DNA of 63,079 nt, the filler included, from Stramenopiles sp. TOSAG23-3 (lineage: Eukaryota), in assembly GCA_900128585.1 (NCBI GenBank). It is 4 parts of 4 records of this genome, joined end to end, with 100 filler letters (N's around TTAATTAATTAA, not from the genome) between each part and the next. Parts side by side here need not be neighbours in the genome. Positions count along the whole stretch, not along the records: positions 20,468 to 40,804 come from LT642380.1; 3 more parts are not named here. One strand, 5' to 3'. Each line of letters opens with the position of its first letter. Within the stretch, counting starts at the first letter, position 1. Below the pieces are notes generated by a model that ran no database searches, had not been told where the DNA came from, and saw only the letters and a list, made by a program, of their open reading frames with translations. The translations under genes were made by a program, and so were the position numbers. Of the stretch, positions 1-63,079 are shown piece after piece.

Positions 1-717
1 TTATTAGATTATTGATCGTTGAGATCGCATGCACCCCCCTTCCCCGTTCTTATACTGTAAGGTACTCTGTTGGCTATGATGGATGATAATTTTCTTTTTT
101 TTTTGATTGACATCTACTATCTGAGAACGAAGTGGCAACATAACAACAGCGTGATTGTATTTATTTTTTTAATGAATAAAATACTGAAATTCCTTATATT
201 CGTCCGCCTTATTAAATACATTCCATAGCATCTATATAGAGAGAGAACCAAGCGTTTAATTAAAAAAATTATTATTATTTTTGATTCATTTTTTTACTTT
301 TTTTGTGAGAGGAATAATGCTTCTTTACTGTGTACCTGGTATACTGTGTGCACTGCGAAGTCCATCTAATTAAATTTTATTCCTTCTATTTTATTCTATT
401 TACTTAAAGCTATAAACAGTCCCTTTGTATACATTAGAGTATACGAATTGTGGTACTTAATATACAATATATATATTATGATATGTTCCTTATATCCAGT
501 TTTTTGTATTTATTTCATCCTGGCCTTCTGATTGTTTTTGTTATAAAAGTTCTACCTATTTTTATATTATGGAAGTTTTATAAAAAACTATTAATTTTGT
601 ACATAAAAATGTGATGATATCGAAGTTAATCGTAAGAATATGACATGGCTGCTAAATTAAAAATATAAAAACTAAAACTGCCAAGAGGTATATATATGTA
701 AAAATTAAGCTTGCCAC

Positions 718-3700
718 CTAAAACCCAACGTTAACTATTGAGCCATCGCCACTTGCTCTTTTCTGGTAGTCTTCAGTGGTTGGGACTTGGTCCATATCGT
801 CGAGGGATGGTCTACCCAGTCCATTATGACTATGGCCATCTTCGGGCCCGCCGAGTTGCACGTCACTCCTTCGAAGTGGGGATTCTTTCTCCATCTTCGC
901 AGCTTCTGCAAGCTTCGCTTCTAACGCAATTCGCAACTCAGGGTTAGTTGCAGTCCGGAGACGCTCCTTAATACCCTCTATAGATCCCAAGTCGGATGCC
1001 GCGCCAGTCTGACTATCACTGGAAGCTTTCCCCGTAAGCGCCTTCATATTGTTACTGTCTTCTTTCTTTGCATCAGCAATTTCATTTTCTGCTTCCTGTT
1101 TCTCAGCTTTCAGCATTTCCGCGGAAGCACGGTTTTTCGCCATTTCAGCTTCGTACCTAGCTTTTGAAATCGCCTTCTTCTCTTCCTCGCTAACCTTGAC
1201 GGCTTTCTTGATATAAACTTCCTTTTCCGCAAGAACACGAGGGTCCGTGCTGTTTTCAAACCGTTTTGCCTCCTGAATGGCTTCATTCTTCTCCGCTTCC
1301 AATTCCTCCTCCTCGTGTTCACTCGCTTTCATCTTTAGAATATCTACCCTAGATCGATACACGGAGTTTGCAGCTTCTGTGTCGGTCTCGTTTTCCACAG
1401 CTTCAAAAAGTCTATTCTGTGCACTGTCAGATGCCAAGTATTGCTGGTACTTCTTCTGCTTCCTTTTACTATCTTCTTCCTGCCTCCTTTTATGATACTG
1501 TGCTATCGCACGCGTACGCTTGAACTTCTGTTCGTTCGCATGCATGATCCTCTGGTCATGTGCTTTCTGCAATCTCTTTGCCCGACGGTTTTCAATTGCT
1601 TGAAAGTCTGCCATGAACTTTTTCTGAGCTTCTTCAGCAGCCTTTCCCGTCGCAGACTCCTGAGAGCCCCCCATCTCTTTCAGTGCATTCTTGGTCGAGT
1701 TCAAGATTGCTTCTGCCTGTTTGGCATGGAAATTACACCCTGGGGTAGCACGGACGTCCGATCCATTCCCGATTATTTTGCACCCCCGGGCCAGTTCCAA
1801 CACCGCAGATAAAGGTTCCAACTGTTCAACGACGTCCCGTACACTAGGCCACTCCAACTTGCTCTTGTTCAGTCTCTCGTATTCTGTGTCAACCTCGTGC
1901 ATATTCCGCGTTGCATTCACTAATTGCTCGCGAGCGGAACGGATGATGTCAACATTAGTAACGTCCGAAAGATTCTGCTGGACATACTTGGCCGCACGCT
2001 CATACACGACCTTAGCTGCAGCTTCTTTCGCCTTCAACCCTGCCATCTGAAGCGTGTCGAACGCTTCAGCGTCAGCAATGGCGCTAAAGGATGCGACACG
2101 ATCGCCCAGGAGGCGGGCGTACGACATGCGGTCTTCAACGTGCTCTTTCAGGCCATTCCCACGAGCCGGGGCGGGCTTTCCAAACAACAATTTCAAATTG
2201 CTCAATGATAGTTTTCCAACAGCCCATTCGTCTCCGACAAGAGCCTTTTGGTCAGCAACCAAGGACACCACTATCTTGGTTCCATCAACGCCGAACCGTT
2301 GGACCTTTCCTTTGAAGTCTTGTACAAACGGGCAAGTGGTGTTATCCAAACACGAAATTATGGACGCACGATACTGCCGTACCTCAACTCTGCTTTTTGT
2401 CACAACCTTGAAGTCGATTGGGAGAATGCCTACATTGCTCTGCGTGTCGCATTGAGGCTTCAGTGCAATGTTGTTTCTGCTCGTCCTAATGTAGTCGGCC
2501 AGAACATTACCAAGAAGCCCTTCGAACTCATCGGTCCAATCATGACACACGATACCAGTAATTTCTAAGGTCCCAGAGAAAACGTTCTTGTCATTAGACG
2601 TGCTATCAGCTAACTTTGAAAATCTAGCCAGGGCATCGACGCCGTTGTGCTTCAGCACCTCTTGGTCCGAAAGCGGAGGGTGCTGAGGTGGGGCGAGTCC
2701 TAATTCTACTGCCCGCTTGTCAGCTTCCTCTTCCACCATTTGCAACTTCGTCATTGCATCCGTTCCGTTCTGGGCGGGGGTTTCTGGGGCTGTACCATTT
2801 TGGGTAGAGTTTGCAGGAGCTGTCCCGTTGGCCAGTGGGTCAAGCAACTGCTGGTTTTTCGGGGTCAGGCCAGTCTCCTTTTTCATACGGGCAACGATTT
2901 GTTTCAAAAACTTCTGGTGGAGTGACTTTTTCATCACAATATCTGCAGCGGTCGGTTTGTTCCCACTGGATCGGCGCGCCTCCATCCGAGCGACCGCTTG
3001 GTCTGCTTCTGTGGCACGCTGGGCGGCGAGAGAAATTTGCTCTGGGGTACCATTTTGCAGGACCGTTTCCAAAACTTTGTGCGCCTTTGCAGCAGTTTCA
3101 ACAGCGTTGGCCCCTGCCAGTTTGTCGGCCATCATAGCTTGCTCGGCTGCAAGCGCAGCTTCTTTTTTGGCGCGTGCCAACATTTTCGCATCGCCACTCT
3201 CTTCCCCTACCTTTTCCATGGTGGTTGCGACGGCGTCTGTCGCTGCCGCCTTCTCTCGACGAGCAGCATCGACGTCTGCGGTGCCCCCTGCTGCAACCTT
3301 GATTTCTGCGGCGCGTACGGCAGCGTCGGCGTTCTTTTCGCGGCTTTCAGCGCGCATTTCGTCCAAACTGAGGCTTGCCTTCTTGGCCGCTTTCTCGTAC
3401 GCCGCCCGCTGCTCCGGCATGGCGTCGGCAAGTTTCTGTTCGGAAACTGCTAAATTCTCTTGCCCTCGTGCAACCTTCACTTCCATCGCAGCTTTCGCTT
3501 TCTCTGCCGCGGACGAGTTCGACATCTTGCTCTTTTCCAGCTTTGCCTTTGCTTCTGCGATTGCGATTCTGCCGTTCTCGACAGCAAAGGCAGCTTTGGT
3601 TTTGTTGGACGGCCTGCCCGTGGACATTTTGGCCTCAAGGGCAACCTTTTTCTCGTTCGCTTCCGCAAGCTCCGCTTCAGCGCGAGACAGTCGTACTTCT

Positions 3701-5418
3701 TCCTGCAGCGTTGCCGAGGAGCTGTTCATACCTGCTCCAGTTTCGTTCGGCAAAGCCTTGGCGCTGTCTACGACATCTGCCGCGATGCTTTGGGTGAGCG
3801 TCTTCGGAACCTTCTTGTGCGCCACCGTCGGCAGCTTCCCCGCTTTCTCGGCGCTGAGTGCGGCAGTTACTTTCAGCTTGGTCGCTTCGTCTGCTTTTGA
3901 GATAGCCTGCTCCGAGACCGCTTCGGACTCACGAATGGCCGCTTGCGCCCTTGACTCTGCGCTTTCGTAGTCCTTCTTAGCTTGGTCACATGCAGCTTTG
4001 TCTTCTGGAGCATTCGTGCTGGCGGCACGGTCGCACAGTTGCTGGGTCGAAACGTACAGTTTGGACTTCTTCGTTTCTGCCGCGTCGGCGTTGGCCTCGG
4101 CGGCTGCCTGGACCTGCTCCACGGCGCGCTGGTCTTTCCCCGCAAGTTCTGCCCGTGCTTCGGATTGCACGGCAACCTTTTTCGCCGCGTCCAACTCCGC
4201 TTTCGCCTTGATGACTTCCTTCGTTTTCGTCGCGGACGTGTCCTTTTCTGCTACGTCGAGCTGTTTCTGAGCCGAGCGCACGTGCTCTTCTGCCGCCACG
4301 GCCTCCTTCGCCTCGAGCGAAGGCTTCGCATTCGTGGCGTTGTGCGCGTCGATCTTCTCTAAAATTTCGGACGCCGCTTGCTCTTCTTGCGCAGAAACCT
4401 TCCCCGCGTTCTCCACGATCTTTTTCTCGCACACACTGCACTGGCCCTGGACCTCTGGGTTGTGCGGGTGCGTGTGGGTTCGAAAATAGTTCGGTGCGCC
4501 ACCTTCTGGGTGAGAGCACCACCCTGAGGCACACTTGGCATTCAACGGAGATTCCCCGTCCACGTCCTCGTGGCAGGTGGCCGACCCCGCGCACCACCCG
4601 CAAAATTTGTCGGCCAGGCAAGACCGGCAATTGCTATACGTCGAGCATGGGGCTGCAGGGCAGCTCCCGTACACCCAAAACTGGGCAACCACTTGCTTGT
4701 TCGTCAAGTCCTCTAATTTTAGCCTCAGGCTCCTTCTGCTTGGGCCAACGTGGTTGCCGGCCAAACAGAGGCGCAAGTTGCTCATGAACCCGCACCCTGG
4801 CGCCGCGGTGCACACGGCACAGTCGTGCGTCACCGGGCAGGAGTTGTTTGCGTTGGGCGTGTCAAACGATGGATGCCACGTGACGCCGGCAGGGAACTGC
4901 TGGGGCATCTTCAGCTGGGCCCGGACCTGTTCCCGAAGGGCCGCTATGCCAGCACTAGTCGGGACAATACGCCTACGGGTCAACTCCCTGGACAGTTCTT
5001 TGGCCGACATGTCCACGATCTCCTTCTCAAAAAAATCCCGGAGCGTCTTGACGTACAAGTCCTTCGACTCTTTCCCCTCCTCCGCACTAACCGCAAGAAA
5101 TCTCTTTTCTGTCTCTAATTTAAGCTGCGCCTCGCCGAGTCGCATAAGCTCTTTCCCAGACAGCAACGGGTTCGCAAGGCGAACGGACCTTTTCAAGTCC
5201 TCGGCGTAACTACTACCGGTGCCCCCGCTTTCACTACTGCCCGTTGCCCCCGTGGCACCGGACGCGGAGCCCGTGGATGACACGCCAAATTCCCCTCCTA
5301 GTCCTGTCATGTCAAGGGGATCGGCCCTGGCACCAAGCCGGATTGCTTGGCACGGCACAAACGGGTGCCATACAAACAACACGCAAACAATAAACAGCCG
5401 AACGAGCTGCGGCATCAT
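718..5418 (-). CDS. Large secreted/surface protein: signal peptide, Gly/Ser/Thr linker, PSI (plexin-type) Cys repeats, long Ala/Glu/Lys coiled coils
   Basis: First ATG at 5418 (MMPQLVRLFIVCVLFVWHPFVPCQA, signal-peptide-like). PSI-like motifs CAVCTAAPGCGF and CSTYSNCRSCLADKFCGWCAGSATC. Extensive heptad-like AEK-rich helices. Confidence 0.75.
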   Translation of the reverse strand: MMPQLVRLFIVCVLFVWHPFVPCQAIRLGARADPLDMTGLGGEFGVSSTGSASGATGATGSSESGGTGSSYAEDLKRSVRLANPLLSGKELMRLGEAQLKLETEKRFLAVSAEEGKESKDLYVKTLRDFFEKEIVDMSAKELSRELTRRRIVPTSAGIAALREQVRAQLKMPQQFPAGVTWHPSFDTPNANNSCPVTHDCAVCTAAPGCGFMSNLRLCLAGNHVGPSRRSLRLKLEDLTNKQVVAQFWVYGSCPAAPCSTYSNCRSCLADKFCGWCAGSATCHEDVDGESPLNAKCASGWCSHPEGGAPNYFRTHTHPHNPEVQGQCSVCEKKIVENAGKVSAQEEQAASEILEKIDAHNATNAKPSLEAKEAVAAEEHVRSAQKQLDVAEKDTSATKTKEVIKAKAELDAAKKVAVQSEARAELAGKDQRAVEQVQAAAEANADAAETKKSKLYVSTQQLCDRAASTNAPEDKAACDQAKKDYESAESRAQAAIRESEAVSEQAISKADEATKLKVTAALSAEKAGKLPTVAHKKVPKTLTQSIAADVVDSAKALPNETGAGMNSSSATLQEEVRLSRAEAELAEANEKKVALEAKMSTGRPSNKTKAAFAVENGRIAIAEAKAKLEKSKMSNSSAAEKAKAAMEVKVARGQENLAVSEQKLADAMPEQRAAYEKAAKKASLSLDEMRAESREKNADAAVRAAEIKVAAGGTADVDAARREKAAATDAVATTMEKVGEESGDAKMLARAKKEAALAAEQAMMADKLAGANAVETAAKAHKVLETVLQNGTPEQISLAAQRATEADQAVARMEARRSSGNKPTAADIVMKKSLHQKFLKQIVARMKKETGLTPKNQQLLDPLANGTAPANSTQNGTAPETPAQNGTDAMTKLQMVEEEADKRAVELGLAPPQHPPLSDQEVLKHNGVDALARFSKLADSTSNDKNVFSGTLEITGIVCHDWTDEFEGLLGNVLADYIRTSRNNIALKPQCDTQSNVGILPIDFKVVTKSRVEVRQYRASIISCLDNTTCPFVQDFKGKVQRFGVDGTKIVVSLVADQKALVGDEWAVGKLSLSNLKLLFGKPAPARGNGLKEHVEDRMSYARLLGDRVASFSAIADAEAFDTLQMAGLKAKEAAAKVVYERAAKYVQQNLSDVTNVDIIRSAREQLVNATRNMHEVDTEYERLNKSKLEWPSVRDVVEQLEPLSAVLELARGCKIIGNGSDVRATPGCNFHAKQAEAILNSTKNALKEMGGSQESATGKAAEEAQKKFMADFQAIENRRAKRLQKAHDQRIMHANEQKFKRTRAIAQYHKRRQEEDSKRKQKKYQQYLASDSAQNRLFEAVENETDTEAANSVYRSRVDILKMKASEHEEEELEAEKNEAIQEAKRFENSTDPRVLAEKEVYIKKAVKVSEEEKKAISKARYEAEMAKNRASAEMLKAEKQEAENEIADAKKEDSNNMKALTGKASSDSQTGAASDLGSIEGIKERLRTATNPELRIALEAKLAEAAKMEKESPLRRSDVQLGGPEDGHSHNGLGRPSLDDMDQVPTTEDYQKRASGDGSIVNVGF

Positions 5419-5961
5419 CTCACGTGCTTGTGCTGGATAAAGTAATAAGAACCTTTTCGTTACAACACAACAAAACACACAGGAAATTACTTACTATTCC
5501 TAGAGACTAACACAATACACAAGAAAACACACACGCAGAAAGTGGTACACACACCGCGCAAACCATACCTTTCAACGTATCTCTCCACCAACTCAACTCA
5601 ACCTTCACTGAACTACAATCTCAACTCGAGTTAAAGTTAAATAACCTTCAAGAGTCTTCAAAAGGAAAAAAGGGATTTCCATTCATTGTACTTCTATTAT
5701 AAACGTAGTATACTAATTATAAAACCCTATTCAGAAGAAAGAAAGAGTATTCAGAATATTCCTAAATTATATAGAAAGACTATTTATTAAGTGTACTATC
5801 TGTTCGTATATAAATTATAATAAGTTAGTACATGTATGCTATTCTGATGCTATGTATATTAACTTTTATGATATTATTTCCTATATAATTGGTTAATATA
5901 AGTATGAAATGGTAAATCTTAACTTAATAAAGGAGTATACTATGAGTTTATTAATTGAACA

Positions 5962-6001
5962 ATGGAATAGATGGAATAGAGAGATGGAATAGATGGAATA
6001 G
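5962..6001. repeat. Short tandem repeat, about 4 x ATGGAATAG
   Basis: Sequence reads atggaatag atggaataga gag atggaatag atggaatag. Confidence 0.8.
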
Positions 6002-6269
6002 CACCCCCCCCTTTCTTTTTATTCCTTGGATAAAGAAAGAGAACGTCCGTTCGTCGTTCATTCATTCCTTTTTGTTTTCTTTTTGTTTTTTTAATCGATT
6101 CAATGGTATTTGTATGTTAATATATGGTAATCTATCGTATTTATATGCTATACTATTTTATCATATGGTATTTATATGTTATTCTATCCCCCCCCCTTTT
6201 TTTTTCTTATTTATTGAAAAAGGAGGTCTTCAGTCCTTCCTCATTTTCCTTTTTTTATCGATTAGAAAC

Positions 6270-6476
6270 TATAGTTCTTTTCTGTACTTGAAAACATAGT
6301 AGACTATATAATATAATAGGGAAAAAAAGAAAAAAGGATATAGTTCTGTTTCTGTACTTTAAATCATAATAGACTACATAGTATAATAGGAAGAAAAAGA
6401 AGAAGAAGGATATAGTTCTATTACTATACTTTAAAGCATAGTAGACTACACAATATAATAGGAAGAAAAAGAAGGA
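6270..6476. repeat. Minisatellite, 3 diverged copies of a ~70-bp unit
   Basis: Units begin TATAGTTCT at 6270, 6339 and 6411. Each continues ...TACTT.AAA.CATA.TAGACTA.A...TATAATAGG followed by a purine run. Confidence 0.85.
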
Positions 6477-6595
6477 TTTTAGGAAAAGGAAGGAAACAAG
6501 AGAAAAGGGGGGGGGGTCCTAGATTACATAAACACAGCACAGAATAGTCAGAGACATGAATATAGTGTTTATTATTAGGGTTAGTGTGGGAGAGT

Positions 6596-6730
6596 TAAGA
6601 AAGAAGGGAAGGAAGGAAGGAAGGAAGGGAAGAAGGAAAGAAGAAAGGAAGGAAAGGAAAGGAAAGGAAAGAAAAAAAGAAAGAAAAAAAGAAAGAAAGA
6701 AAGAAAGAAAGGAAAGAAGAAGAAGAAGGA
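6596..6730. repeat. Polypurine microsatellite (GAAG/GAAA)n
   Basis: Essentially pure A/G tract upstream of the EGF-repeat gene. Confidence 0.9.
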
Positions 6731-6969
6731 TTGTCTTGTTGAATATAATAAATATAGAATTACTAGAGTCCATGATGGTATGATACGATTAACAATTTTA
6801 CTTTACTTCGGTCGATCGGTCGGTTAACTTTATATAAGTGTGCGTTTGGGGAATTCTTTCATTTCTTTCAGCAAATTCTTTCCCAAGCTTGTACGTTTTC
6901 AAAGTTTGTTTTCCCGCACTGCTACATACATCTAGCGCGTTTAAACCTAGAGTTTCTTTCTTTGTTAAC

Positions 6970-9807
6970 ATGCAGAAAATAACGTTGGTCGTGGTGCTTC
7001 TCGTTGCCGTCTCTTCCCAGTTTGCATACGGCGAGACTCGGCTCGGCGTCTCGGCCTTCGCTGCGACAGGGCTTTCCGATGGCGGCGTTACGGGGATGGA
7101 GGCACCGAGCGCTACGGGTTCCATCGCAAACGTCACGGGCGTGGTCTCCGATGTACCAGAGTGTCCGGCGCCCAACTGCTCTTCCCATGGGGTCTGCGAC
7201 CACGCCACGGGAACGTGCGTGTGCCGAGTAGGGTTCTTTGGAAAGGGGTGCGAGCGCATTTTGACCCGTGACTGCGAGAACGGGTGTTCTGGGCACGGGC
7301 GGTGCCTCCAAGGTGAGGGCGACACGAAAGGCCAGTGCAGGTGCTTCGGCGGCTACTCCGGGGACGACTGCGCGAAAGGACGGTGCCTGAACGATTGCAG
7401 CGGTCACGGGGACTGCCTCCAGAAGCCGGACCTATACTGCTCGTGCAATTTTGGTTACGTTGGGGCCGACTGCTCCCGAAAGGTGTGCCCGAACGACTGC
7501 AGCGGGCACGGGTACTGCAACGATGGCATATGCACCTGCCTCGGGGGGTACTCCGGGTACGACTGCGCCGAGGGGGCGTGCCCGTCGAACTGCCACGGAA
7601 ACGGGGTGTGCGTCCACAAGAAGTGCGTCTGCGACGCGGGCTTCGGCGGGGTCGACTGTGCGGACGAGGTGTGCGGGCCAGACTGCCTCCACGGCGAGTG
7701 CGTCGACAACAAGTGCATCTGCTTCAAAGGGTTCGTGGGGAGAGACTGCGCGACAAAGACCTGCGGGGGGAAGATGGGGCCTGGATCCACCAGCGTCCTG
7801 CAATTTTGCAGCGGGCACGGGGTTTGCAGCGTTGACCACCAGTGCGAATGCAACGACGGGTTCGTGGGGCCGATATGCGAGCACAGAGCCTGCAAGAACA
7901 ACTGTTCTGACCATGGGTTGTGCCTCGGTGGGCAGTGCTTGTGCGACGACGGGTTTGCAGGCGCGTACTGCGGCCGCGCCCTTTGTAGCTCAGAGTGCGA
8001 CAAGCACGGCGAGTGCGTGCAGGGGAAGTGCGCGTGCGACCCGGGCTATTCGGGGGTCAACTGCGGCGTTGTTCAATGCCCTAAAAACTGCTCCAACCGC
8101 GGAACGTGCGGGATCGACGGGCGCTGCCTGTGCAACACGGGTTTTGGCGGGCTTGCGTGCGAAACGGCATTGTGCTGGAAGAACTGCAATGGCCACGGCC
8201 AATGCCAACGCCAGCAGGCTACCGGCGCGGGGAAATGCGTCTGCGACAACGGCTTTGCGGGCGACAACTGCAACATTCCGATCTGCCACACCAAGAAGTG
8301 CCAACACGGGTACTGCGTCGAAGGCGTGTGCTACTGCCAAAAGGGGTACACCGGGGATTCGTGCGAAGAAAAGCTCTGCCCAATGGCACAGAGCAATGGG
8401 GTTCCATGCGGGGGGAACGGCGCTTGCAAGAATGGCAAATGCGCGTGCACCGAAGGCTACTCGGGAGAGGACTGCACTTTGCTCACGAAGCAATGCCCGA
8501 AGGGCTGCAGCAAGAACGGGGTGTGCTCCCCACGCGGCTGCGTCTGCTTCCCTGGGTACCGAGGAACGGCGTGTCAAATCGTAGGTTGCAAAAACAACTG
8601 CACCGAGCACGGCTCGTGCTTGCACTCTGGCTCCTGTGTCTGCGACAAGGGGTACGCCGGCGCGGACTGCAACACAAGTTTTGTTTGCAAGCCAATGAAC
8701 TGTTCTGGGCACGGCCGATGCAGTGGTCCCATGCAGTGCCAGTGCGAGGAAGGCTGGACTGGCAACGATTGCGCGACGAGCTTGTGTGGCGACTCGTGCG
8801 ACCTGGAACATGGAACGTGCAAAAAGAACCGTTTGTGCGCGTGCAAGCCGGGTTGGGGCGGCCCAGACTGCTCGTGCCGTAATAGTAAAGAAGTTGGCGT
8901 CTGCAGCGGGCGCGGTATGTGCGCCAAGGGCGAGTGCTTCTGCGATGCAACGTTAGGTTACGGCGGAAAAGAGTGCAACGAACCCCTATGTAAAAACATG
9001 TGCTCAGGTCATGGGGAATGCCTCGGAAACCGTGAGTGCGACTGCGAGGAGGGTTGGGGTGGCACGGACTGTAGCGACCGTGCGTGCCCCGCAAACTGCT
9101 CCGACCATGGCGTATGCGCCCCCGGCGGTTATTGCGTGTGTTTAGGCGGTTTCTCCGGGCTTGCGTGCGAAAAGAGGGTCTGCGAGAATGAATGCAACGG
9201 CCGTGGCGAATGCAACAATGGCACATGCTTTTGCCAAGCTGGCTTCACAGGCGTGGACTGCAGCATCGTGGTGTGCCCGAACGACTGTAGTTCGCGTGGG
9301 AGGTGCGTGAACGGCACGTGCCTATGTTCGGAGCGGTGGCTGGGTGGCGACTGTTCTGTGAAGGACTGTGTGCACGGGAAGTTTGATGGTAGGAGAAAGC
9401 AATGCGTTTGCGAAAGTGGGTGGGAAGGGGAGTGGTGCGATAAAAACGACACTGCAGCGGCATGTGGCGGCTGCAATGGGCATGGAACCTGCAACGTAGA
9501 TTCCGGTCTGTGCAATTGCCTTGATGGTTACACGGGCGCCCTTTGCGGGATCGTAGTTTGCCCCAATAGTTGCTCCGGGCATGGTACGTGTGGCAGCTAT
9601 GGCTGTCGATGCGAAGAGCGATGGGCCGGGATCGTTTGTGATGCGCCAATTTTAGAGGATCCAGTCATTGGGTTAAACTCGGTTCAACAGCACGATAATT
9701 TTTTGCGGAGAAAACAAAATTTTAACGAAACTAGAAGCATAGACAGATTAGTTCATGGGCCAAGTGTAGGAAAGGAAGAATCCTCAACGTTGTTGCAGAA
9801 AAATTAA
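6970..9807 (+). CDS. Secreted tenascin-type EGF-repeat protein (~25 repeats)
   Basis: ATG 6970 with signal peptide MQKITLVVVLLVAVSSQFAYG. About 25 units of C..C.GHG.C...C.C..G(F/Y/W).G..C counted by eye. No TM anchor at the C-terminus. Confidence 0.9.
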   Translation: MQKITLVVVLLVAVSSQFAYGETRLGVSAFAATGLSDGGVTGMEAPSATGSIANVTGVVSDVPECPAPNCSSHGVCDHATGTCVCRVGFFGKGCERILTRDCENGCSGHGRCLQGEGDTKGQCRCFGGYSGDDCAKGRCLNDCSGHGDCLQKPDLYCSCNFGYVGADCSRKVCPNDCSGHGYCNDGICTCLGGYSGYDCAEGACPSNCHGNGVCVHKKCVCDAGFGGVDCADEVCGPDCLHGECVDNKCICFKGFVGRDCATKTCGGKMGPGSTSVLQFCSGHGVCSVDHQCECNDGFVGPICEHRACKNNCSDHGLCLGGQCLCDDGFAGAYCGRALCSSECDKHGECVQGKCACDPGYSGVNCGVVQCPKNCSNRGTCGIDGRCLCNTGFGGLACETALCWKNCNGHGQCQRQQATGAGKCVCDNGFAGDNCNIPICHTKKCQHGYCVEGVCYCQKGYTGDSCEEKLCPMAQSNGVPCGGNGACKNGKCACTEGYSGEDCTLLTKQCPKGCSKNGVCSPRGCVCFPGYRGTACQIVGCKNNCTEHGSCLHSGSCVCDKGYAGADCNTSFVCKPMNCSGHGRCSGPMQCQCEEGWTGNDCATSLCGDSCDLEHGTCKKNRLCACKPGWGGPDCSCRNSKEVGVCSGRGMCAKGECFCDATLGYGGKECNEPLCKNMCSGHGECLGNRECDCEEGWGGTDCSDRACPANCSDHGVCAPGGYCVCLGGFSGLACEKRVCENECNGRGECNNGTCFCQAGFTGVDCSIVVCPNDCSSRGRCVNGTCLCSERWLGGDCSVKDCVHGKFDGRRKQCVCESGWEGEWCDKNDTAAACGGCNGHGTCNVDSGLCNCLDGYTGALCGIVVCPNSCSGHGTCGSYGCRCEERWAGIVCDAPILEDPVIGLNSVQQHDNFLRRKQNFNETRSIDRLVHGPSVGKEESSTLLQKN

Positions 9808-10021
9808 GTATGGGACGCGTTGACTTTTAAACCCCAAGCTTTAATTCACAAGAAATTAAAAAAATCATATTGCATACATATTATAACACATAAATTATTT
9901 CTACAAATTGTGTATGAATCTACACCTTTCTCTCTTCTTTGTTGTTTGTCCTCTGACGTTCTTGCTTCCTGTGCGACTGTTGAACGCTTGAGTTGCGGTG
10001 TGTTTTCCCTGTTTTCCAAGT

Positions 10022-11416
10022 TCAATTTAAATAATTACCAGCCGCGATTATTTTGCTTTTTAGATTTAAAGTTTGGAATTCAGCCTTATCATCATTTTGC
10101 ATCGAGCAAAATCGTTCGTGCTGAGTTCTCGCCCGTTCATTTAAAAAACATTTGCTGCAAAACCGACATTGTAGGCCCAGCTTATCAGGTTCTCGTAGTG
10201 GTGCCAAATTTAAAATGTGGTGACGGTACGAGCCCTTGTAGTCCATTCCACAAACATCGCATCTTTTTCGTGGAGAAGAGGCTGCACGTTGCTCCTTGTT
10301 AACGAAGTCACCACTGTTTTTCTCGTCAATGTTATTGCATTCCTGATCACTATGTTTCGCTACATTGTGCTGGTATAACCCATCAGCAGTCGTAAACGTC
10401 CTGCCAGGGCACTTTATGCACTCCCACTTCTTCGTGCGATCAAAAAGGTTCAGAGTATGAACCATGTGCCTGTGGGTCTTAATCCCCTGTGCCGATAAAA
10501 ATGATTTATCACATTCTTTGCAGTAAAACTCGCCAGTTTTGGAAATCGCCTTTACGGCAGGCTTTGGCGCGCGTTTAACGCTAGGTTTGGGCAACGCAGT
10601 GGGAGAAAGTTTTCGCTTCTGGCCGGGCATAATATTTAACTCCGCCTTTTCGCCCTCTCGAAGTATTGAAAAACAATACATAAAGCTCTTTAATGTCGAA
10701 TTATTATTCTTCTTGGTGATAGTGCTCTTGAAGGATTTCCCATTCCGTGTGCGTTTCACATCATAACTGCTCGTAGAGAAAGGCAAAACATATTTACACT
10801 TAAACCCTCTACGCCGTGCCCGATCAATAATTTGCCATCTTTCACCTTGCCCATCAAGAAGCGATACATACACCTTCCCATAGAATGCACCAGTTTCTAC
10901 GTGCCGCTTACAGCTGTGAAAAAAATGTGAGAGTAACATTTGATGGGTTTTCAAGTTTTCTATACCCAAGTGTGGGTGGTTAAAAATGATGTGACTGAAC
11001 TTGCCCATAGAACGTGGAATGGCCGTCGCATTTATGTTGTGCATGATTTGAAGGCAGTCATTGCCTCGCTTAATATACAATGCCATTCGGTCAAGAATAT
11101 TTTTCGCTTCTGGGTATTTCTGGAGGAGGGAGTCTCTGGAGTCGTACGTGGTAGCAACTATTTTTGGACCAACGGGCAGCTTTGAAGTGAGCAACTTCGC
11201 TGCCCCCAACGAAAACGACAAGTTGCCATCTCCTAAAATCAATATTCTACGGGGGCAAGGCGAGTCATACCACATAAAATTGAAATTATATATTGCCACT
11301 CTGAAAGCACGACAAGCTGCAGCCACACACGCTTTCGTGCCCGAGTCTAGAAAGGACAACGAGCATAATATCGGAAGAAGAGGCCGCCCAGGATCGGGCA
11401 CTGCGGCCATTGCCAT
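10022..11416 (-). CDS. DUF2431 (BMT5-like 25S rRNA uridine-N3 methyltransferase domain) protein with C-terminal C2H2 zinc fingers
   Basis: Motifs ILILGDGNLSFS, IVATTYDS, INAT and IIFNHPHLG...LLSHFFHSC. Zinc fingers CKECDKSFLSAQGIKTHRHMVH, CIKC...QHNVAKH and CRFCSKCF...QHERFC. First ATG at 11416. Confidence 0.85.
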   Translation of the reverse strand: MAMAAVPDPGRPLLPILCSLSFLDSGTKACVAAACRAFRVAIYNFNFMWYDSPCPRRILILGDGNLSFSLGAAKLLTSKLPVGPKIVATTYDSRDSLLQKYPEAKNILDRMALYIKRGNDCLQIMHNINATAIPRSMGKFSHIIFNHPHLGIENLKTHQMLLSHFFHSCKRHVETGAFYGKVYVSLLDGQGERWQIIDRARRRGFKCKYVLPFSTSSYDVKRTRNGKSFKSTITKKNNNSTLKSFMYCFSILREGEKAELNIMPGQKRKLSPTALPKPSVKRAPKPAVKAISKTGEFYCKECDKSFLSAQGIKTHRHMVHTLNLFDRTKKWECIKCPGRTFTTADGLYQHNVAKHSDQECNNIDEKNSGDFVNKEQRAASSPRKRCDVCGMDYKGSYRHHILNLAPLREPDKLGLQCRFCSKCFLNERARTQHERFCSMQNDDKAEFQTLNLKSKIIAAGNYLN

Positions 11417-12020
11417 GGGTTTCGCGTATAAGTGCTTGCTTTTCGTCACCTTCCTTGCTTAAAACAATTCACATTTCTATTCTAATTTTATATGGTAAGC
11501 TGAATACTTTTGGTCTTAATCAAACAACTATTTTCATGTGTAGTACAGTTGTAATCTGCCAAAATTCTTGGAAGGATGTCATTTGTCAGTCCATCCGCCG
11601 CTGCTCGCTGGGTAGTATTTTTTTTTTTTATTATTTTTTTTTAATTTTTATTTTTTATTCTTCAAGTTCTCTCTTTCTCCCTCCTACCTTCTTCTTCATC
11701 TCATCATATATCCATACTAATACTACTCTAATAATCTATACTCTAACAGAAAGAAGAAAGAGAACATAATAATAATGATAAGGTTTAGAGATTACTACTA
11801 CACACGGCGGGGTTTCATATGCATATTAAATGATGTGCATTTAAATCCAAGATGTGACAACTCGGTTCGTTTTCTTATGTCATTTCTGCAATTCAAATCA
11901 AGCACAGTGTTTTTTTTGTTTATAACATTTCTGTTGAAGCAGTATTACAATCCACTACAGTTTAGTTTGCACGGTTGTTGCGTTCCTGATAGTCTGCTTG
12001 TGCCGTTGTCTGTGTCAAAA

Positions 12021-13901
12021 ATGTCACGGCATCGAAATTTTCGTGGGCGGAATTTCTCTTTTGACGATGATTATTATGACGAAGACTCTGGCTCTGAGGC
12101 GCCTTGGTCCCCGTCAATGGCTCAGTTCATGTACAACCGGGACGATGGCAACACAATGGACGATTTTTTCCAACTGGATGGGGGGGTGCATGATAGCGTA
12201 GATACTGCAGCTGGGGAGACTGCGGTCAAGTCTACCTCAACGCAAAGCACCGGCTCTCCTCCAAAGACTTCTAGTCCTTTGCGCCCGAAGGCCACTTTGC
12301 AGAAGGCTACGCAAGAAAGTTCCAGCACCAGCATCCCCAAGAGTGTTCAAGGCGGTGTTTTTGTTTTGAAATCCAAACCGCCCGATTTGTCCAATGAAAA
12401 CAAGCTGCAAGGGGGCAGAACTAAAAGAGCAACTCGTTCCACCACACAGAAACAGGCAGCTACTCCCCAAAAGCAGAGTAAACCGTTGGTTAAAAAGCCG
12501 CTGTCGGCTGCAAAGCAAAAACTACGAGACGAATCGCTCATACATGTTCAGGAAGGGAAATCGGTCCTAAGTATGGTTGTTATTGGTCACGTTGACGCCG
12601 GGAAAAGTACCCTCATGGGCCACTTACTGCACCAGCTTGGGTTTGTCGACAAGCGGACGATGCACAAATTTGAAAAACTCTCCGCTGATATGGGAAAGGC
12701 GTCGTTTAAATACGCATGGGTCTTGGACAATGATGACGTGGAAAGGGAACGTGGTGTGACCATGGATGTTGGGTTTAACCAGTTTGAAACAGAAAATCGC
12801 AAAATAACATTATTAGATGCACCTGGACACAAGGATTTCATACCGAACATGATCTCTGGGGCCACCCAGGCAGATGTCGCCATGTTAGTTGTTACTGCTC
12901 CGGAGGACGAGTTCAACGACGGGTTTTGTGATGGTGGTCAGACGAAAGAGCATGCGACGTTAGTTCGCAATTTGGGCGTTAAAGACCTTCTCGTCGCTGT
13001 CAACAAGATGGACCAAATAAAATGGGATAAAACAAGCTTTCTGAAGTGCCAGGAAACGCTTAATCTGTTTTTAAAGGGGGAGTTGAGGTTCAAAACGGTG
13101 CGGTATATCCCAGTGAGTGGTCTCAGTGGTGAAAATTTGGTGACTCGGAAAGAGAAGTTGTTGACAGACTGGTATTCGGATGGACTGACCCTAGCCGAAG
13201 GCATCGACCAGTTTCCTGTCGGTGCACGGGTAGGGGCCTTAAAGAAGCCGTTCCGACTGTCGGTAACAGATGTTTACAAATCGTCTACTTTGTGCAATGC
13301 CGTTGTTGTTGCAGGCCGGGTACAGACGGGCGCATGCGTCATCGGAGACAAACTGCTTCTGCAGCCAACACATTTGGACTGCACTGTAAAGAATCTGTCC
13401 TGCAACAACACCTACGTTAATGCAGTTGTTGCAGGGCAAAATGTTGAGATATCGTTGGCTGGAATCGATGATATCCTTTCTCAATTGAAAGTTGGGCAAA
13501 TGCTCTGTGCTCAAGAATGCCCCGTCCCAGTTACAAACGAAGTTGAAATCAAGATACAGACATTCGCGGCATTGAAAACGCCAATAATTAAAGGTACCCA
13601 ACTCTCGTGCCATCACCAGTGCGTTGAAGTTGATGCTGTAGTGAGCAAGTTGGTTGCAAGCGAAAGTGCCGCCGGTGGGACAACAAACAAAACGCGTTCT
13701 GGCTCGAGCAATAAGGCAAAGCGACCGAGACGAATTGCCAAAAAAGAGATTGGGGTGGTACGCATCAAGTTCCCGCACAAAATTTGCATTGAGAAATACG
13801 ACAACAACAAACAGTTGGGAAGGCTGGTTTTGCGTCAGAATGGAGTGACGGTAGCGTCGGGTATGGTTCTTGGAACCAAACGTAAGAAAAAAAGAACATA
13901 A
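12021..13901 (+). CDS. HBS1: HBS1-like translational GTPase (eEF1A/eRF3 family)
   Basis: N-terminal MSRHRNFR..DDDYYD is typical of HBS1. G motifs GHVDAGKSTLMG, ERERGVTMD, DAPGHKDF and VNKMD. C-terminal LGRLVLR...TVASG. Confidence 0.92.
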   Translation: MSRHRNFRGRNFSFDDDYYDEDSGSEAPWSPSMAQFMYNRDDGNTMDDFFQLDGGVHDSVDTAAGETAVKSTSTQSTGSPPKTSSPLRPKATLQKATQESSSTSIPKSVQGGVFVLKSKPPDLSNENKLQGGRTKRATRSTTQKQAATPQKQSKPLVKKPLSAAKQKLRDESLIHVQEGKSVLSMVVIGHVDAGKSTLMGHLLHQLGFVDKRTMHKFEKLSADMGKASFKYAWVLDNDDVERERGVTMDVGFNQFETENRKITLLDAPGHKDFIPNMISGATQADVAMLVVTAPEDEFNDGFCDGGQTKEHATLVRNLGVKDLLVAVNKMDQIKWDKTSFLKCQETLNLFLKGELRFKTVRYIPVSGLSGENLVTRKEKLLTDWYSDGLTLAEGIDQFPVGARVGALKKPFRLSVTDVYKSSTLCNAVVVAGRVQTGACVIGDKLLLQPTHLDCTVKNLSCNNTYVNAVVAGQNVEISLAGIDDILSQLKVGQMLCAQECPVPVTNEVEIKIQTFAALKTPIIKGTQLSCHHQCVEVDAVVSKLVASESAAGGTTNKTRSGSSNKAKRPRRIAKKEIGVVRIKFPHKICIEKYDNNKQLGRLVLRQNGVTVASGMVLGTKRKKKRT

Positions 13902-14099
13902 TTTTAGCTTCTCGCGTGTAAGATTGTTTTAGCACGAGGGGTTGCCCTTTTAGTAACTTCGCATCGGTTATCTGTTGTGTCTTATTCATAACAATGCCAT
14001 AACTATAATTTAAAAAATTCCATAATAATGTCAAACGCTGTTCATCGGTGAAAACCGTTTACGTATTTTTCTAAGAATTACACAAAACTCTCTCGCCTA

Positions 14100-14339
14100 T
14101 TATTTGCCTTCTTTTTTCGTGTCGTTATCTTTATGCCCCAGGACAATATTCAAGAGGCCATCTTTGACCTCAAACACTCCAAACTGTGTTGAGACCTACC
14201 AAAAGAAATACCGAAATTACCATCATACTAAAGTAAAGTGTCCGCCGCGTGCACGTGTCTCCAAACGGGTCTGACCGCCGTAAACATGCAGGCTCTTCGT
14301 AAACGTTCGGCAAGTCACGGGAGCCCCAAACGTTTCCAT
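14100..14339 (-). CDS. Putative small 68-aa two-exon protein (intron 14196-14228), missed by the ORF track
   Basis: ATG at 14339 and 37 codons, then a 33-nt GTATGA...TTCTTTTGGTAG intron, then 32 codons ending in TAA (followed by TAG). The region is GC-richer than its flanks. Confidence 0.4.
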
Positions 14340-14629
14340 TGTCAAGTCCACACATCGCCAAGCAATGAAATTGTTTACACACCGCAAATCTTAACTTGTG
14401 GTTATTTTCTTTTGAACTTCAGTCGCAAAATAGTTAACTTATTTCGTATTACGAACACTACTAAGTGGTTCTGGATTCGTTTTGTGATCTACTACACACA
14501 GCTATTTGTTCCTCCAAAGTTTTTGTTGTTCTTCTTTTTTTGTTATAGAAGTCTTGTCCTCTTCCTTATGTTAAGGAGTGCTTATACTTAATCAATACTC
14601 CTCTTGCATTTCTATTTCTCTCCTTGATA

Positions 14630-14661
14630 AAATGTCCTTAATGTATACATTAAGGACATTT
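14630..14661. repeat. Perfect 32-bp palindrome
   Basis: AAATGTCCTTAATGTATACATTAAGGACATTT is its own reverse complement, checked base by base. Confidence 0.9.
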
Positions 14662-14693
14662 CTTATTTATTCCGTCTAATTATCTCTAGAGTG

Positions 14694-14694
<1 letters not shown>

Positions 14695-14734
<40 letters not shown>
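14695..14734. repeat. C40 homopolymer
   Basis: Uninterrupted run of 40 C. Confidence 0.9.
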
Positions 14735-14735
<1 letters not shown>

Positions 14736-14928
14736 CACCCTGTAAAAGGAAGTATAAATTCTGTTATATATAAAATATTACACTGTGCACTTTTTACGAT
14801 ATGATGGATACTATTCTGTTGTTAGTAGAGTTCTGTAGTAGTGTTATTATTTTATCAGTGAATATATATATAAAAATATAATCCTAACTTTGTAATTTTA
14901 TTAACATTGTTCGTGATTAACTCACGTC

Positions 14929-17900
14929 TTAAGCGAGACTGGTACCACAGCAGTGGACACCATACGCTTTTTTGTTCACATTCTGTTCCACTTCTTTCAC
15001 GTTGATTCCCTTCTTCATGTCGCCTGCATCGGATTGCATAATATTCTCAACCAACCGGCCTGCATTCTCGCCACCTAATTTTGTAGCGGTCCACCCAAAT
15101 GTTTTGGATTGGTATCCCGCTTCAAATGCATCGACTAATTCGGTATGGGCGCATACATGAGCACCATGGCTCTTGCACATTTTCTCGGCCGTTGGGTAAT
15201 CCAAGTCACCCGCACACTTTTCGCCAGATAACGTAAACATTTTGCACTTCGAATCAGATTTAGTTGAATCTACTTTTAGAAGAGGTTTGCATTTCGTTCC
15301 AGTAAGGTTTACATCGGAAGTGAGTCCACTGGCTCCAGACGCTCCAGACCCGCTACCTGTAGCAGCATGGTGAAGAAGGACACTACTGCCTTCAATCGCT
15401 TCCTCCACTTCTTCGTCTGTCACGTCCATTCCAACCTTTGCCGTTGTCGGCTTGGAGGTAGCGGCGTGAAGCGCTTTCTCAGCAGCTGCAAGTTTATTCT
15501 TCATCACTTCGCGAGCATCGGCCCATTCGTTCTCTTTTAAGGCATGCTGTTGCTTCAGCGATTCCATTTCCGCTTTTTGTTCGGATAGCTGGGAACCTCC
15601 CGTAACACCGGTAGGCCCCGACTCAGATTCGTCGGCATCTTCATCTTCGCTCCCAGTAGCCCCAGTGGCCCCACTGGCTCCAGTACCTCCCGTTTCAGCA
15701 CCAGCTTCTTCAAATATATCTATAACTGCTTTCAGGTGAGCCCGGGCAGTTTCCACCATCTTCAGAGTAGTTGCAGAGCGAACGACTTCCTGCACGGCGA
15801 GCAACTTCTTGTGCGCTTCAGGATCGGAGGTTTCGACATCACGGTATTTTGCCGCAGCTTCGGACGCCTCCTCTTCGAGTTCCGCCTTTGCAACCTTAAA
15901 CTCGGCGTATTTTGCATGTTCGTCAGCAACTCCAGTGGCCCCTGTTCCACCAGTGGAACCGGTGGACGTACCCGTGGCGGAGCCACCACCCTCAGCGGCC
16001 GCTTGCTCCTCTTTCAGTTTCTGTGCAAGTTTTGCGGCCTGGACGCGTTTCATTACAACCTCTTTGACAGCACCGCTTGCATTGAAGTGTTGGAGCTCTA
16101 ATCGCTTCAACAAGTTCTGCAAATGAACGTGTGCATTCTCGGACGTGTACATCTCGTTTGAAACTGCCGCGGCGGACGCCAGTTGGTTGAAGGTTTTATT
16201 AGCCTTGCTGTACGTTACTTCGTTTGTGGCTTGAACTTTGGACATGCGTTCACTCCATGACAGAACCGCAGTATCGGTCCTCTTCGTTGCGATCTTCATT
16301 TCGCTCGGGAACAAAAAGGGCCTTGCGGCCGCTGTTTTCGAGGCATTTGTGCCAGAAACACACCATGGGCATTTGGGTAGCTTGATTTCTAGAATGCCTG
16401 TCGCTTCATTAAGTGCCGTCGGGCACTGGTCAGGCTCGCTTACACTAAAACATTTTCCTGTTGCATGACAAAACGCGTCTCCTGCGGCAGTTACGCAACC
16501 ATGTACGTCCGTCAATGCATTAGGTCCTAACCAGTGGGCCAAAGGTGACTTTTTCAAGCCGTCTTTCTTTCCTTCTTCAACTTCCGTTGCTATTTCAGAC
16601 TCAATGCCAGTCGGGCTGTTCTTGGCATCTTCGGCGGCAGCGACCAGCTCGCTTTGCATCGCATCCTCTGCCGGGGTCTTTTCGTCGGTGCCAGTGGCGC
16701 CCGTTACTCCCGTGTTGCTGCTTCCAGTTTCTCCCGTCATACCAGTGGCTCCGGTCGTGCCCGTTTCTTCCGAGACCTCTGCCTTTACGACAGAATCAGA
16801 CAGTTCATTGGCACCCTCCATCATTTTCTTCATCATGCGCTCGGCTTTCTTTGCGGACTGCTCTTCCATCTTTCTGATGCCACGACGAAGCTCTAAGGCG
16901 GCCGCATCCCTTGAGAGAGCTTTGTCCTTCAATGTTTTTGCTTTGACACCATATTTCACCTGCACGTCACTGTGATCTTTAAGCTTTTTAACCAGCTCAT
17001 CCACACGCTTCTTTTCAATTTCGTAAGCCTTGCTCAAATTTTCTCGTACTCGGAGTGGTGCTTTCTTCAAGACTTCCATTTCAGATCTACGCGACTTGAA
17101 CAGATTGTCCTTCGAGATTATCGCATTCCTTACGATGCTGCGCCACGTGTTGTAAGTGTCCAACACACGCTCGTAAGCAAGTCTTGATGCTTCCTTCAAT
17201 TTTGCAACTTCAGTCCGCGTTTTTTCAGTTTGGCCGAACAGTGCGTTTGCTTTTTCGCGTGTCTCCAAAGCACGGGTGTGGAGACGACTCGACGTTTTGA
17301 CCAAATTTCCGACGGCAGCCTCTGCGTCAACTGCGTGCTGAACGAGCAGCTTTGAGTTGTTGCAAGCCGTATGCTTCGCGAGCGCAAACGCAGCGGTTTC
17401 CTCGAATACCCGCAAATGCGCGTACTTCGATTTTGATACAGCGGCCTTCATCTTTTCGGCGGCAACTTGTTTCTTCATCGAGCTTGCTTCAGCCGCGTCG
17501 CTATGAACCGTCTCGAATTCCTTCAATTTTGTGGTAGATATCTTCAGCTGCTTGGTCAACTTTTTCTCTTCCTTGCGACTCTCGAGACATCGGTGGCGGC
17601 TTAATTTGCTCTCGCGCTCAGCGGCTACTTTAGAGGCTTCCAGTCCAGCCAAAAATGAATCAGCATCGCTTACTTGCTTTTGTTGCTCCAGTGCCTGATC
17701 ATCTTCGTTTGCTTTTTTGCAGTCCATGTCAGCACGACGCGTTGCATCCGCTAGAACTTTCTCAAGCTCCTTGACCTCAATCGAAGTTCGCTCGTAATCA
17801 GCTTCCGCTTTGTGCAAAAACACTTCAGCTTCGTTTGCTTCGTCCGTGGCAACTCTGGCCTCCTTCACTGCCTTTACAGCGTGCACGTCGGCTTCTTCGT

Positions 17901-20367
17901 CTCCGTGCTCGCCATTCGTAAGCCAAGTCTCAAAATGGCTTAGCTTCGAGGACGACAGCTTGTGGCATGTCGCGGTCGCAATCTTTTGTTTCACTTTGGT
18001 GTCGCGAACGTGAAGCTTCGCGCGAGCTGTTGCAACGTTGCTTTCGATGCTGTAGTGTGTTGCTCGATCAGCAATGAACAGGGCGTCTTTGCTGCGTTTC
18101 AACAAAGTTTTGTACTCCTCAGAGAGTGTAGCGTACGTTCGGAACAATTTGTCTGCGACAAGTTTTTCGTCGTTTAAACGCTTGCCAACAGATGTTTTGT
18201 TACTCCACGCTGCTTTGAAGGTTTCACCGGCCTTGACACGGCTTTCAACTGCCATTTTTATTGTTTTAATGCTGTCCATTTTAGACAGTTCCAAATGCGA
18301 GTCTCTTCCAAAGCGTACTGCTTCGTCTTCTACCCGTCTGGTAACGTCACTGATAGAATCTATTTCTTCCGTCAACGGTGAAATACTGCTGGCTATTTTT
18401 CTAATTTGCATGCTTGCATTTCGCCTACTCAACAACGACATCGCACTGCTTGCTACTACAGATTCGTGCTTTATGTTCTTAATGAGATGTGCGGCAGACT
18501 TAACAGCGTCGACTTTGCCAAAGTAATTTCGGCGCGCCTGCAATTCCATGGCACCAAGAGTGCGAATTTTAGCAGCGTCTTCCAAGGACATTACAACGGG
18601 GCCTGGCGCCCCACTCTTGGTCACCTCTTTCGTGATTCGTTCTCTCACGTTGACCATAGTGGCATCAAATTTTTGCTGGACACGTACGATTTTTTCGTGC
18701 AACATCTTGACATCTTCTTCCACGTCGACTATGTCTTCAGCTATGTCGCCAACCTCAGTACTACATTGCGTCACGCGCAGCTCGAATTCTTCCAGTTCAG
18801 CACTCAAAATATCTTGTTTCAGGCTCAACTTCGCTTTCTTGGCTTTCAATTTCTTTGTTTTTTCGTCGATAACAGCCGTCTGCGTCTCGTCCGCGGACAT
18901 TTTTTCTTTCAAAACATTGGAAATCTCTTCCAAAACCTTGCTGTACTTGGACACAACCCCGCCAAGTTTGGATTGGGTTTGCGCAAGGGCATTCTTCGTT
19001 TCGTTGCATTTCACGATAACCTCTTCCCGCTTTGCGACCAGAGGGGCTTTCTTTTCGGACTCTGCCGAACTGCGTGCGTGTAGATCAGAAATCTGTTTTT
19101 TGTAAGACTCTGAAATACCCTTCACGATTTCACCGATCAAAGATTTCATCCTCTTTTTGCTGACTTTGGCGGTGCTATGCATCTCCATCACTTGCTCAAA
19201 GTCATTCTGAACGTCCTGTTGCATTTGCACTGCGTCGATTTCTCTACCCGGCTGTTTTGTGGCATTCAGATCGTGCAACAACTCTTTGGCATATCGCCGA
19301 GTGCGTTTGATATTTTGAAGCGTTTCTTCGACTGTATTCTCAGCCTTCATTTGATAGGCCTCTTCTTTTGACAACTGGACGTCGGCTTTGGCTAGGTTCA
19401 TCTTCGACTGGGTTTTTTCCGTTTTGTCCGCCTTCAACCGAATATCCAAAGGAGTCGGCTTTCCGTCAGCACCAGGAGTCGACGTCCTTTCCTCTTCGAT
19501 TTCAGCCCGCAGTTGCTTCAACTTGTCAAGTGCAGCTACTAACTGAAGACTCTTCTTCTTTACGTATTCGACGGCTTTGTTTGCAGCAATTTCGGTCTTC
19601 TTTGCTTTCTCGGCGATCGGTATCCTTTCCTTCAATTTCTCATCGTTCAATTTTTCAACTTCACCGAGTACACTTTTTTTCTCTGCTTCTGCGGCAACGG
19701 CATCACTCAACTCCTGGGATGCGGCCTGGAATGCACGTTCGTATTCTTGCATCTGAACAGAAATGCGAGAATCATTGCCGGCTTCACTTTCATCCCGGAT
19801 GTATGCCAACCTTTTTTTGTTCAATTCTGCAACTGTCAAGTCTTTTGTGAGTGCCACTTCCTTTCGCGCTGCTGCATATCGTGCCCGGAAGCTGTTCATG
19901 TTGCTCTCATAGCGCTCCTTAGTACTGACATATTCCTGGTATTGTCGCTTGCTTTGTTTCAGTTTGGTTTTCAACTCAGTCAATACGCTGGTGATCTTGT
20001 CGAAGTTTGTCTCTTTTTCAAGATAAACTCTGTTTGCTTCCGCCGCAATATCCTCAACCGTGCCTGTTTCTGTTGAAGCGTCAGTGCCGGTGGCCCCTGT
20101 GGACCCGGTGGCCCCGGTAGAACTGAACGCGCTGCTAAAGCGTGTTACCTCAGCTGCTTCAACCATTTTTCGGGTGTTCTCAACCCCACTCCTGGCACCT
20201 TCGACAGCTTTTTCGTCATCCTTCCGTTCGTCTTCCATGATGTCGTATTTTGACATGAGTCCGTTTAAGGTGACTTTATCTTTGGCAACTTCTTCGCCAG
20301 CCTTCTTGGCCCCCGGCGTCAAATTCGAATGATGCAATGGATGACGCCCACGATACAACTTTTTCAT
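14929..20367 (-). CDS. Giant coiled-coil protein with repeated TGATG linkers, a small Cys motif and a C-terminal Link-module-like domain; probably 5'-truncated at the contig end
   Basis: 1812-codon ORF running to the linker, with AEK-rich heptads. C-terminus LDYPTAEKMCKSHGAHVCAHTELVDAFEAGYQSKTFGW...GIN...AYGVHCCG. Confidence 0.75.
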   Translation of the reverse strand: MKKLYRGRHPLHHSNLTPGAKKAGEEVAKDKVTLNGLMSKYDIMEDERKDDEKAVEGARSGVENTRKMVEAAEVTRFSSAFSSTGATGSTGATGTDASTETGTVEDIAAEANRVYLEKETNFDKITSVLTELKTKLKQSKRQYQEYVSTKERYESNMNSFRARYAAARKEVALTKDLTVAELNKKRLAYIRDESEAGNDSRISVQMQEYERAFQAASQELSDAVAAEAEKKSVLGEVEKLNDEKLKERIPIAEKAKKTEIAANKAVEYVKKKSLQLVAALDKLKQLRAEIEEERTSTPGADGKPTPLDIRLKADKTEKTQSKMNLAKADVQLSKEEAYQMKAENTVEETLQNIKRTRRYAKELLHDLNATKQPGREIDAVQMQQDVQNDFEQVMEMHSTAKVSKKRMKSLIGEIVKGISESYKKQISDLHARSSAESEKKAPLVAKREEVIVKCNETKNALAQTQSKLGGVVSKYSKVLEEISNVLKEKMSADETQTAVIDEKTKKLKAKKAKLSLKQDILSAELEEFELRVTQCSTEVGDIAEDIVDVEEDVKMLHEKIVRVQQKFDATMVNVRERITKEVTKSGAPGPVVMSLEDAAKIRTLGAMELQARRNYFGKVDAVKSAAHLIKNIKHESVVASSAMSLLSRRNASMQIRKIASSISPLTEEIDSISDVTRRVEDEAVRFGRDSHLELSKMDSIKTIKMAVESRVKAGETFKAAWSNKTSVGKRLNDEKLVADKLFRTYATLSEEYKTLLKRSKDALFIADRATHYSIESNVATARAKLHVRDTKVKQKIATATCHKLSSSKLSHFETWLTNGEHGDEEADVHAVKAVKEARVATDEANEAEVFLHKAEADYERTSIEVKELEKVLADATRRADMDCKKANEDDQALEQQKQVSDADSFLAGLEASKVAAERESKLSRHRCLESRKEEKKLTKQLKISTTKLKEFETVHSDAAEASSMKKQVAAEKMKAAVSKSKYAHLRVFEETAAFALAKHTACNNSKLLVQHAVDAEAAVGNLVKTSSRLHTRALETREKANALFGQTEKTRTEVAKLKEASRLAYERVLDTYNTWRSIVRNAIISKDNLFKSRRSEMEVLKKAPLRVRENLSKAYEIEKKRVDELVKKLKDHSDVQVKYGVKAKTLKDKALSRDAAALELRRGIRKMEEQSAKKAERMMKKMMEGANELSDSVVKAEVSEETGTTGATGMTGETGSSNTGVTGATGTDEKTPAEDAMQSELVAAAEDAKNSPTGIESEIATEVEEGKKDGLKKSPLAHWLGPNALTDVHGCVTAAGDAFCHATGKCFSVSEPDQCPTALNEATGILEIKLPKCPWCVSGTNASKTAAARPFLFPSEMKIATKRTDTAVLSWSERMSKVQATNEVTYSKANKTFNQLASAAAVSNEMYTSENAHVHLQNLLKRLELQHFNASGAVKEVVMKRVQAAKLAQKLKEEQAAAEGGGSATGTSTGSTGGTGATGVADEHAKYAEFKVAKAELEEEASEAAAKYRDVETSDPEAHKKLLAVQEVVRSATTLKMVETARAHLKAVIDIFEEAGAETGGTGASGATGATGSEDEDADESESGPTGVTGGSQLSEQKAEMESLKQQHALKENEWADAREVMKNKLAAAEKALHAATSKPTTAKVGMDVTDEEVEEAIEGSSVLLHHAATGSGSGASGASGLTSDVNLTGTKCKPLLKVDSTKSDSKCKMFTLSGEKCAGDLDYPTAEKMCKSHGAHVCAHTELVDAFEAGYQSKTFGWTATKLGGENAGRLVENIMQSDAGDMKKGINVKEVEQNVNKKAYGVHCCGTSLA

Positions 20368-20467
20368 NNNNNNNNNNNNNNNNNNNNNNNNNNNNNNNNN
20401 NNNNNNNNNNNTTAATTAATTAANNNNNNNNNNNNNNNNNNNNNNNNNNNNNNNNNNNNNNNNNNNN
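20368..20467. other. Artificial contig linker (44 N + TTAATTAATTAA + 44 N)
   Basis: Identical 100-bp spacer with six-frame stops occurs three times. Confidence 0.98.
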
Positions 20468-20469
20468 TC

Positions 20470-23400
20470 TCTTCTGACTCTACGGTCAGTTGCAGTAAAT
20501 GTCCCGCAGGGAAATCCCAAAAGGACGAAGGGCAAAGCAGTTGCGAAGACTGCAGCGCAGGAAGTGTCACCAACGCATTGGCTAGTACAGGCGCGATATC
20601 ATGTACTCCGTGCCCAGCAAAATCGTTTTCTTTTAATTCCACGGTTGCTTGTACGGTGTGCCCAGCCCCTAATACAACTAACGCCGCTGTTGGTGCAACG
20701 ACATGTTCTGAACCGCATCTTAATTGGACCGATTGTTCAGGTCTTCTTCCGCCAAGTGATCAACCCAATGGGTTTCCCGTGTACCTCCGTGCTGAACTTG
20801 GTCTCATTAGCTTGCCGAAAAGCAGCGAAAATTTATTACTAGTATTGAAAAGGGTAACTAACGGAACAGGAACATCCTGCGTGGACATTCCTGTTGCACG
20901 ATCTTACGATGGGTACATTTGGGAAGGCGTGCCGCCTGAACCTGCAGTTTTGCACCATTGCACGTCACAGAGTTGCCAAATAAATAAACGTAGAAAATCC
21001 TATTTGTTCCGGGTCGACGCGGTAGAAATCGCCCCTCCTGCCAACAGAGGAGACCATGCAATTTCTAAAATGTTCATTCAAAGCACATTCGGGCCAACGC
21101 GAACGGCAATCAATGAATTTCGAGACAAATACGGCCCTGAAACGAACAAAAGTACAGTTCGTAGTTGGATTCATGATCAAGTGCAATTAACACCAACGAC
21201 TTTGCGTAAGTACTATAGGCAAAGAGTAAACCCAAGGATTTCTCAAGTTGTAGCGTCTGCAGGACCACTTGATTTTTGCAGTTCTGGGTCACGTTTTCAT
21301 CGAAATGCATTTGACAATCTTGATCTTTTTAAAAAAATTGATGTCAGTGCATTTGATCCAACACACGGGGTTTACACGCTCGTGGTTGATAAGAAAGTTC
21401 GCACCGTAATTAATAGTCTTACCCAGCCTTTGAAAGCAGAACTTGACATTGGAACTACAAGTTTTATCATTTGCAAGGTGTTAGAATATGTAAATGGGAC
21501 AATGGAATTGGCTCCAAATGGCACGGACTGCAAGAGCAGCACGAATTCTAGGAAATTTAACTATGTGAACGTGCCAATCAATTTAACTTCCGCATCGGCC
21601 AGCGACGTGCAGAATTTTGATGCGACTGATGTCACCGTATTTGATATGAAGGATATGAACGGTTCTAAATACACCGATGCAATAATTATACAGAAATTCA
21701 AAAGCGGTACATGCAAGACCAAGAGTCTGTTAGGGCGAAGTTTTATCAAGTTAAACTACAAAGGAAATGATGGGTATTATATGCATGATCCTCGATTGCA
21801 ATTGATAGATAATTCTTTGGAAAGTCCAGCGAATTTTACGTTGGCTGAGAATACAAGAGTTTCAAACAGAATTTGCCCCGCCGTTCCAAAAACCTTCTTG
21901 AACCGTGATTCTTGCGTCCTTCGTAAAAAAAGTTGTAACCCTCTAAAATTTACAGATGGGCAGCTCCCTTTGAATACTACAAATATCCGCAAATGGTACA
22001 CCGCAGGCCAAAGGTACGTGTACTATATTACCGGATTGAGATTAACAGACCCAAAAAACAAACACAATTACGATTATAGCCCTTGTTTCAAAAATACAGG
22101 GCGTTCACGATGGAAAATTATTTCAACGTCTCCTTGCGCTGGAGGGGGTGTTACTAGTGGACCAAATGAGACATGGTGGAATGAGTCGTACCACACAATA
22201 GCTTCAGCATTGAGTTCGTCTCCTGACACAAATCCTTACATCAGGGACATAGATGTATCAAATGTTTGTGCTGACAAAAACCAGAATAGGCCAGAACTGG
22301 TCGGCGTAAAAGTCGAGGCTGGGGGGAAATGTTGGCAACACATTCACCGCGACGAATACAATGTCTTTGACTTTTCCCACTGGACACTGTTAGGCACCCA
22401 CCCAGGGAATTCGGATGCGTTAAAAGGCGGGCGCACTAATCCAATAAAACGCATTGCGATAAATGGGGGGACTAATTTAATTTTCCCATCCAATCACGGT
22501 ATGGATCGATGGAAAACATACAGGGATGAACGAACCTTTTTCATAAAGTATGTTGGCAGATTAGGGGATTCGGTAAATTTTGCAAGCCTTGAAACGGAAT
22601 TGCAGCTGAAAGATATGGCTGTCGTGGCTAGTGCACTGCAAGATACCCAAGACGACGAGTTTGAAGCCTGTGGAAGTCCGGAAGAAGCTGCGAATGTCCC
22701 AGTATTTGGAAACAAGTACCGTTTTCCAAGCGAGCGTACATTTGGGGGGTTTGATTACAACTTGGAACTAGATTACCCTCATTATAGATTTGGTGGGAAA
22801 CAGATGGTGTTCACAAATGTTGCTTTGAAATCAGCTGACCAATTGCGTCAACGGGTAGCCTGGGCTCTGTCTCAAATATTTGTCATTGGCAAAGAAGGCG
22901 GGGAGCCTATTGAAGAGTGGGTGAATTATTACGACATTTTTATTCGGCATGCTTTTGGAAATCTAAAGGATGTTTTAAAGGAAGTATCGTATTCCCCGAA
23001 GATGGGAGATTATTTATCATCCTTGAAAAACCAAGCATATGCGTACGCCAATAAATTCCCTGATGAAAATTTTGCCAGGGAAGTTATGCAACTTTTCTCA
23101 ATAGGATTGTGGGAGCTCAACCAAGACGGCACATATAAATTGGATAGCAATGGCGAAAAACAGGAAACGTATACAAATAAAGATATCGTTACCTTTTCAA
23201 GGGTGTGGACCGGTTTTGATGTTCAATCGAATCGGGGAAACTATGAAGCGGAGAAAGGGTACCTTGGTGGTAATAAAATTGACCCAATGCAAATCAAAGC
23301 TGAATGGAAAGATAAACTTCCAAAAACTAAATTAGGCACAGGGTATCTTGGGGATGGCTACCCACTTTGCAACGATTTGCCGAAACGACATTTTTTGGCA

Positions 23401-26400
23401 CCGGGCGCAACGTACGTTTACACTGGACCTGTTTCAGACGAAGCAGTACGTGACGGCTTTCCTCTTGCAGCAGCAAATGAAGGGGGTAGTATCCTGGGTC
23501 AGTTTAAACCTTCAAACGTAAGTTCCCCCCTTTACAATATGCTTTGCAAACGCGTTCAAGGTGGGGCATGCACATTTCCTAGAAGAATAGTACTTAATGA
23601 AACTCTGGATTGCAATGGAGACGAATGCAAAATGGAATATCTTCGTGTCGTAAAGATGTTCGATCAATTTTCTGGGAAGACGGTGTACTACACATACAAT
23701 CGACGATCTTGTGTGCATTTGACTTTCTTCTCAAACGGCAAAGTCACAGGAAAAGCGGGCACTAACCCCTTACAATCACAGTGCGCCAACCCTAACTCAA
23801 CCGCCGCTCAGGTTACTTGCTGCGATTCTAATACTAACATAAACGGGAGAAGCGGGACGGCTATTAATGCAGCACAGTTGAATGAACGATGTATGTTTGT
23901 GGGAGAAAAAATGACGTACGATACGGCTGTCTCAAGATGCGAACAATCGGGACTTTCTGTGTGTGCTATGAAAAATAAAACTAATGATGATTGGACAGAT
24001 TGGAATAATGGTGGTTCATGGAAGGCGTGGGGGTTTACCTGTGCCCGATATGCACGTTCGTGGCTTTCAGACCCGTGCCAAGTCAAAGTACAAGTAGATG
24101 CCAGTGGCCTTGTTAATATTTACGACCCAATAAACAGCGACCACGATACTCCGATTTCGAATTCCAGAATCTTGAATTTTAAAACAAATTCAAAAAATCA
24201 ATTCCATGTTGATTGGAACAATAACCAGTTTCCATTAGCTGCAAATGGGTGCGGTGATGGTTGTGTTATAGAGAGCACAACGACATGTTTGTGTGATATC
24301 GTCATCGAAAATTTGCCTGTAATTTCAAATTTTAGTAGCATCTCTTCTAAGGAAGAGTTTGAAAGCCAAATTTCCGTTGGCGCGGTGGACCCAAACTCTT
24401 TACCAAGTGGAGAGTACAATTTATGCACAAGCAACCTCTGTAAAAACAGTGCCATGCCTAATGTCAATGTGTACTTTCAATCGGGGACATCGTCGTTTAC
24501 GACAGACACTATTTTTGAGTTTCCTTCAAATTTTGCGGGAGAAACGAATTTGTATTTCAAAAATAAAAAATCGTTTGTCTACGTTAGTGGATCTTCCTTC
24601 AAGTTCCGCAACCCTCCTCACTTTATGCCCTTGCTCGGAGAGACGTTTAATTATAAAAGTCACGAGGGAACACCAAGCTCGTTTGATGTACCGGCTGCTG
24701 AAGCTGAAATAGACGCCTTGATCGATCACCTTTTTCACCATTCCAACACTGCTCCTTTTGTGGCACATCGAATAATTCAGCGCCTTGTAACATCTAACCC
24801 ATCGCCGCGATATGTAAAAGCTGTGTCGACTGCGTTTGCCACAGGCAAACACGACGGTGTGACGTACTCTGGAAAGTACGGTGACTTGGGAGCCACAATT
24901 GTAGCTATATTACTAGACCAAGAGGCCTTGTCGCTGACCCTTCAAGCCGATCCTAGTTCAGGACGCATGCGAGAACCACTGCTTAAAATTATGCATTTTA
25001 TTCGCGCCATGGAGTATACGTCTGTAGACAGTCGAGAAATAATGTTGCGGGAAATGCAAAAGAAAATAGGGCAAGAATCATTTAGTGCCCCGTCCGTGTT
25101 CAGTTTTTTTCTGCCAGAGTATGTACCACCCGGCCCTATCGGAGATGCATTGCTGTTCAGTCCGGAAACTGAAATATTAACAACTCCTCATTTGATTTCA
25201 TACGTGAACGGCATGCTTAGTTTTATAAATTACGGTTTGACGCATTGCCACCATGGGTTTGGTGACACAGTAATTAGAGATCAGGCAGGATATGGAGAGC
25301 TTAAGAAGAAGAACTATTGTGGCAAACTTAACGCTCATATTGGCGCAGACGGATCGTTTCAATTTAAAAGTCTAAGTGGTGGGGCCTTAGCAACGGTCGA
25401 AGAAATGGACACCCTAATCACACAAGGGAGACTCAGCGACCATAATTTCCAAGTTATTCTTGATGCATACCGCGAGTCGGCAAACTCCGACGAGGCAATG
25501 GACTTGGCATTAAAATTGTTTATGCTGGCACCAGAATTTCACACAACGAGTAATAATAAGTTGACGTCGTCCATGCGCCCCAAACCATCTATCGCTGTGT
25601 CACAAAATCGAACATACAAGGCAGTAGTGGTAATATTTCTAAATGGAGGGGCGGATTCGTTTAATATATTGACGCCTTACCCGAATTCTAACTGCGCCAC
25701 AGTATCCAACGGGCAGGATTTATGGTGGGATTATGAAGATATCAGGTCGGATATGAAACTCAAAGCAAATGAACTTCTTAAAATAGACGAACCTAGCGGC
25801 ACCCAACCATGTGATGCGTTTGGAGTAAACAAGAAATTGAGCAAATTGAAAGACCTGTACAATGACGGGGACGCAGCATTTATTGCCAACATGGGCGCGC
25901 TTGTTGAACCGGTGACAAAAGAAGACTTTGTGAAGAAAAGAAAACGTTTACCACCAAATTTATTTTCCCACAATGTTATGCAACGGTCTATGCATAATGT
26001 TCATGCCCAAGATGCTGCTGCAAAAGGAGTATTGGGGCGTATAGTGGCAGCCATTACAAAAACACAGACCGAAAACAATGTCGAGCACCTTCCTTACAAA
26101 GCACAAATGTATAGCATGCAAGGTCAGATGAAAATTTTAGAGGGATCAAAACTAGTGCCGAACTTGGTTGGGAGAAATGGGGTGGTACGAATGAATAATG
26201 ATGGATACAATGAACTAGTTTCAAAAATAACAAATATGACAGATAAAGTGTCACAAAATATGTTTCCCGAGACATATTCTCAAATTCTTGAATCAAGTCT
26301 TGAGCAAACGGAATATTTGGGAAAGATGCTTGACAATGCCCAACTTGATACGACGAATTGGGCAGACGATACAATAAGCTTACAAATGAACCAAGTTGCG

Positions 26401-26916
26401 AAGATCATGAAAATGCGTTCCGAGCTCGGAAACGAACGTGATGTCTTTATGTTGAAACTGGGAGGCTGGGACACCCACAGTGACTTGAAAGAAGATTTCA
26501 ATGAACAATTAACGAAAATCAACGATGCGCTGTCAAAGTTCCACGAAGAAATAAAAACTAAACAGGGCCTTTGGGACAATGTTACAATTGTGTCCATTTC
26601 CGATTTTGGGAGAACGCTAACTTCAAACGGGAAGGGGACCGACCATGCCTGGGGTGGAAATTACTTTATCGCCGGGGGAGGGGTGAAAGGGAAAAACATT
26701 TTTGGAAAATATCCTGAAGAACTTGGTGCAAATTCTGACCTCAACCTTGGACGTGGTAGAATACTTCCAACAACCAGTTGGGAAGCAATGTGGAATTCTA
26801 TTGCGCAATGGTTTGGAGTTGTGGATTCAGAGATGGACACAGTGCTACCGAATAAAAAAAATTTCCCTTCCAGTGATATTTTTGATAAAAATGACTTGTT
26901 TGAGGGATGGGCCTGA
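20470..26916 (+). CDS. DUF1800-DUF1501 fusion protein with N-terminal Cys-rich (CxxCPAG) repeats and Cys-rich inserts; 5'-truncated
   Basis: Frame is open back to the contig edge (SCSKCPAGKSQ...CEDCSAG...CTPCPAK). DUF1800 motifs DQLRQRVAWALSQIFVI, PDENFAREVMQLFSIGL, NTAPFV...LVTSNPSPRYV, GRMREPLL and APSVFSFF. DUF1501 motifs YKAVVVIFLNGGADSFN, GGWDTHS, SDFGRTL and GTDHAWGG. Confidence 0.88.
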   Translation, partial: SSDSTVSCSKCPAGKSQKDEGQSSCEDCSAGSVTNALASTGAISCTPCPAKSFSFNSTVACTVCPAPNTTNAAVGATTCSEPHLNWTDCSGLLPPSDQPNGFPVYLRAELGLISLPKSSENLLLVLKRVTNGTGTSCVDIPVARSYDGYIWEGVPPEPAVLHHCTSQSCQINKRRKSYLFRVDAVEIAPPANRGDHAISKMFIQSTFGPTRTAINEFRDKYGPETNKSTVRSWIHDQVQLTPTTLRKYYRQRVNPRISQVVASAGPLDFCSSGSRFHRNAFDNLDLFKKIDVSAFDPTHGVYTLVVDKKVRTVINSLTQPLKAELDIGTTSFIICKVLEYVNGTMELAPNGTDCKSSTNSRKFNYVNVPINLTSASASDVQNFDATDVTVFDMKDMNGSKYTDAIIIQKFKSGTCKTKSLLGRSFIKLNYKGNDGYYMHDPRLQLIDNSLESPANFTLAENTRVSNRICPAVPKTFLNRDSCVLRKKSCNPLKFTDGQLPLNTTNIRKWYTAGQRYVYYITGLRLTDPKNKHNYDYSPCFKNTGRSRWKIISTSPCAGGGVTSGPNETWWNESYHTIASALSSSPDTNPYIRDIDVSNVCADKNQNRPELVGVKVEAGGKCWQHIHRDEYNVFDFSHWTLLGTHPGNSDALKGGRTNPIKRIAINGGTNLIFPSNHGMDRWKTYRDERTFFIKYVGRLGDSVNFASLETELQLKDMAVVASALQDTQDDEFEACGSPEEAANVPVFGNKYRFPSERTFGGFDYNLELDYPHYRFGGKQMVFTNVALKSADQLRQRVAWALSQIFVIGKEGGEPIEEWVNYYDIFIRHAFGNLKDVLKEVSYSPKMGDYLSSLKNQAYAYANKFPDENFAREVMQLFSIGLWELNQDGTYKLDSNGEKQETYTNKDIVTFSRVWTGFDVQSNRGNYEAEKGYLGGNKIDPMQIKAEWKDKLPKTKLGTGYLGDGYPLCNDLPKRHFLAPGATYVYTGPVSDEAVRDGFPLAAANEGGSILGQFKPSNVSSPLYNMLCKRVQGGACTFPRRIVLNETLDCNGDECKMEYLRVVKMFDQFSGKTVYYTYNRRSCVHLTFFSNGKVTGKAGTNPLQSQCANPNSTAAQVTCCDSNTNINGRSGTAINAAQLNERCMFVGEKMTYDTAVSRCEQSGLSVCAMKNKTNDDWTDWNNGGSWKAWGFTCARYARSWLSDPCQVKVQVDASGLVNIYDPINSDHDTPISNSRILNFKTNSKNQFHVDWNNNQFPLAANGCGDGCVIESTTTCLCDIVIENLPVISNFSSISSKEEFESQISVGAVDPNSLPSGEYNLCTSNLCKNSAMPNVNVYFQSGTSSFTTDTIFEFPSNFAGETNLYFKNKKSFVYVSGSSFKFRNPPHFMPLLGETFNYKSHEGTPSSFDVPAAEAEIDALIDHLFHHSNTAPFVAHRIIQRLVTSNPSPRYVKAVSTAFATGKHDGVTYSGKYGDLGATIVAILLDQEALSLTLQADPSSGRMREPLLKIMHFIRAMEYTSVDSREIMLREMQKKIGQESFSAPSVFSFFLPEYVPPGPIGDALLFSPETEILTTPHLISYVNGMLSFINYGLTHCHHGFGDTVIRDQAGYGELKKKNYCGKLNAHIGADGSFQFKSLSGGALATVEEMDTLITQGRLSDHNFQVILDAYRESANSDEAMDLALKLFMLAPEFHTTSNNKLTSSMRPKPSIAVSQNRTYKAVVVIFLNGGADSFNILTPYPNSNCATVSNGQDLWWDYEDIRSDMKLKANELLKIDEPSGTQPCDAFGVNKKLSKLKDLYNDGDAAFIANMGALVEPVTKEDFVKKRKRLPPNLFSHNVMQRSMHNVHAQDAAAKGVLGRIVAAITKTQTENNVEHLPYKAQMYSMQGQMKILEGSKLVPNLVGRNGVVRMNNDGYNELVSKITNMTDKVSQNMFPETYSQILESSLEQTEYLGKMLDNAQLDTTNWADDTISLQMNQVAKIMKMRSELGNERDVFMLKLGGWDTHSDLKEDFNEQLTKINDALSKFHEEIKTKQGLWDNVTIVSISDFGRTLTSNGKGTDHAWGGNYFIAGGGVKGKNIFGKYPEELGANSDLNLGRGRILPTTSWEAMWNSIAQWFGVVDSEMDTVLPNKKNFPSSDIFDKNDLFEGWA

Positions 26917-27055
26917 GGAGGGTAGTATGTTTCAGATATGAAACACGTCAAACGACCAATGCTGTTATAATTGTGCTCATATATGTACGGGGGTGTAATA
27001 TTCATAGTCTAATATATACGAACGTAATACCAAAATACCAAACTAATTATTCCTA

Positions 27056-27240
27056 TCATATAGCAATATCAACAAATTGCGTGTACGGGAGACGTCCATC
27101 TTCATCCTTCTCTTTCGCACCGTCAGGGTAGGCTTGTAGGAGCATGCGAGCAATGTCTGGTAGCTTGTTGTCGATGGCACGGTGCAGCGGGAGTAGTCCA
27201 TCTTTAACCTTCTCTTTCGCACCGGTACACTGCCGCAGAG
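27056..27240 (-). pseudogene. Relic of an ankyrin-like repeat gene
   Basis: About 1.5 repeats, GAKEKVKDGLLPLHRAIDNKLPDIARMLLQAYPDGAKEKDEDGRLP, with no convincing start or intact context. Confidence 0.6.
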
Positions 27241-27647
27241 CCAGGCAATAAAAAAAACAATTTAGCCGCTGTTTGAACTCCGGGAAATGGATTCTACAGC
27301 TACCTCCGCTAAGTAACTCCGAGCGCTTCACCGGCCGAGTTTTTCAGACGCTGGACCCAGTTCCAGAGACGCTGATAACCTACTCCCCCCAACAACAAAT
27401 GAGTCGTACAAAATTGAAACGTATTATTTGTACTATATATAATAATTATTTTATATATATATACATGTAATACTATGCATGTATAATTTATTACATTATG
27501 CATTTTGGAACATTTTAATATTTGAACTTACTGAAATCATTTTTTGATTGCTAAATAGAAGAAAAGGTTCCTTTTATACATAAAAAATAATTAAAATATG
27601 AACAATCGCCGACCCCGGCCCTTTAGGCTGCTCTCGCTTGTGCTGGT

Positions 27648-28877
27648 TCACTCCACGTCCATGTCCCGCCGCTCCGTTTTCTCCTCCGCGGTCGTGGATC
27701 CTTCAGGGGAGCTGGGCTGCGACCTCATTGGGACATAGTGAGTGAACCCCATGTGCCGACTGATCGACGGGAACACCTCCCCAACGGAGGGGCGGCGCTT
27801 TTCCGAAGGGCTTGGGGTCGTACCAAAGCTGTGGTCGGGTCCCACCGAATGAGGGTTCGCAAAGTGGTACCTGTTCAAGTACTGCCGGATCCTGCTGTCA
27901 ATGTCCTCCTTTTCCGATTCTTCCTTTCGCATCACCGCGGCATTTTCCCCAACGACGGCGGAATTTTGTTTCGTCTCAGATGGGTACGACGCGTCGCCGC
28001 AGTTCCCTGACAGCATCCGTTCGATACTGACGATCCGGTCTACAATGCTCGGGAGTGTGGCGGGGCCGGTACGGGCGCGGCGGTAGGCGCCCCTCCCCTT
28101 CCCGCGCTTAACGACCTTGGCCGGTCGAACAGGGCCCATCTCTTCGCCCTTAATGTCTTGGATGTTCACCCGATATTCGTCCTCTTCCTCGGTCGATTCG
28201 CTACGTTCCAATCTGTCAAGCATCGTGTTGCCTAGGCTCCACGAGAAGAATCCCATCAGGTTCTTCGAAAGCAGGTCCCCGATCGCGTGGAACAGCGCCG
28301 ACTGTCGAAACGTGATCACGGCCCCGTACTCTGGCCCGAGTGAGAATAGGACGGGAAATATCAACCAAGTGATCATCAGAAACTGCAGCAGGCGTTTCCG
28401 TTCGGGGAACATCGGCAACGACTTCACATTCTTGGTCCCGCTGATTCTGATCAGCTCCACGTACAGGGAGCCCGCAGCGACGAAAGCGAGGCCGTAGCAG
28501 ACGTGTTTCAGTGGCCCCCAATAGATCGCGCTCAGGATTCCAAAGATTGTCGTCCACAGGTTGAGGAGCCACGGGAAGGCGATCATTCTGAAGTCGCGCT
28601 TCCCGGCAAGGAGGCAGATGACGTTGGACAGCAACACGGGGCACGTGGTCAGCCAAGACATGTACCGAAGGATGGGGATCGCCCCGTTGATGTTGGTGTA
28701 CTCCTCGGGCAGCCCCATGAGCAGCGAGTACAGCACGACTTCGATCCCAACGACGTAGATGATTTCCCAGTCCACTCGCGACTGGCCTTGCCACTTCTGG
28801 TACCCGTAGAACACGAAGGACATGAAGGACACGATGAAGACCATGAACTGGACCGCGGTGTGGAGGTGGACGAGCAT
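27648..28877 (-). CDS. Channelrhodopsin, probably anion-conducting (ACR-like); 409 aa, 7TM plus ~190-aa cytoplasmic tail
   Basis: ATG 28877 in ACCATG context. TM1 QF...S...FYGYQ, TM2 WEIIYV...IE, TM3 LRYMSWLTTCPVLL, TM4 FGILSA, TM6 WLIFPVLFSLGPE and TM7 HAIGDLLSKN (retinal Lys205) all parallel ChR2 motifs. Confidence 0.93.
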   Translation of the reverse strand: MLVHLHTAVQFMVFIVSFMSFVFYGYQKWQGQSRVDWEIIYVVGIEVVLYSLLMGLPEEYTNINGAIPILRYMSWLTTCPVLLSNVICLLAGKRDFRMIAFPWLLNLWTTIFGILSAIYWGPLKHVCYGLAFVAAGSLYVELIRISGTKNVKSLPMFPERKRLLQFLMITWLIFPVLFSLGPEYGAVITFRQSALFHAIGDLLSKNLMGFFSWSLGNTMLDRLERSESTEEEDEYRVNIQDIKGEEMGPVRPAKVVKRGKGRGAYRRARTGPATLPSIVDRIVSIERMLSGNCGDASYPSETKQNSAVVGENAAVMRKEESEKEDIDSRIRQYLNRYHFANPHSVGPDHSFGTTPSPSEKRRPSVGEVFPSISRHMGFTHYVPMRSQPSSPEGSTTAEEKTERRDMDVE

Positions 28878-30188
28878 GGTTGGCTGTTGGTTGGTTGGTC
28901 GGTTTGTTTTCGTGTGTTTCGTTTGTGTGTTTATTTTGTACGTTTGTGTTGTTCTTATTTTTGTGCTGGTACCAAAGAAAACTTTCTCGTTGTGTTTCTT
29001 CTCTAAGAGGGAAGCGCAGAACGTGGCCCCACCCGGGAGTACAAAGCGGTGTACAAACCCGTTGTCTGGGGGGTTGTTAACAAAGTGAGTTGTGGTTGCA
29101 AACACATACGCTATATCGAAGTGGCACGCGCTCGATGACGAAGCATTCGGTTCCACAGCCTGTGGCAATACCCATATAGAAAGACCCGAAAAAATGGAGA
29201 TATTTTTATACAGGCGCGTATGAGAGTGAGTGGTGAGAGACAACACCATGGGGTATAATTTTTCTTCTTCTTTTTATTTTACTTAATGCTGTGTGTATGT
29301 GTATAATACATAAAAAAATTATGGCGATAGGTAAAAAAGAGGAAATTTGTATTCTAAAAACTAGGTATATTTTGAAAGTTATGAATGAGGGCTCGAAGGT
29401 CAAATGGAATATGAAAGAATTAGTACAACTATTTCCTATCAAAATAATTTTCAAATACAAATATTTCTTGATGATTTTTTTATACCCCATCGACCAAACC
29501 ACTGATGAAAAAAATTGCCTTCTTCTCTCCTCTTCTTGGCTTGGTTCTTTTTTTTTGGTCGAAATAAATACCCAAAACCCAAACCATAAAAAAATAAAAA
29601 TAAAATAAGTGTTTGCTTCATTCATTCAGGAATCTAAAATCTAACGTAATGATATATAGTGTTAAAAGTTAAATAAAAAGTGATGATGAATGAATGAATG
29701 TTACTTATATTAATACTTAGACTATAATTATTATACGAGGATGATGTCCTCGTATTTAGTTATATTTATTATAAGCAAAATATAATAAAAATTTCAATCA
29801 TTTTTATTTTTAAAAAATAAATAAAAAGCCAACCTCCTCTTAAATTTTTTTTTATAATTCAACAGAGGAAATATTTGTCCCAATTTGATCCATGCTGTGT
29901 ATATGTATTTTATTGTTTATTTTACCTTTAAAAAAGCCCCGGCGGCGGCGCGGCGTGGCGCGTGTGTCACCACCGTCCTCTTTCGTCATTCGCACTTCCC
30001 TGCACTACTAATTTCTCACTTTCCGAAAAATCCAGGGCCCCTCGTCTCAGAAACTTTACGTACAGAGTTCATGAATTATCGTGTAAACTATTTGTCTTTA
30101 CCCCAACGTTCTATCAGTAAAAAACAAACTAGCTCAAATTCACCCTACCCTTCCTTTACAAGTCATCCCTCACCGCCTTTCCGAAAAT

Positions 30189-30683
30189 ATGATACAAGCT
30201 GGAGAGTCCTACGTCGACTCGGACTCCGGGGAAGTCGTAAAGATCAAGTCCATCAGCCCCCCCGCAAAAACAAACCTAAAGTCTATTCGAATCGTCACCG
30301 CGATGGACGCACAAAATCAGCCCATCGTTTATCGAAGAGAATGGTACCCGACTATCGACAGTTCGGGCATGCCCGAATTCGAAGATTTCGAGCACGGCAA
30401 AAAGTACCTCGTGCAGAATGCAAAGAACGGGGACGTGGAGCTTCTCCGTGTGGAATCCACGGAGACCATGGTCGAGAACGAAGAGTCCAAGGTCGCCGTA
30501 GTCACAGGGTCCGTGTATAGACTGGACGGCGTCTTTCCGGTCACGTTTACAAAGAAGTACTTTCACGACGGCGTTTCCACTTGCTGTTACACCATTGTCA
30601 AGAAGCAGGTCACGGAAATGCCGTTCTCCGAGCGGTTCACAAAGTGCGGGACCGGCCTCGGAAGGCGCATGTCGATTGTGTGA
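30189..30683 (+). CDS. Hypothetical 164-aa beta-rich protein, divergent from the rhodopsin gene
   Basis: AAAATATG start, C/G-ending codon bias like neighbouring genes, AT-rich flanks. No recognised domain. Confidence 0.65.
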   Translation: MIQAGESYVDSDSGEVVKIKSISPPAKTNLKSIRIVTAMDAQNQPIVYRREWYPTIDSSGMPEFEDFEHGKKYLVQNAKNGDVELLRVESTETMVENEESKVAVVTGSVYRLDGVFPVTFTKKYFHDGVSTCCYTIVKKQVTEMPFSERFTKCGTGLGRRMSIV

Positions 30684-30898
30684 TACTGCCTCGATCGAAA
30701 ATTGAAAAAGAAATGTACATAGTTGCAAATTTATGTCGTTGCAGTTACAGTCCGTAAAAGTGCCTTTGTTTGAACCATTCCATTTTTATGGGTCTCGTCC
30801 ATATAAAAAAGTAAAGCGCGTTGTAAAAGTTTGTAATTTAATTAAAACCTCCAAAACAATATTTAACTTCTTAATAAGTTCTAATTTTACATATCTTA

Positions 30899-32424
30899 TT
30901 ATAAAATACACGCGTAACTTTTCTTCCCGAACAGATCGACGTTCTGGTAAAACGTGTTGTTCTTCATAAGCCATTCCTGATAGTGGTACTTGTTCCGGTA
31001 CAGGTACTCGTCGTCTACCCGCGTGCGATACGCGGAAGGGGACAGGGCGTTGGTGGTCCTTCGGTATGCGGAGGAGGGCCGCGTGTACTTTCTCGGCTTG
31101 AACGATTTCGGGAGCTTGTCGTCGATGAACGAATTCGTGTGCTTCACCCTCTTCTTGTGGGCATTTTGAACGGTGCGAAAATGAACCAGCTGTTCCCTGC
31201 TCATGTGGTTCTTGAGGGTTCGGGGGAGCTTGACGTCTGGGACACGGGAAATCTCGTCTTTGATGCGGAGCTTTGCCCGGTTCACGGTCCACACCAGGGA
31301 CTTTGGCGGTTGCGTGTCGACGCCCTGCCGGGCGTGCTCGACGCCTTGCTTGTGAAACTTTGCCATTTCGTCCAGGAAGAGCTTGGTGCTCGTGCTTTTC
31401 CGTCGGTGCTCCTTTACTGGCTCGAGCTTGATTATTTGCGTTTTGTGGTTCACCTTGACCGATTTCAGGATTTGCGTCCGCTGGGACTGCTCGTGGATGT
31501 AATTCTTCAACGACTTGGACTTTCCCTTGGTCGACGTGACGACGACTTTCTTCAGCACGCTCCACTTCGACTTGGGGGGGTTCGCGGACTCCGACTCGGG
31601 CTCGGATGGAGACTTGGGATCGGGAAGGTGCTTTCCGGCCATCTTCAGGGCAACGTCGAAGATGCCCAGCTTCATCTTTGACGCGAAGATAGAGCCTGCT
31701 TTTGCCCCGCCCCCCCCCCTGCACTGGCTGGAACGGGCGCGTTCGTCTTGTGCCGAAGGATCATGTCCATTATCGGCGAATCGTTCTCTTGGATCGACAG
31801 CATCTGGCACGTGACGCGGAGCATTTTGACCTTTCCCCGGGCAATGCAGTTCGCCGTTCGAACTTTTTGTTTCGACAGAACGGCCCGCTCTCCAAAAATT
31901 TCCCCTGGTGCGATAGAGTTCACCTTTCGTTGGCAGCTTGGGACGGTCGTATCGTTCACCGTCACGTCGACGAACCCCTCGGTGATGACGAAGAAGGAGT
32001 TCCCCTCCTCGCCTTCTTTCACGATGACCTCCCCTTCCTTGTAGGCTACTTCTTCCACCTCTACCCCTGGGCCGAGCTGTTCTATAACGTTTTGGCCTTT
32101 TCGCCGGTGAACCCTCAGCTCGGTGTTGTCCTCCAGCGCTCGGCACGTCGCCGTCCGCTGAAAGTTCTCCCGGAGCAACGCGAGCTCCCCGAACGTCTCG
32201 CCCTCCCGAAGGGTCGCTAATAGCTTTTCCCTTGGCAGAAAGTGTGTAGTGTCCACGGCGTACACCCCGACGGAGCCATGGCTTATTTTGAATGATTCGT
32301 GCCCAAAATCCCCTTTCGAAAATATTTTCTGCCGACGCGAGTACGTCCGGGAGGTGGACTTTAGTTCTACGATGGACTGCGAGAAGGTAGGGGAACCTGC
32401 GGCAGGGGATGGTGTTTCGGCCAT
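30899..32424 (-). CDS. Tandem cyclic-nucleotide-binding-domain protein with a basic tail; frameshift at a G10 run (31710-31719)
   Basis: Two CNB domains: IFSKGDFG...GETFGELALL...RTATCRA and IVKEGEEG...GEIFGERAVL...RTANCIA. One extra G joins the 250-aa ORF to the downstream open frame, giving about 508 aa. Confidence 0.8.
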
Positions 32425-33493
32425 CGCTCGGGGTGCAATATTGTCTAACCGCGATCGAGCCTGAATTTGGTACGCTGTTTAACTTTGAGACGTTCCTGGG
32501 TTGTGAATATGCATGAATATAGATAGATAAATAGGCTGTTTTATCATGAATTTCTGTTCCAGAAGAAGAAAGTATCGTGCCAATGGTAATCCGAAATATA
32601 ATATTATTTTTTTCCCCTTTTTTTTCACTCACATCTTCTCGTTCCATCCATCGCGTCCAATTTTTTTTTACATCTTCTCTCGCTCTCTCCCCATTCATCG
32701 TCTCATCGACTGGGATCATCGACATCAATCACATCTTCTATCATCATTTCACTTAACTTATATTATAGGACTCATATAGCACCTATTATTTGGTTGTGTG
32801 CAATACGCGTAGGAGACTAATAGCTATATAAATAAATAATTATGAAAAAAGAAAGAAAGCGCTGCTATTTATTTAATCTATTATATAATAGTCGTATATA
32901 GCTATATATCTATATATCTACACACAATAACATTAATTAGGCAAAATAAAATATCGAGATCTATTTTTTTACCCAATTTTTTCATTTTTTTGCTGATGGT
33001 ATTTCCTTTCTATTCTTATTTGTAGAACGACTAAAGACTAAAATAAGAAGAGAATATAATATAGCTAGTTTTTTAGTTCTCTCTTCGCGATCGATCGAAC
33101 AAATAGAATAATTAACAATTGATAAAATATGTGAATGCTATTACATAGTCTACCGTTTGCATAGCATACGTAGACGAAAATGAAGCATTATTTTGATTTT
33201 GACTTTTTTTTTACACATTCAATGAACCCAACCAACAAACCCATTTTTTTTATACTTTGTTGTTATTTATTATGTTATCGTTATGTTATTCTTTTATATT
33301 TTATTATTATTTTTTTATATTTTGTATGTTATATTTATAATAATAATTGTACCATTATTTTGACATTATTTTACCTTCTGTGATGATAAGGGAACTAAAA
33401 AAAAGACCAGGCTAAAAAAAGGAAAGGCTCCAGAATAAGTTTTTAAAAGCCAAATAATAGACAAAGTCTAGAGGAGTATGAAAAGCACAAGAT

Positions 33494-33530
33494 GAAGGAA
33501 GGAAGGAAGGAAGGAAGGAAAGGAAGGAAG
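33494..33530. repeat. (GAAG)n microsatellite
   Basis: gaaggaaggaagg... tract in the divergent intergenic region. Confidence 0.8.
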
Positions 33531-34011
33531 ATACCAAAGTAAAACAATAAATAATAAAGTATAGATATATGTATTGTAATATTTTATTCAACCTATATAA
33601 TATGTTACTTTATAGTTCTATATTTGTTAATAAATAGATATGAACGAACCGTACCTTTTTACTATTGGAATTTGGAATACGATACTTTCCTTTGCTGTTT
33701 TTCTATTATTTGGTACATCATAACATACACAACACAGCAGGCAGCCGAAGAAGAAAGAACGAACGAACGAATGCGCTGCTGTTTTGTTGTGCTTGCGCCA
33801 ATTAATTCACAATTCACCAATATAACATCTTAAGATATATATAATGCATGTATACGTATCCGTTTGTTATTGTTCAATTGTATACACAACAACATTAATC
33901 TAGGCAACAGCGCAATGTCTTCATTTTAAGTGTGTAAATGAATGTCTATGGTGTCCAAGTATATTTATCCTGCGTCGCGTTTGTTTTTAATCGCTCCTCC
34001 TCGTCGTGGCC

Positions 34012-35856
34012 ATGGCAAAGGCGAGCAGCAGTAACTATATCATTGAAGACTTCGAAGAGGATGATATCCCAGAAGCGAAGTTCATAGACATGGAGGACCC
34101 GCCGGCCCGGCCCCGGCGGTCGCGGCCCGCGCTTCAAAAGCGGCCCACGCTCCGTATCGACGCGGGCGCAGAGACCAAAGCAGACCCGAAAGAGGGCGGC
34201 CCGTCCTCGCCCAACCCCCCGCCGCCGACGCCCTCTTCCTCCCAGCCCACCGGGAAAGAACGGCGACGATCCTCTTTCGCGCTCACCCCACGGGCTCGGG
34301 AGATGTGGACCGGGCTCCGGGAAACGTTTCGTTCAGGCTCTGCCAAGGTCAGGAGCCTCTCCCCGCATAACAAAGACGCGCAGCGCTTCAGGGCCATGTC
34401 CGTCGGAAACATAGACGTGAGCCGGCGAGAGCTGGAGGCAGCGGCAAGTGAGCGGAGCAAGTGGCGGTGCTTTCGCTCTTTCTCGGACTACCTCCCCCTG
34501 CACCCAAAGCAAGAGTGGAAGCAGCGATGGAACGGCATCCTAGCGGCTTCCTTGGTCTGCCTCCTGTTCGTCTCTCCATTCATGATGGGATTTTCGAGGG
34601 AGCTGGACCCAGACGTTCGGACCTTCCTGACGGTCCTCGACGTCTTCATCGACGTCGTGTTCGTGGGAGACATTGCCATGCAGTTCCTCACGGCCTACTA
34701 CACAAAGGACGGGGAGCTCGTGACGTGCGAGTACAAGATCGCCCAGAACTACCTTCGGACGTGGTTCTTCGTGGACCTTGTCAGCGTCATTCCATTTCAC
34801 TACATGCTCTCGAACCAGTTCGCAAAGCTGGCTCGGTTTGTAAAGCCGTTGAAGCTGATCACGCTCCTCCGCCTCTTCCGCCTCCGGCGCCTGAGGGCGA
34901 TGGTCGACTCGTACGACATTGGGACGACGCTGGGGAAGATCCTCACGTACATGGCATGCATGTTCGTGACGTCCCACGTGATGGCCTGTTTCTGGTACTT
35001 CATCGCGGACCTCCACGACTTTGACCACACGACGTGGATCTTTCAGTACGATCCGGACACCAAAACGATCGGGTCCAAGTACCTCCTGTGCTGGTACTGG
35101 GCGATCGTCACGGTGACGACCGTGGGGTACGGGGATGTAATCCCGAACTCGGACGAGGAGCGGACCTTTGCCGCCCTCTGCTCCTTTGTCGGGTCGGTGG
35201 GTTTCGCGTTCTTGGTGGGGAAGATGTCCGCGATCGCGAACGGGGCCGAGCAGTCCAACATCAAGTTCCAGAATAAGATGTCCAATATCGTAGCGTTTAT
35301 GAAAGCGAACAGGTTCCCGGTCCACCTTCGCCGGCGTATACGAGAGTTCTACGAGGAGAAGCGATACGTCGGGGACCTGATCGACGCGGACGAGGTGTTC
35401 CACGAGCTGTCCTTCCCGCTGCGAAAGGAAGTCTCCCTGTACTGCAACAGGGACGCCATAAAACGGGTCCCGTTCTTCTCCGCGTGCGAGGGTGCCCTCT
35501 TGGAGGCCCTCCTCCTGAAGCTAAAGTCCCGACACTTCGTTGCGGGCGACTATATCATTCGAAAAGGGGACGTAGGGAACGAAATGTACATACTGAACAA
35601 GGGGGAGGTGAGCGTGGTCACAGAGGACGGCAAGGTCCTCGCGACGCTCGGGGAAGGGAGCTTTTTCGGAGAGATAGCGCTCCTGAGCGACCACTCCCGG
35701 CGGACTGCCTCTCTGAAGGCGGACATCAACTGTTTGATTTACTGCCTGGAGAAGAAAGACCTGGCCGATGTGTGCCGGAAGTTTCCAAAGTTCGACGCGG
35801 AGATCAAGCTGTTGGCGAACACCCGGTTGGCTGCGACGATGGAGAAGAAGGGATGA
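34012..35856 (+). CDS. 6TM cyclic-nucleotide-regulated K+ channel (KCNH/HCN/CNG superfamily)
   Basis: S2-S3 DIAMQF.TAY and IAQNYLRTWFFVDLVSVIP. S4 LLRLFRLRRLR. Filter TTVGYGD. C-linker and CNBD GSFFGEIALL...RRTASLKA. Confidence 0.93.
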   Translation: MAKASSSNYIIEDFEEDDIPEAKFIDMEDPPARPRRSRPALQKRPTLRIDAGAETKADPKEGGPSSPNPPPPTPSSSQPTGKERRRSSFALTPRAREMWTGLRETFRSGSAKVRSLSPHNKDAQRFRAMSVGNIDVSRRELEAAASERSKWRCFRSFSDYLPLHPKQEWKQRWNGILAASLVCLLFVSPFMMGFSRELDPDVRTFLTVLDVFIDVVFVGDIAMQFLTAYYTKDGELVTCEYKIAQNYLRTWFFVDLVSVIPFHYMLSNQFAKLARFVKPLKLITLLRLFRLRRLRAMVDSYDIGTTLGKILTYMACMFVTSHVMACFWYFIADLHDFDHTTWIFQYDPDTKTIGSKYLLCWYWAIVTVTTVGYGDVIPNSDEERTFAALCSFVGSVGFAFLVGKMSAIANGAEQSNIKFQNKMSNIVAFMKANRFPVHLRRRIREFYEEKRYVGDLIDADEVFHELSFPLRKEVSLYCNRDAIKRVPFFSACEGALLEALLLKLKSRHFVAGDYIIRKGDVGNEMYILNKGEVSVVTEDGKVLATLGEGSFFGEIALLSDHSRRTASLKADINCLIYCLEKKDLADVCRKFPKFDAEIKLLANTRLAATMEKKG

Positions 35857-36781
35857 GGGGAGAGGAAAGGGGGGGAGGAAAGAAAGGTTGTCTACCTTGG
35901 TAAAAATAAATTTTATATTCTACTGAAGAACTTTAACGTTTATTTGTAATGGTTACGACCTTCGTCTGCTTTTAAACGATGATTTTTCCTTTTGACCTCG
36001 GTCGATTCTTACTGACAAATGAAAATGGTTTTTGATCGAAATCTGAACGGGTGTGGGTAAAAAGCTGGAAGAATAAAATACCTCCTCCTCTTCTTTTCCA
36101 TAATTAATATTGATAGGAATTCATTTATAAATGTTAAGTACTTACATTCGTATTCAATATAATAATTAATTCCTCAAAAATATCCTCTTTTTTTGTCTAT
36201 ATAATACTATAGAAGTATACAAATGTTCGTATTTGTAATTTCATTTAAAAAAAAGCATTAAATTATTGATAGTTATTCCTCTTTCTAATCTCACAACATT
36301 GAATACCATCTGTTATAATATAATTTATAAATTAGAATATATTTTATAATGTATTATAATGGGATTTTGAAGAAGAAAAAAGAAGAAGAAAGAAGATTTC
36401 TTCTTTTTTTATTTTTTATTTTTTATTATTTTTTTTTTTTTTTTATTATTATTAGAGTTCCGTTCATCATTTTATTATTATTAATTTAATAAATTTTCTT
36501 CTTGTTTCTCTTCTTCTTCTTCTTCTCTATTATAATCAGGGTTAATAAAAAAAATAATAATAATATAATTATAATTCCTCACCACCGAACAGACTCTGTA
36601 TATTATAATAATCAATTTAAACAGTTTTATATGGAATCATCGATCCCTATTTAATTTCATTCTTTTCGGCACGAAAGGTATGGATCGATCGATCGATTGA
36701 ATAATTTTATTGCCAACCCCAGTTTATACAAGCGATACAGAGTACAGCTGGTACGCACACCACCAACACCACTAACACCAC

Positions 36782-37927
36782 ATGAGCGACGCTGGGGGCG
36801 AGGCCCCACCGCCTGCGGGTGGGAAGAAGCAGCTGGACCTTGCGGAGACGGTTAAAAAATTGAAACGGTTGGTGACGCTGTACAAAAAAGAGGTTGATCG
36901 GCTGAAGGAAAAGGAGTCTGCCCTTTTGGTGGAGCTCGAGGAGCAGAAGGAGCAGAACCGTCGTGCCCAAACCCCCCCGCCGGCCCTCCCGTTCTACGCC
37001 AACGCCCGGCCCATAGAAGTCCCCATGCGGGTCAAGTGCAAGCCGTCAGGGGTGCACTGGTGCTACGTAAAGTATGACGCGGAGGATGACGGGGGAGACA
37101 GGGACTCGGACGGGGGGGACAGGGATTCGAACGGGTCAGATGAGGGAGTGAAGTACGCATGGCGGCGGGAGATCGATGTGGTGGCCCAGGCAGAAGACTT
37201 TGGGGTGACGCTGCAGCTCCCGGACGTCCTGGAGGACGGGGAGACGGGGCGGTCGACGCACAAGGACCTGGAGCGGCAGCTAACGATCGCGCACGACAAC
37301 ATCGAGCGGGTCCAGGAGGACTTTCGACGGTACCGTGTGCGCGCGGAGATTGTCCGTCGGCAGAAGGAGTCAGAAATTAGCAAGCTGATGGAAACGTCGG
37401 CCGAGTTCAACGAGCAGCAGCTGGCCTTCGACAGCAAAGTGGAGGACCAGTTGAACTACACCAAGCAGGTCCTTGCGGAAAAGGAGGGGGAGAACAAAAA
37501 GTTGAAGGCAAAGTGCGACTCTCAAAAGGCCGACTGGGACAGGCTGAAACGCGAGAATCAGCAGCTCAAACAGCTCCTCGACAGCGGCGGGGCCAGGGGG
37601 GACGAGACGTTGGCGGCGAAGCACCAAAAGCTGAAGCAGGAGTACCAGGCGTACCGAAAGCGCGCGATGCAACTGTTGAAGAACAAGGGGAAGGACGGAG
37701 GCGGGGGCGGCGCGGCGGCGAAGAAGGACCAAGGCATCGACGCAGAGGCCGTCGTATACCTTCGGAACACGGTCCTCAAGTACATGGCAACGGACAGAGA
37801 AGAGGTGAGGGAACAGATGGAGGGCGCCATCGCAACCGTGCTGCGGTTCAACAAGCAAGATTTAGAGTACGTCTCGAAGCAGAGGTCCCAGAGCCGGAGC
37901 TGGGCCGCGTGGATGGGCGTGTCGTAA
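36782..37927 (+). CDS. GRIP-domain golgin-like coiled-coil protein
   Basis: Coiled coils and C-terminal YLRNTVLKYM...AIATVLRF...W GRIP motif. Internal 21-bp duplication at 37088-37129 (DGGDRDS x2). Confidence 0.85.
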   Translation: MSDAGGEAPPPAGGKKQLDLAETVKKLKRLVTLYKKEVDRLKEKESALLVELEEQKEQNRRAQTPPPALPFYANARPIEVPMRVKCKPSGVHWCYVKYDAEDDGGDRDSDGGDRDSNGSDEGVKYAWRREIDVVAQAEDFGVTLQLPDVLEDGETGRSTHKDLERQLTIAHDNIERVQEDFRRYRVRAEIVRRQKESEISKLMETSAEFNEQQLAFDSKVEDQLNYTKQVLAEKEGENKKLKAKCDSQKADWDRLKRENQQLKQLLDSGGARGDETLAAKHQKLKQEYQAYRKRAMQLLKNKGKDGGGGGAAAKKDQGIDAEAVVYLRNTVLKYMATDREEVREQMEGAIATVLRFNKQDLEYVSKQRSQSRSWAAWMGVS

Positions 37928-37973
37928 GGGAGATGCAACAAGTGTGGCTATCTTCATAGTTTTAGCTAGGAAG

Positions 37974-38130
37974 TTGGCTGTTATTTAAGTAATTACAATT
38001 AATGTACTGCGAACTGAACTCTACTGCTCTACTGCTCTACTGTCTTAACAGTTCGCCCTTCTTTGCTTCATTTATACAGTAAGTTGTTTAAGACTTAGAA
38101 GTAGTAAATAACAGCCAATTTTCTTGTTTT
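37974..38130. repeat. Inverted pair of the dispersed TTGGCTGTTATTTA element
   Basis: TTGGCTGTTATTTA at 37974-37987 and its exact reverse complement at 38105-38118. Confidence 0.8.
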
Positions 38131-38221
38131 TAGTAAACTCTCTTTCTACAAAATCTAAGGTAAGATATGTGCCTCTCCTCTCTACAGTTCAATACTGGTT
38201 GTTTGGAGGGATGAACATGTT

Positions 38222-39757
38222 TTACTGACCCTCCCCTCCCCCACCATCATCCCCCCCTTCGCCAATCTTTAAATTTGCCACCCCAAGTTCACCCACCTCC
38301 CCCTCCTCTTCCACCAAATCATCGTACTCCTCTACAAACCGCTCGTACTCCGCCGTGTCCACGTCGTTGTGAACCATCCCCATGGCCGGGGCGTGGTTCG
38401 CGGCCAGGACTTTTCCGCGTTTCGTCTTCCTCTTCTTCCTCTCTTTCGGGGGGTTCATCTTCTTCACCAAAACGACATCCGGGACCGTGTCGCACTTCAC
38501 ACTCGTCGTGCCGTTGTACGAGGTCATGTCAAACCCAAGCGCGGAGTCCCCCGCCTTCAGGTGCTGCCCAAGGTGCGAGTAGACCGTGTACTGCGTGTCG
38601 TTCACGCCGAGGTCCGACGCCCGGGCGACCGTTACCTCGGCCAAAATGTACCGGCTCCCGGTTTCCTGGGCCACGCCCGTCGCCACCGCATTTGCCCCCT
38701 CCGGCGTCTGCCTCAAGTCGCGCTCGTACCGTTCCAGGATTTCGGCCCGTTTGTCCTGCTTCTTCTTCTTTCGTTTCGCCTTTGCCCCGGGCCTTCCCCG
38801 CCGGGCCAGGCTCGGCTGCGGCCGCACGACGATGGAGTCGAGCACGACGAACTCGACCAGGTTGCGGGACGTCATTGCGGGCTCTAGGGGGTCGCGGTAG
38901 AATGCCTTTTCGTTCAGGGAGGACTCCTCCAGTGTCGACGGGTTCAGCAGGTGCACGCTTCCGGCGATCTTGGTGCAGATGACGACCTGACCAATGCTCC
39001 CGCAGGACGCCATTTGCTTCTTGCTCAGGACCAGCAGGTCGTCGGCGCACACCGGGATGATCTCGACCGACCAAGTGAACTCGTACCGGTCCTTCCCGAC
39101 CAGGCTCTTCGACTTTTTTTCTCGCACGGGGACGTGCGACTTCAAAAATTGGACGAACTTTGCCGCCGCAGACTTTGTGTTGAACTTGAAGTCGATCCCA
39201 TCCTTCTTCGGGTCCAAGTTCGCGATCGCCCCCTGCGCTTTGTGTTTGATGATGAGCTGCTCCAGGTAGAAGAACGTTCGCTTGTGGTCCACGTGCTGGC
39301 GCACCTGGACCGTCGCCGTCGAGTTCATGTCCGCGTTCTCCTCGTGACAGTCCGGGCAGAACTGGTTCTTTAGGACATACTCCACAACAAATGTCTGCTT
39401 GAGCTGAACCCCTAGCGCTTCTTTCTGAACGTCCAGTCGAACCTTGACCCGCTTCGAGTGGGGCTCCGTCCATATGAAATTTGCGTCCAACAGCTTTACT
39501 TTGGACAGTCCGGGGAGCGTCCGAAGGCAGATCGCAAGGAGCTCCCGGCTCTCAAAGTCGGCAAAGACCCACGGCGGCCGGTTGATGCGAAGGCACTGTT
39601 TGCACCACAGCAAAAAATGTTCCTTCGGGATCCCTTCTGTGATGTCAACCTGAGACGCAAGGCACCCGTCGCACATCGCTGCCGCATTGAACTTTATCGA
39701 TACCCCGCACAGACAGCAGAGGATGTTCGACGCCGTCTGCTTCGGGAACGCAGACAT
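38222..39757 (-). CDS. NMD3: 60S ribosomal export protein NMD3
   Basis: ILCCLCG...N.AAMC..C, ESRELLAICL, DANFIWTEPHSKRVKV, VQVRQHVDHKRTFFYLEQLIIKH, SHLG.HL..GD...GFD and PDVVLVKK. Confidence 0.96.
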   Translation of the reverse strand: MSAFPKQTASNILCCLCGVSIKFNAAAMCDGCLASQVDITEGIPKEHFLLWCKQCLRINRPPWVFADFESRELLAICLRTLPGLSKVKLLDANFIWTEPHSKRVKVRLDVQKEALGVQLKQTFVVEYVLKNQFCPDCHEENADMNSTATVQVRQHVDHKRTFFYLEQLIIKHKAQGAIANLDPKKDGIDFKFNTKSAAAKFVQFLKSHVPVREKKSKSLVGKDRYEFTWSVEIIPVCADDLLVLSKKQMASCGSIGQVVICTKIAGSVHLLNPSTLEESSLNEKAFYRDPLEPAMTSRNLVEFVVLDSIVVRPQPSLARRGRPGAKAKRKKKKQDKRAEILERYERDLRQTPEGANAVATGVAQETGSRYILAEVTVARASDLGVNDTQYTVYSHLGQHLKAGDSALGFDMTSYNGTTSVKCDTVPDVVLVKKMNPPKERKKRKTKRGKVLAANHAPAMGMVHNDVDTAEYERFVEEYDDLVEEEGEVGELGVANLKIGEGGDDGGGGEGQ

Positions 39758-39993
39758 GGGTAGGTTGGAGGTAAGCTGGTAAAATTTAAAAATACACGAT
39801 GCGGTTCGATATGTACAAGAGGGGTGAATGAAATTTTCGTCATTGGATTCTTAAATTTTTTAATTTATTTACACGCAAGAAGATATAGTTTTCTTTTTCA
39901 AGCAAATGCATAGAAATAATAATTTTTATTATAATAATAATAATAATAATAATATTTTATTAATACCACCAAGTAGTATTATTATTATACGAC

Positions 39994-40324
39994 AGAGAAG
40001 AACGAAAAAAAGAAGAAGAAGTAGAAGAAAGAAGAAGAAGAAGAAGAAAAGAGAAAGAAAGAAGAAGAAGAAGAAAAAAGAAGAAGAAGAAAGAAGAAGA
40101 AGAAGAAAGAAGAAGAAGAAGAAGAAGAAGAAGAAGAAGAAAGAAGAAAGAAGAAGAGGAAAGAAGAAGAAAGAAAGAAGAAAGAAGAAGAAAGAAGAAA
40201 GAAAGAAGAAGAAGAGGAGGAGATTTAATAATTAAAAAAAAAAATATATTAAACCATATTTATTAGACTATATAATATAAATACCATCCAAAGGGACACA
40301 ACAGAAGAACCTCCTCCTTCTTCT

Positions 40325-40361
<37 letters not shown>

Positions 40362-40415
40362 TTTCTTTCTTCTTTCTTCTTTCTTCTTCTCTTCATTCTT
40401 CTTTCTTCTTTCTTC
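39994..40415. repeat. (GAA/GAAA)n tract followed by an opposing (TTC/TTTC)n tract
   Basis: Purine tract 39994-40223 and pyrimidine tract 40310-40415, lying between divergent genes. Confidence 0.9.
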
Positions 40416-40642
40416 AATTTTATTATATATTATATTAATATAAAAAAATAATATTAAAATATGCTTTCTTCTTTTTTTAGCAAGGAGAATTCACTTTCTT
40501 TTCTCTCTAATATCTATATAACTAAGAAAATAAAAACGTTCAGAAATGAAACAAGCCATTTTGTAGAAACTAAAAACTAAAATTTATAATCAACATATTC
40601 TCACTTCCCAACTTACAACAGCTCAAAATTAAAAGGAGAAGT

Positions 40643-40804
40643 ATGGCAAGTTTATTACTTGAGAGTGATGAGAAAAGGAGGAAGACAAGCGAGGTTGAGG
40701 AGGACGGTATTAGGACACTGAAGGAGCTCCCGGACGCGTTACTTGAATTTATAATGGACTTTCTTCGTTATGACTTTAAGTGTTGGGCAAGTCTTTTGGG
40801 AACG
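40643..40804 (+). CDS. F-box-like protein, N-terminal fragment truncated by the contig end
   Basis: LKELPDALLEFIMDFL resembles the F-box core LxxLPxELLxxIFxFL. Confidence 0.55.
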
Positions 40805-40904
40805 NNNNNNNNNNNNNNNNNNNNNNNNNNNNNNNNNNNNNNNNNNNNTTAATTAATTAANNNNNNNNNNNNNNNNNNNNNNNNNNNNNNNNNNNNNNNN
40901 NNNN
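40805..40904. other. Artificial contig linker
   Basis: 44 N + TTAATTAATTAA + 44 N. Confidence 0.98.
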
Positions 40905-43900
40905 TAGCAAATAGGGAGACGAAAAACCTTAGGAAAGCGTCTCGTATTGGCACATCAGTAAAGCCTAGCGATTCATCAAGCGACATTGTTCGCCTTCTCG
41001 AAATATGGCTCTTGTTTAACCTGGAGTTGGAAATCTTGTGCCCCCCTAATACAGCAAAATGTTCGGAGTCCAAGGACTCTCCTTTCTGAAGACAAAATTT
41101 GTTTTCTTCGATAGTCTTACTTTCATCGTAGAATAGGCAATCTACCAAGGCCATTTCTGCATCGTTTTTCTTTTGCACGTTTGAGCACTTTTTTAACCTG
41201 GTCAATAACTTCTTCTTTAAACCGTCTGGTAATCGAGGAAGCGTCGAATCGTTAGTGCAATACAAATCGTCACGGTCGAGATCAATAAAAACTACATCTT
41301 CGCAGCCACTAATTAAGTCTTGTTCATCGTGTAAGTCCGCACAAATTCCCATAAAGAACGGAACTGGGGAGTACAAAAAATCAAACGTTGAACGTGGTAG
41401 CACAGGTATGTAAATGGCTTGCCAGGAAAAGGGGAATAGTAACGCCCGAAGAGCTTCACCCGCTGGGGTGAGAAGCGACACATTTCTTGAGCACAAAACT
41501 ACCGATCGTTCGCACAAAAGCAAACCGATCACTGTAACAACATTTTCTAAAGACAGAAATTCAAATAGGGATTTCATTGATAAATCCAACAAGGGAAGCT
41601 CGTTTGGTTCCGGTCTAGAGATGAAAAATGTTTCATCTGCCAAAGTGTACTGGACCCGAGTGTCACCACGCGGCGGCAGGGGCACGTCAAACATAAAGTT
41701 AATTATATACCGTTCCAGAGGAATTGGCGACTCTGCCTTGTAAATTCTGAACAGAGTTGCCAAAAACCGTTTGTAAACATTGAAAAATCCCCAGTGCGAA
41801 ATAATACACAAGCATTTTGGGGTATATAGCACTGGGTTCTCGTCCATCGCTTGCAGATTTACCCAGTCAGGAAACTTCGGGGCGGAGCCTTTTGAGTTAT
41901 CTGAGCGAAACAGATTCAAAACTTCTATAGAGTCCATTTTATCATAGAAGGTGATGCAGGAGACATACAGCGCGGTGCCCGAGACATCTGTCAGAACAAA
42001 ATGGAAGTACGTTGGTGGCGGTGCACTTTCTAACAAACCAACACCGTTTGGAAAGCAAAAGTCTGGCAAAGACTGGTGAAAATTGCATATCCTCGGGTCT
42101 TTTTGGCAAATTGTCTAAACTTTTAAGTTTACCACGCCCTATTACCGTAAAGTAGTCTGCAAATCGAGACGTCCAAGGCAGCTCCTCCGCTTCCTGCGGG
42201 TCAATATCCGTAGCCGACATGCTTCGTGAATCGCGGCGTAACATTGGGGTAACAGGCGTGCCAGGTCGATTGTTCCACTCTACGATAGACCGTTTCCGGC
42301 GAAGGGAATCACGGCGCCGAGAAGAAATCAAACCCGCTTTTGGTACCACAGATGCGCCCGTTTTCTCCGTCGGCTGAAGTCTCTCAACTTCTTCTTCTAC
42401 CATAGCTATTGCCGCATTTGAGCCTTGCTTACTTTCAGTCAATGATTTCAACAAGTACAAGGCGCCATTTAAAATGCTAATCTTTTCTGGTGGCTGTTTT
42501 CCGGACAAATTATAAGCGTCCCGCGGCAAACCTTCAAATATTTCTTTCCCGAGCGCCTTTGGAAAATCATGCTCAATCGATCCTAACCGAAACAAGGCGA
42601 GGGCCCAATTATTCATAAAAGCAGCAGTGGGCCCCTTTGCCTGCAAGCGCTTGGATGATGACTTACAAAAGGAGACACATGACCCCCACATGAGATCGAA
42701 TAGCCTGCGCTGAATGTCCGAGACTCCGACCAACACACCTGTTTGCGGCTCCAATTCTTTCAATGCGTATAGCACGTCTGCCTCAAACGACATCGCGCAC
42801 GCATTGTCGTAAAGGTCAACATCACTAGCCTTGACCCCTGCTTTGTTGTTTGTCGATGGAGCCAGAGACTTCAAAAACAGCTCTCTCCCAAAACTTACGT
42901 CCATCAAGGACCGTGTCAAAGCTTTGATCGTTGCATCGTAAGTGCAGAAAAACGGCGGTGTCGGCAACATGTCAGTCATTCGGGGAGCCGAGTAACCGAT
43001 GCGAACGTTGGACAGTCTCCTCTTGGCTATTGAGATGAGCACGGTTCCCCATTGTTTGAGTACAGCGCGAGATGTTGCTCGGCTAACCTCTGGAATATTG
43101 ACACGGGTGTGAAACGACAAAGGCTCAACGTACCTTGTCTTGTCCAACTTTGCTGCTAAACAAGGGGCCTCCTCATCACTTAAGTTGTGCTCGAGCACCT
43201 TTATTGCATTCAAAAAACACTGATCACCCTCATTGAACAGACCTTCCACTTCTTCATTGTCTTCATCGAGCATATTTCCTGTGCGGAGCTTGTGCTCAAG
43301 ACGCAACGCTTTCGTGTAGGCCATACCTCCGAAGCGAGTCAGCAGCGCCGGCGATGCTGCGGTCGTTTCCATACTTTGCTTCAACACTTTAATTTTGTTC
43401 AAAGCATGCGCTTTGTCCGCTGAAGCTTGAACGCCTCTCGTCTCACCAACTGCAGAAAGTGTAAGTTGCGGTGCCACACGATCGTCCACCTTATTCGAAG
43501 GTAACAACGAGTGGGTTTGCCGCGGAAGGTTTTGATTTGAACTGCTCGAATTGACCAAGAGTGTCCTTCCTTCCGATTTTTTTGAGTATACAGTATTCTC
43601 CTCGTTATTTATACGGTTGAATATGTTGTGTATACGGCGTCGCCCCGAAATAGAGTGTTCTTTCTCCTCGCTGTTTGCAGCGTGAAAAAATTCCCGCTTC
43701 TGTTCGACTCGGCGCTGACTCGTCTTCGGGGCATAGAGCCCCATGCCCTGGTTGCTATCGTCTTGGTGTGTATCAGTCAGAGGGGTACTGCGATCAGAGC
43801 CTATGCGCTGCTGGCGCTCGTACATGTGCAAGTGATCTGCACTCCCCACTCCTCTAGTCTCAAAAAGAACAAGGCAGGAACGCACGAGGGTGTTTGCGCC

Positions 43901-45216
43901 CTCTGGTCGAATGTCGGCTCTCATTTTTGAAAAACACCACGCGGTATGTTGAAAAAAGCTTTTCAAAACGCGAGGCCCAATGTCATCGTATTCAGCTCCT
44001 TGCGAGGAAAGGTCCGGAATTTTATATATTCGGGGGAATGCAATGAGCGCAGCGTGCCCTATAGCAGTCAAGAAGCTGTCGTAGAAGAGTACATGCTTCG
44101 TTGTCCGGAGACTGGACACTTCGTGGCCCATGTTGTCCGCGCCCGAGGAGCACATGATGAATATTGTTGCCAGAACCTTCGGAACCCGTTAAGGGACATC
44201 GGTAGCGTCTTGAACGACCCCTGGTGGTGGGGTTCGTCTTGGCGTGCATAGTAAGCATATATTTTTTTCAACGGCGGGCGAATCTGCTGAAATATTTCCT
44301 GCACTTCGATATTTTCGACGTGCCCTTGCCGCGCAACCCAGTCGGGGTCCGTCGGCCCGAATGGGACCATGTTTGCGTTGGGCAACAGCTCGTTCAGCAG
44401 GAAATGGCCCAATGCCCTTTCGGGCGCAGCAACACTGGGGTAGAAATAGCGAGTGGCGAGATGGGCCAGGGCATCCAAAAACTGGTCGAAGGACATGTGC
44501 GCACTCGAGATCGGTTTATTTTGATCAAAAATAACTTCCATGATGTTCCGAGAAAAGCCGTGCTTGCGATACAGCCCACAGTCCGCCCCCAGCTTGGTAA
44601 ACGACCGAGACCGCATGCACAGTTCTTTCGGGTCGCCAGCCAGGCAGTAAAATGCAAAGATGCGCCACAACTCCGCCATATAGTCCTCGTGCAGCGCCTC
44701 ATTCGGGGCTTTCCTCGCCGTTTGTGTCAGGTACGAAAAAGACGCCTCGCGCTGCGAACGCCCGTCCGTTACGTCCAGTTGTTTGGGCGACCCACCGTGG
44801 TTCTGCTTGTATCGCAATACAACCCCCCGCATGGCATCTACTAGTTTTGAACGTAGGAGGTACAGCACGCGACCCGCGACGGGCCACTCTTTGCCTTCTT
44901 TGTTCACCAAAACAACGCTTTGCGATTTTATTGCACCGCGCGAAATGTTCCAGTGGCCCGTGGCTTCAAACAGCAGCTGTGCGAAAGTGTACTGATCGTT
45001 TGGAACGGAAAAGTGTTCACTCGGCAGCAGTTGGAGCATATCTTCGTTTGAAATGTCCACATTATTACTCATGTCGTAAAACACTTGAACGACCACTCCT
45101 GAATCACTGTCCAAACCGGAAGATTGCGGCAGCTGGCCGGGACCACGTTCCTCTTTCGTTTCCATATAATCTATACCGCCAGCACGTTGTTGCCCGGATT
45201 CCTGACCGTGGAGCAT
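40905..45216 (-). CDS. DENN-domain (Rab GEF-type) protein with N-terminal EF-hand-like helical repeats; two frame breaks (~44172, ~42072); 3'-truncated
   Basis: uDENN ADYFTVIG...FCFPNG...FHFVLTD. cDENN PKCLCIISHW, VPLPPRG, LLFPFSWQAIYIPVLP and SPVPFFMG. dDENN IRDAFLRFFVSLF. Three overlapping ORFs on one strand with no intergenic DNA between them. Confidence 0.8.
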
Positions 45217-45803
45217 GCTTCAAGTGCAATAGCAGCCAAGTTAACCAACAATATAAATATAAAAGAAGACCAAATCTATAAATTCCTAACAATTGCTTAG
45301 CAATGGTCTTGTAATAAGTGACCAAATTGATTTTTTGCTTTTTTCCAAATGTATATTACTTAACAAACTAAACTATCCATTTCATCATTTTTTTTGGTAC
45401 TCGTCAAGTATTTGTTTTTTTTATATTCTACTAATTAATAATTACGTAAATAATATAAGTTGAAAAATGAAGAAGAGAGAAGAAGAAGAGAGATAGAAGG
45501 AACGAAGAAGAGAATTAAAAAAAATAATATAATAATAACAACACAACAGGCAACACACAGTCATCATCAGCTCAGGAGGACTGATATTTGTAGCATAGCA
45601 GGCTCACATCAATCACTTCTTCATCAGGGAAGGAGAAGAAGAAGGATCTCAAGAAGAAAAAAATTCTATTATCGAGGAGTCGAGAAGGGCCCACAAGTTA
45701 CAACTACAATTACAATTTAGTACCGTTTGGACTTTAGGATAGGTATAACAAACCACGGATTGCAAGAGAATTATACACAAACGAATTTGTTTTGTGGTCG
45801 TCG

Positions 45804-46964
45804 ATGATTTATATGTGGGGCTTGCTGTGTTGCAGCGCTTTGTTTCTGGTCGCCGTCAGCGGCTTGGGGGATTCTGGCAGATTGTTTTCCCTATTTGTCT
45901 ACCACGAAAAGTCGTTGCAATCATCAGGTTACAAAAACTGGGACGCACTTGGGTGCGGTGTTTTCACAAACTCTCAAAAAAATGCAGAGTTTGTTTCATT
46001 TTTTCTTGATCAGGAAAACAGCGTCGGAGAGCTGGTCCTCGACATAGTCCCTCTGTATAAAAATTTTGACACTGGAATTGGGCTGTACGACAACATTGTA
46101 CGAAACGCTTCGAACGGCAACATCAAGCTAAGGTTGCTAGAGTCAAACCTTATTCCGGGCGACTCGTGCCACGACAATTGCCCAGGCACGTGCAGTGCCG
46201 CCCCAAAGTCGACGAACGATAGCTGCACACCTACGTATATGGATATGTTTCACTTTACTGCCGAAAAAATTATTCGGCGCTACCCGGACGTTTCTTTCGG
46301 GGTGAACTATGACATTGAGCAAACTGACGGTGGGGAGTACACCGAAGTGTTTTCTGCTTTGGTGTCCAAACGGAATGCATTTGTGCAGTCGATCGAGGAA
46401 AAAAATTTGAATTTTTCAGGAGTCGACGTGGTTCGCCCTGTTGTGAAAGGTTACAACGGGTTTCGACAATGGATATCCAACGTTTCTACGATCAACCACA
46501 TGCAGTATTTTACGCCCTTGCGCGATAGCTGGGACCGTCCCGACGGGCCAATTTTATCGACCGATCCAAGCGCTGGCAGCATAAAGGAGGAGATAGCTTA
46601 CTGCAGCAGCGCGGAGAGCTGCAAAGTCCAAGTCGGTTTTGAGACTAGTGCGGAGGATCCAGATTGCAAAACGTACAAGCGTTGCCAGACTTCGTTTGTG
46701 TGGGGCGGCGGTCTGGCGAATGGGACAGGCCTGGCAGACTGGGTATTGAACGATTTAGCCCCTTTCATGCTAAAGAATTCTATTGATATTCGAGGAAGTG
46801 GTTTTGCATCCCCTCCATTTTTCATCGAGCACCATGCAAGCTTTATGGCATACCAAAAAAATTCTAAAGCTGGCGACTTGCCAGCGACGGGGTGTTTCAG
46901 GGAAGAGGAGGGCTGTTCAACGTGCTGCCCGAACCAGAAGCACAAGAAAATGTGTTCAGATTGA
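45804..46964 (+). CDS. Secreted protein, possible glycoside-hydrolase-like TIM barrel
   Basis: Signal peptide MIYMWGLLCCSALFLVAVSG. GVNYDIE resembles the GH18-like DxE strand; also VQVGFET and a Cys-rich tail. The function call is weak. Confidence 0.55.
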   Translation: MIYMWGLLCCSALFLVAVSGLGDSGRLFSLFVYHEKSLQSSGYKNWDALGCGVFTNSQKNAEFVSFFLDQENSVGELVLDIVPLYKNFDTGIGLYDNIVRNASNGNIKLRLLESNLIPGDSCHDNCPGTCSAAPKSTNDSCTPTYMDMFHFTAEKIIRRYPDVSFGVNYDIEQTDGGEYTEVFSALVSKRNAFVQSIEEKNLNFSGVDVVRPVVKGYNGFRQWISNVSTINHMQYFTPLRDSWDRPDGPILSTDPSAGSIKEEIAYCSSAESCKVQVGFETSAEDPDCKTYKRCQTSFVWGGGLANGTGLADWVLNDLAPFMLKNSIDIRGSGFASPPFFIEHHASFMAYQKNSKAGDLPATGCFREEEGCSTCCPNQKHKKMCSD

Positions 46965-47006
46965 AGGGAGAGGGACAAAAACATTTTTTGTATTAAAAAT
47001 TTCTTT

Positions 47007-47344
47007 AAACATGAAAAATTGGCTGTTGTTTAAGTCGAACTGATCTCTGCTGTTGTGAAAACTGGCTCTGTTATTTGAGTCAATTAAAAAATTAAAAATG
47101 TATACTGCGAACTGATCTGTACTGTTGTGATTTTATTAATCAATATATCCTTGTCACTTAGTCTTGACTAATCATTTTCATGTGTGTACTCCATTTGCAT
47201 GATCCGAATCAGTGTGCGGAATTGCGTCGATGTCAAAAGAGACCCATAATCAACTTCCATTAATTTAACTCTTGACGAATTTAACAATTAAAGTTTACGA
47301 TTCGGGCAATTAAAAACAAAAAATTGGCTGTGTTATTTAAGTAT
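47007..47344. repeat. Intergenic repeat mosaic: TTGGCTGTT elements (47007-47035, 47312-47344) around a ~130-bp dispersed relic (47127-47258)
   Basis: Relic aligns by eye with 61905-62028, sharing TTGTCACTTAGTCT.GACTA, TGTACTCCA, TGCATGATCCGAATC and TGTCAAA. Confidence 0.8.
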
Positions 47345-47380
47345 GTTCAAAATTAAAATTTTTTTACAAACGTTTTGTTT

Positions 47381-47992
47381 TCACAAGTAGGATTTCTGCT
47401 TCACAGTAAAAGTCATTTTGAAGCGATCTTCGAATAAAAACTTTTCATTAGTGGGTCCAAAGTTATACACTTTATTTTTCTGCTCATACTTTTGTTTCAG
47501 GTTCTCCATCTCCTTCTCACCTGCTGTCGGCAATTCGTCCAACTCCTCGGCCGTCATCGTCAACTTTTCTAACTTCTTTTTTTCCGGAACAGTCGTAGCT
47601 CCATCTTTGGTTTCTACCTGCCCCAGAATACTGTAAGTGTGGTTTATGGACGCCGGTAGCGCGATAACCTTGTATGTTTTCTTCATTGCCTTTTCTCCTT
47701 TCTCCCAGCAAAGGACATTTGGCGTTTTATAAAAATCAAATTCTCTGTCAGTCGCAAGAGAATTGTTACTCTTATGTATCACTTTGACGTACAAACACAC
47801 TGTATCGGCAAGTATCCCGTTCGGGTCGATTTTCAGTTCCGGGATATAATCTACAGCTACGGTATCTCCAACCTCTACTTGGTCACTGTAGTTTTCCGGA
47901 ACTTCAACATCTTGTTGATTTCCAGCCTTCGCCACGACCTGGACAGATAGTAAGGCCAATACGAACAGAAAGCCATTGGATGGTGCCATCAT
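47381..47992 (-). CDS. Hypothetical secreted protein, 203 aa
   Basis: Signal peptide MMAPSNGFLFVLALLSVQVVAKA; clean ORF between AT-rich flanks. Confidence 0.7.
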   Translation of the reverse strand: MMAPSNGFLFVLALLSVQVVAKAGNQQDVEVPENYSDQVEVGDTVAVDYIPELKIDPNGILADTVCLYVKVIHKSNNSLATDREFDFYKTPNVLCWEKGEKAMKKTYKVIALPASINHTYSILGQVETKDGATTVPEKKKLEKLTMTAEELDELPTAGEKEMENLKQKYEQKNKVYNFGPTNEKFLFEDRFKMTFTVKQKSYL

Positions 47993-48740
47993 TGTTTTTA
48001 GTCCCGGACAAAATAGCTAATATTTGATGATCCCTATATTACCGATCCAATTCTTCAAAATATGCAATTCATTCAAGTTTATAATTCATAATGGGGTGTG
48101 ATTCTAATGAATGTTTATAAAATATTTAATAAAGGACAAATGAAATAATAGTTGATAAAAAAAATCAATCCGTTTTATTATATATTCTACTAACCACCAA
48201 GGTAATAACGAACTCTCTAAAATAATTTTATATTTTAATATAAAACTATGTATTATTCGTATATTATTAGTAGAAGAGGCGTAAAATAGACGACTCTATT
48301 ATATAATAAAAAGAGAAAGAAGAAGAGAATAGAGGAGACGACGAAGGAAGAACGAAGAAACAAGGAGCGGAGAGCGGAGGAGGAGAAGAATATTACAATA
48401 TTTTATAATAATATATAATTATTATGGATTTAATAAAAAAAATAATAATAATACGACGGCGGCGGAGGCAGGACAAATAATTTACGTATTATTATCTTCT
48501 TATATAATTTGGTATATAGCTTAGACTATTATGATGAATTTTTGGGTGTAGAGTAGAGGTAGTTCATTGCGCATATATATTAAATAAGAGATATAATAAA
48601 TACAACCTCAAAGAAAAAACATACAAAATTAGAAGAGGATTTCTACACCATTGTACCGTTTCTGCTGCACAAGTTAAGCCAAAAAGGTTGATCTTTTGTG
48701 TTTGGATTTTCTGCGTCCACCCCAGACCATAGGATATACA

Positions 48741-50231
48741 ATGGAGTACGAATTTACGTTCCACGATAGTTTTCTTGGGATACAAGTGGGGAGCGACGAG
48801 GTGGAGGCAGAGGAGTTGACAGGGAAATCTTCTGACAAACAGGGAAATGTCGCAAGGCGAGGTATACTTGTAACAAACCTTTTTCCTCGCCCAGACGGGG
48901 AGCACAGTGCAGCCCAGCTGTCGGGAATAATTTCTGCAGGGGACCGTATTACAGCTGTGAATGGCCAGTCTGTACGCGGTTTACCGTTCGAAGAGGCGAA
49001 AAGAGTACTGGAAGGTATGACAACTCGCCCTTGCGTTATTTCTTTCCAAAGTTCGGCTTCGTCCCCAAATAGAAAAATTGGGCGGGAAAAGTTCAAGTCG
49101 CGCTTTCGAAGTAGGAGAAAAACTTCGATATTGAGGGAGATAAACAGCCTTAGCGAAATTTTACAGTCTGAAAAGAGTAAGTCTTTCAACGACGCGAGGG
49201 GACGACTGACCTCTTTGGAGACTCAGATCACCGCAATAAAGAAGACCATACAGATAGTCAAAGAAGACACCGCCAGTAGCGAGGACGAGTCGCTGAAAAT
49301 GAAAGAAAGTGCTGCCATGGCATTAGAGCAACTGGGTAAGCAGATAAAGCCCCTCCAGTCTCAGAAGAAGCTTTTGGTGAAAGAGATTCATTCTCAAAGA
49401 CGGGCATTGCAGGAACGAAAACGGGGTGCGGACTTGTACCGGCACGCCATCGTTGGAATAGAGGCAGACATCAGCAAATCGCGCGCCGTAAAAGTATCGA
49501 ATAAGGGCAGAGAAGGGGACAGGCAGAGGGCGCTGCAGACGTCATTGTTGAACATCATGCAGCGCAGAGACGAGCTAAAGGAGATCGCGCAGCTGTCCCA
49601 TCAAATTTTCAAGGAACACGCAGCGGCGATGCAATATATCGACGCGCTGGAAACGTCTTTTTCTAGCTTTCGCTCGGACGGTACTCCAACATCTGACAAT
49701 AGAAGGTCTTCTACCTCTTCCAACCAAAGCGACTCTTCCCCCTCCAGGTTCTCTCGATTGTTTTCAAGGAGAAGGAAATCGGCAGAAAATGACAAGAACC
49801 GTCCATTCAAAGACAACGAGGTAGAAACGATTATAGAAACTATCTGCAATAAGTTGCAAGGGTGCCCAGATCTGGCGCGATACATAGACCGCGCGCGTGG
49901 AATAGTGAACAGCGCCAAGTCAACAATATTCCCAGCCCACCGTATTCTGTCGGCAATGAAACAAAGAAACGAGGTACCAGAAGATTTTGACGTGGCGGTC
50001 ACTTTGCTTAATTACTCTGTACAGTTGCTAGAAGAGAATGCAAACTTGTTTCTCCACTTCTGTGCTCAAAAGATGGCCGGGGTGAGGGTGAAAGAGTTCA
50101 TTCAGTTAACTTCGGGCAGGCTAGAAAATCTTGCAGAAGGGCCTTACTCAAGTCGCCTCAATATGGTGTCCAAAGCCTCCATTAAGAAAAATTTCAAACA
50201 TTTGTCCAGCAGTGCTCGCGATTTCTTTTGA
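48741..50231 (+). CDS. PDZ-domain coiled-coil protein
   Basis: ATG 48741. FLGIQV...SAAQLSGIISAGDRITAVNGQSVRGLPFEEAKRVL is a PDZ signature, followed by coiled coils. Confidence 0.82.
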   Translation: MEYEFTFHDSFLGIQVGSDEVEAEELTGKSSDKQGNVARRGILVTNLFPRPDGEHSAAQLSGIISAGDRITAVNGQSVRGLPFEEAKRVLEGMTTRPCVISFQSSASSPNRKIGREKFKSRFRSRRKTSILREINSLSEILQSEKSKSFNDARGRLTSLETQITAIKKTIQIVKEDTASSEDESLKMKESAAMALEQLGKQIKPLQSQKKLLVKEIHSQRRALQERKRGADLYRHAIVGIEADISKSRAVKVSNKGREGDRQRALQTSLLNIMQRRDELKEIAQLSHQIFKEHAAAMQYIDALETSFSSFRSDGTPTSDNRRSSTSSNQSDSSPSRFSRLFSRRRKSAENDKNRPFKDNEVETIIETICNKLQGCPDLARYIDRARGIVNSAKSTIFPAHRILSAMKQRNEVPEDFDVAVTLLNYSVQLLEENANLFLHFCAQKMAGVRVKEFIQLTSGRLENLAEGPYSSRLNMVSKASIKKNFKHLSSSARDFF

Positions 50232-50380
50232 GACCGTGAAGCAGCAGCATGGCGTGTTTTCAAACATCTGGTCTTGAACTTTCATTCAGATGACATATTG
50301 TGTAGGTTACGAAAATTAAAGTCACACCATTTTACAACAAAATGCATTAAGATATATCATATTCAGTAACATTTTAATGA

Positions 50381-50490
50381 AAAACAAAAAATTGCCTGTT
50401 GTTAATTTAAAGTAATTTTAAACAAGAAAATTGGCTGTTATTTAAGTAATTATAAATTTAGCTTCGTCGTACCCTAATCCTAACTTGGTT
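50381..50490. repeat. Dispersed intergenic element (double copy plus TAATCCTAACTTGGT)
   Basis: AAACAAGAAAATTGGCTGTTATTTAAGTAATTATAAATTTAGCTTCGTC at about 50420-50468 is near-identical to the reverse complement of 57990-58036. Confidence 0.85.
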
Positions 50491-50577
50491 CTGTAATTTC
50501 ATCTCATTGATGATTGAAATAATTTTTTAATTAATCAAAATATTTTGCCAGTAAAGTAAATGTGAGATTTAAAACTC

Positions 50578-51735
50578 TTATATCTTACTTACATTCGGCC
50601 GGACACTTGGGGCGTCAAACTCGAACTGAAGTGTGGTGGCTTGCCTAAGCTTCTTGCCCAACACTACTTCGCTGGGACCTGTATCTTGAGATCCACCAGA
50701 CCCCCCGCTTGCTCCGATCACAGGAACAGGAACGGTGATGGAGTATTTTTCACTGCTATGAGTAAAGTCCCATCTCATTATTTTGTTCTTCTTCCCAGGA
50801 TCTACTTTCATTGCATATTTTGACATGTCCGTGGCCAGGGCCAAGTTCACCAGCGGTTTTCGCGACGTAGAAGACGTTTCCAAAGACAGTCCTTCACAAG
50901 ATAACTTTTGTTTAAACGATTGTGCTATTGGGTGGGCATCTCGCGGCAAATGGTTCAACCATATATTGACAAGCAAAGACACACGTTTCTTATTAGTGTT
51001 AGAAGCTTCCTTTGATGCGCCATTTTTCAAGTGTATCATTTCTGGAACGGCCGCATGCAAAAATCTCCCGTCAAAAACAATATGCTTGCCATGCTCTGGC
51101 CAGCTTAAAAGAGCTTTGTCCCCGCATGGGCCCGAAACGTCTTCGTGGTACATTGGGGGCGCCACTTTTTGCAAAATTAGCGTCGGCGCTGCTTCTACCT
51201 CCCCCAAGTAAGTGACCGTGGCAAGGTGAGGAAAAATGCTGACACCGTGTTCTTCCATTCCATAATCTTTGTCCCAGTGAAATCCAACCCCACCGTCCTC
51301 TGCATCCACCACCAACGACCACCACTCCGCACCACTGCGTTTAGGGTCATAGGTCATATTTTCTGTATGACAACGAAAAATATCCAATACCAACCTCTCT
51401 ATGTTCGTGGTTGGCAGAGAGTTTGCTGGCACAAAGAAGGTTTCGCCATCACTATAGTCAGCACTTTCGTTCACTTCTCTGGCGGTGAAAGATACTTTGC
51501 AATCTTCGATCAAGGCTGATATGCTTGTTTTACTCCACTGTGATTCTGATTGAAAGATGCTATTGTAGCACTGAAAATTGTAATTAATTTCACCATATGC
51601 TCCGGCTATCCTACCATGTTGGTCCAAAGCCAACGCTGGCGCCTCTTCGGAAGACTCCGAAGAAGATGTGTCGCTCCCCGAAGAAGAACCCGAAAGGTTC
51701 GTTTTATTCACTTCCTCTTCTCGCCTACGTTTCAT
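50578..51735 (-). CDS. 2OG-Fe(II) oxygenase-like protein
   Basis: HxD in GVGFHWDKD, distal His in FDGRFLHAA, and RVSLLVNIW; GAEWW upstream. Confidence 0.7.
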   Translation of the reverse strand: MKRRREEEVNKTNLSGSSSGSDTSSSESSEEAPALALDQHGRIAGAYGEINYNFQCYNSIFQSESQWSKTSISALIEDCKVSFTAREVNESADYSDGETFFVPANSLPTTNIERLVLDIFRCHTENMTYDPKRSGAEWWSLVVDAEDGGVGFHWDKDYGMEEHGVSIFPHLATVTYLGEVEAAPTLILQKVAPPMYHEDVSGPCGDKALLSWPEHGKHIVFDGRFLHAAVPEMIHLKNGASKEASNTNKKRVSLLVNIWLNHLPRDAHPIAQSFKQKLSCEGLSLETSSTSRKPLVNLALATDMSKYAMKVDPGKKNKIMRWDFTHSSEKYSITVPVPVIGASGGSGGSQDTGPSEVVLGKKLRQATTLQFEFDAPSVRPNVSKI

Positions 51736-52304
51736 CTTTACGATTTTGCAGCATACGAATGCATAAAGATAAACTTATAAAATGTTAATTCCTCTCAAGA
51801 ACATTTTCTTCTCACTATATTTCTCGAGTTGATTCCATAGACTATGGTTTATCTCTCAGTCGTCACTAACGGAGGTATGAGGTACGACGGACTGAGTGGT
51901 GGAGTCGTCGAGAAACGAGAAACTCAGCAGAAGCGAAAAGGGGGTGTTATGGCTAGGGTTATTTTAAATTAAAATCGTCTCCTTTTGTGTTTGGCATTGC
52001 AGTTGGTCTGCAGACGTGTTGTGTTTTCTTTTAATACAGTAGTCGTCAGTTCTAATAATATTTTACAGGTAAATACTACTTGGTGGGCCAACAGTAATTG
52101 TATCCAAAAAAAACCACCACCATCCCGTCACGGGGTATTAATACAACGGAGGAGTTGAATAAGAATGTTATTGTCACTGTTCTGCACGATAAGATACAAA
52201 GGATATAACAACTTCCCCCAAGGCCACTGAAAATTCACAACCAATAATTACTTTGAAAACACCACAAATAGTTGCAGTGGAAGCAAAGGTGACACCGCCT
52301 TAAC

Positions 52305-55300
52305 ATGGAGAAGCAAATTCACGATAATGTGCAACGACTCCAGCTCGCTCTGGAGAACGCGGACGCTTTGCAGGAAAGAATAACCTCCTCCCCCGTATCC
52401 AAACGACCAAAACGGGCGAGACAAACCACTACATTTACCGTTACCGACGAACTGCACGGTGATGTCAGGTTCAAAGTTTTTCTTGAGCTATATTTTGCAG
52501 TTAAAAACTCCCAGACCGACCAAGAGGCAAAAGCCGAGTGCAGATTTCTCATTGAGAGGGCGGAGAGAAACAATGAGGAAATTTACAACCCCGTACTCTT
52601 TAGAGAAAGCTACAACAAGTTTGAATATCCATTGCACATGGTATGTTCAAAGGGTTTTTTAGAAACCCTGAAATCATGTTTCGTGCCTAAAATGAAGAAA
52701 TCAAGTGATTGCAAGAACCCACCGTGGCAAGGCTTGATCAAGCTGGTCGACGAACACGGACAGGGCCCTCTCTTTTATTTATTCGGCCGGGAAAACGACG
52801 ACAACGACGAGTTTTTCATGGAAAGGAGATGTGAAATGATGAACGAACTGATTTCCTGCGGTGCTGCGTTGAGTTCCAAGAATAAGAAAGGAAAAAATAT
52901 TTTTCACTATCTTTCTGAGCGTGGCAAACACAACCAAATCGAGAATATAATCAGAAGCGTTGCCGGGCGTTTCACGTTACTAAAGAAAGGCAGAAAGTCG
53001 ATCAGGCAACAAGAAAAAGAGAGTTTGGTTGACCGAATCAAGGCAGTAGGAAATTTAATTCACTGCGATGGGATTGTAGACAAAAACGGGAATATGGTCG
53101 GAAAAGATGGGAAAGAGAAGCCTGGCATATGGAAAGGATTTGGTACTGATTGTCAGATCTACTTTTTCAGGAGCGACGCTGGGGATGAGTGCAAGCGCCC
53201 TTGGCGGGCGTGGAAATGCAATATTTTGTGCTCCAGCAACAATGTGGCAGTAATAGGGGGGACTCAGCGAGTCCTAAACGTAATAGGGGGGACTCAGCGA
53301 GTCCTAAGCGGAACGGGGCAAGGGAAACGCGTCAGCAAACGCTTTAGTCTTAAGCACGGCATGACTTTAGCATCAAAACTACTAGGACCAAATAATAATA
53401 ATCTGTTAGAGTTCGAATTTATCAATGCAGACAGTGATGAAACGATTGACCCAAAAAAAAACATACAATTGCTGTTTAAGAATCGGTACCGTGAAAAGAT
53501 TAAGGAAGAACTAGTGGATAAGGGGGCATCGGTTCAGCACTTTCTCAAAGTATTGAAACTTCGGGATATCATAGTTTTGTATTATGAGTGCCAGCGCACG
53601 AGACTATTCGATTTTCACAAGTACATGAAAACAAAGGAGAACTTGAAAACAAATGACTTTTTCCTTTTTCACTCTTTTAGAATATATGTTGCACACGTTG
53701 AAATGGCGTACAGGATGCAGCAGAGAGACGGTAAGAAAAATGTAATTACCGGGGTACTTGCGGATATCATATTTCACAACGTTCTAGGTGCTAAACATGA
53801 TCACAACCATGAAAGCTTTTTCTCCACCTCCCTTTTGTTGGAGGCTAAAAACTCTGCTTCCGACGCGAGCGAGAGCCTCGTGAAGAAGGACATCACTGGG
53901 TACTATACGGTGCGCGAACTCCGAAAAATAAATGAAAAAACAAAATTGGTAGTTGAATATCTCAAGCAACATTTTCATCAAAACGGAGACAGACTTCGGA
54001 CCACACAGACAAGGCTTGATAACGTAATGTTGGAGCTTACCTTGTCGGATATCAATGAGGAGATACGCGATTTAATTCTTGACAAAAATATCATGCACAA
54101 TTTTCGTTTGTTTGCGACCAAGCACTTTGTCCGGGGACCTCACGTTGCCGAAACTATGGTGCGTGACAGGGAAGAGAACACAAATACCTTTCATGTGAAT
54201 GCAGTCTTCGGCAAGTACGAATCATACGGCGTTATGTGCCCGATCATGCGTCAGTCGGAAAAAAATGACACGAGAAAATCATTGCAAGATACCGCGTCTT
54301 ACTTTGTCACGGAAATTATTGCATCAGCCCTCGATGCAAACTGCGACATGTCTGTGATAGACTGTGTGAGAGATTTGATGGGGGGCGATAAGGATATAGA
54401 CAGAGCAATTCGAATGGGACACAGGGGAAGTGGACAATGCTCAATCATTGAGCTACTCCGCAAGTGCCCTATTGTGGAGCAGCAGAATCGGATAGTTCAA
54501 CCGGCTCTCCACAAAGTTTTTGTGGAGTTGCTGAAAGCAGCGTGCAAGTATCCCGACGAGACGGTTGCCACCAAAACAATCTCACTTCTGCTTGAGAAGA
54601 AGCTTGATATGAAGCAAATTGAAAATGAGCAGGGCTTCTTTCCTTTAGCATATTCTCTTCAAGGCCATGAAAGGTACATGAAGCTGGCTGCTGTTTTAGT
54701 AATTGGTGGGGCTACTGTGAAGATCGAGACGTTGGAGTCTTTGTTTTCTGAATACAAGAAAAATAGGTTTTACATTTCGCAAAACAAGAAAACATTGGAG
54801 CAGGAAATAGAAAATTTGAAGTGTTTGCTGCACACCATTTTGCTCTACGGTGCTATGCATGGGACGCTAGCAGAGGACGTTTTGATATACATGGTGGACC
54901 AAGTAGCAACACTCAATGACGTTGCGTTTGATATCAATTACCGTGACAAGACGGGAGGGTCAGCAATGCACTACGCTGCAATGTACGGGCATGACCATGT
55001 ACTTGATTTGTTGATTCGAAACCGAGCGTCTGTGAAGTACGGTGTGGTAAAAGACAGCAAATGCCACAGAACTGTAATGTCTAAACACAAACATTTTCTT
55101 GGCTATTCTCCTCTTGGTTTGGCTGTTCAGAACGGACACTTGTCTTGCGTAAAGGTACTCTTGGATTCGGGGGCAGACCCATTTGACGGTGGAAAATTAT
55201 CGTTCCATAATGAGGACCCCACGAATCCTGTTTGGTTGGCCTTGGGCTGTAACGTCGAAATTCGTACGTACGGCAGTGTCTTGTGGGCCGACGACAAGAA

Positions 55301-57890
55301 GTCTAAATGTCAGGATTGCGACAAACCATTTAATTTAGTGACTAGAAGGAGGCACCATTGTCGCTTTTGCGGGAGATTACTCTGCCACGAGTGCAGCTCA
55401 AAACAAATTTTTGGCATTCGAGCATGTAAAAATTGTGACATAAATTACAACAATGTTTTAGACACCAGGGAGTATTATTGGAAGGCCCACCGATCGTTAT
55501 TCACCCGCATGCATGTCACGAACGGGCACAGTCAGAGTACGTATCGATCTCCACTCTTACACGGACAGCACAATATTGAAGAGGATGTTTACAGCGGCAT
55601 GCACTCTAACATTTTGCTGCTGATTGACATGGCATGCAAGCGTGAACTCTACGATCCATTCGAGGTCGCGCTAGAGCAAAACTCAATGTCTCCAGTACCC
55701 CGAAGAGAACAGTTTTGGTTCGAAGGAAAAGAAGTGCTGAGAAAAATCAATAATACGGAATTTGCAACGTACGGATCTATGCGCCAAAGACAAGCGTCGG
55801 TTCTCAGGCACTGGCTTTCATTTACAAAAATCAGGGAAAAGAGAGAAGAAATTATAGCAAATAAAAACGCGAAAAAAAAGCGAAGAGAGTCGGAGATTGT
55901 CCATAAACTTATTCGTCGGCACAGCAGCTATAGCAAAGACACAGCCCGCAAAGTAGAAGTAGCAACCATGCTGAAAAAGGCAAAGACTGATAAAGCCGAG
56001 CGTTTAAAAGGTATAAACAGACTGTTTCGAACTAATCCAAAGGTTTCTGAAATGCGCAAGAAATATGGCTTTGATTCGTTTTACAATTATTCGATGCACA
56101 CACTGCTATTTTTTTTACTAGGATTTTGCTCCTTTCAATACTTTTCGAATTTAAATCGGTCAAGCAATACAATGCCCAAGTTAGTAGACCGCAAACTTTC
56201 CGGCTGTGCAAGTTTTGCAGCGGTCAATCTAAGGAAGCCAGAAACATTCTTCGACTGGCTTCAGTTAGGCCTTTTTAATGGAACCTTGTCGCCGCTAATG
56301 CAATCTTCGTTTTACTTGGTGGGCCCCGTTTCAGTGATGCAAAATCGAAAATACGTCCAGCAGGGCTATGCCCCCAACGGCCATCTTTCCGAGCGTATGG
56401 CGATGAACTCAAAGTCTTTCCCTGACTTGTTTCGCACGAACGTGAACAAAAAACCTTGGGGGAAGAAAGGACAAGAAGTAGAGCCGCCGTTTGTACCTAG
56501 CTTGAACGAGTACGGGCGCGACTATCACAGGGCATGGTTATCCGTTTCCGAGGCTAAAAATGACATTCAGTTCTTGAAAAACAATTCTTATATTGACAAG
56601 TACACGGCACAGCTAATCGTTAACTTTGTTGTCTATTCTAACGATTTGCAAATTTATACAAGAGCACGGATAATATTCCATGAAAGTCTCCCTAGCCTCA
56701 CCGAAAACCGGGTCTTCTACGACAGTTTTTCGACCGATGTATTTTTTGCGAAAGACTTTACATTCTTGGCTATATGGGTCATCTTTGTTGTTTACGTATG
56801 CTTTGAAACATACGGCACTCTTGCACGCTTTTACAAGAAAGTGCGGATTGTGAAGCAGACAACTGACAATGCCATGAAACTTTACATTGCCCAAGAGCCA
56901 AACAAAGACCCCCAAAAAGAAAAGAAGGAAAATTGCTTCGAAAAGTATTACCGGTACTCGAAAGATTTTAATTTGTTTGGCATGCCAATCCTTCACGACG
57001 TTTACTTGGCAACGTGCTTGGTCAATCTGATATACTTCCTGTTTATCAAAGAGTCTTTGGGTGGTCGGCTTCGGGATAGCATAGTCCCTTTTGAGCCTGA
57101 ATCTATACATCCCCACCATATATCGGTTAAGGATAGGGCAACATTTTATGCTATCACTTATGAATTGATCGAATCGACGAAGATGTCTCACATGTTTGTG
57201 GTTTTGTTTATTGCTGTGTTTACCATTGTGTGGATGGACGAGCTCAAGAGTCACCCAAGGTATGGGAAATTTGTGATTGCCATTGGCAAAACAATAAGCT
57301 CATCAAAAGTGAAAACTTTTATGCTACTTTGGATCATGCTGATTACCATGTTTTCGTTAATGTTCTTGAGTTCCGAGCATAATTTAGATTGGTATCAGCC
57401 ATTAATTGGCCTCGTCAAACTATTCACGTTTGCTGTTGTAGAGCCTGAAGCTTCGGACTACCGTGGTGGAGACATTACTCTTCTGATATTGTACTTGGTC
57501 TTCATGATTCTTATTTCTCTCTTTTTCGCCAACCTTTTGATCGCAATTTTGACAGACCTGTGGGATATTGCTATGAAGGAAGACTTATGGGACGATCATA
57601 TAGATACAAAATTGCAAGAAGACGCCCAAGAAATCCTGGCCGGCCGATCTCCTGCGCGAACGTACATCATGAAGCTGTTTTATCGAGCACGTTATACTGA
57701 TGCATTTGCCCAAGAGGAATACAACACTGAAAAAAATACGAAACATTATGGAAAAAACAGTAGGTGCTTTTCTACAAAAATTATTGTTAATATTTTCTTT
57801 GGCAGCATATCGATTTCGCTGTTGTGTATGGTGTGGTTTGTACTTGCCGAGGTATTTCAGTACGAATGGAGCCATGAAGACTCTTGGTGA
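52305..57890 (+). CDS. Ankyrin-repeat + FYVE zinc finger + polycystin (PKD2/TRPP)-like cation channel
   Basis: ANK: GGSAMHYAAMYGH and YSPLGLAVQNGHLSCVKVLLDSGADP. FYVE: WADD...CQDC..PF..TRRRHHCRFCG.LLC.EC...RAC..C. TOP-domain motifs FFDWL, LVGPV...Q.R and LKNNSYIDKYT..LIVNFVVYS. S6: FANLLIAILTD. Confidence 0.82.
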   Translation: MEKQIHDNVQRLQLALENADALQERITSSPVSKRPKRARQTTTFTVTDELHGDVRFKVFLELYFAVKNSQTDQEAKAECRFLIERAERNNEEIYNPVLFRESYNKFEYPLHMVCSKGFLETLKSCFVPKMKKSSDCKNPPWQGLIKLVDEHGQGPLFYLFGRENDDNDEFFMERRCEMMNELISCGAALSSKNKKGKNIFHYLSERGKHNQIENIIRSVAGRFTLLKKGRKSIRQQEKESLVDRIKAVGNLIHCDGIVDKNGNMVGKDGKEKPGIWKGFGTDCQIYFFRSDAGDECKRPWRAWKCNILCSSNNVAVIGGTQRVLNVIGGTQRVLSGTGQGKRVSKRFSLKHGMTLASKLLGPNNNNLLEFEFINADSDETIDPKKNIQLLFKNRYREKIKEELVDKGASVQHFLKVLKLRDIIVLYYECQRTRLFDFHKYMKTKENLKTNDFFLFHSFRIYVAHVEMAYRMQQRDGKKNVITGVLADIIFHNVLGAKHDHNHESFFSTSLLLEAKNSASDASESLVKKDITGYYTVRELRKINEKTKLVVEYLKQHFHQNGDRLRTTQTRLDNVMLELTLSDINEEIRDLILDKNIMHNFRLFATKHFVRGPHVAETMVRDREENTNTFHVNAVFGKYESYGVMCPIMRQSEKNDTRKSLQDTASYFVTEIIASALDANCDMSVIDCVRDLMGGDKDIDRAIRMGHRGSGQCSIIELLRKCPIVEQQNRIVQPALHKVFVELLKAACKYPDETVATKTISLLLEKKLDMKQIENEQGFFPLAYSLQGHERYMKLAAVLVIGGATVKIETLESLFSEYKKNRFYISQNKKTLEQEIENLKCLLHTILLYGAMHGTLAEDVLIYMVDQVATLNDVAFDINYRDKTGGSAMHYAAMYGHDHVLDLLIRNRASVKYGVVKDSKCHRTVMSKHKHFLGYSPLGLAVQNGHLSCVKVLLDSGADPFDGGKLSFHNEDPTNPVWLALGCNVEIRTYGSVLWADDKKSKCQDCDKPFNLVTRRRHHCRFCGRLLCHECSSKQIFGIRACKNCDINYNNVLDTREYYWKAHRSLFTRMHVTNGHSQSTYRSPLLHGQHNIEEDVYSGMHSNILLLIDMACKRELYDPFEVALEQNSMSPVPRREQFWFEGKEVLRKINNTEFATYGSMRQRQASVLRHWLSFTKIREKREEIIANKNAKKKRRESEIVHKLIRRHSSYSKDTARKVEVATMLKKAKTDKAERLKGINRLFRTNPKVSEMRKKYGFDSFYNYSMHTLLFFLLGFCSFQYFSNLNRSSNTMPKLVDRKLSGCASFAAVNLRKPETFFDWLQLGLFNGTLSPLMQSSFYLVGPVSVMQNRKYVQQGYAPNGHLSERMAMNSKSFPDLFRTNVNKKPWGKKGQEVEPPFVPSLNEYGRDYHRAWLSVSEAKNDIQFLKNNSYIDKYTAQLIVNFVVYSNDLQIYTRARIIFHESLPSLTENRVFYDSFSTDVFFAKDFTFLAIWVIFVVYVCFETYGTLARFYKKVRIVKQTTDNAMKLYIAQEPNKDPQKEKKENCFEKYYRYSKDFNLFGMPILHDVYLATCLVNLIYFLFIKESLGGRLRDSIVPFEPESIHPHHISVKDRATFYAITYELIESTKMSHMFVVLFIAVFTIVWMDELKSHPRYGKFVIAIGKTISSSKVKTFMLLWIMLITMFSLMFLSSEHNLDWYQPLIGLVKLFTFAVVEPEASDYRGGDITLLILYLVFMILISLFFANLLIAILTDLWDIAMKEDLWDDHIDTKLQEDAQEILAGRSPARTYIMKLFYRARYTDAFAQEEYNTEKNTKHYGKNSRCFSTKIIVNIFFGSISISLLCMVWFVLAEVFQYEWSHEDSW
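53250..53309 (+). repeat. In-frame 30-bp tandem duplication
   Basis: GTAATAGGGGGGACTCAGCGAGTCCTAAAC / ...CCTAAGC, one mismatch; encodes VIGGTQRVL(N/S) twice. Confidence 0.92.
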
Positions 57891-57989
57891 ATAAATACAT
57901 TTTAGTGTGGGAGGGAGGGACTGAGGTGAGGGACTGACATGTTCTTCAAAAGAAAATGTTCAATATCTATATTAAAATAATAACAGCAT

Positions 57990-58080
57990 GACGAAGCTAA
58001 ATTTAATTACTTAAATAACAGCCAATTTTCTTGTTTTAATAATAACAGCCATTATTTCGTTTTTATAATCCTAACTTGGT
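57990..58080. repeat. Dispersed intergenic element (reverse orientation) plus TAATCCTAACTTGGT
   Basis: GACGAAGCTAAATTTAATTACTTAAATAACAGCCAATTTTCTTGTTTT followed by a second TAACAGCCA. Confidence 0.85.
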
Positions 58081-58179
58081 ACGGGTACCTTTGTACTTAT
58101 TATAGTAATTCTTAATTCTTTAAATACATATGAATAGTGAGTGACTCTTATTTAATAGCTCTCGTATTATAAGAAGAAA

Positions 58180-60393
58180 TTACAGAACACCGTGCAGGGA
58201 TCTTCTTGTAATGACAGGGCCGCCACCATAGCGTTCATAAAAGTGATCCCAGCAATCTTTGTTTACACCGCGATAGTCTTTTCCTGCGCACAGTCCAGGC
58301 TTGAGTTTCCCTTCGGCGGCGTCTCCTTGGAGCAGCCTCTCGTTTGATATTGGGCCAGGTGGCGGGATCCCGCTGGAGCCATCTGTCCCATGAACTGTGC
58401 GCACCATCCGGCTGAAAGATGGACTTTCGTGATCGTTTAACAAAAATACTCGCCACCGCTTCAGCCAGGCCTCATCCACCAAATACAGCAATTCACCAGA
58501 CGAAGCACTGTTAGTACCTTTCCCTAAGCGGAAGATTTTTCCAAAGAATGCGTTGTCTTCTTTCCGCTGATTGTCCCACGAAGCCCTTTCAGAATTGCAG
58601 GCGAAACAGGAAAGGTTTACTTTTGAGAGTGGGCATGGCCCGTGCTGTCCGTATTCCTGTATAAGTCGTTTGCACAATGTTTTAGGAAGAGGCACAAAGT
58701 TTAACTGGTCTCTTTCAAGCGCCTTATTATGGCGGCACAAGTTCCTATAGTTGCTTACTGGCCCTGGAAATGACGCCCCGATGAATTTTCTTAACCAGTA
58801 CGACGAAATGTATGCCTTTGGACCAGGCCGCGGAGAACTATTCGGGTCTACCTCATTCTTCATGCTCGAAACCAACTCTTCCCGCAGACTCTGCGTGGTC
58901 GTCGTGCCTGTGCGCGGGACATTTCCTACGTGTCGCTTGCTGTAAAGAAGAAGATAAGCCTCTACATCTTTCAGCATTGCCTCCGAAGCAATCGTGACTT
59001 TGCTGTCATTGCATTTGTACCAAAACTCATCCCCATCTTCAAGGGTGACAGCGCCGCCTTGCTTTGTAGCTTCCATATTATGTTTCACGTACGCTACGTA
59101 GTGACCCGATTTAACACTATCCCCAATGTGCTCAACCACACCAACTAAATCATACACGGCACCTGTTTGGTCCCCCGGTACTGTCAAACCCCGCACAGGA
59201 AAATCGACTAAATTTTTTAGTTTCACAGACCTCATTTTTTCTCCCCCAGAGGTCCACGCCTTTTCAACATTGGAAAACGAAGCGAACCCCCCGAGCGAGC
59301 CACTTTGGGCGTTTTCATCAGCTCCCTCCATGACCGATTTTGCAGTACCTTCCTTTTCCTCTCTAGAGAAGAAGCTCTCGTACTGAAAACGCTTTAGATG
59401 AAGCAGTAGGCACTCTGGAGGATCGCCATGCATGATCAAAGATTTGGACGCCGAAGTTCGCTTGTGGCAAGACGAACATTTATAATTCCTGTCCCGTGAG
59501 TCTAAAATTTCTTCCGAAAACATTGACTCCAAACACGCAGGGAGGGTCGCGGCTTTCCTGTTGGTTCCATCGTTTGAGCACCCGTCTGGTCTTGGCAATT
59601 CAGGGTCGCTTGGAGACTGCGAGAACGACGAACCAAGCCAATTCCACCAGGAAGAAAAGAAGGAAGTTGAATCATAGCCAGCTGCTACGTTTTTGGGCGA
59701 CTCTGTAATCTTCTGGCGTTTTCTTTTCAACTGACGTTTTGTTGTGGTGTCAAACAGAATTGGTAACGATATGCACAGAAAATCCTCGTTGGTGACCGAT
59801 TTGTTCCCGCAGGCAGAGCAGGTAACCGTACTTTTCATCCCCCCCCCAAACAGGTCTCGCACCAGACTCTCCTGGTACACTTTACCTTTTGAACCATGCG
59901 CATAGTGTTCTTTTCGGGGCGGAACGGGCACGCTCGTCATCTCATCTACAATATCCAAGAGTCGCACCAAACACTCGTGCGCGTCTTGCTGCTTAAAACC
60001 TTTGAATTCCGGGTACAGTCTGGATATTCTCGACAGCAAGAGGCGGGGCGAGGCAGACTGCAGAGCCCCGTCTTTCTGAGGAGGCTCAAGGGCTTTGAAC
60101 TTTGTCATGCTGCCCAAAATTTTTTGAAGCTCCCCGACGATGGAATTTTTCAGCTCTGTCGCCCCGGCCTCGGAATTCGGCAGTGCCCGTGCAGGGAGGC
60201 TCTCGTCCACGTCGGCCCCACCAAAAGTATTAACAAAACCTGACGCTGCGGAGAGCATTTGAAGGCATGCGTTCAAGTAGCAAGTGTTTCCTAAGTTTTT
60301 CAACCCGCACGGTACCGAGTTCGTCGAAGACAAACCGCTGCGGAAATTTCTGTCCAATTTTAGAAGCACCTCGAGCGGATGACGGTCCACCAT
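58180..60393 (-). CDS. Ubiquitin-specific protease with two C-terminal DUSP domains (USP20/33-like architecture)
   Basis: Cys box GLKNLGNTCYLNA, QQDAHE, LHLKRF and His box GHYVAY...WYKCNDS. DUSP motifs PGPVSN, PPGPISN and YGGGPVI. Confidence 0.9.
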   Translation of the reverse strand: MVDRHPLEVLLKLDRNFRSGLSSTNSVPCGLKNLGNTCYLNACLQMLSAASGFVNTFGGADVDESLPARALPNSEAGATELKNSIVGELQKILGSMTKFKALEPPQKDGALQSASPRLLLSRISRLYPEFKGFKQQDAHECLVRLLDIVDEMTSVPVPPRKEHYAHGSKGKVYQESLVRDLFGGGMKSTVTCSACGNKSVTNEDFLCISLPILFDTTTKRQLKRKRQKITESPKNVAAGYDSTSFFSSWWNWLGSSFSQSPSDPELPRPDGCSNDGTNRKAATLPACLESMFSEEILDSRDRNYKCSSCHKRTSASKSLIMHGDPPECLLLHLKRFQYESFFSREEKEGTAKSVMEGADENAQSGSLGGFASFSNVEKAWTSGGEKMRSVKLKNLVDFPVRGLTVPGDQTGAVYDLVGVVEHIGDSVKSGHYVAYVKHNMEATKQGGAVTLEDGDEFWYKCNDSKVTIASEAMLKDVEAYLLLYSKRHVGNVPRTGTTTTQSLREELVSSMKNEVDPNSSPRPGPKAYISSYWLRKFIGASFPGPVSNYRNLCRHNKALERDQLNFVPLPKTLCKRLIQEYGQHGPCPLSKVNLSCFACNSERASWDNQRKEDNAFFGKIFRLGKGTNSASSGELLYLVDEAWLKRWRVFLLNDHESPSFSRMVRTVHGTDGSSGIPPPGPISNERLLQGDAAEGKLKPGLCAGKDYRGVNKDCWDHFYERYGGGPVITRRSLHGVL

Positions 60394-60997
60394 TTTCTTC
60401 GCTATTCTGAAGGTGGTTACGTACTGGTCATGCCGCGAAGAATTACAATATAAGGGGTACCTGCAGCCGAATGGAACGGAGACTGAAATGAAGAAATTGA
60501 TTCGTGGAAAGGAAAGAAAACGGGGGGCTAACTGGAATTGAATCTAGTGTGAAAAAATACAGAAAAAGATTGGTTAATGATGAAATCATGATTTTAAGAA
60601 ATTCGTAATCAACTCGTCTTCAACAACCTTCAACAATTCAAAAATTATTATTACAACAACAACAACAACAACAATAATAAAAAAATAATTAATTATTATT
60701 AAAAAATAATAATAAATAGTCGTCTTTATATTAGTTCTCTTCTTGTGTAATAATGTACGCGTAATAATTGGAAGAAGAATAATAATTATTTAAAAGTACC
60801 AAGGTAGAAGACAGTCGAATAATTATTAAAAGGCAATTATCACCGAAAAAGCTGATGAGAGATGAAAGATTAGAGAGAAGGAGAGAGAGAGAAGGAGAGC
60901 GAGAAATATCTTCTAAAAAAAAAGAAAGAAAGATATTATTAGTCTAGACTAATACAACATACAAATAATGTATTTTATTATAACTAGACTAGTATTA

Positions 60998-61097
60998 NNN
61001 NNNNNNNNNNNNNNNNNNNNNNNNNNNNNNNNNNNNNNNNNTTAATTAATTAANNNNNNNNNNNNNNNNNNNNNNNNNNNNNNNNNNNNNNNNNNNN
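60998..61097. other. Artificial contig linker
   Basis: 44 N + TTAATTAATTAA + 44 N. Confidence 0.98.
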
Positions 61098-61099
61098 TT

Positions 61100-61681
61100 A
61101 CAGGCCCGTTGTTCTTGACGAAGCTGGACATGAACTTGGTGGACGCGGTTTGTGGGGATAAAGGACTGTTGTACGTTACGGACCCAAAAAAGAGTGGTTT
61201 CGAGCCCTTCCCAGGGGACAGCCCATTTCATCCATATGACTACCCCTTCTTTTACAAAAATATCAGGGTAAATGCTATCGAGCGTGCAAATGCTTATTTC
61301 AGTCATACAAACCCCGATAACGTGCTCAATGAAGAAGCGTGCTACGCTTGTGGAGGCAGTGGAAATTGCGTTGGCGCTTTCATTGGGGATATTTTTTTGT
61401 TTGTGGTTTTGCCTCTGATCGTTTTCTCCCCAATTTTCATTTGTTCAGTCTATGTGCTGGGCTTGTTCTCATTGCACATATTTAAAAATAGAAAGGGCGG
61501 CCTTGCCACCGTTACAAAAGGTTTCTGCAAGTCTCTATCGTTTTGGCGAACACTGAGAATTTCGTGTTGCTGTTTTCCCGTTGTATGTTACCGAATGTAC
61601 TCAAGGTGGAAGTTGGGCAGAAAGAAGGAGCCCGAAGGTGGCAGTGAGTGCGCATCCGAAATGGTTTCAATTAAGGATTGA
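61100..61681 (+). CDS. DUF3089-like (alpha/beta-hydrolase-like) protein, C-terminal part with a TM anchor; 5'-truncated
   Basis: DAVC...GLLYV...FHPYDYPFFYKNIRVNAIERANAY matches my recollection of the DUF3089 C-terminus. A long hydrophobic segment follows. Confidence 0.65.
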   Translation, partial: TGPLFLTKLDMNLVDAVCGDKGLLYVTDPKKSGFEPFPGDSPFHPYDYPFFYKNIRVNAIERANAYFSHTNPDNVLNEEACYACGGSGNCVGAFIGDIFLFVVLPLIVFSPIFICSVYVLGLFSLHIFKNRKGGLATVTKGFCKSLSFWRTLRISCCCFPVVCYRMYSRWKLGRKKEPEGGSECASEMVSIKD

Positions 61682-61702
61682 ATTTTCCGTTCCGTAAATC
61701 TT

Positions 61703-61765
61703 AAAAACAAAAAATTAGCTGTTATTAAAACAAGAAAAATTGGCTGTTATTTTATAGTTAATTTT
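61703..61765. repeat. Dispersed intergenic element, tandem double copy
   Basis: AAAAACAAAAAATTAGCTGTTATT AAAACAAGAAAAATTGGCTGTTATTT. Confidence 0.8.
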
Positions 61766-61904
61766 AAAATTAAAGAAAAAAGAAGGCCAATTCTTTGTTT
61801 TAATTAAAATTCATCTTCATTATATACCACGAAAGTGAATCTGCTCCATTTGTTCATTAAAGATTTACGTTCCTTTATAATGCTGAAAATTTATCTTTGC
61901 TCCT

Positions 61905-62190
61905 GTGATCGAACTGATCAATATGCTCTTGTCACTTAGTCTAGACTATCATTCTCTGATGTACTCCATGCATGATCCGAATCGGTGCTTGGATTGGCAA
62001 AGCTGTCAAATTATCCGTAGTCATCTTCCTCATCCGATATCTCAACCATAGATAACTCAAACCCTTGTGCGATTTTCCAAGCAGCGGCGTTATTGTTTTA
62101 GATATGCTCGTTTTCTGTCTTGCCTTGTAAAGCGGTCAAGTAATTGTCATTTGTGAGTTGAGGAGGCGGGGGAGGGTTGTTCAGGTAGAT
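61905..62190 (-). pseudogene. Degenerate 3' end of a multicopy gene or element
   Basis: Minus frame reads IYLNNPPPPPQLT...EHI*NNNAAAWKIAQGFELSMVEISDEEDDYG*FDSF...SENDSLD*. Partially homologous to 47127-47258. Confidence 0.45.
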
Positions 62191-62345
62191 TTACTTTTTT
62201 GTAAGGTTCTTACTCTTAAAAAAGGTTAAAGGAAAAACTCAAAGTGTACACATTGTAGGTTAGATTTATTTAAGTTCTAAAGTAAATTACTTCTTGTAGT
62301 AGTTTGTAGTAGTTTGCAAAATCTTAGCTTCGGTGACCTAAAAAA

Positions 62346-63077
62346 TCACTCTTGTGAATTTTCCAAATTGTCGTACGCCCCGTTGAATATCAGTAGCATA
62401 CCGCGACTAACAACGCTTGCTTCCTTTCCAATACCGTCTTTTGTTGACAACGATTTGATCAAAGGCACGAATTGCGGAACGCTGCCGATGGGATTACAGG
62501 CACATGATGCAAACGCACGTCGAAGTGAGTGCATGACAATTTTTTCTCTGGGCTTCAAAGCCCTTAAGCATGACTGCAGCGCCCTTTTAACTTGCTCTAC
62601 GGTAAACGTTGACTCCCTCTCTAGGAATTTTTCAGAAAGCGACTCTTTCATCAGCGTATACGTCGTCTCTACAAGGCGCTTTTCCTCGCTAGTAAATGTA
62701 TTGGGGCTGTTGTTATCCCCGCTGCAAAACGCGCCCAAGTACCCAGCCTTCCAAAGTTTCAGTCGCAATTTATTTGCCTCCAAGTAGATGCTCTCTGACT
62801 CTGCATCTCCAACTTTTACCAACCCCAACACGTCGATGTCATCCCTAGTTCTCTTCACTTGGCCGAGCAGGGACGAGCTCGACCCTACTTCGACTACCAA
62901 ACAGCCCGATGGCAAAGCTTCGATGGCCCTTTGGAAACGAACTGGTGAGACAACAGTTTGGGCATGGTAGTGCTCGTCAAAATTTAAAGTGCTGCTGTAC
63001 GTTTTCGCACTTGTAGAAACCCAACTCCTCGGCCCTTTTTTATTGTTCAAAAATGAGGGCCTCCCCTTCCTATTGCC
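62346..63077 (-). CDS. Type I FAS/PKS-like protein, end of the acyltransferase domain plus tail; 5' part lies outside the window
   Basis: PRSWVSTS...YHAQTVVSPVRFQRAIEALP...VVEVG...LL...LGL...LWKAG. Frame is open to the window edge. Confidence 0.7.
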   Translation of the reverse strand, partial: GNRKGRPSFLNNKKGPRSWVSTSAKTYSSTLNFDEHYHAQTVVSPVRFQRAIEALPSGCLVVEVGSSSSLLGQVKRTRDDIDVLGLVKVGDAESESIYLEANKLRLKLWKAGYLGAFCSGDNNSPNTFTSEEKRLVETTYTLMKESLSEKFLERESTFTVEQVKRALQSCLRALKPREKIVMHSLRRAFASCACNPIGSVPQFVPLIKSLSTKDGIGKEASVVSRGMLLIFNGAYDNLENSQE

Positions 63078-63079
63078 CA

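What the first reader, a model, noticed from the sequence alone, without database searches (positions are those of the whole stretch)
27648..35856. Candidate light/cyclic-nucleotide excitability cluster: channelrhodopsin, orphan, tandem-CNB protein and CNB-gated K+ channel
Seen: four consecutive genes on one contig, arranged as two head-to-head pairs (ChR with the orphan; tandem-CNB protein with the K+ channel). All three CNB domains keep FGE.A and an R-T-A phosphate-binding cassette. All four proteins carry basophilic RRxS motifs: ChR tail KRRPSV, orphan RRMSIV-COOH, CNB tail RRKST and channel RRRSSF. Established: Thr after the cassette Arg is associated with cGMP recognition in PKG and CNG channels. 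Inference: a co-regulated photosensory or flagellar-control module in which a light-gated channel and a cNMP-gated K+ channel set membrane potential. Caveats: CNB channels are numerous in protists and RRxS is common, so adjacency may be chance. No cyclase or phosphodiesterase gene is in view.
Basis: inference. Interest (0 to 1): 0.72.

Follow-up and report, generated by a model that had tools for sequence, protein, structure and literature searches.

The report
Channelrhodopsin beside cyclic-nucleotide signalling genes
Four real neighbouring genes of an uncultured marine protist encode a light-gated channel, an orphan protein, a cyclic-nucleotide sensor and a cyclic-nucleotide-binding potassium channel, but whether they work as one unit is still unproven.

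Summary
Window 27648-35856 carries four intron-less genes as two head-to-head pairs:
- a channelrhodopsin (409 aa) with an anion-channel-like residue pattern;
- a 164-aa orphan, found only in its own 90%-identity cluster;
- a tandem-CNB protein;
- an HCN/CNG-superfamily K+ channel with S4, a GYG filter and a canonical CNBD.

All quoted FGE.A/R-T-A and RRxS motifs are present.

Corrections:
- The CNB gene is frame-broken in this assembly at a G10 run. Other assemblies encode an intact 507-aa protein.
- R-T-A does not indicate cGMP, because HCN1 has it too.
- Head-to-head pairing is the local default: 8 of 21 junctions are divergent, and the first ten genes alternate strand.

The "co-regulated module" reading could not be decided.

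For it:
- A ChR homologue (39% identity) and the K+ channel's closest homologue (55%) each list a longest contig of 13,637 nt, so they probably share a contig in a relative.
- RRxS occurs in 4 of 4 cluster proteins against 5 of 18 other ORFs (post hoc p about 0.002).
- The motif is conserved in the CNB-tail family and in the closest channel homologue.

Against it:
- The ChR motif is lost in its 69%-identical homologue.
- No shared promoter motif was found, and no cyclase or phosphodiesterase lies in the window.

Expression was not tested, and no genome is held for a CNB count. The scan holds no look-alike on other DNA. Module odds are about 0.3.

The parts
27648..28877 (-). Channelrhodopsin gene, 409 aa: a 7TM rhodopsin domain plus a cytoplasmic tail of about 190 aa. 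The tail carries KRRPSV.
   Evidence: Pfam PF01036 E 3.3e-24. The best solved relatives are channelrhodopsins: C1C2 3ug9 E 3.6e-17, ChR2 6eid, GtACR1 about 4e-11. In that alignment the DxxxK Schiff-base lysine motif, the Cys at the ChR2 C128 position and the Glu at E82/E90 are kept. Ser replaces E123 and Asn replaces D156 (ChR2 numbering recalled). Homologues start at the Met at 28877.
28878..30188 (.). Divergent spacer between the ChR and the orphan, 1311 nt, GC 0.35.
   Evidence: No tRNA or Rfam match in the window.
30189..30683 (+). Orphan gene, 164 aa, ending in RRMSIV.
   Evidence: No Pfam family, even at E up to 10. The homologue search returned only its own 90% cluster. That cluster has 6 members from several assemblies, 93-99% identical, and 5 of 6 are full length with the same C-terminus. 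GC3 is 0.70, like coding neighbours. The AlphaFold2 model is all-beta but unreliable, mean pLDDT 45.
31672..32424 (-). First ORF of the tandem-CNB gene, 250 aa: CNB-A and CNB-B, both with FGE.A and R-T-A.
   Evidence: PF00027, two stretches, E 2.1e-29. The closest solved relatives are the CNB domains of apicomplexan PKG (E 1.6e-21), then PKG I and PKA RI.
31710..31719 (-). G10 homopolymer (C10 on the + strand), where the reading frame of the CNB gene breaks in this assembly.
   Evidence: P0059 (507 aa, 99% identical) reads ...SAGGGGAKAGSIF... across it, joining both ORFs. That reading fits a run two bases shorter (my frame arithmetic).
30899..31675 (-). Tail ORF of the same gene, 258 aa from its first ATG: a basic region predicted helical, with RRKST and a conserved core (FHKQGVE...GVDTQPP...LPRTLKNHM).
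   Evidence: GC3 0.78. 17 representative proteins match it at E<=0.001. RRx[ST] is kept in 4 of the 6 other-species homologues that cover the site. No Pfam, PDB or Atlas match.
32425..34011 (.). Divergent spacer between the CNB gene and the K+ channel, about 1.58 kb, GC 0.31.
   Evidence: Only AT-rich 10-12-mers are shared with the other divergent spacer.
34012..35856 (+). K+ channel of the HCN/CNG superfamily, 614 aa from the ATG. It has a disordered N-terminus with RRRSSF, S1-S6 with a basic S4, a TVGYGD filter, a C-linker and a canonical CNBD.
   Evidence: Pfam Ion_trans, Ion_trans_2 and cNMP_binding. Best solved relatives: HCN1 E 6.5e-62, LliK (5v4s) 1.7e-60, then CNGA, hERG and SthK. The closest homologues are 55%, 49% and 46% identical. 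RRRS followed by TPRA.E.W is kept in P0006.

Best explanation
The stretch is a neighbourhood of four real, separately transcribed genes in a compact, intron-poor genome of an uncultured marine protist. Three of them encode membrane-excitability or cyclic-nucleotide signalling proteins. Each most likely works as its family does.

1. Channelrhodopsin. A light-gated channel whose residue pattern (Glu82 and Glu90 kept; non-carboxylate at 83, 97, 101 and 123) matches the pattern reported for stramenopile and MerMAID-type anion channels. Light would open a conductance, probably for anions.
2. K+ channel. It has a voltage sensor, a GYG filter, a C-linker and a binding-competent CNBD. It would pass K+ under control of voltage and cAMP or cGMP, driving the membrane towards the K+ potential.
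3. Tandem-CNB protein (507 aa when intact). A soluble cyclic-nucleotide receptor with PKG/PKA-type CNB domains, joined to a conserved basic helical tail of unknown function.
4. RRxS sites. The conserved RRxST in that tail and the RRRS in the channel N-terminus are probable targets of a basophilic (PKA/PKG-like) kinase.

Shown: the gene identities, the architecture and the motif conservation. Inferred: ion selectivity, ligand, and phosphorylation.

The adjacency is most likely inherited gene order in a genome where divergent pairs are the default. It is not a demonstrated regulatory unit. Any coupling between the ChR and the K+ channel would run through the shared membrane potential.
For: - Family assignments.
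- The Glu pattern compared with passages of PMC8406140.
- An intact 507-aa CNB-tail protein exists in other assemblies. The tandem-CNB-plus-tail architecture recurs in P0065/P0097 and P0096.
- RRx[ST] is kept in 4 of 6 tail homologues, and RRRS is kept in the closest channel homologue.
- Default architecture: 8 divergent, 8 convergent and 5 tandem junctions of 21, and the first ten genes alternate strand.
- The high-GC3 block (0.67-0.81) runs on through the GRIP and NMD3 genes, so it is not specific to the four.
- The ChR's RRPS is absent from P0002 (69% identity), P0003, P0004 and the L001 homologue.
- There is no shared promoter element beyond AT-rich 10-12-mers.
- No cyclase or phosphodiesterase lies in the window.
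- The three CNB domains are 27-41% identical to each other, so they are not a recent local duplication.
Against: - A ChR homologue and the closest channel homologue both list a 13,637-nt longest contig. This suggests the linkage has survived to 39-55% protein identity.
- Two CNB genes within three genes of a ChR is improbable if CNB genes are rare and randomly placed: 6e-5 to 6e-3 for assumed fractions of 0.2-2%.
- RRxS in all four proteins is nominally unlikely: 0.0019 and 2e-4.
- The two divergent spacers (1311 and 1581 nt) are among the three longest of the eight in the window. Long spacers could mean more elaborate regulation.
Confidence: 0.55

Rival explanations
1. Selected photo-electrical module. 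The ChR, the K+ channel and the cNMP sensor are kept together and co-regulated from two bidirectional promoters. Light opens the ChR. The cNMP- and voltage-controlled K+ channel shapes or ends the voltage signal that steers the flagellum. A PKA/PKG-like kinase adapts all components through their RRxS sites.
For: - A probable shared 13,637-nt contig for the ChR homologue P0049 and the channel homologue P0046 in a relative. The length-matching method recovers two known adjacencies: P0059 with P0122 at 2745 nt, and the P0061 and P0063 clusters at four shared lengths.
- RRxS in 4 of 4 proteins against 5 of 18. It is conserved in the tail family and in the closest channel homologue.
- Two CNB genes sit next to a ChR.
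- Precedent for rhodopsin plus a K+-selective cNMP-gated channel in zoospore phototaxis: BeGC1/BeCNG1, passages of PMC4046227.
- ChR1 phosphorylation is reported to change with phototactic behaviour, as cited in a passage of PMC10637977.
Against: - The shared contig is inferred from equal lengths only. Even if real, it may be neutral retention of gene order.
- None of the 10 tail-homologue clusters looked up lists 13,637 nt, and the orphan has no homologue outside its own cluster.
- The K+ channel homologue P0007 sits on a 22,828-nt contig, and no listed member of the four ChR clusters looked up lists that length. This is weak evidence.
- The ChR's RRPS is not kept at 69% identity.
- A channelrhodopsin needs no second messenger, and no cyclase or phosphodiesterase is nearby.
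- No shared promoter motif was found.
- Functional clustering is uncommon in eukaryotes (established knowledge).
Confidence: 0.3
2. Only the CNB protein and the K+ channel are functionally paired. They share a bidirectional promoter and the same second messenger. The ChR and the orphan are unrelated bystanders.
For: - The two genes are head-to-head 1581 nt apart, and both have canonical CNB domains.
- Channel CNBD and CNB-A are the most similar of the three domain pairs: 31 of 76 aligned positions identical.
- Both proteins carry an RRxS site that is conserved in homologues.
Against: - Linkage of this pair in relatives is unknown. No tail-family cluster shares a contig length with the channel clusters.
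- Divergent pairs are the default arrangement.
- The one lead for conserved linkage concerns the ChR and the channel, not this pair.
Confidence: 0.12
3. Assembly artefact or foreign island: the four genes were joined by mis-assembly, or came in together by transfer, for example from a giant virus carrying a channelrhodopsin.
For: - A frame break at a G10 run shows that the assembly has homopolymer errors or variants.
- The GC3 of these genes is higher than in most of the window.
Against: - An independent contig of 2745 nt appears to join the orphan and the CNB gene as the window does.
- Several DNA runs from different studies hold 30-76% of the stretch's sampled words (none was laid).
- The GC3 block includes the core eukaryotic NMD3 gene and a GRIP-domain gene.
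- No relative of the ChR was found in the viral contig collection.
Confidence: 0.03

Closest known systems
Stramenopile anion channelrhodopsins / MerMAID-type ChRs (PMC8406140 and PMC8163842, passages read)
   Same: - 7TM ChR fold by sequence, with the best solved relatives being ChRs.
- Glu82 and Glu90 are kept and position 123 is non-carboxylate. This is the pattern those papers give for cryptophyte ACRs, MerMAIDs and stramenopile ACRs.
- The source is a marine, probably heterotrophic, protist, as for the ChRs reported from uncultured marine stramenopiles.
   Different: - Only 4 homologues turned up in the word-indexed search. No MerMAID sequence was at hand, so clade membership was not tested.
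- This protein has Asn at the DC-gate aspartate and a long conserved tail.
- The paper itself warns that the same Glu pattern can go with cation or anion conductance, so selectivity is unproven.
Blastocladiella BeGC1 / BeCNG1 phototaxis pathway (PMC4046227, passages read)
   Same: - A microbial rhodopsin and a CNBD channel with the GYGD K+ signature occur in a flagellated cell.
- The proposed logic is that a light signal is converted into a K+-dependent voltage change that alters flagellar beating.
   Different: - There the rhodopsin is fused to a guanylyl cyclase and makes the cGMP that gates the channel.
- Here the rhodopsin is a channel with no cyclase domain, and no cyclase lies in the window.
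- In the passages I read, the fungal pair was linked by shared expression pattern, and gene adjacency is not mentioned.
HCN, CNG and prokaryotic CNBD K+ channels (HCN1, LliK, SthK)
   Same: Six TM segments with a basic S4, a pore loop, a C-linker and a canonical CNBD. HCN1 E 6.5e-62, LliK 1.7e-60, SthK 1.8e-46.
   Different: - The filter is TVGYGD, a full K+ signature, where HCN1 has CIGYG in the alignment.
- The long disordered N-terminus carries a conserved RRRS...TPRA.E.W motif.
- Gating polarity and ligand are unknown.
Tandem CNB domains of PKG and of PKA regulatory subunits
   Same: Two consecutive canonical CNB domains. The best solved matches are apicomplexan PKG, PKG I and PKA RI. An RRxS/T motif like the R-subunit inhibitor site is present.
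   Different: - There is no kinase domain and no N-terminal docking domain.
- The RRxST lies about 100 residues after CNB-B, not before CNB-A.
- The tail that carries it also exists without CNB domains (P0062, P0066).

Membership tests
Channelrhodopsin | Seven-helix microbial rhodopsin domain with the Schiff-base lysine in helix 7 | tested here: met
   PF01036 E 3.3e-24. The motif ...GDLLSKNLMG... aligns to the DLMSKNCWG of C1C2.
Channelrhodopsin | Closer to ChRs than to pumps or sensory rhodopsins, with ChR-type helix 2 and helix 3 residues | tested here: met
   The top 12 solved matches are all ChRs (E 3.6e-17 to 6.5e-11). Sensory rhodopsin II and pumps score 1e-08 or weaker. The helix-2 WE..Y...E pattern and the helix-3 TCP motif are aligned.
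Channelrhodopsin | Light-gated passive ion conductance | not testable with these tools
   Needs patch-clamp recording of the expressed protein.
MerMAID / stramenopile ACR clade | Placement inside that clade in a ChR phylogeny | not tested
   No reference sequences of the clade were retrieved. Only the Glu82/Glu90/non-carboxylate-123 pattern agrees.
CNBD-family K+ channel (HCN/CNG/KAT superfamily) | Ion_trans core plus C-linker plus CNBD in one chain | tested here: met
   the alignment to HCN1 runs over query residues 161-608.
CNBD-family K+ channel (HCN/CNG/KAT superfamily) | K+ selectivity signature T-V-G-Y-G-D | tested here: met
   TVTTVGYGD is in the translation, and V371-D375 (VGYGD) are invariant in all 7 sequences of the homologue alignment.
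CNBD-family K+ channel (HCN/CNG/KAT superfamily) | Binding-competent phosphate-binding cassette (FGE...R-T/S-A) and gating by cAMP or cGMP | tested here: inconclusive
   The cassette FGEIALLSDHSRRTAS is intact. Ligand identity and gating cannot be read from the sequence. HCN1 has the same RRTAS.
PKA regulatory subunit | N-terminal dimerisation/docking domain and an inhibitor site before CNB-A | tested here: not met
   The protein starts about 25 residues before CNB-A, and no docking-domain family was found. RRKST lies after CNB-B.
cGMP-dependent protein kinase | Kinase domain after the CNB domains | tested here: not met
   No kinase family was found in the CNB ORF, in the 609-aa ORF in the tail's frame that spans the gene, or in the intact P0059.
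Co-regulated functional gene cluster | Linkage conserved in relatives beyond background synteny | tested here: inconclusive
   Equal longest-contig length (13,637 nt) for a ChR homologue and a channel homologue. The contig itself could not be fetched (searches returned no contig of a close relative with neighbouring genes). Background synteny is unknown.
Co-regulated functional gene cluster | Correlated expression of the members | not tested
Co-regulated functional gene cluster | Shared regulatory element in the two divergent spacers | tested here: not met
   Only 13 shared 10-mers, all AT-rich. The longest shared word is 12 nt. This is a low-power test.
Rhodopsin-cyclase / CNG K+ channel pathway (BeGC1/BeCNG1 type) | Rhodopsin fused to, or next to, a nucleotide cyclase | tested here: not met
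   No cyclase family was found in the ChR or in any of the 22 further long ORFs scanned across the window.

The most novel reading that the evidence does not exclude
In a lineage of uncultured marine heterotrophic flagellates, a channelrhodopsin, a soluble tandem-CNB sensor and a voltage- and cNMP-controlled K+ channel are kept as a conserved gene neighbourhood and act as one phototransduction unit. The light-gated (anion) current is shaped by a cyclic-nucleotide-tuned K+ conductance. All components are adapted by a PKA/PKG-type kinase through conserved RRxS sites. This would be the first channelrhodopsin-centred signalling gene cluster, and a direct genomic link between ChR photoreception and cyclic-nucleotide signalling.
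Probability: 0.25. Interest if true: 0.7.

Novelty: new member of a known kind. Interest (0 to 1): 0.4.

Why it matters
How heterotrophic marine flagellates use channelrhodopsins is unknown. The MAST genomics paper can only suggest phototaxis. If a ChR, a cNMP sensor and a CNBD K+ channel were truly kept together, the locus would name the downstream partners of a protist ChR. It would also make that pathway testable by expression in standard cells. As it stands, the locus offers three things:
- a well-defined ACR-like ChR with a conserved tail;
- a K+-selective HCN-like channel;
- an undescribed family that joins tandem CNB domains to a conserved tail carrying RRxST.

The linkage claim is only a lead. 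It can be settled quickly by fetching one contig.

Tried and rejected
- Synteny. No genome is held. The metagenome scan gave one 2,109-nt contig holding only a ChR homologue. Viral and prokaryote-genome scans gave no ChR relative and only distant K+ channels, at most 31% identical over the full length; I did not examine those further. The scan's own index has no look-alike window.
- Expression. Nothing was laid, and nothing can be said about transcription, co-expression or the G-run in reads.
- Orphan. No homologue outside its own cluster, no Pfam family, and no usable Atlas hit (best 0.81). The AlphaFold2 model has pLDDT 45, too poor for a fold search, so none was run.
- CNB tail. No Pfam hit at E up to 10, no PDB hit with a family profile, and no Atlas hit. 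The AlphaFold2 model has pLDDT 49.6 and was not searched. A recalled likeness to a ciliary protein family found no support in these scans.
- Promoters. Nothing beyond AT-rich words is shared.
- Local duplication. This does not explain the two CNB genes: the domains are only 27-41% identical.
- PKA-R or PKG membership of the CNB protein is rejected.
- R-T-A as a cGMP marker is rejected.
- Viral or foreign island is rejected.
- No complex prediction was run, because I do not claim that any two of these proteins bind.
- Literature. Searches for a described ChR/CNG gene cluster listed none. I read passages of four papers only.

Full report
**What is there**

- **Channelrhodopsin**, minus strand, 27648-28877. 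It begins at the Met at 28877, where its homologues begin. A longer upstream ORF is not supported.
- **Orphan**, plus strand, 30189-30683, reached after a 1311-nt AT-rich spacer. It encodes 164 aa.
- **Tandem-CNB gene**, minus strand, 30899-32424. It converges on the orphan, 215 nt away.
- **K+ channel**, plus strand, reached after a 1581-nt spacer. An ATG lies at 34012, an upstream GTG at 34006, and the stop at 35856.

Pfam confirms Bac_rhodopsin for the first gene (E 3.3e-24) and two cNMP_binding stretches for the third (E 2.1e-29). The fourth has Ion_trans, Ion_trans_2 and cNMP_binding. The orphan matches no family.

**Correction to the gene model**

In this assembly the CNB domains and the tail that carries RRKST are in different frames. 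The 250-aa CNB ORF stops at 31672. The tail frame is entered within a G10 run at 31710-31719.

A HMMER search of 1.84 billion representative proteins with the tail found P0059, 507 aa and 99% identical, with the tail at residues 250-507. P0059 and a second 507-aa member from another source read straight across the run. The real product is therefore one protein: two CNB domains plus the tail. The window carries either a homopolymer error or a broken allele.

**The four proteins**

*Channelrhodopsin.*
- Its best solved relatives are all ChRs: C1C2 E 3.6e-17, ChR2, and GtACR1 at about 4e-11. Pumps and sensory rhodopsins score 1e-08 or weaker.
- In that alignment the Schiff-base lysine motif, the Cys of the helix-3 TCP motif and the glutamates at the ChR2 positions 82 and 90 are kept. 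Positions 83, 97, 101 and 123 are not carboxylates, and Asn sits at the DC-gate aspartate (ChR2 numbering recalled).
- Passages of PMC8406140 give Glu82 plus Glu90 as the pattern of cryptophyte ACRs, MerMAIDs and stramenopile ACRs. The same paper warns that one pattern can accompany either cation or anion conductance.
- PMC8163842 reports MerMAID-type ChRs in uncultured marine stramenopiles.
- Only four homologues were found, at 98, 69, 44 and 39% identity, plus one more on a 2,109-nt metagenome contig.

*K+ channel.*
- It aligns over residues 161-608 to HCN1 (E 6.5e-62) and nearly as well to the bacterial LliK, then to CNG, hERG and SthK channels.
- It has a basic S4, a TVGYGD filter, a C-linker and an intact phosphate-binding cassette.
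- It is better described as a voltage-sensor-bearing, cNMP-modulated K+ channel than as simply "CNB-gated".

*Tandem-CNB protein.* Its CNB domains are closest to those of apicomplexan PKG, PKG I and PKA RI. It has no kinase domain and no docking domain.

*The tail.*
- It is a family of its own, with 17 representative hits.
- Tandem CNB domains precede it in at least two further lineages (P0065/P0097 and P0096). It stands alone in others (P0062, P0066).
- It has no Pfam, PDB or Atlas match, and the fold model was poor.

*Orphan.* It is intact in 5 of the 6 near-identical members of its cluster, which come from several assemblies, and it has coding-like GC3. No relative outside that cluster was found, and no reliable model was obtained.

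**Is the pattern more than chance?**

*RRxS.*
- It is rarer in this window than I expected. It occurs in 4 of 4 cluster proteins but in only 5 of 18 other ORFs: 9 sites in 14,420 residues.
- At that rate, the probability that all four proteins carry one is 0.0019. By shuffling each protein it is 2e-4.
- These figures are post hoc. For the looser [RK][RK]x[ST] the figure is 0.12.

*Conservation of the motif is mixed.*
- The tail's RRx[ST] is kept in 4 of the 6 other-species homologues that cover the site, and a fifth has RRKCT.
- The channel's RRRS, followed by TPRA.E.W, is kept in the closest homologue, P0006. It is absent from P0007 and P0009, and P0008 lacks the N-terminus.
- The ChR's RRPS is present only in the 98% variant. 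It is absent from P0002 (69%), P0003, P0004 and the L001 homologue.

*R-T-A cannot be read as a cGMP preference.* HCN1 shows RRTAS at the aligned position, and HCN channels prefer cAMP (recalled knowledge).

**Is the arrangement special?**

- Head-to-head pairing is not special. Of 21 gene junctions in the window, 8 are divergent, 8 convergent and 5 tandem. The first ten genes strictly alternate strand.
- The two spacers share only AT-rich words.
- The four genes do share high GC3 (0.67-0.81, against 0.40-0.69 for the ORFs outside the block). The same is true of the next two genes, which encode a GRIP-domain protein and NMD3. This is a regional property, not a mark of the cluster.
- No cyclase, phosphodiesterase or further CNB gene was found among the other long ORFs.
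- The three CNB domains are 27-41% identical to each other, so the two CNB genes are not a recent local duplication.
- Without a genome, the CNB gene fraction is unknown. For assumed fractions of 0.2-2%, two CNB genes within three genes of a given gene has probability 6e-5 to 6e-3. For the much wider class of genes that could have been woven into a signalling story, I estimate 0.1-0.2 (inference).

**Conserved linkage: one lead**

Direct synteny tests failed for lack of contigs. The protein collection does report the longest contig for each sequence.

- P0049 is a member of the ChR cluster at 39% identity. P0046 is a member of the channel cluster at 55% identity. Both list 13,637 nt.
- The same kind of match recovers two adjacencies that are known independently. 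The orphan variant P0122 and the intact CNB protein P0059 both list 2,745 nt, and these two genes are neighbours in the window. The P0061 and P0063 clusters hold the two halves of one tail gene, and they share four lengths.
- I therefore think it likely, though not shown, that a relative keeps a ChR and this K+ channel within 13.6 kb.
- Against this, none of the tail-homologue clusters I looked up lists 13,637 nt. The 22,828-nt contig of the channel homologue P0007 is matched by no listed ChR cluster member.
- Retained linkage could also be plain synteny.

**Verdict**

The parts are new members of known families, plus an undescribed CNB-tail family.

The most likely account (0.55) is an ordinary neighbourhood of genes in a compact genome. 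Each gene acts as its family does, and any ChR-K+ channel coupling runs only through the shared membrane potential.

The selected-module reading remains open at about 0.3. It can be settled by fetching one contig, counting CNB genes in the assembly, and laying the metatranscriptome runs already identified.

The nearest described system that pairs a rhodopsin with a K+-selective CNBD channel is BeGC1/BeCNG1 of Blastocladiella (passages of PMC4046227). It works through a rhodopsin-fused cyclase, which is absent here.

My literature searches listed no described ChR-centred gene cluster. I read only passages of four papers and saw no supplements.

Noticed in passing
window 31710-31719 (- strand G10): The tandem-CNB gene is frame-broken at a homopolymer in this assembly. 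Two other assemblies encode an intact 507-aa protein (P0059, P0076). Other long homopolymers exist in the window, including a C40 run at 14695-14734.
   Followed up: partly
window 30899-31675 (-); P0060, P0062, P0064, P0065, P0066: The tail of the CNB protein belongs to an unannotated family with a conserved RRxST and a GVDTQPP...LPRTLKNHM core. The family occurs with tandem CNB domains in front (at least three lineages) or alone. It has no Pfam, PDB or Atlas match.
   Followed up: partly
window 27648-39757: Six consecutive genes (ChR, orphan, CNB-tail, K+ channel, GRIP-domain protein, NMD3) have GC3 of 0.67-0.81. The ORFs outside the block have 0.40-0.69. This is a compositional block of unknown cause.
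   Followed up: no
window 718-35856: The first ten genes alternate strand strictly (-,+,-,+...), giving five consecutive divergent pairs. Coding GC is high and spacers are AT-rich (GC 0.27-0.39).
   Followed up: partly
window 20578-26916 (+): A 2112-aa ORF joins a Cys-rich N-terminal region to DUF1800 and DUF1501. I recall these two as mostly bacterial families (no call checked this). The ORF sits immediately downstream of the ChR, convergent with it, and has a low GC3 of 0.40.
   Followed up: no
window 40849-45216 (-): Three ORFs overlap by 128 and 88 nt in different frames: uDENN/DENN, an ORF with no Pfam family, and a p25-alpha-containing ORF. They could be one gene with frame breaks or short introns.
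   Followed up: no
window 27648-28230 (ChR tail); L001 146-1390: The ChR cytoplasmic tail keeps short motifs across 40-69% identical homologues: AKV.KRG.G, an I/LERM helix and S.GPDH. This hints at a conserved interaction surface.
   Followed up: no
window 34260-34330 (channel N-terminus): The motif RRRS(x5-6)TPRA.E.W is kept between this channel and its 55%-identical homologue P0006, inside an otherwise unconserved disordered N-terminus.
   Followed up: partly
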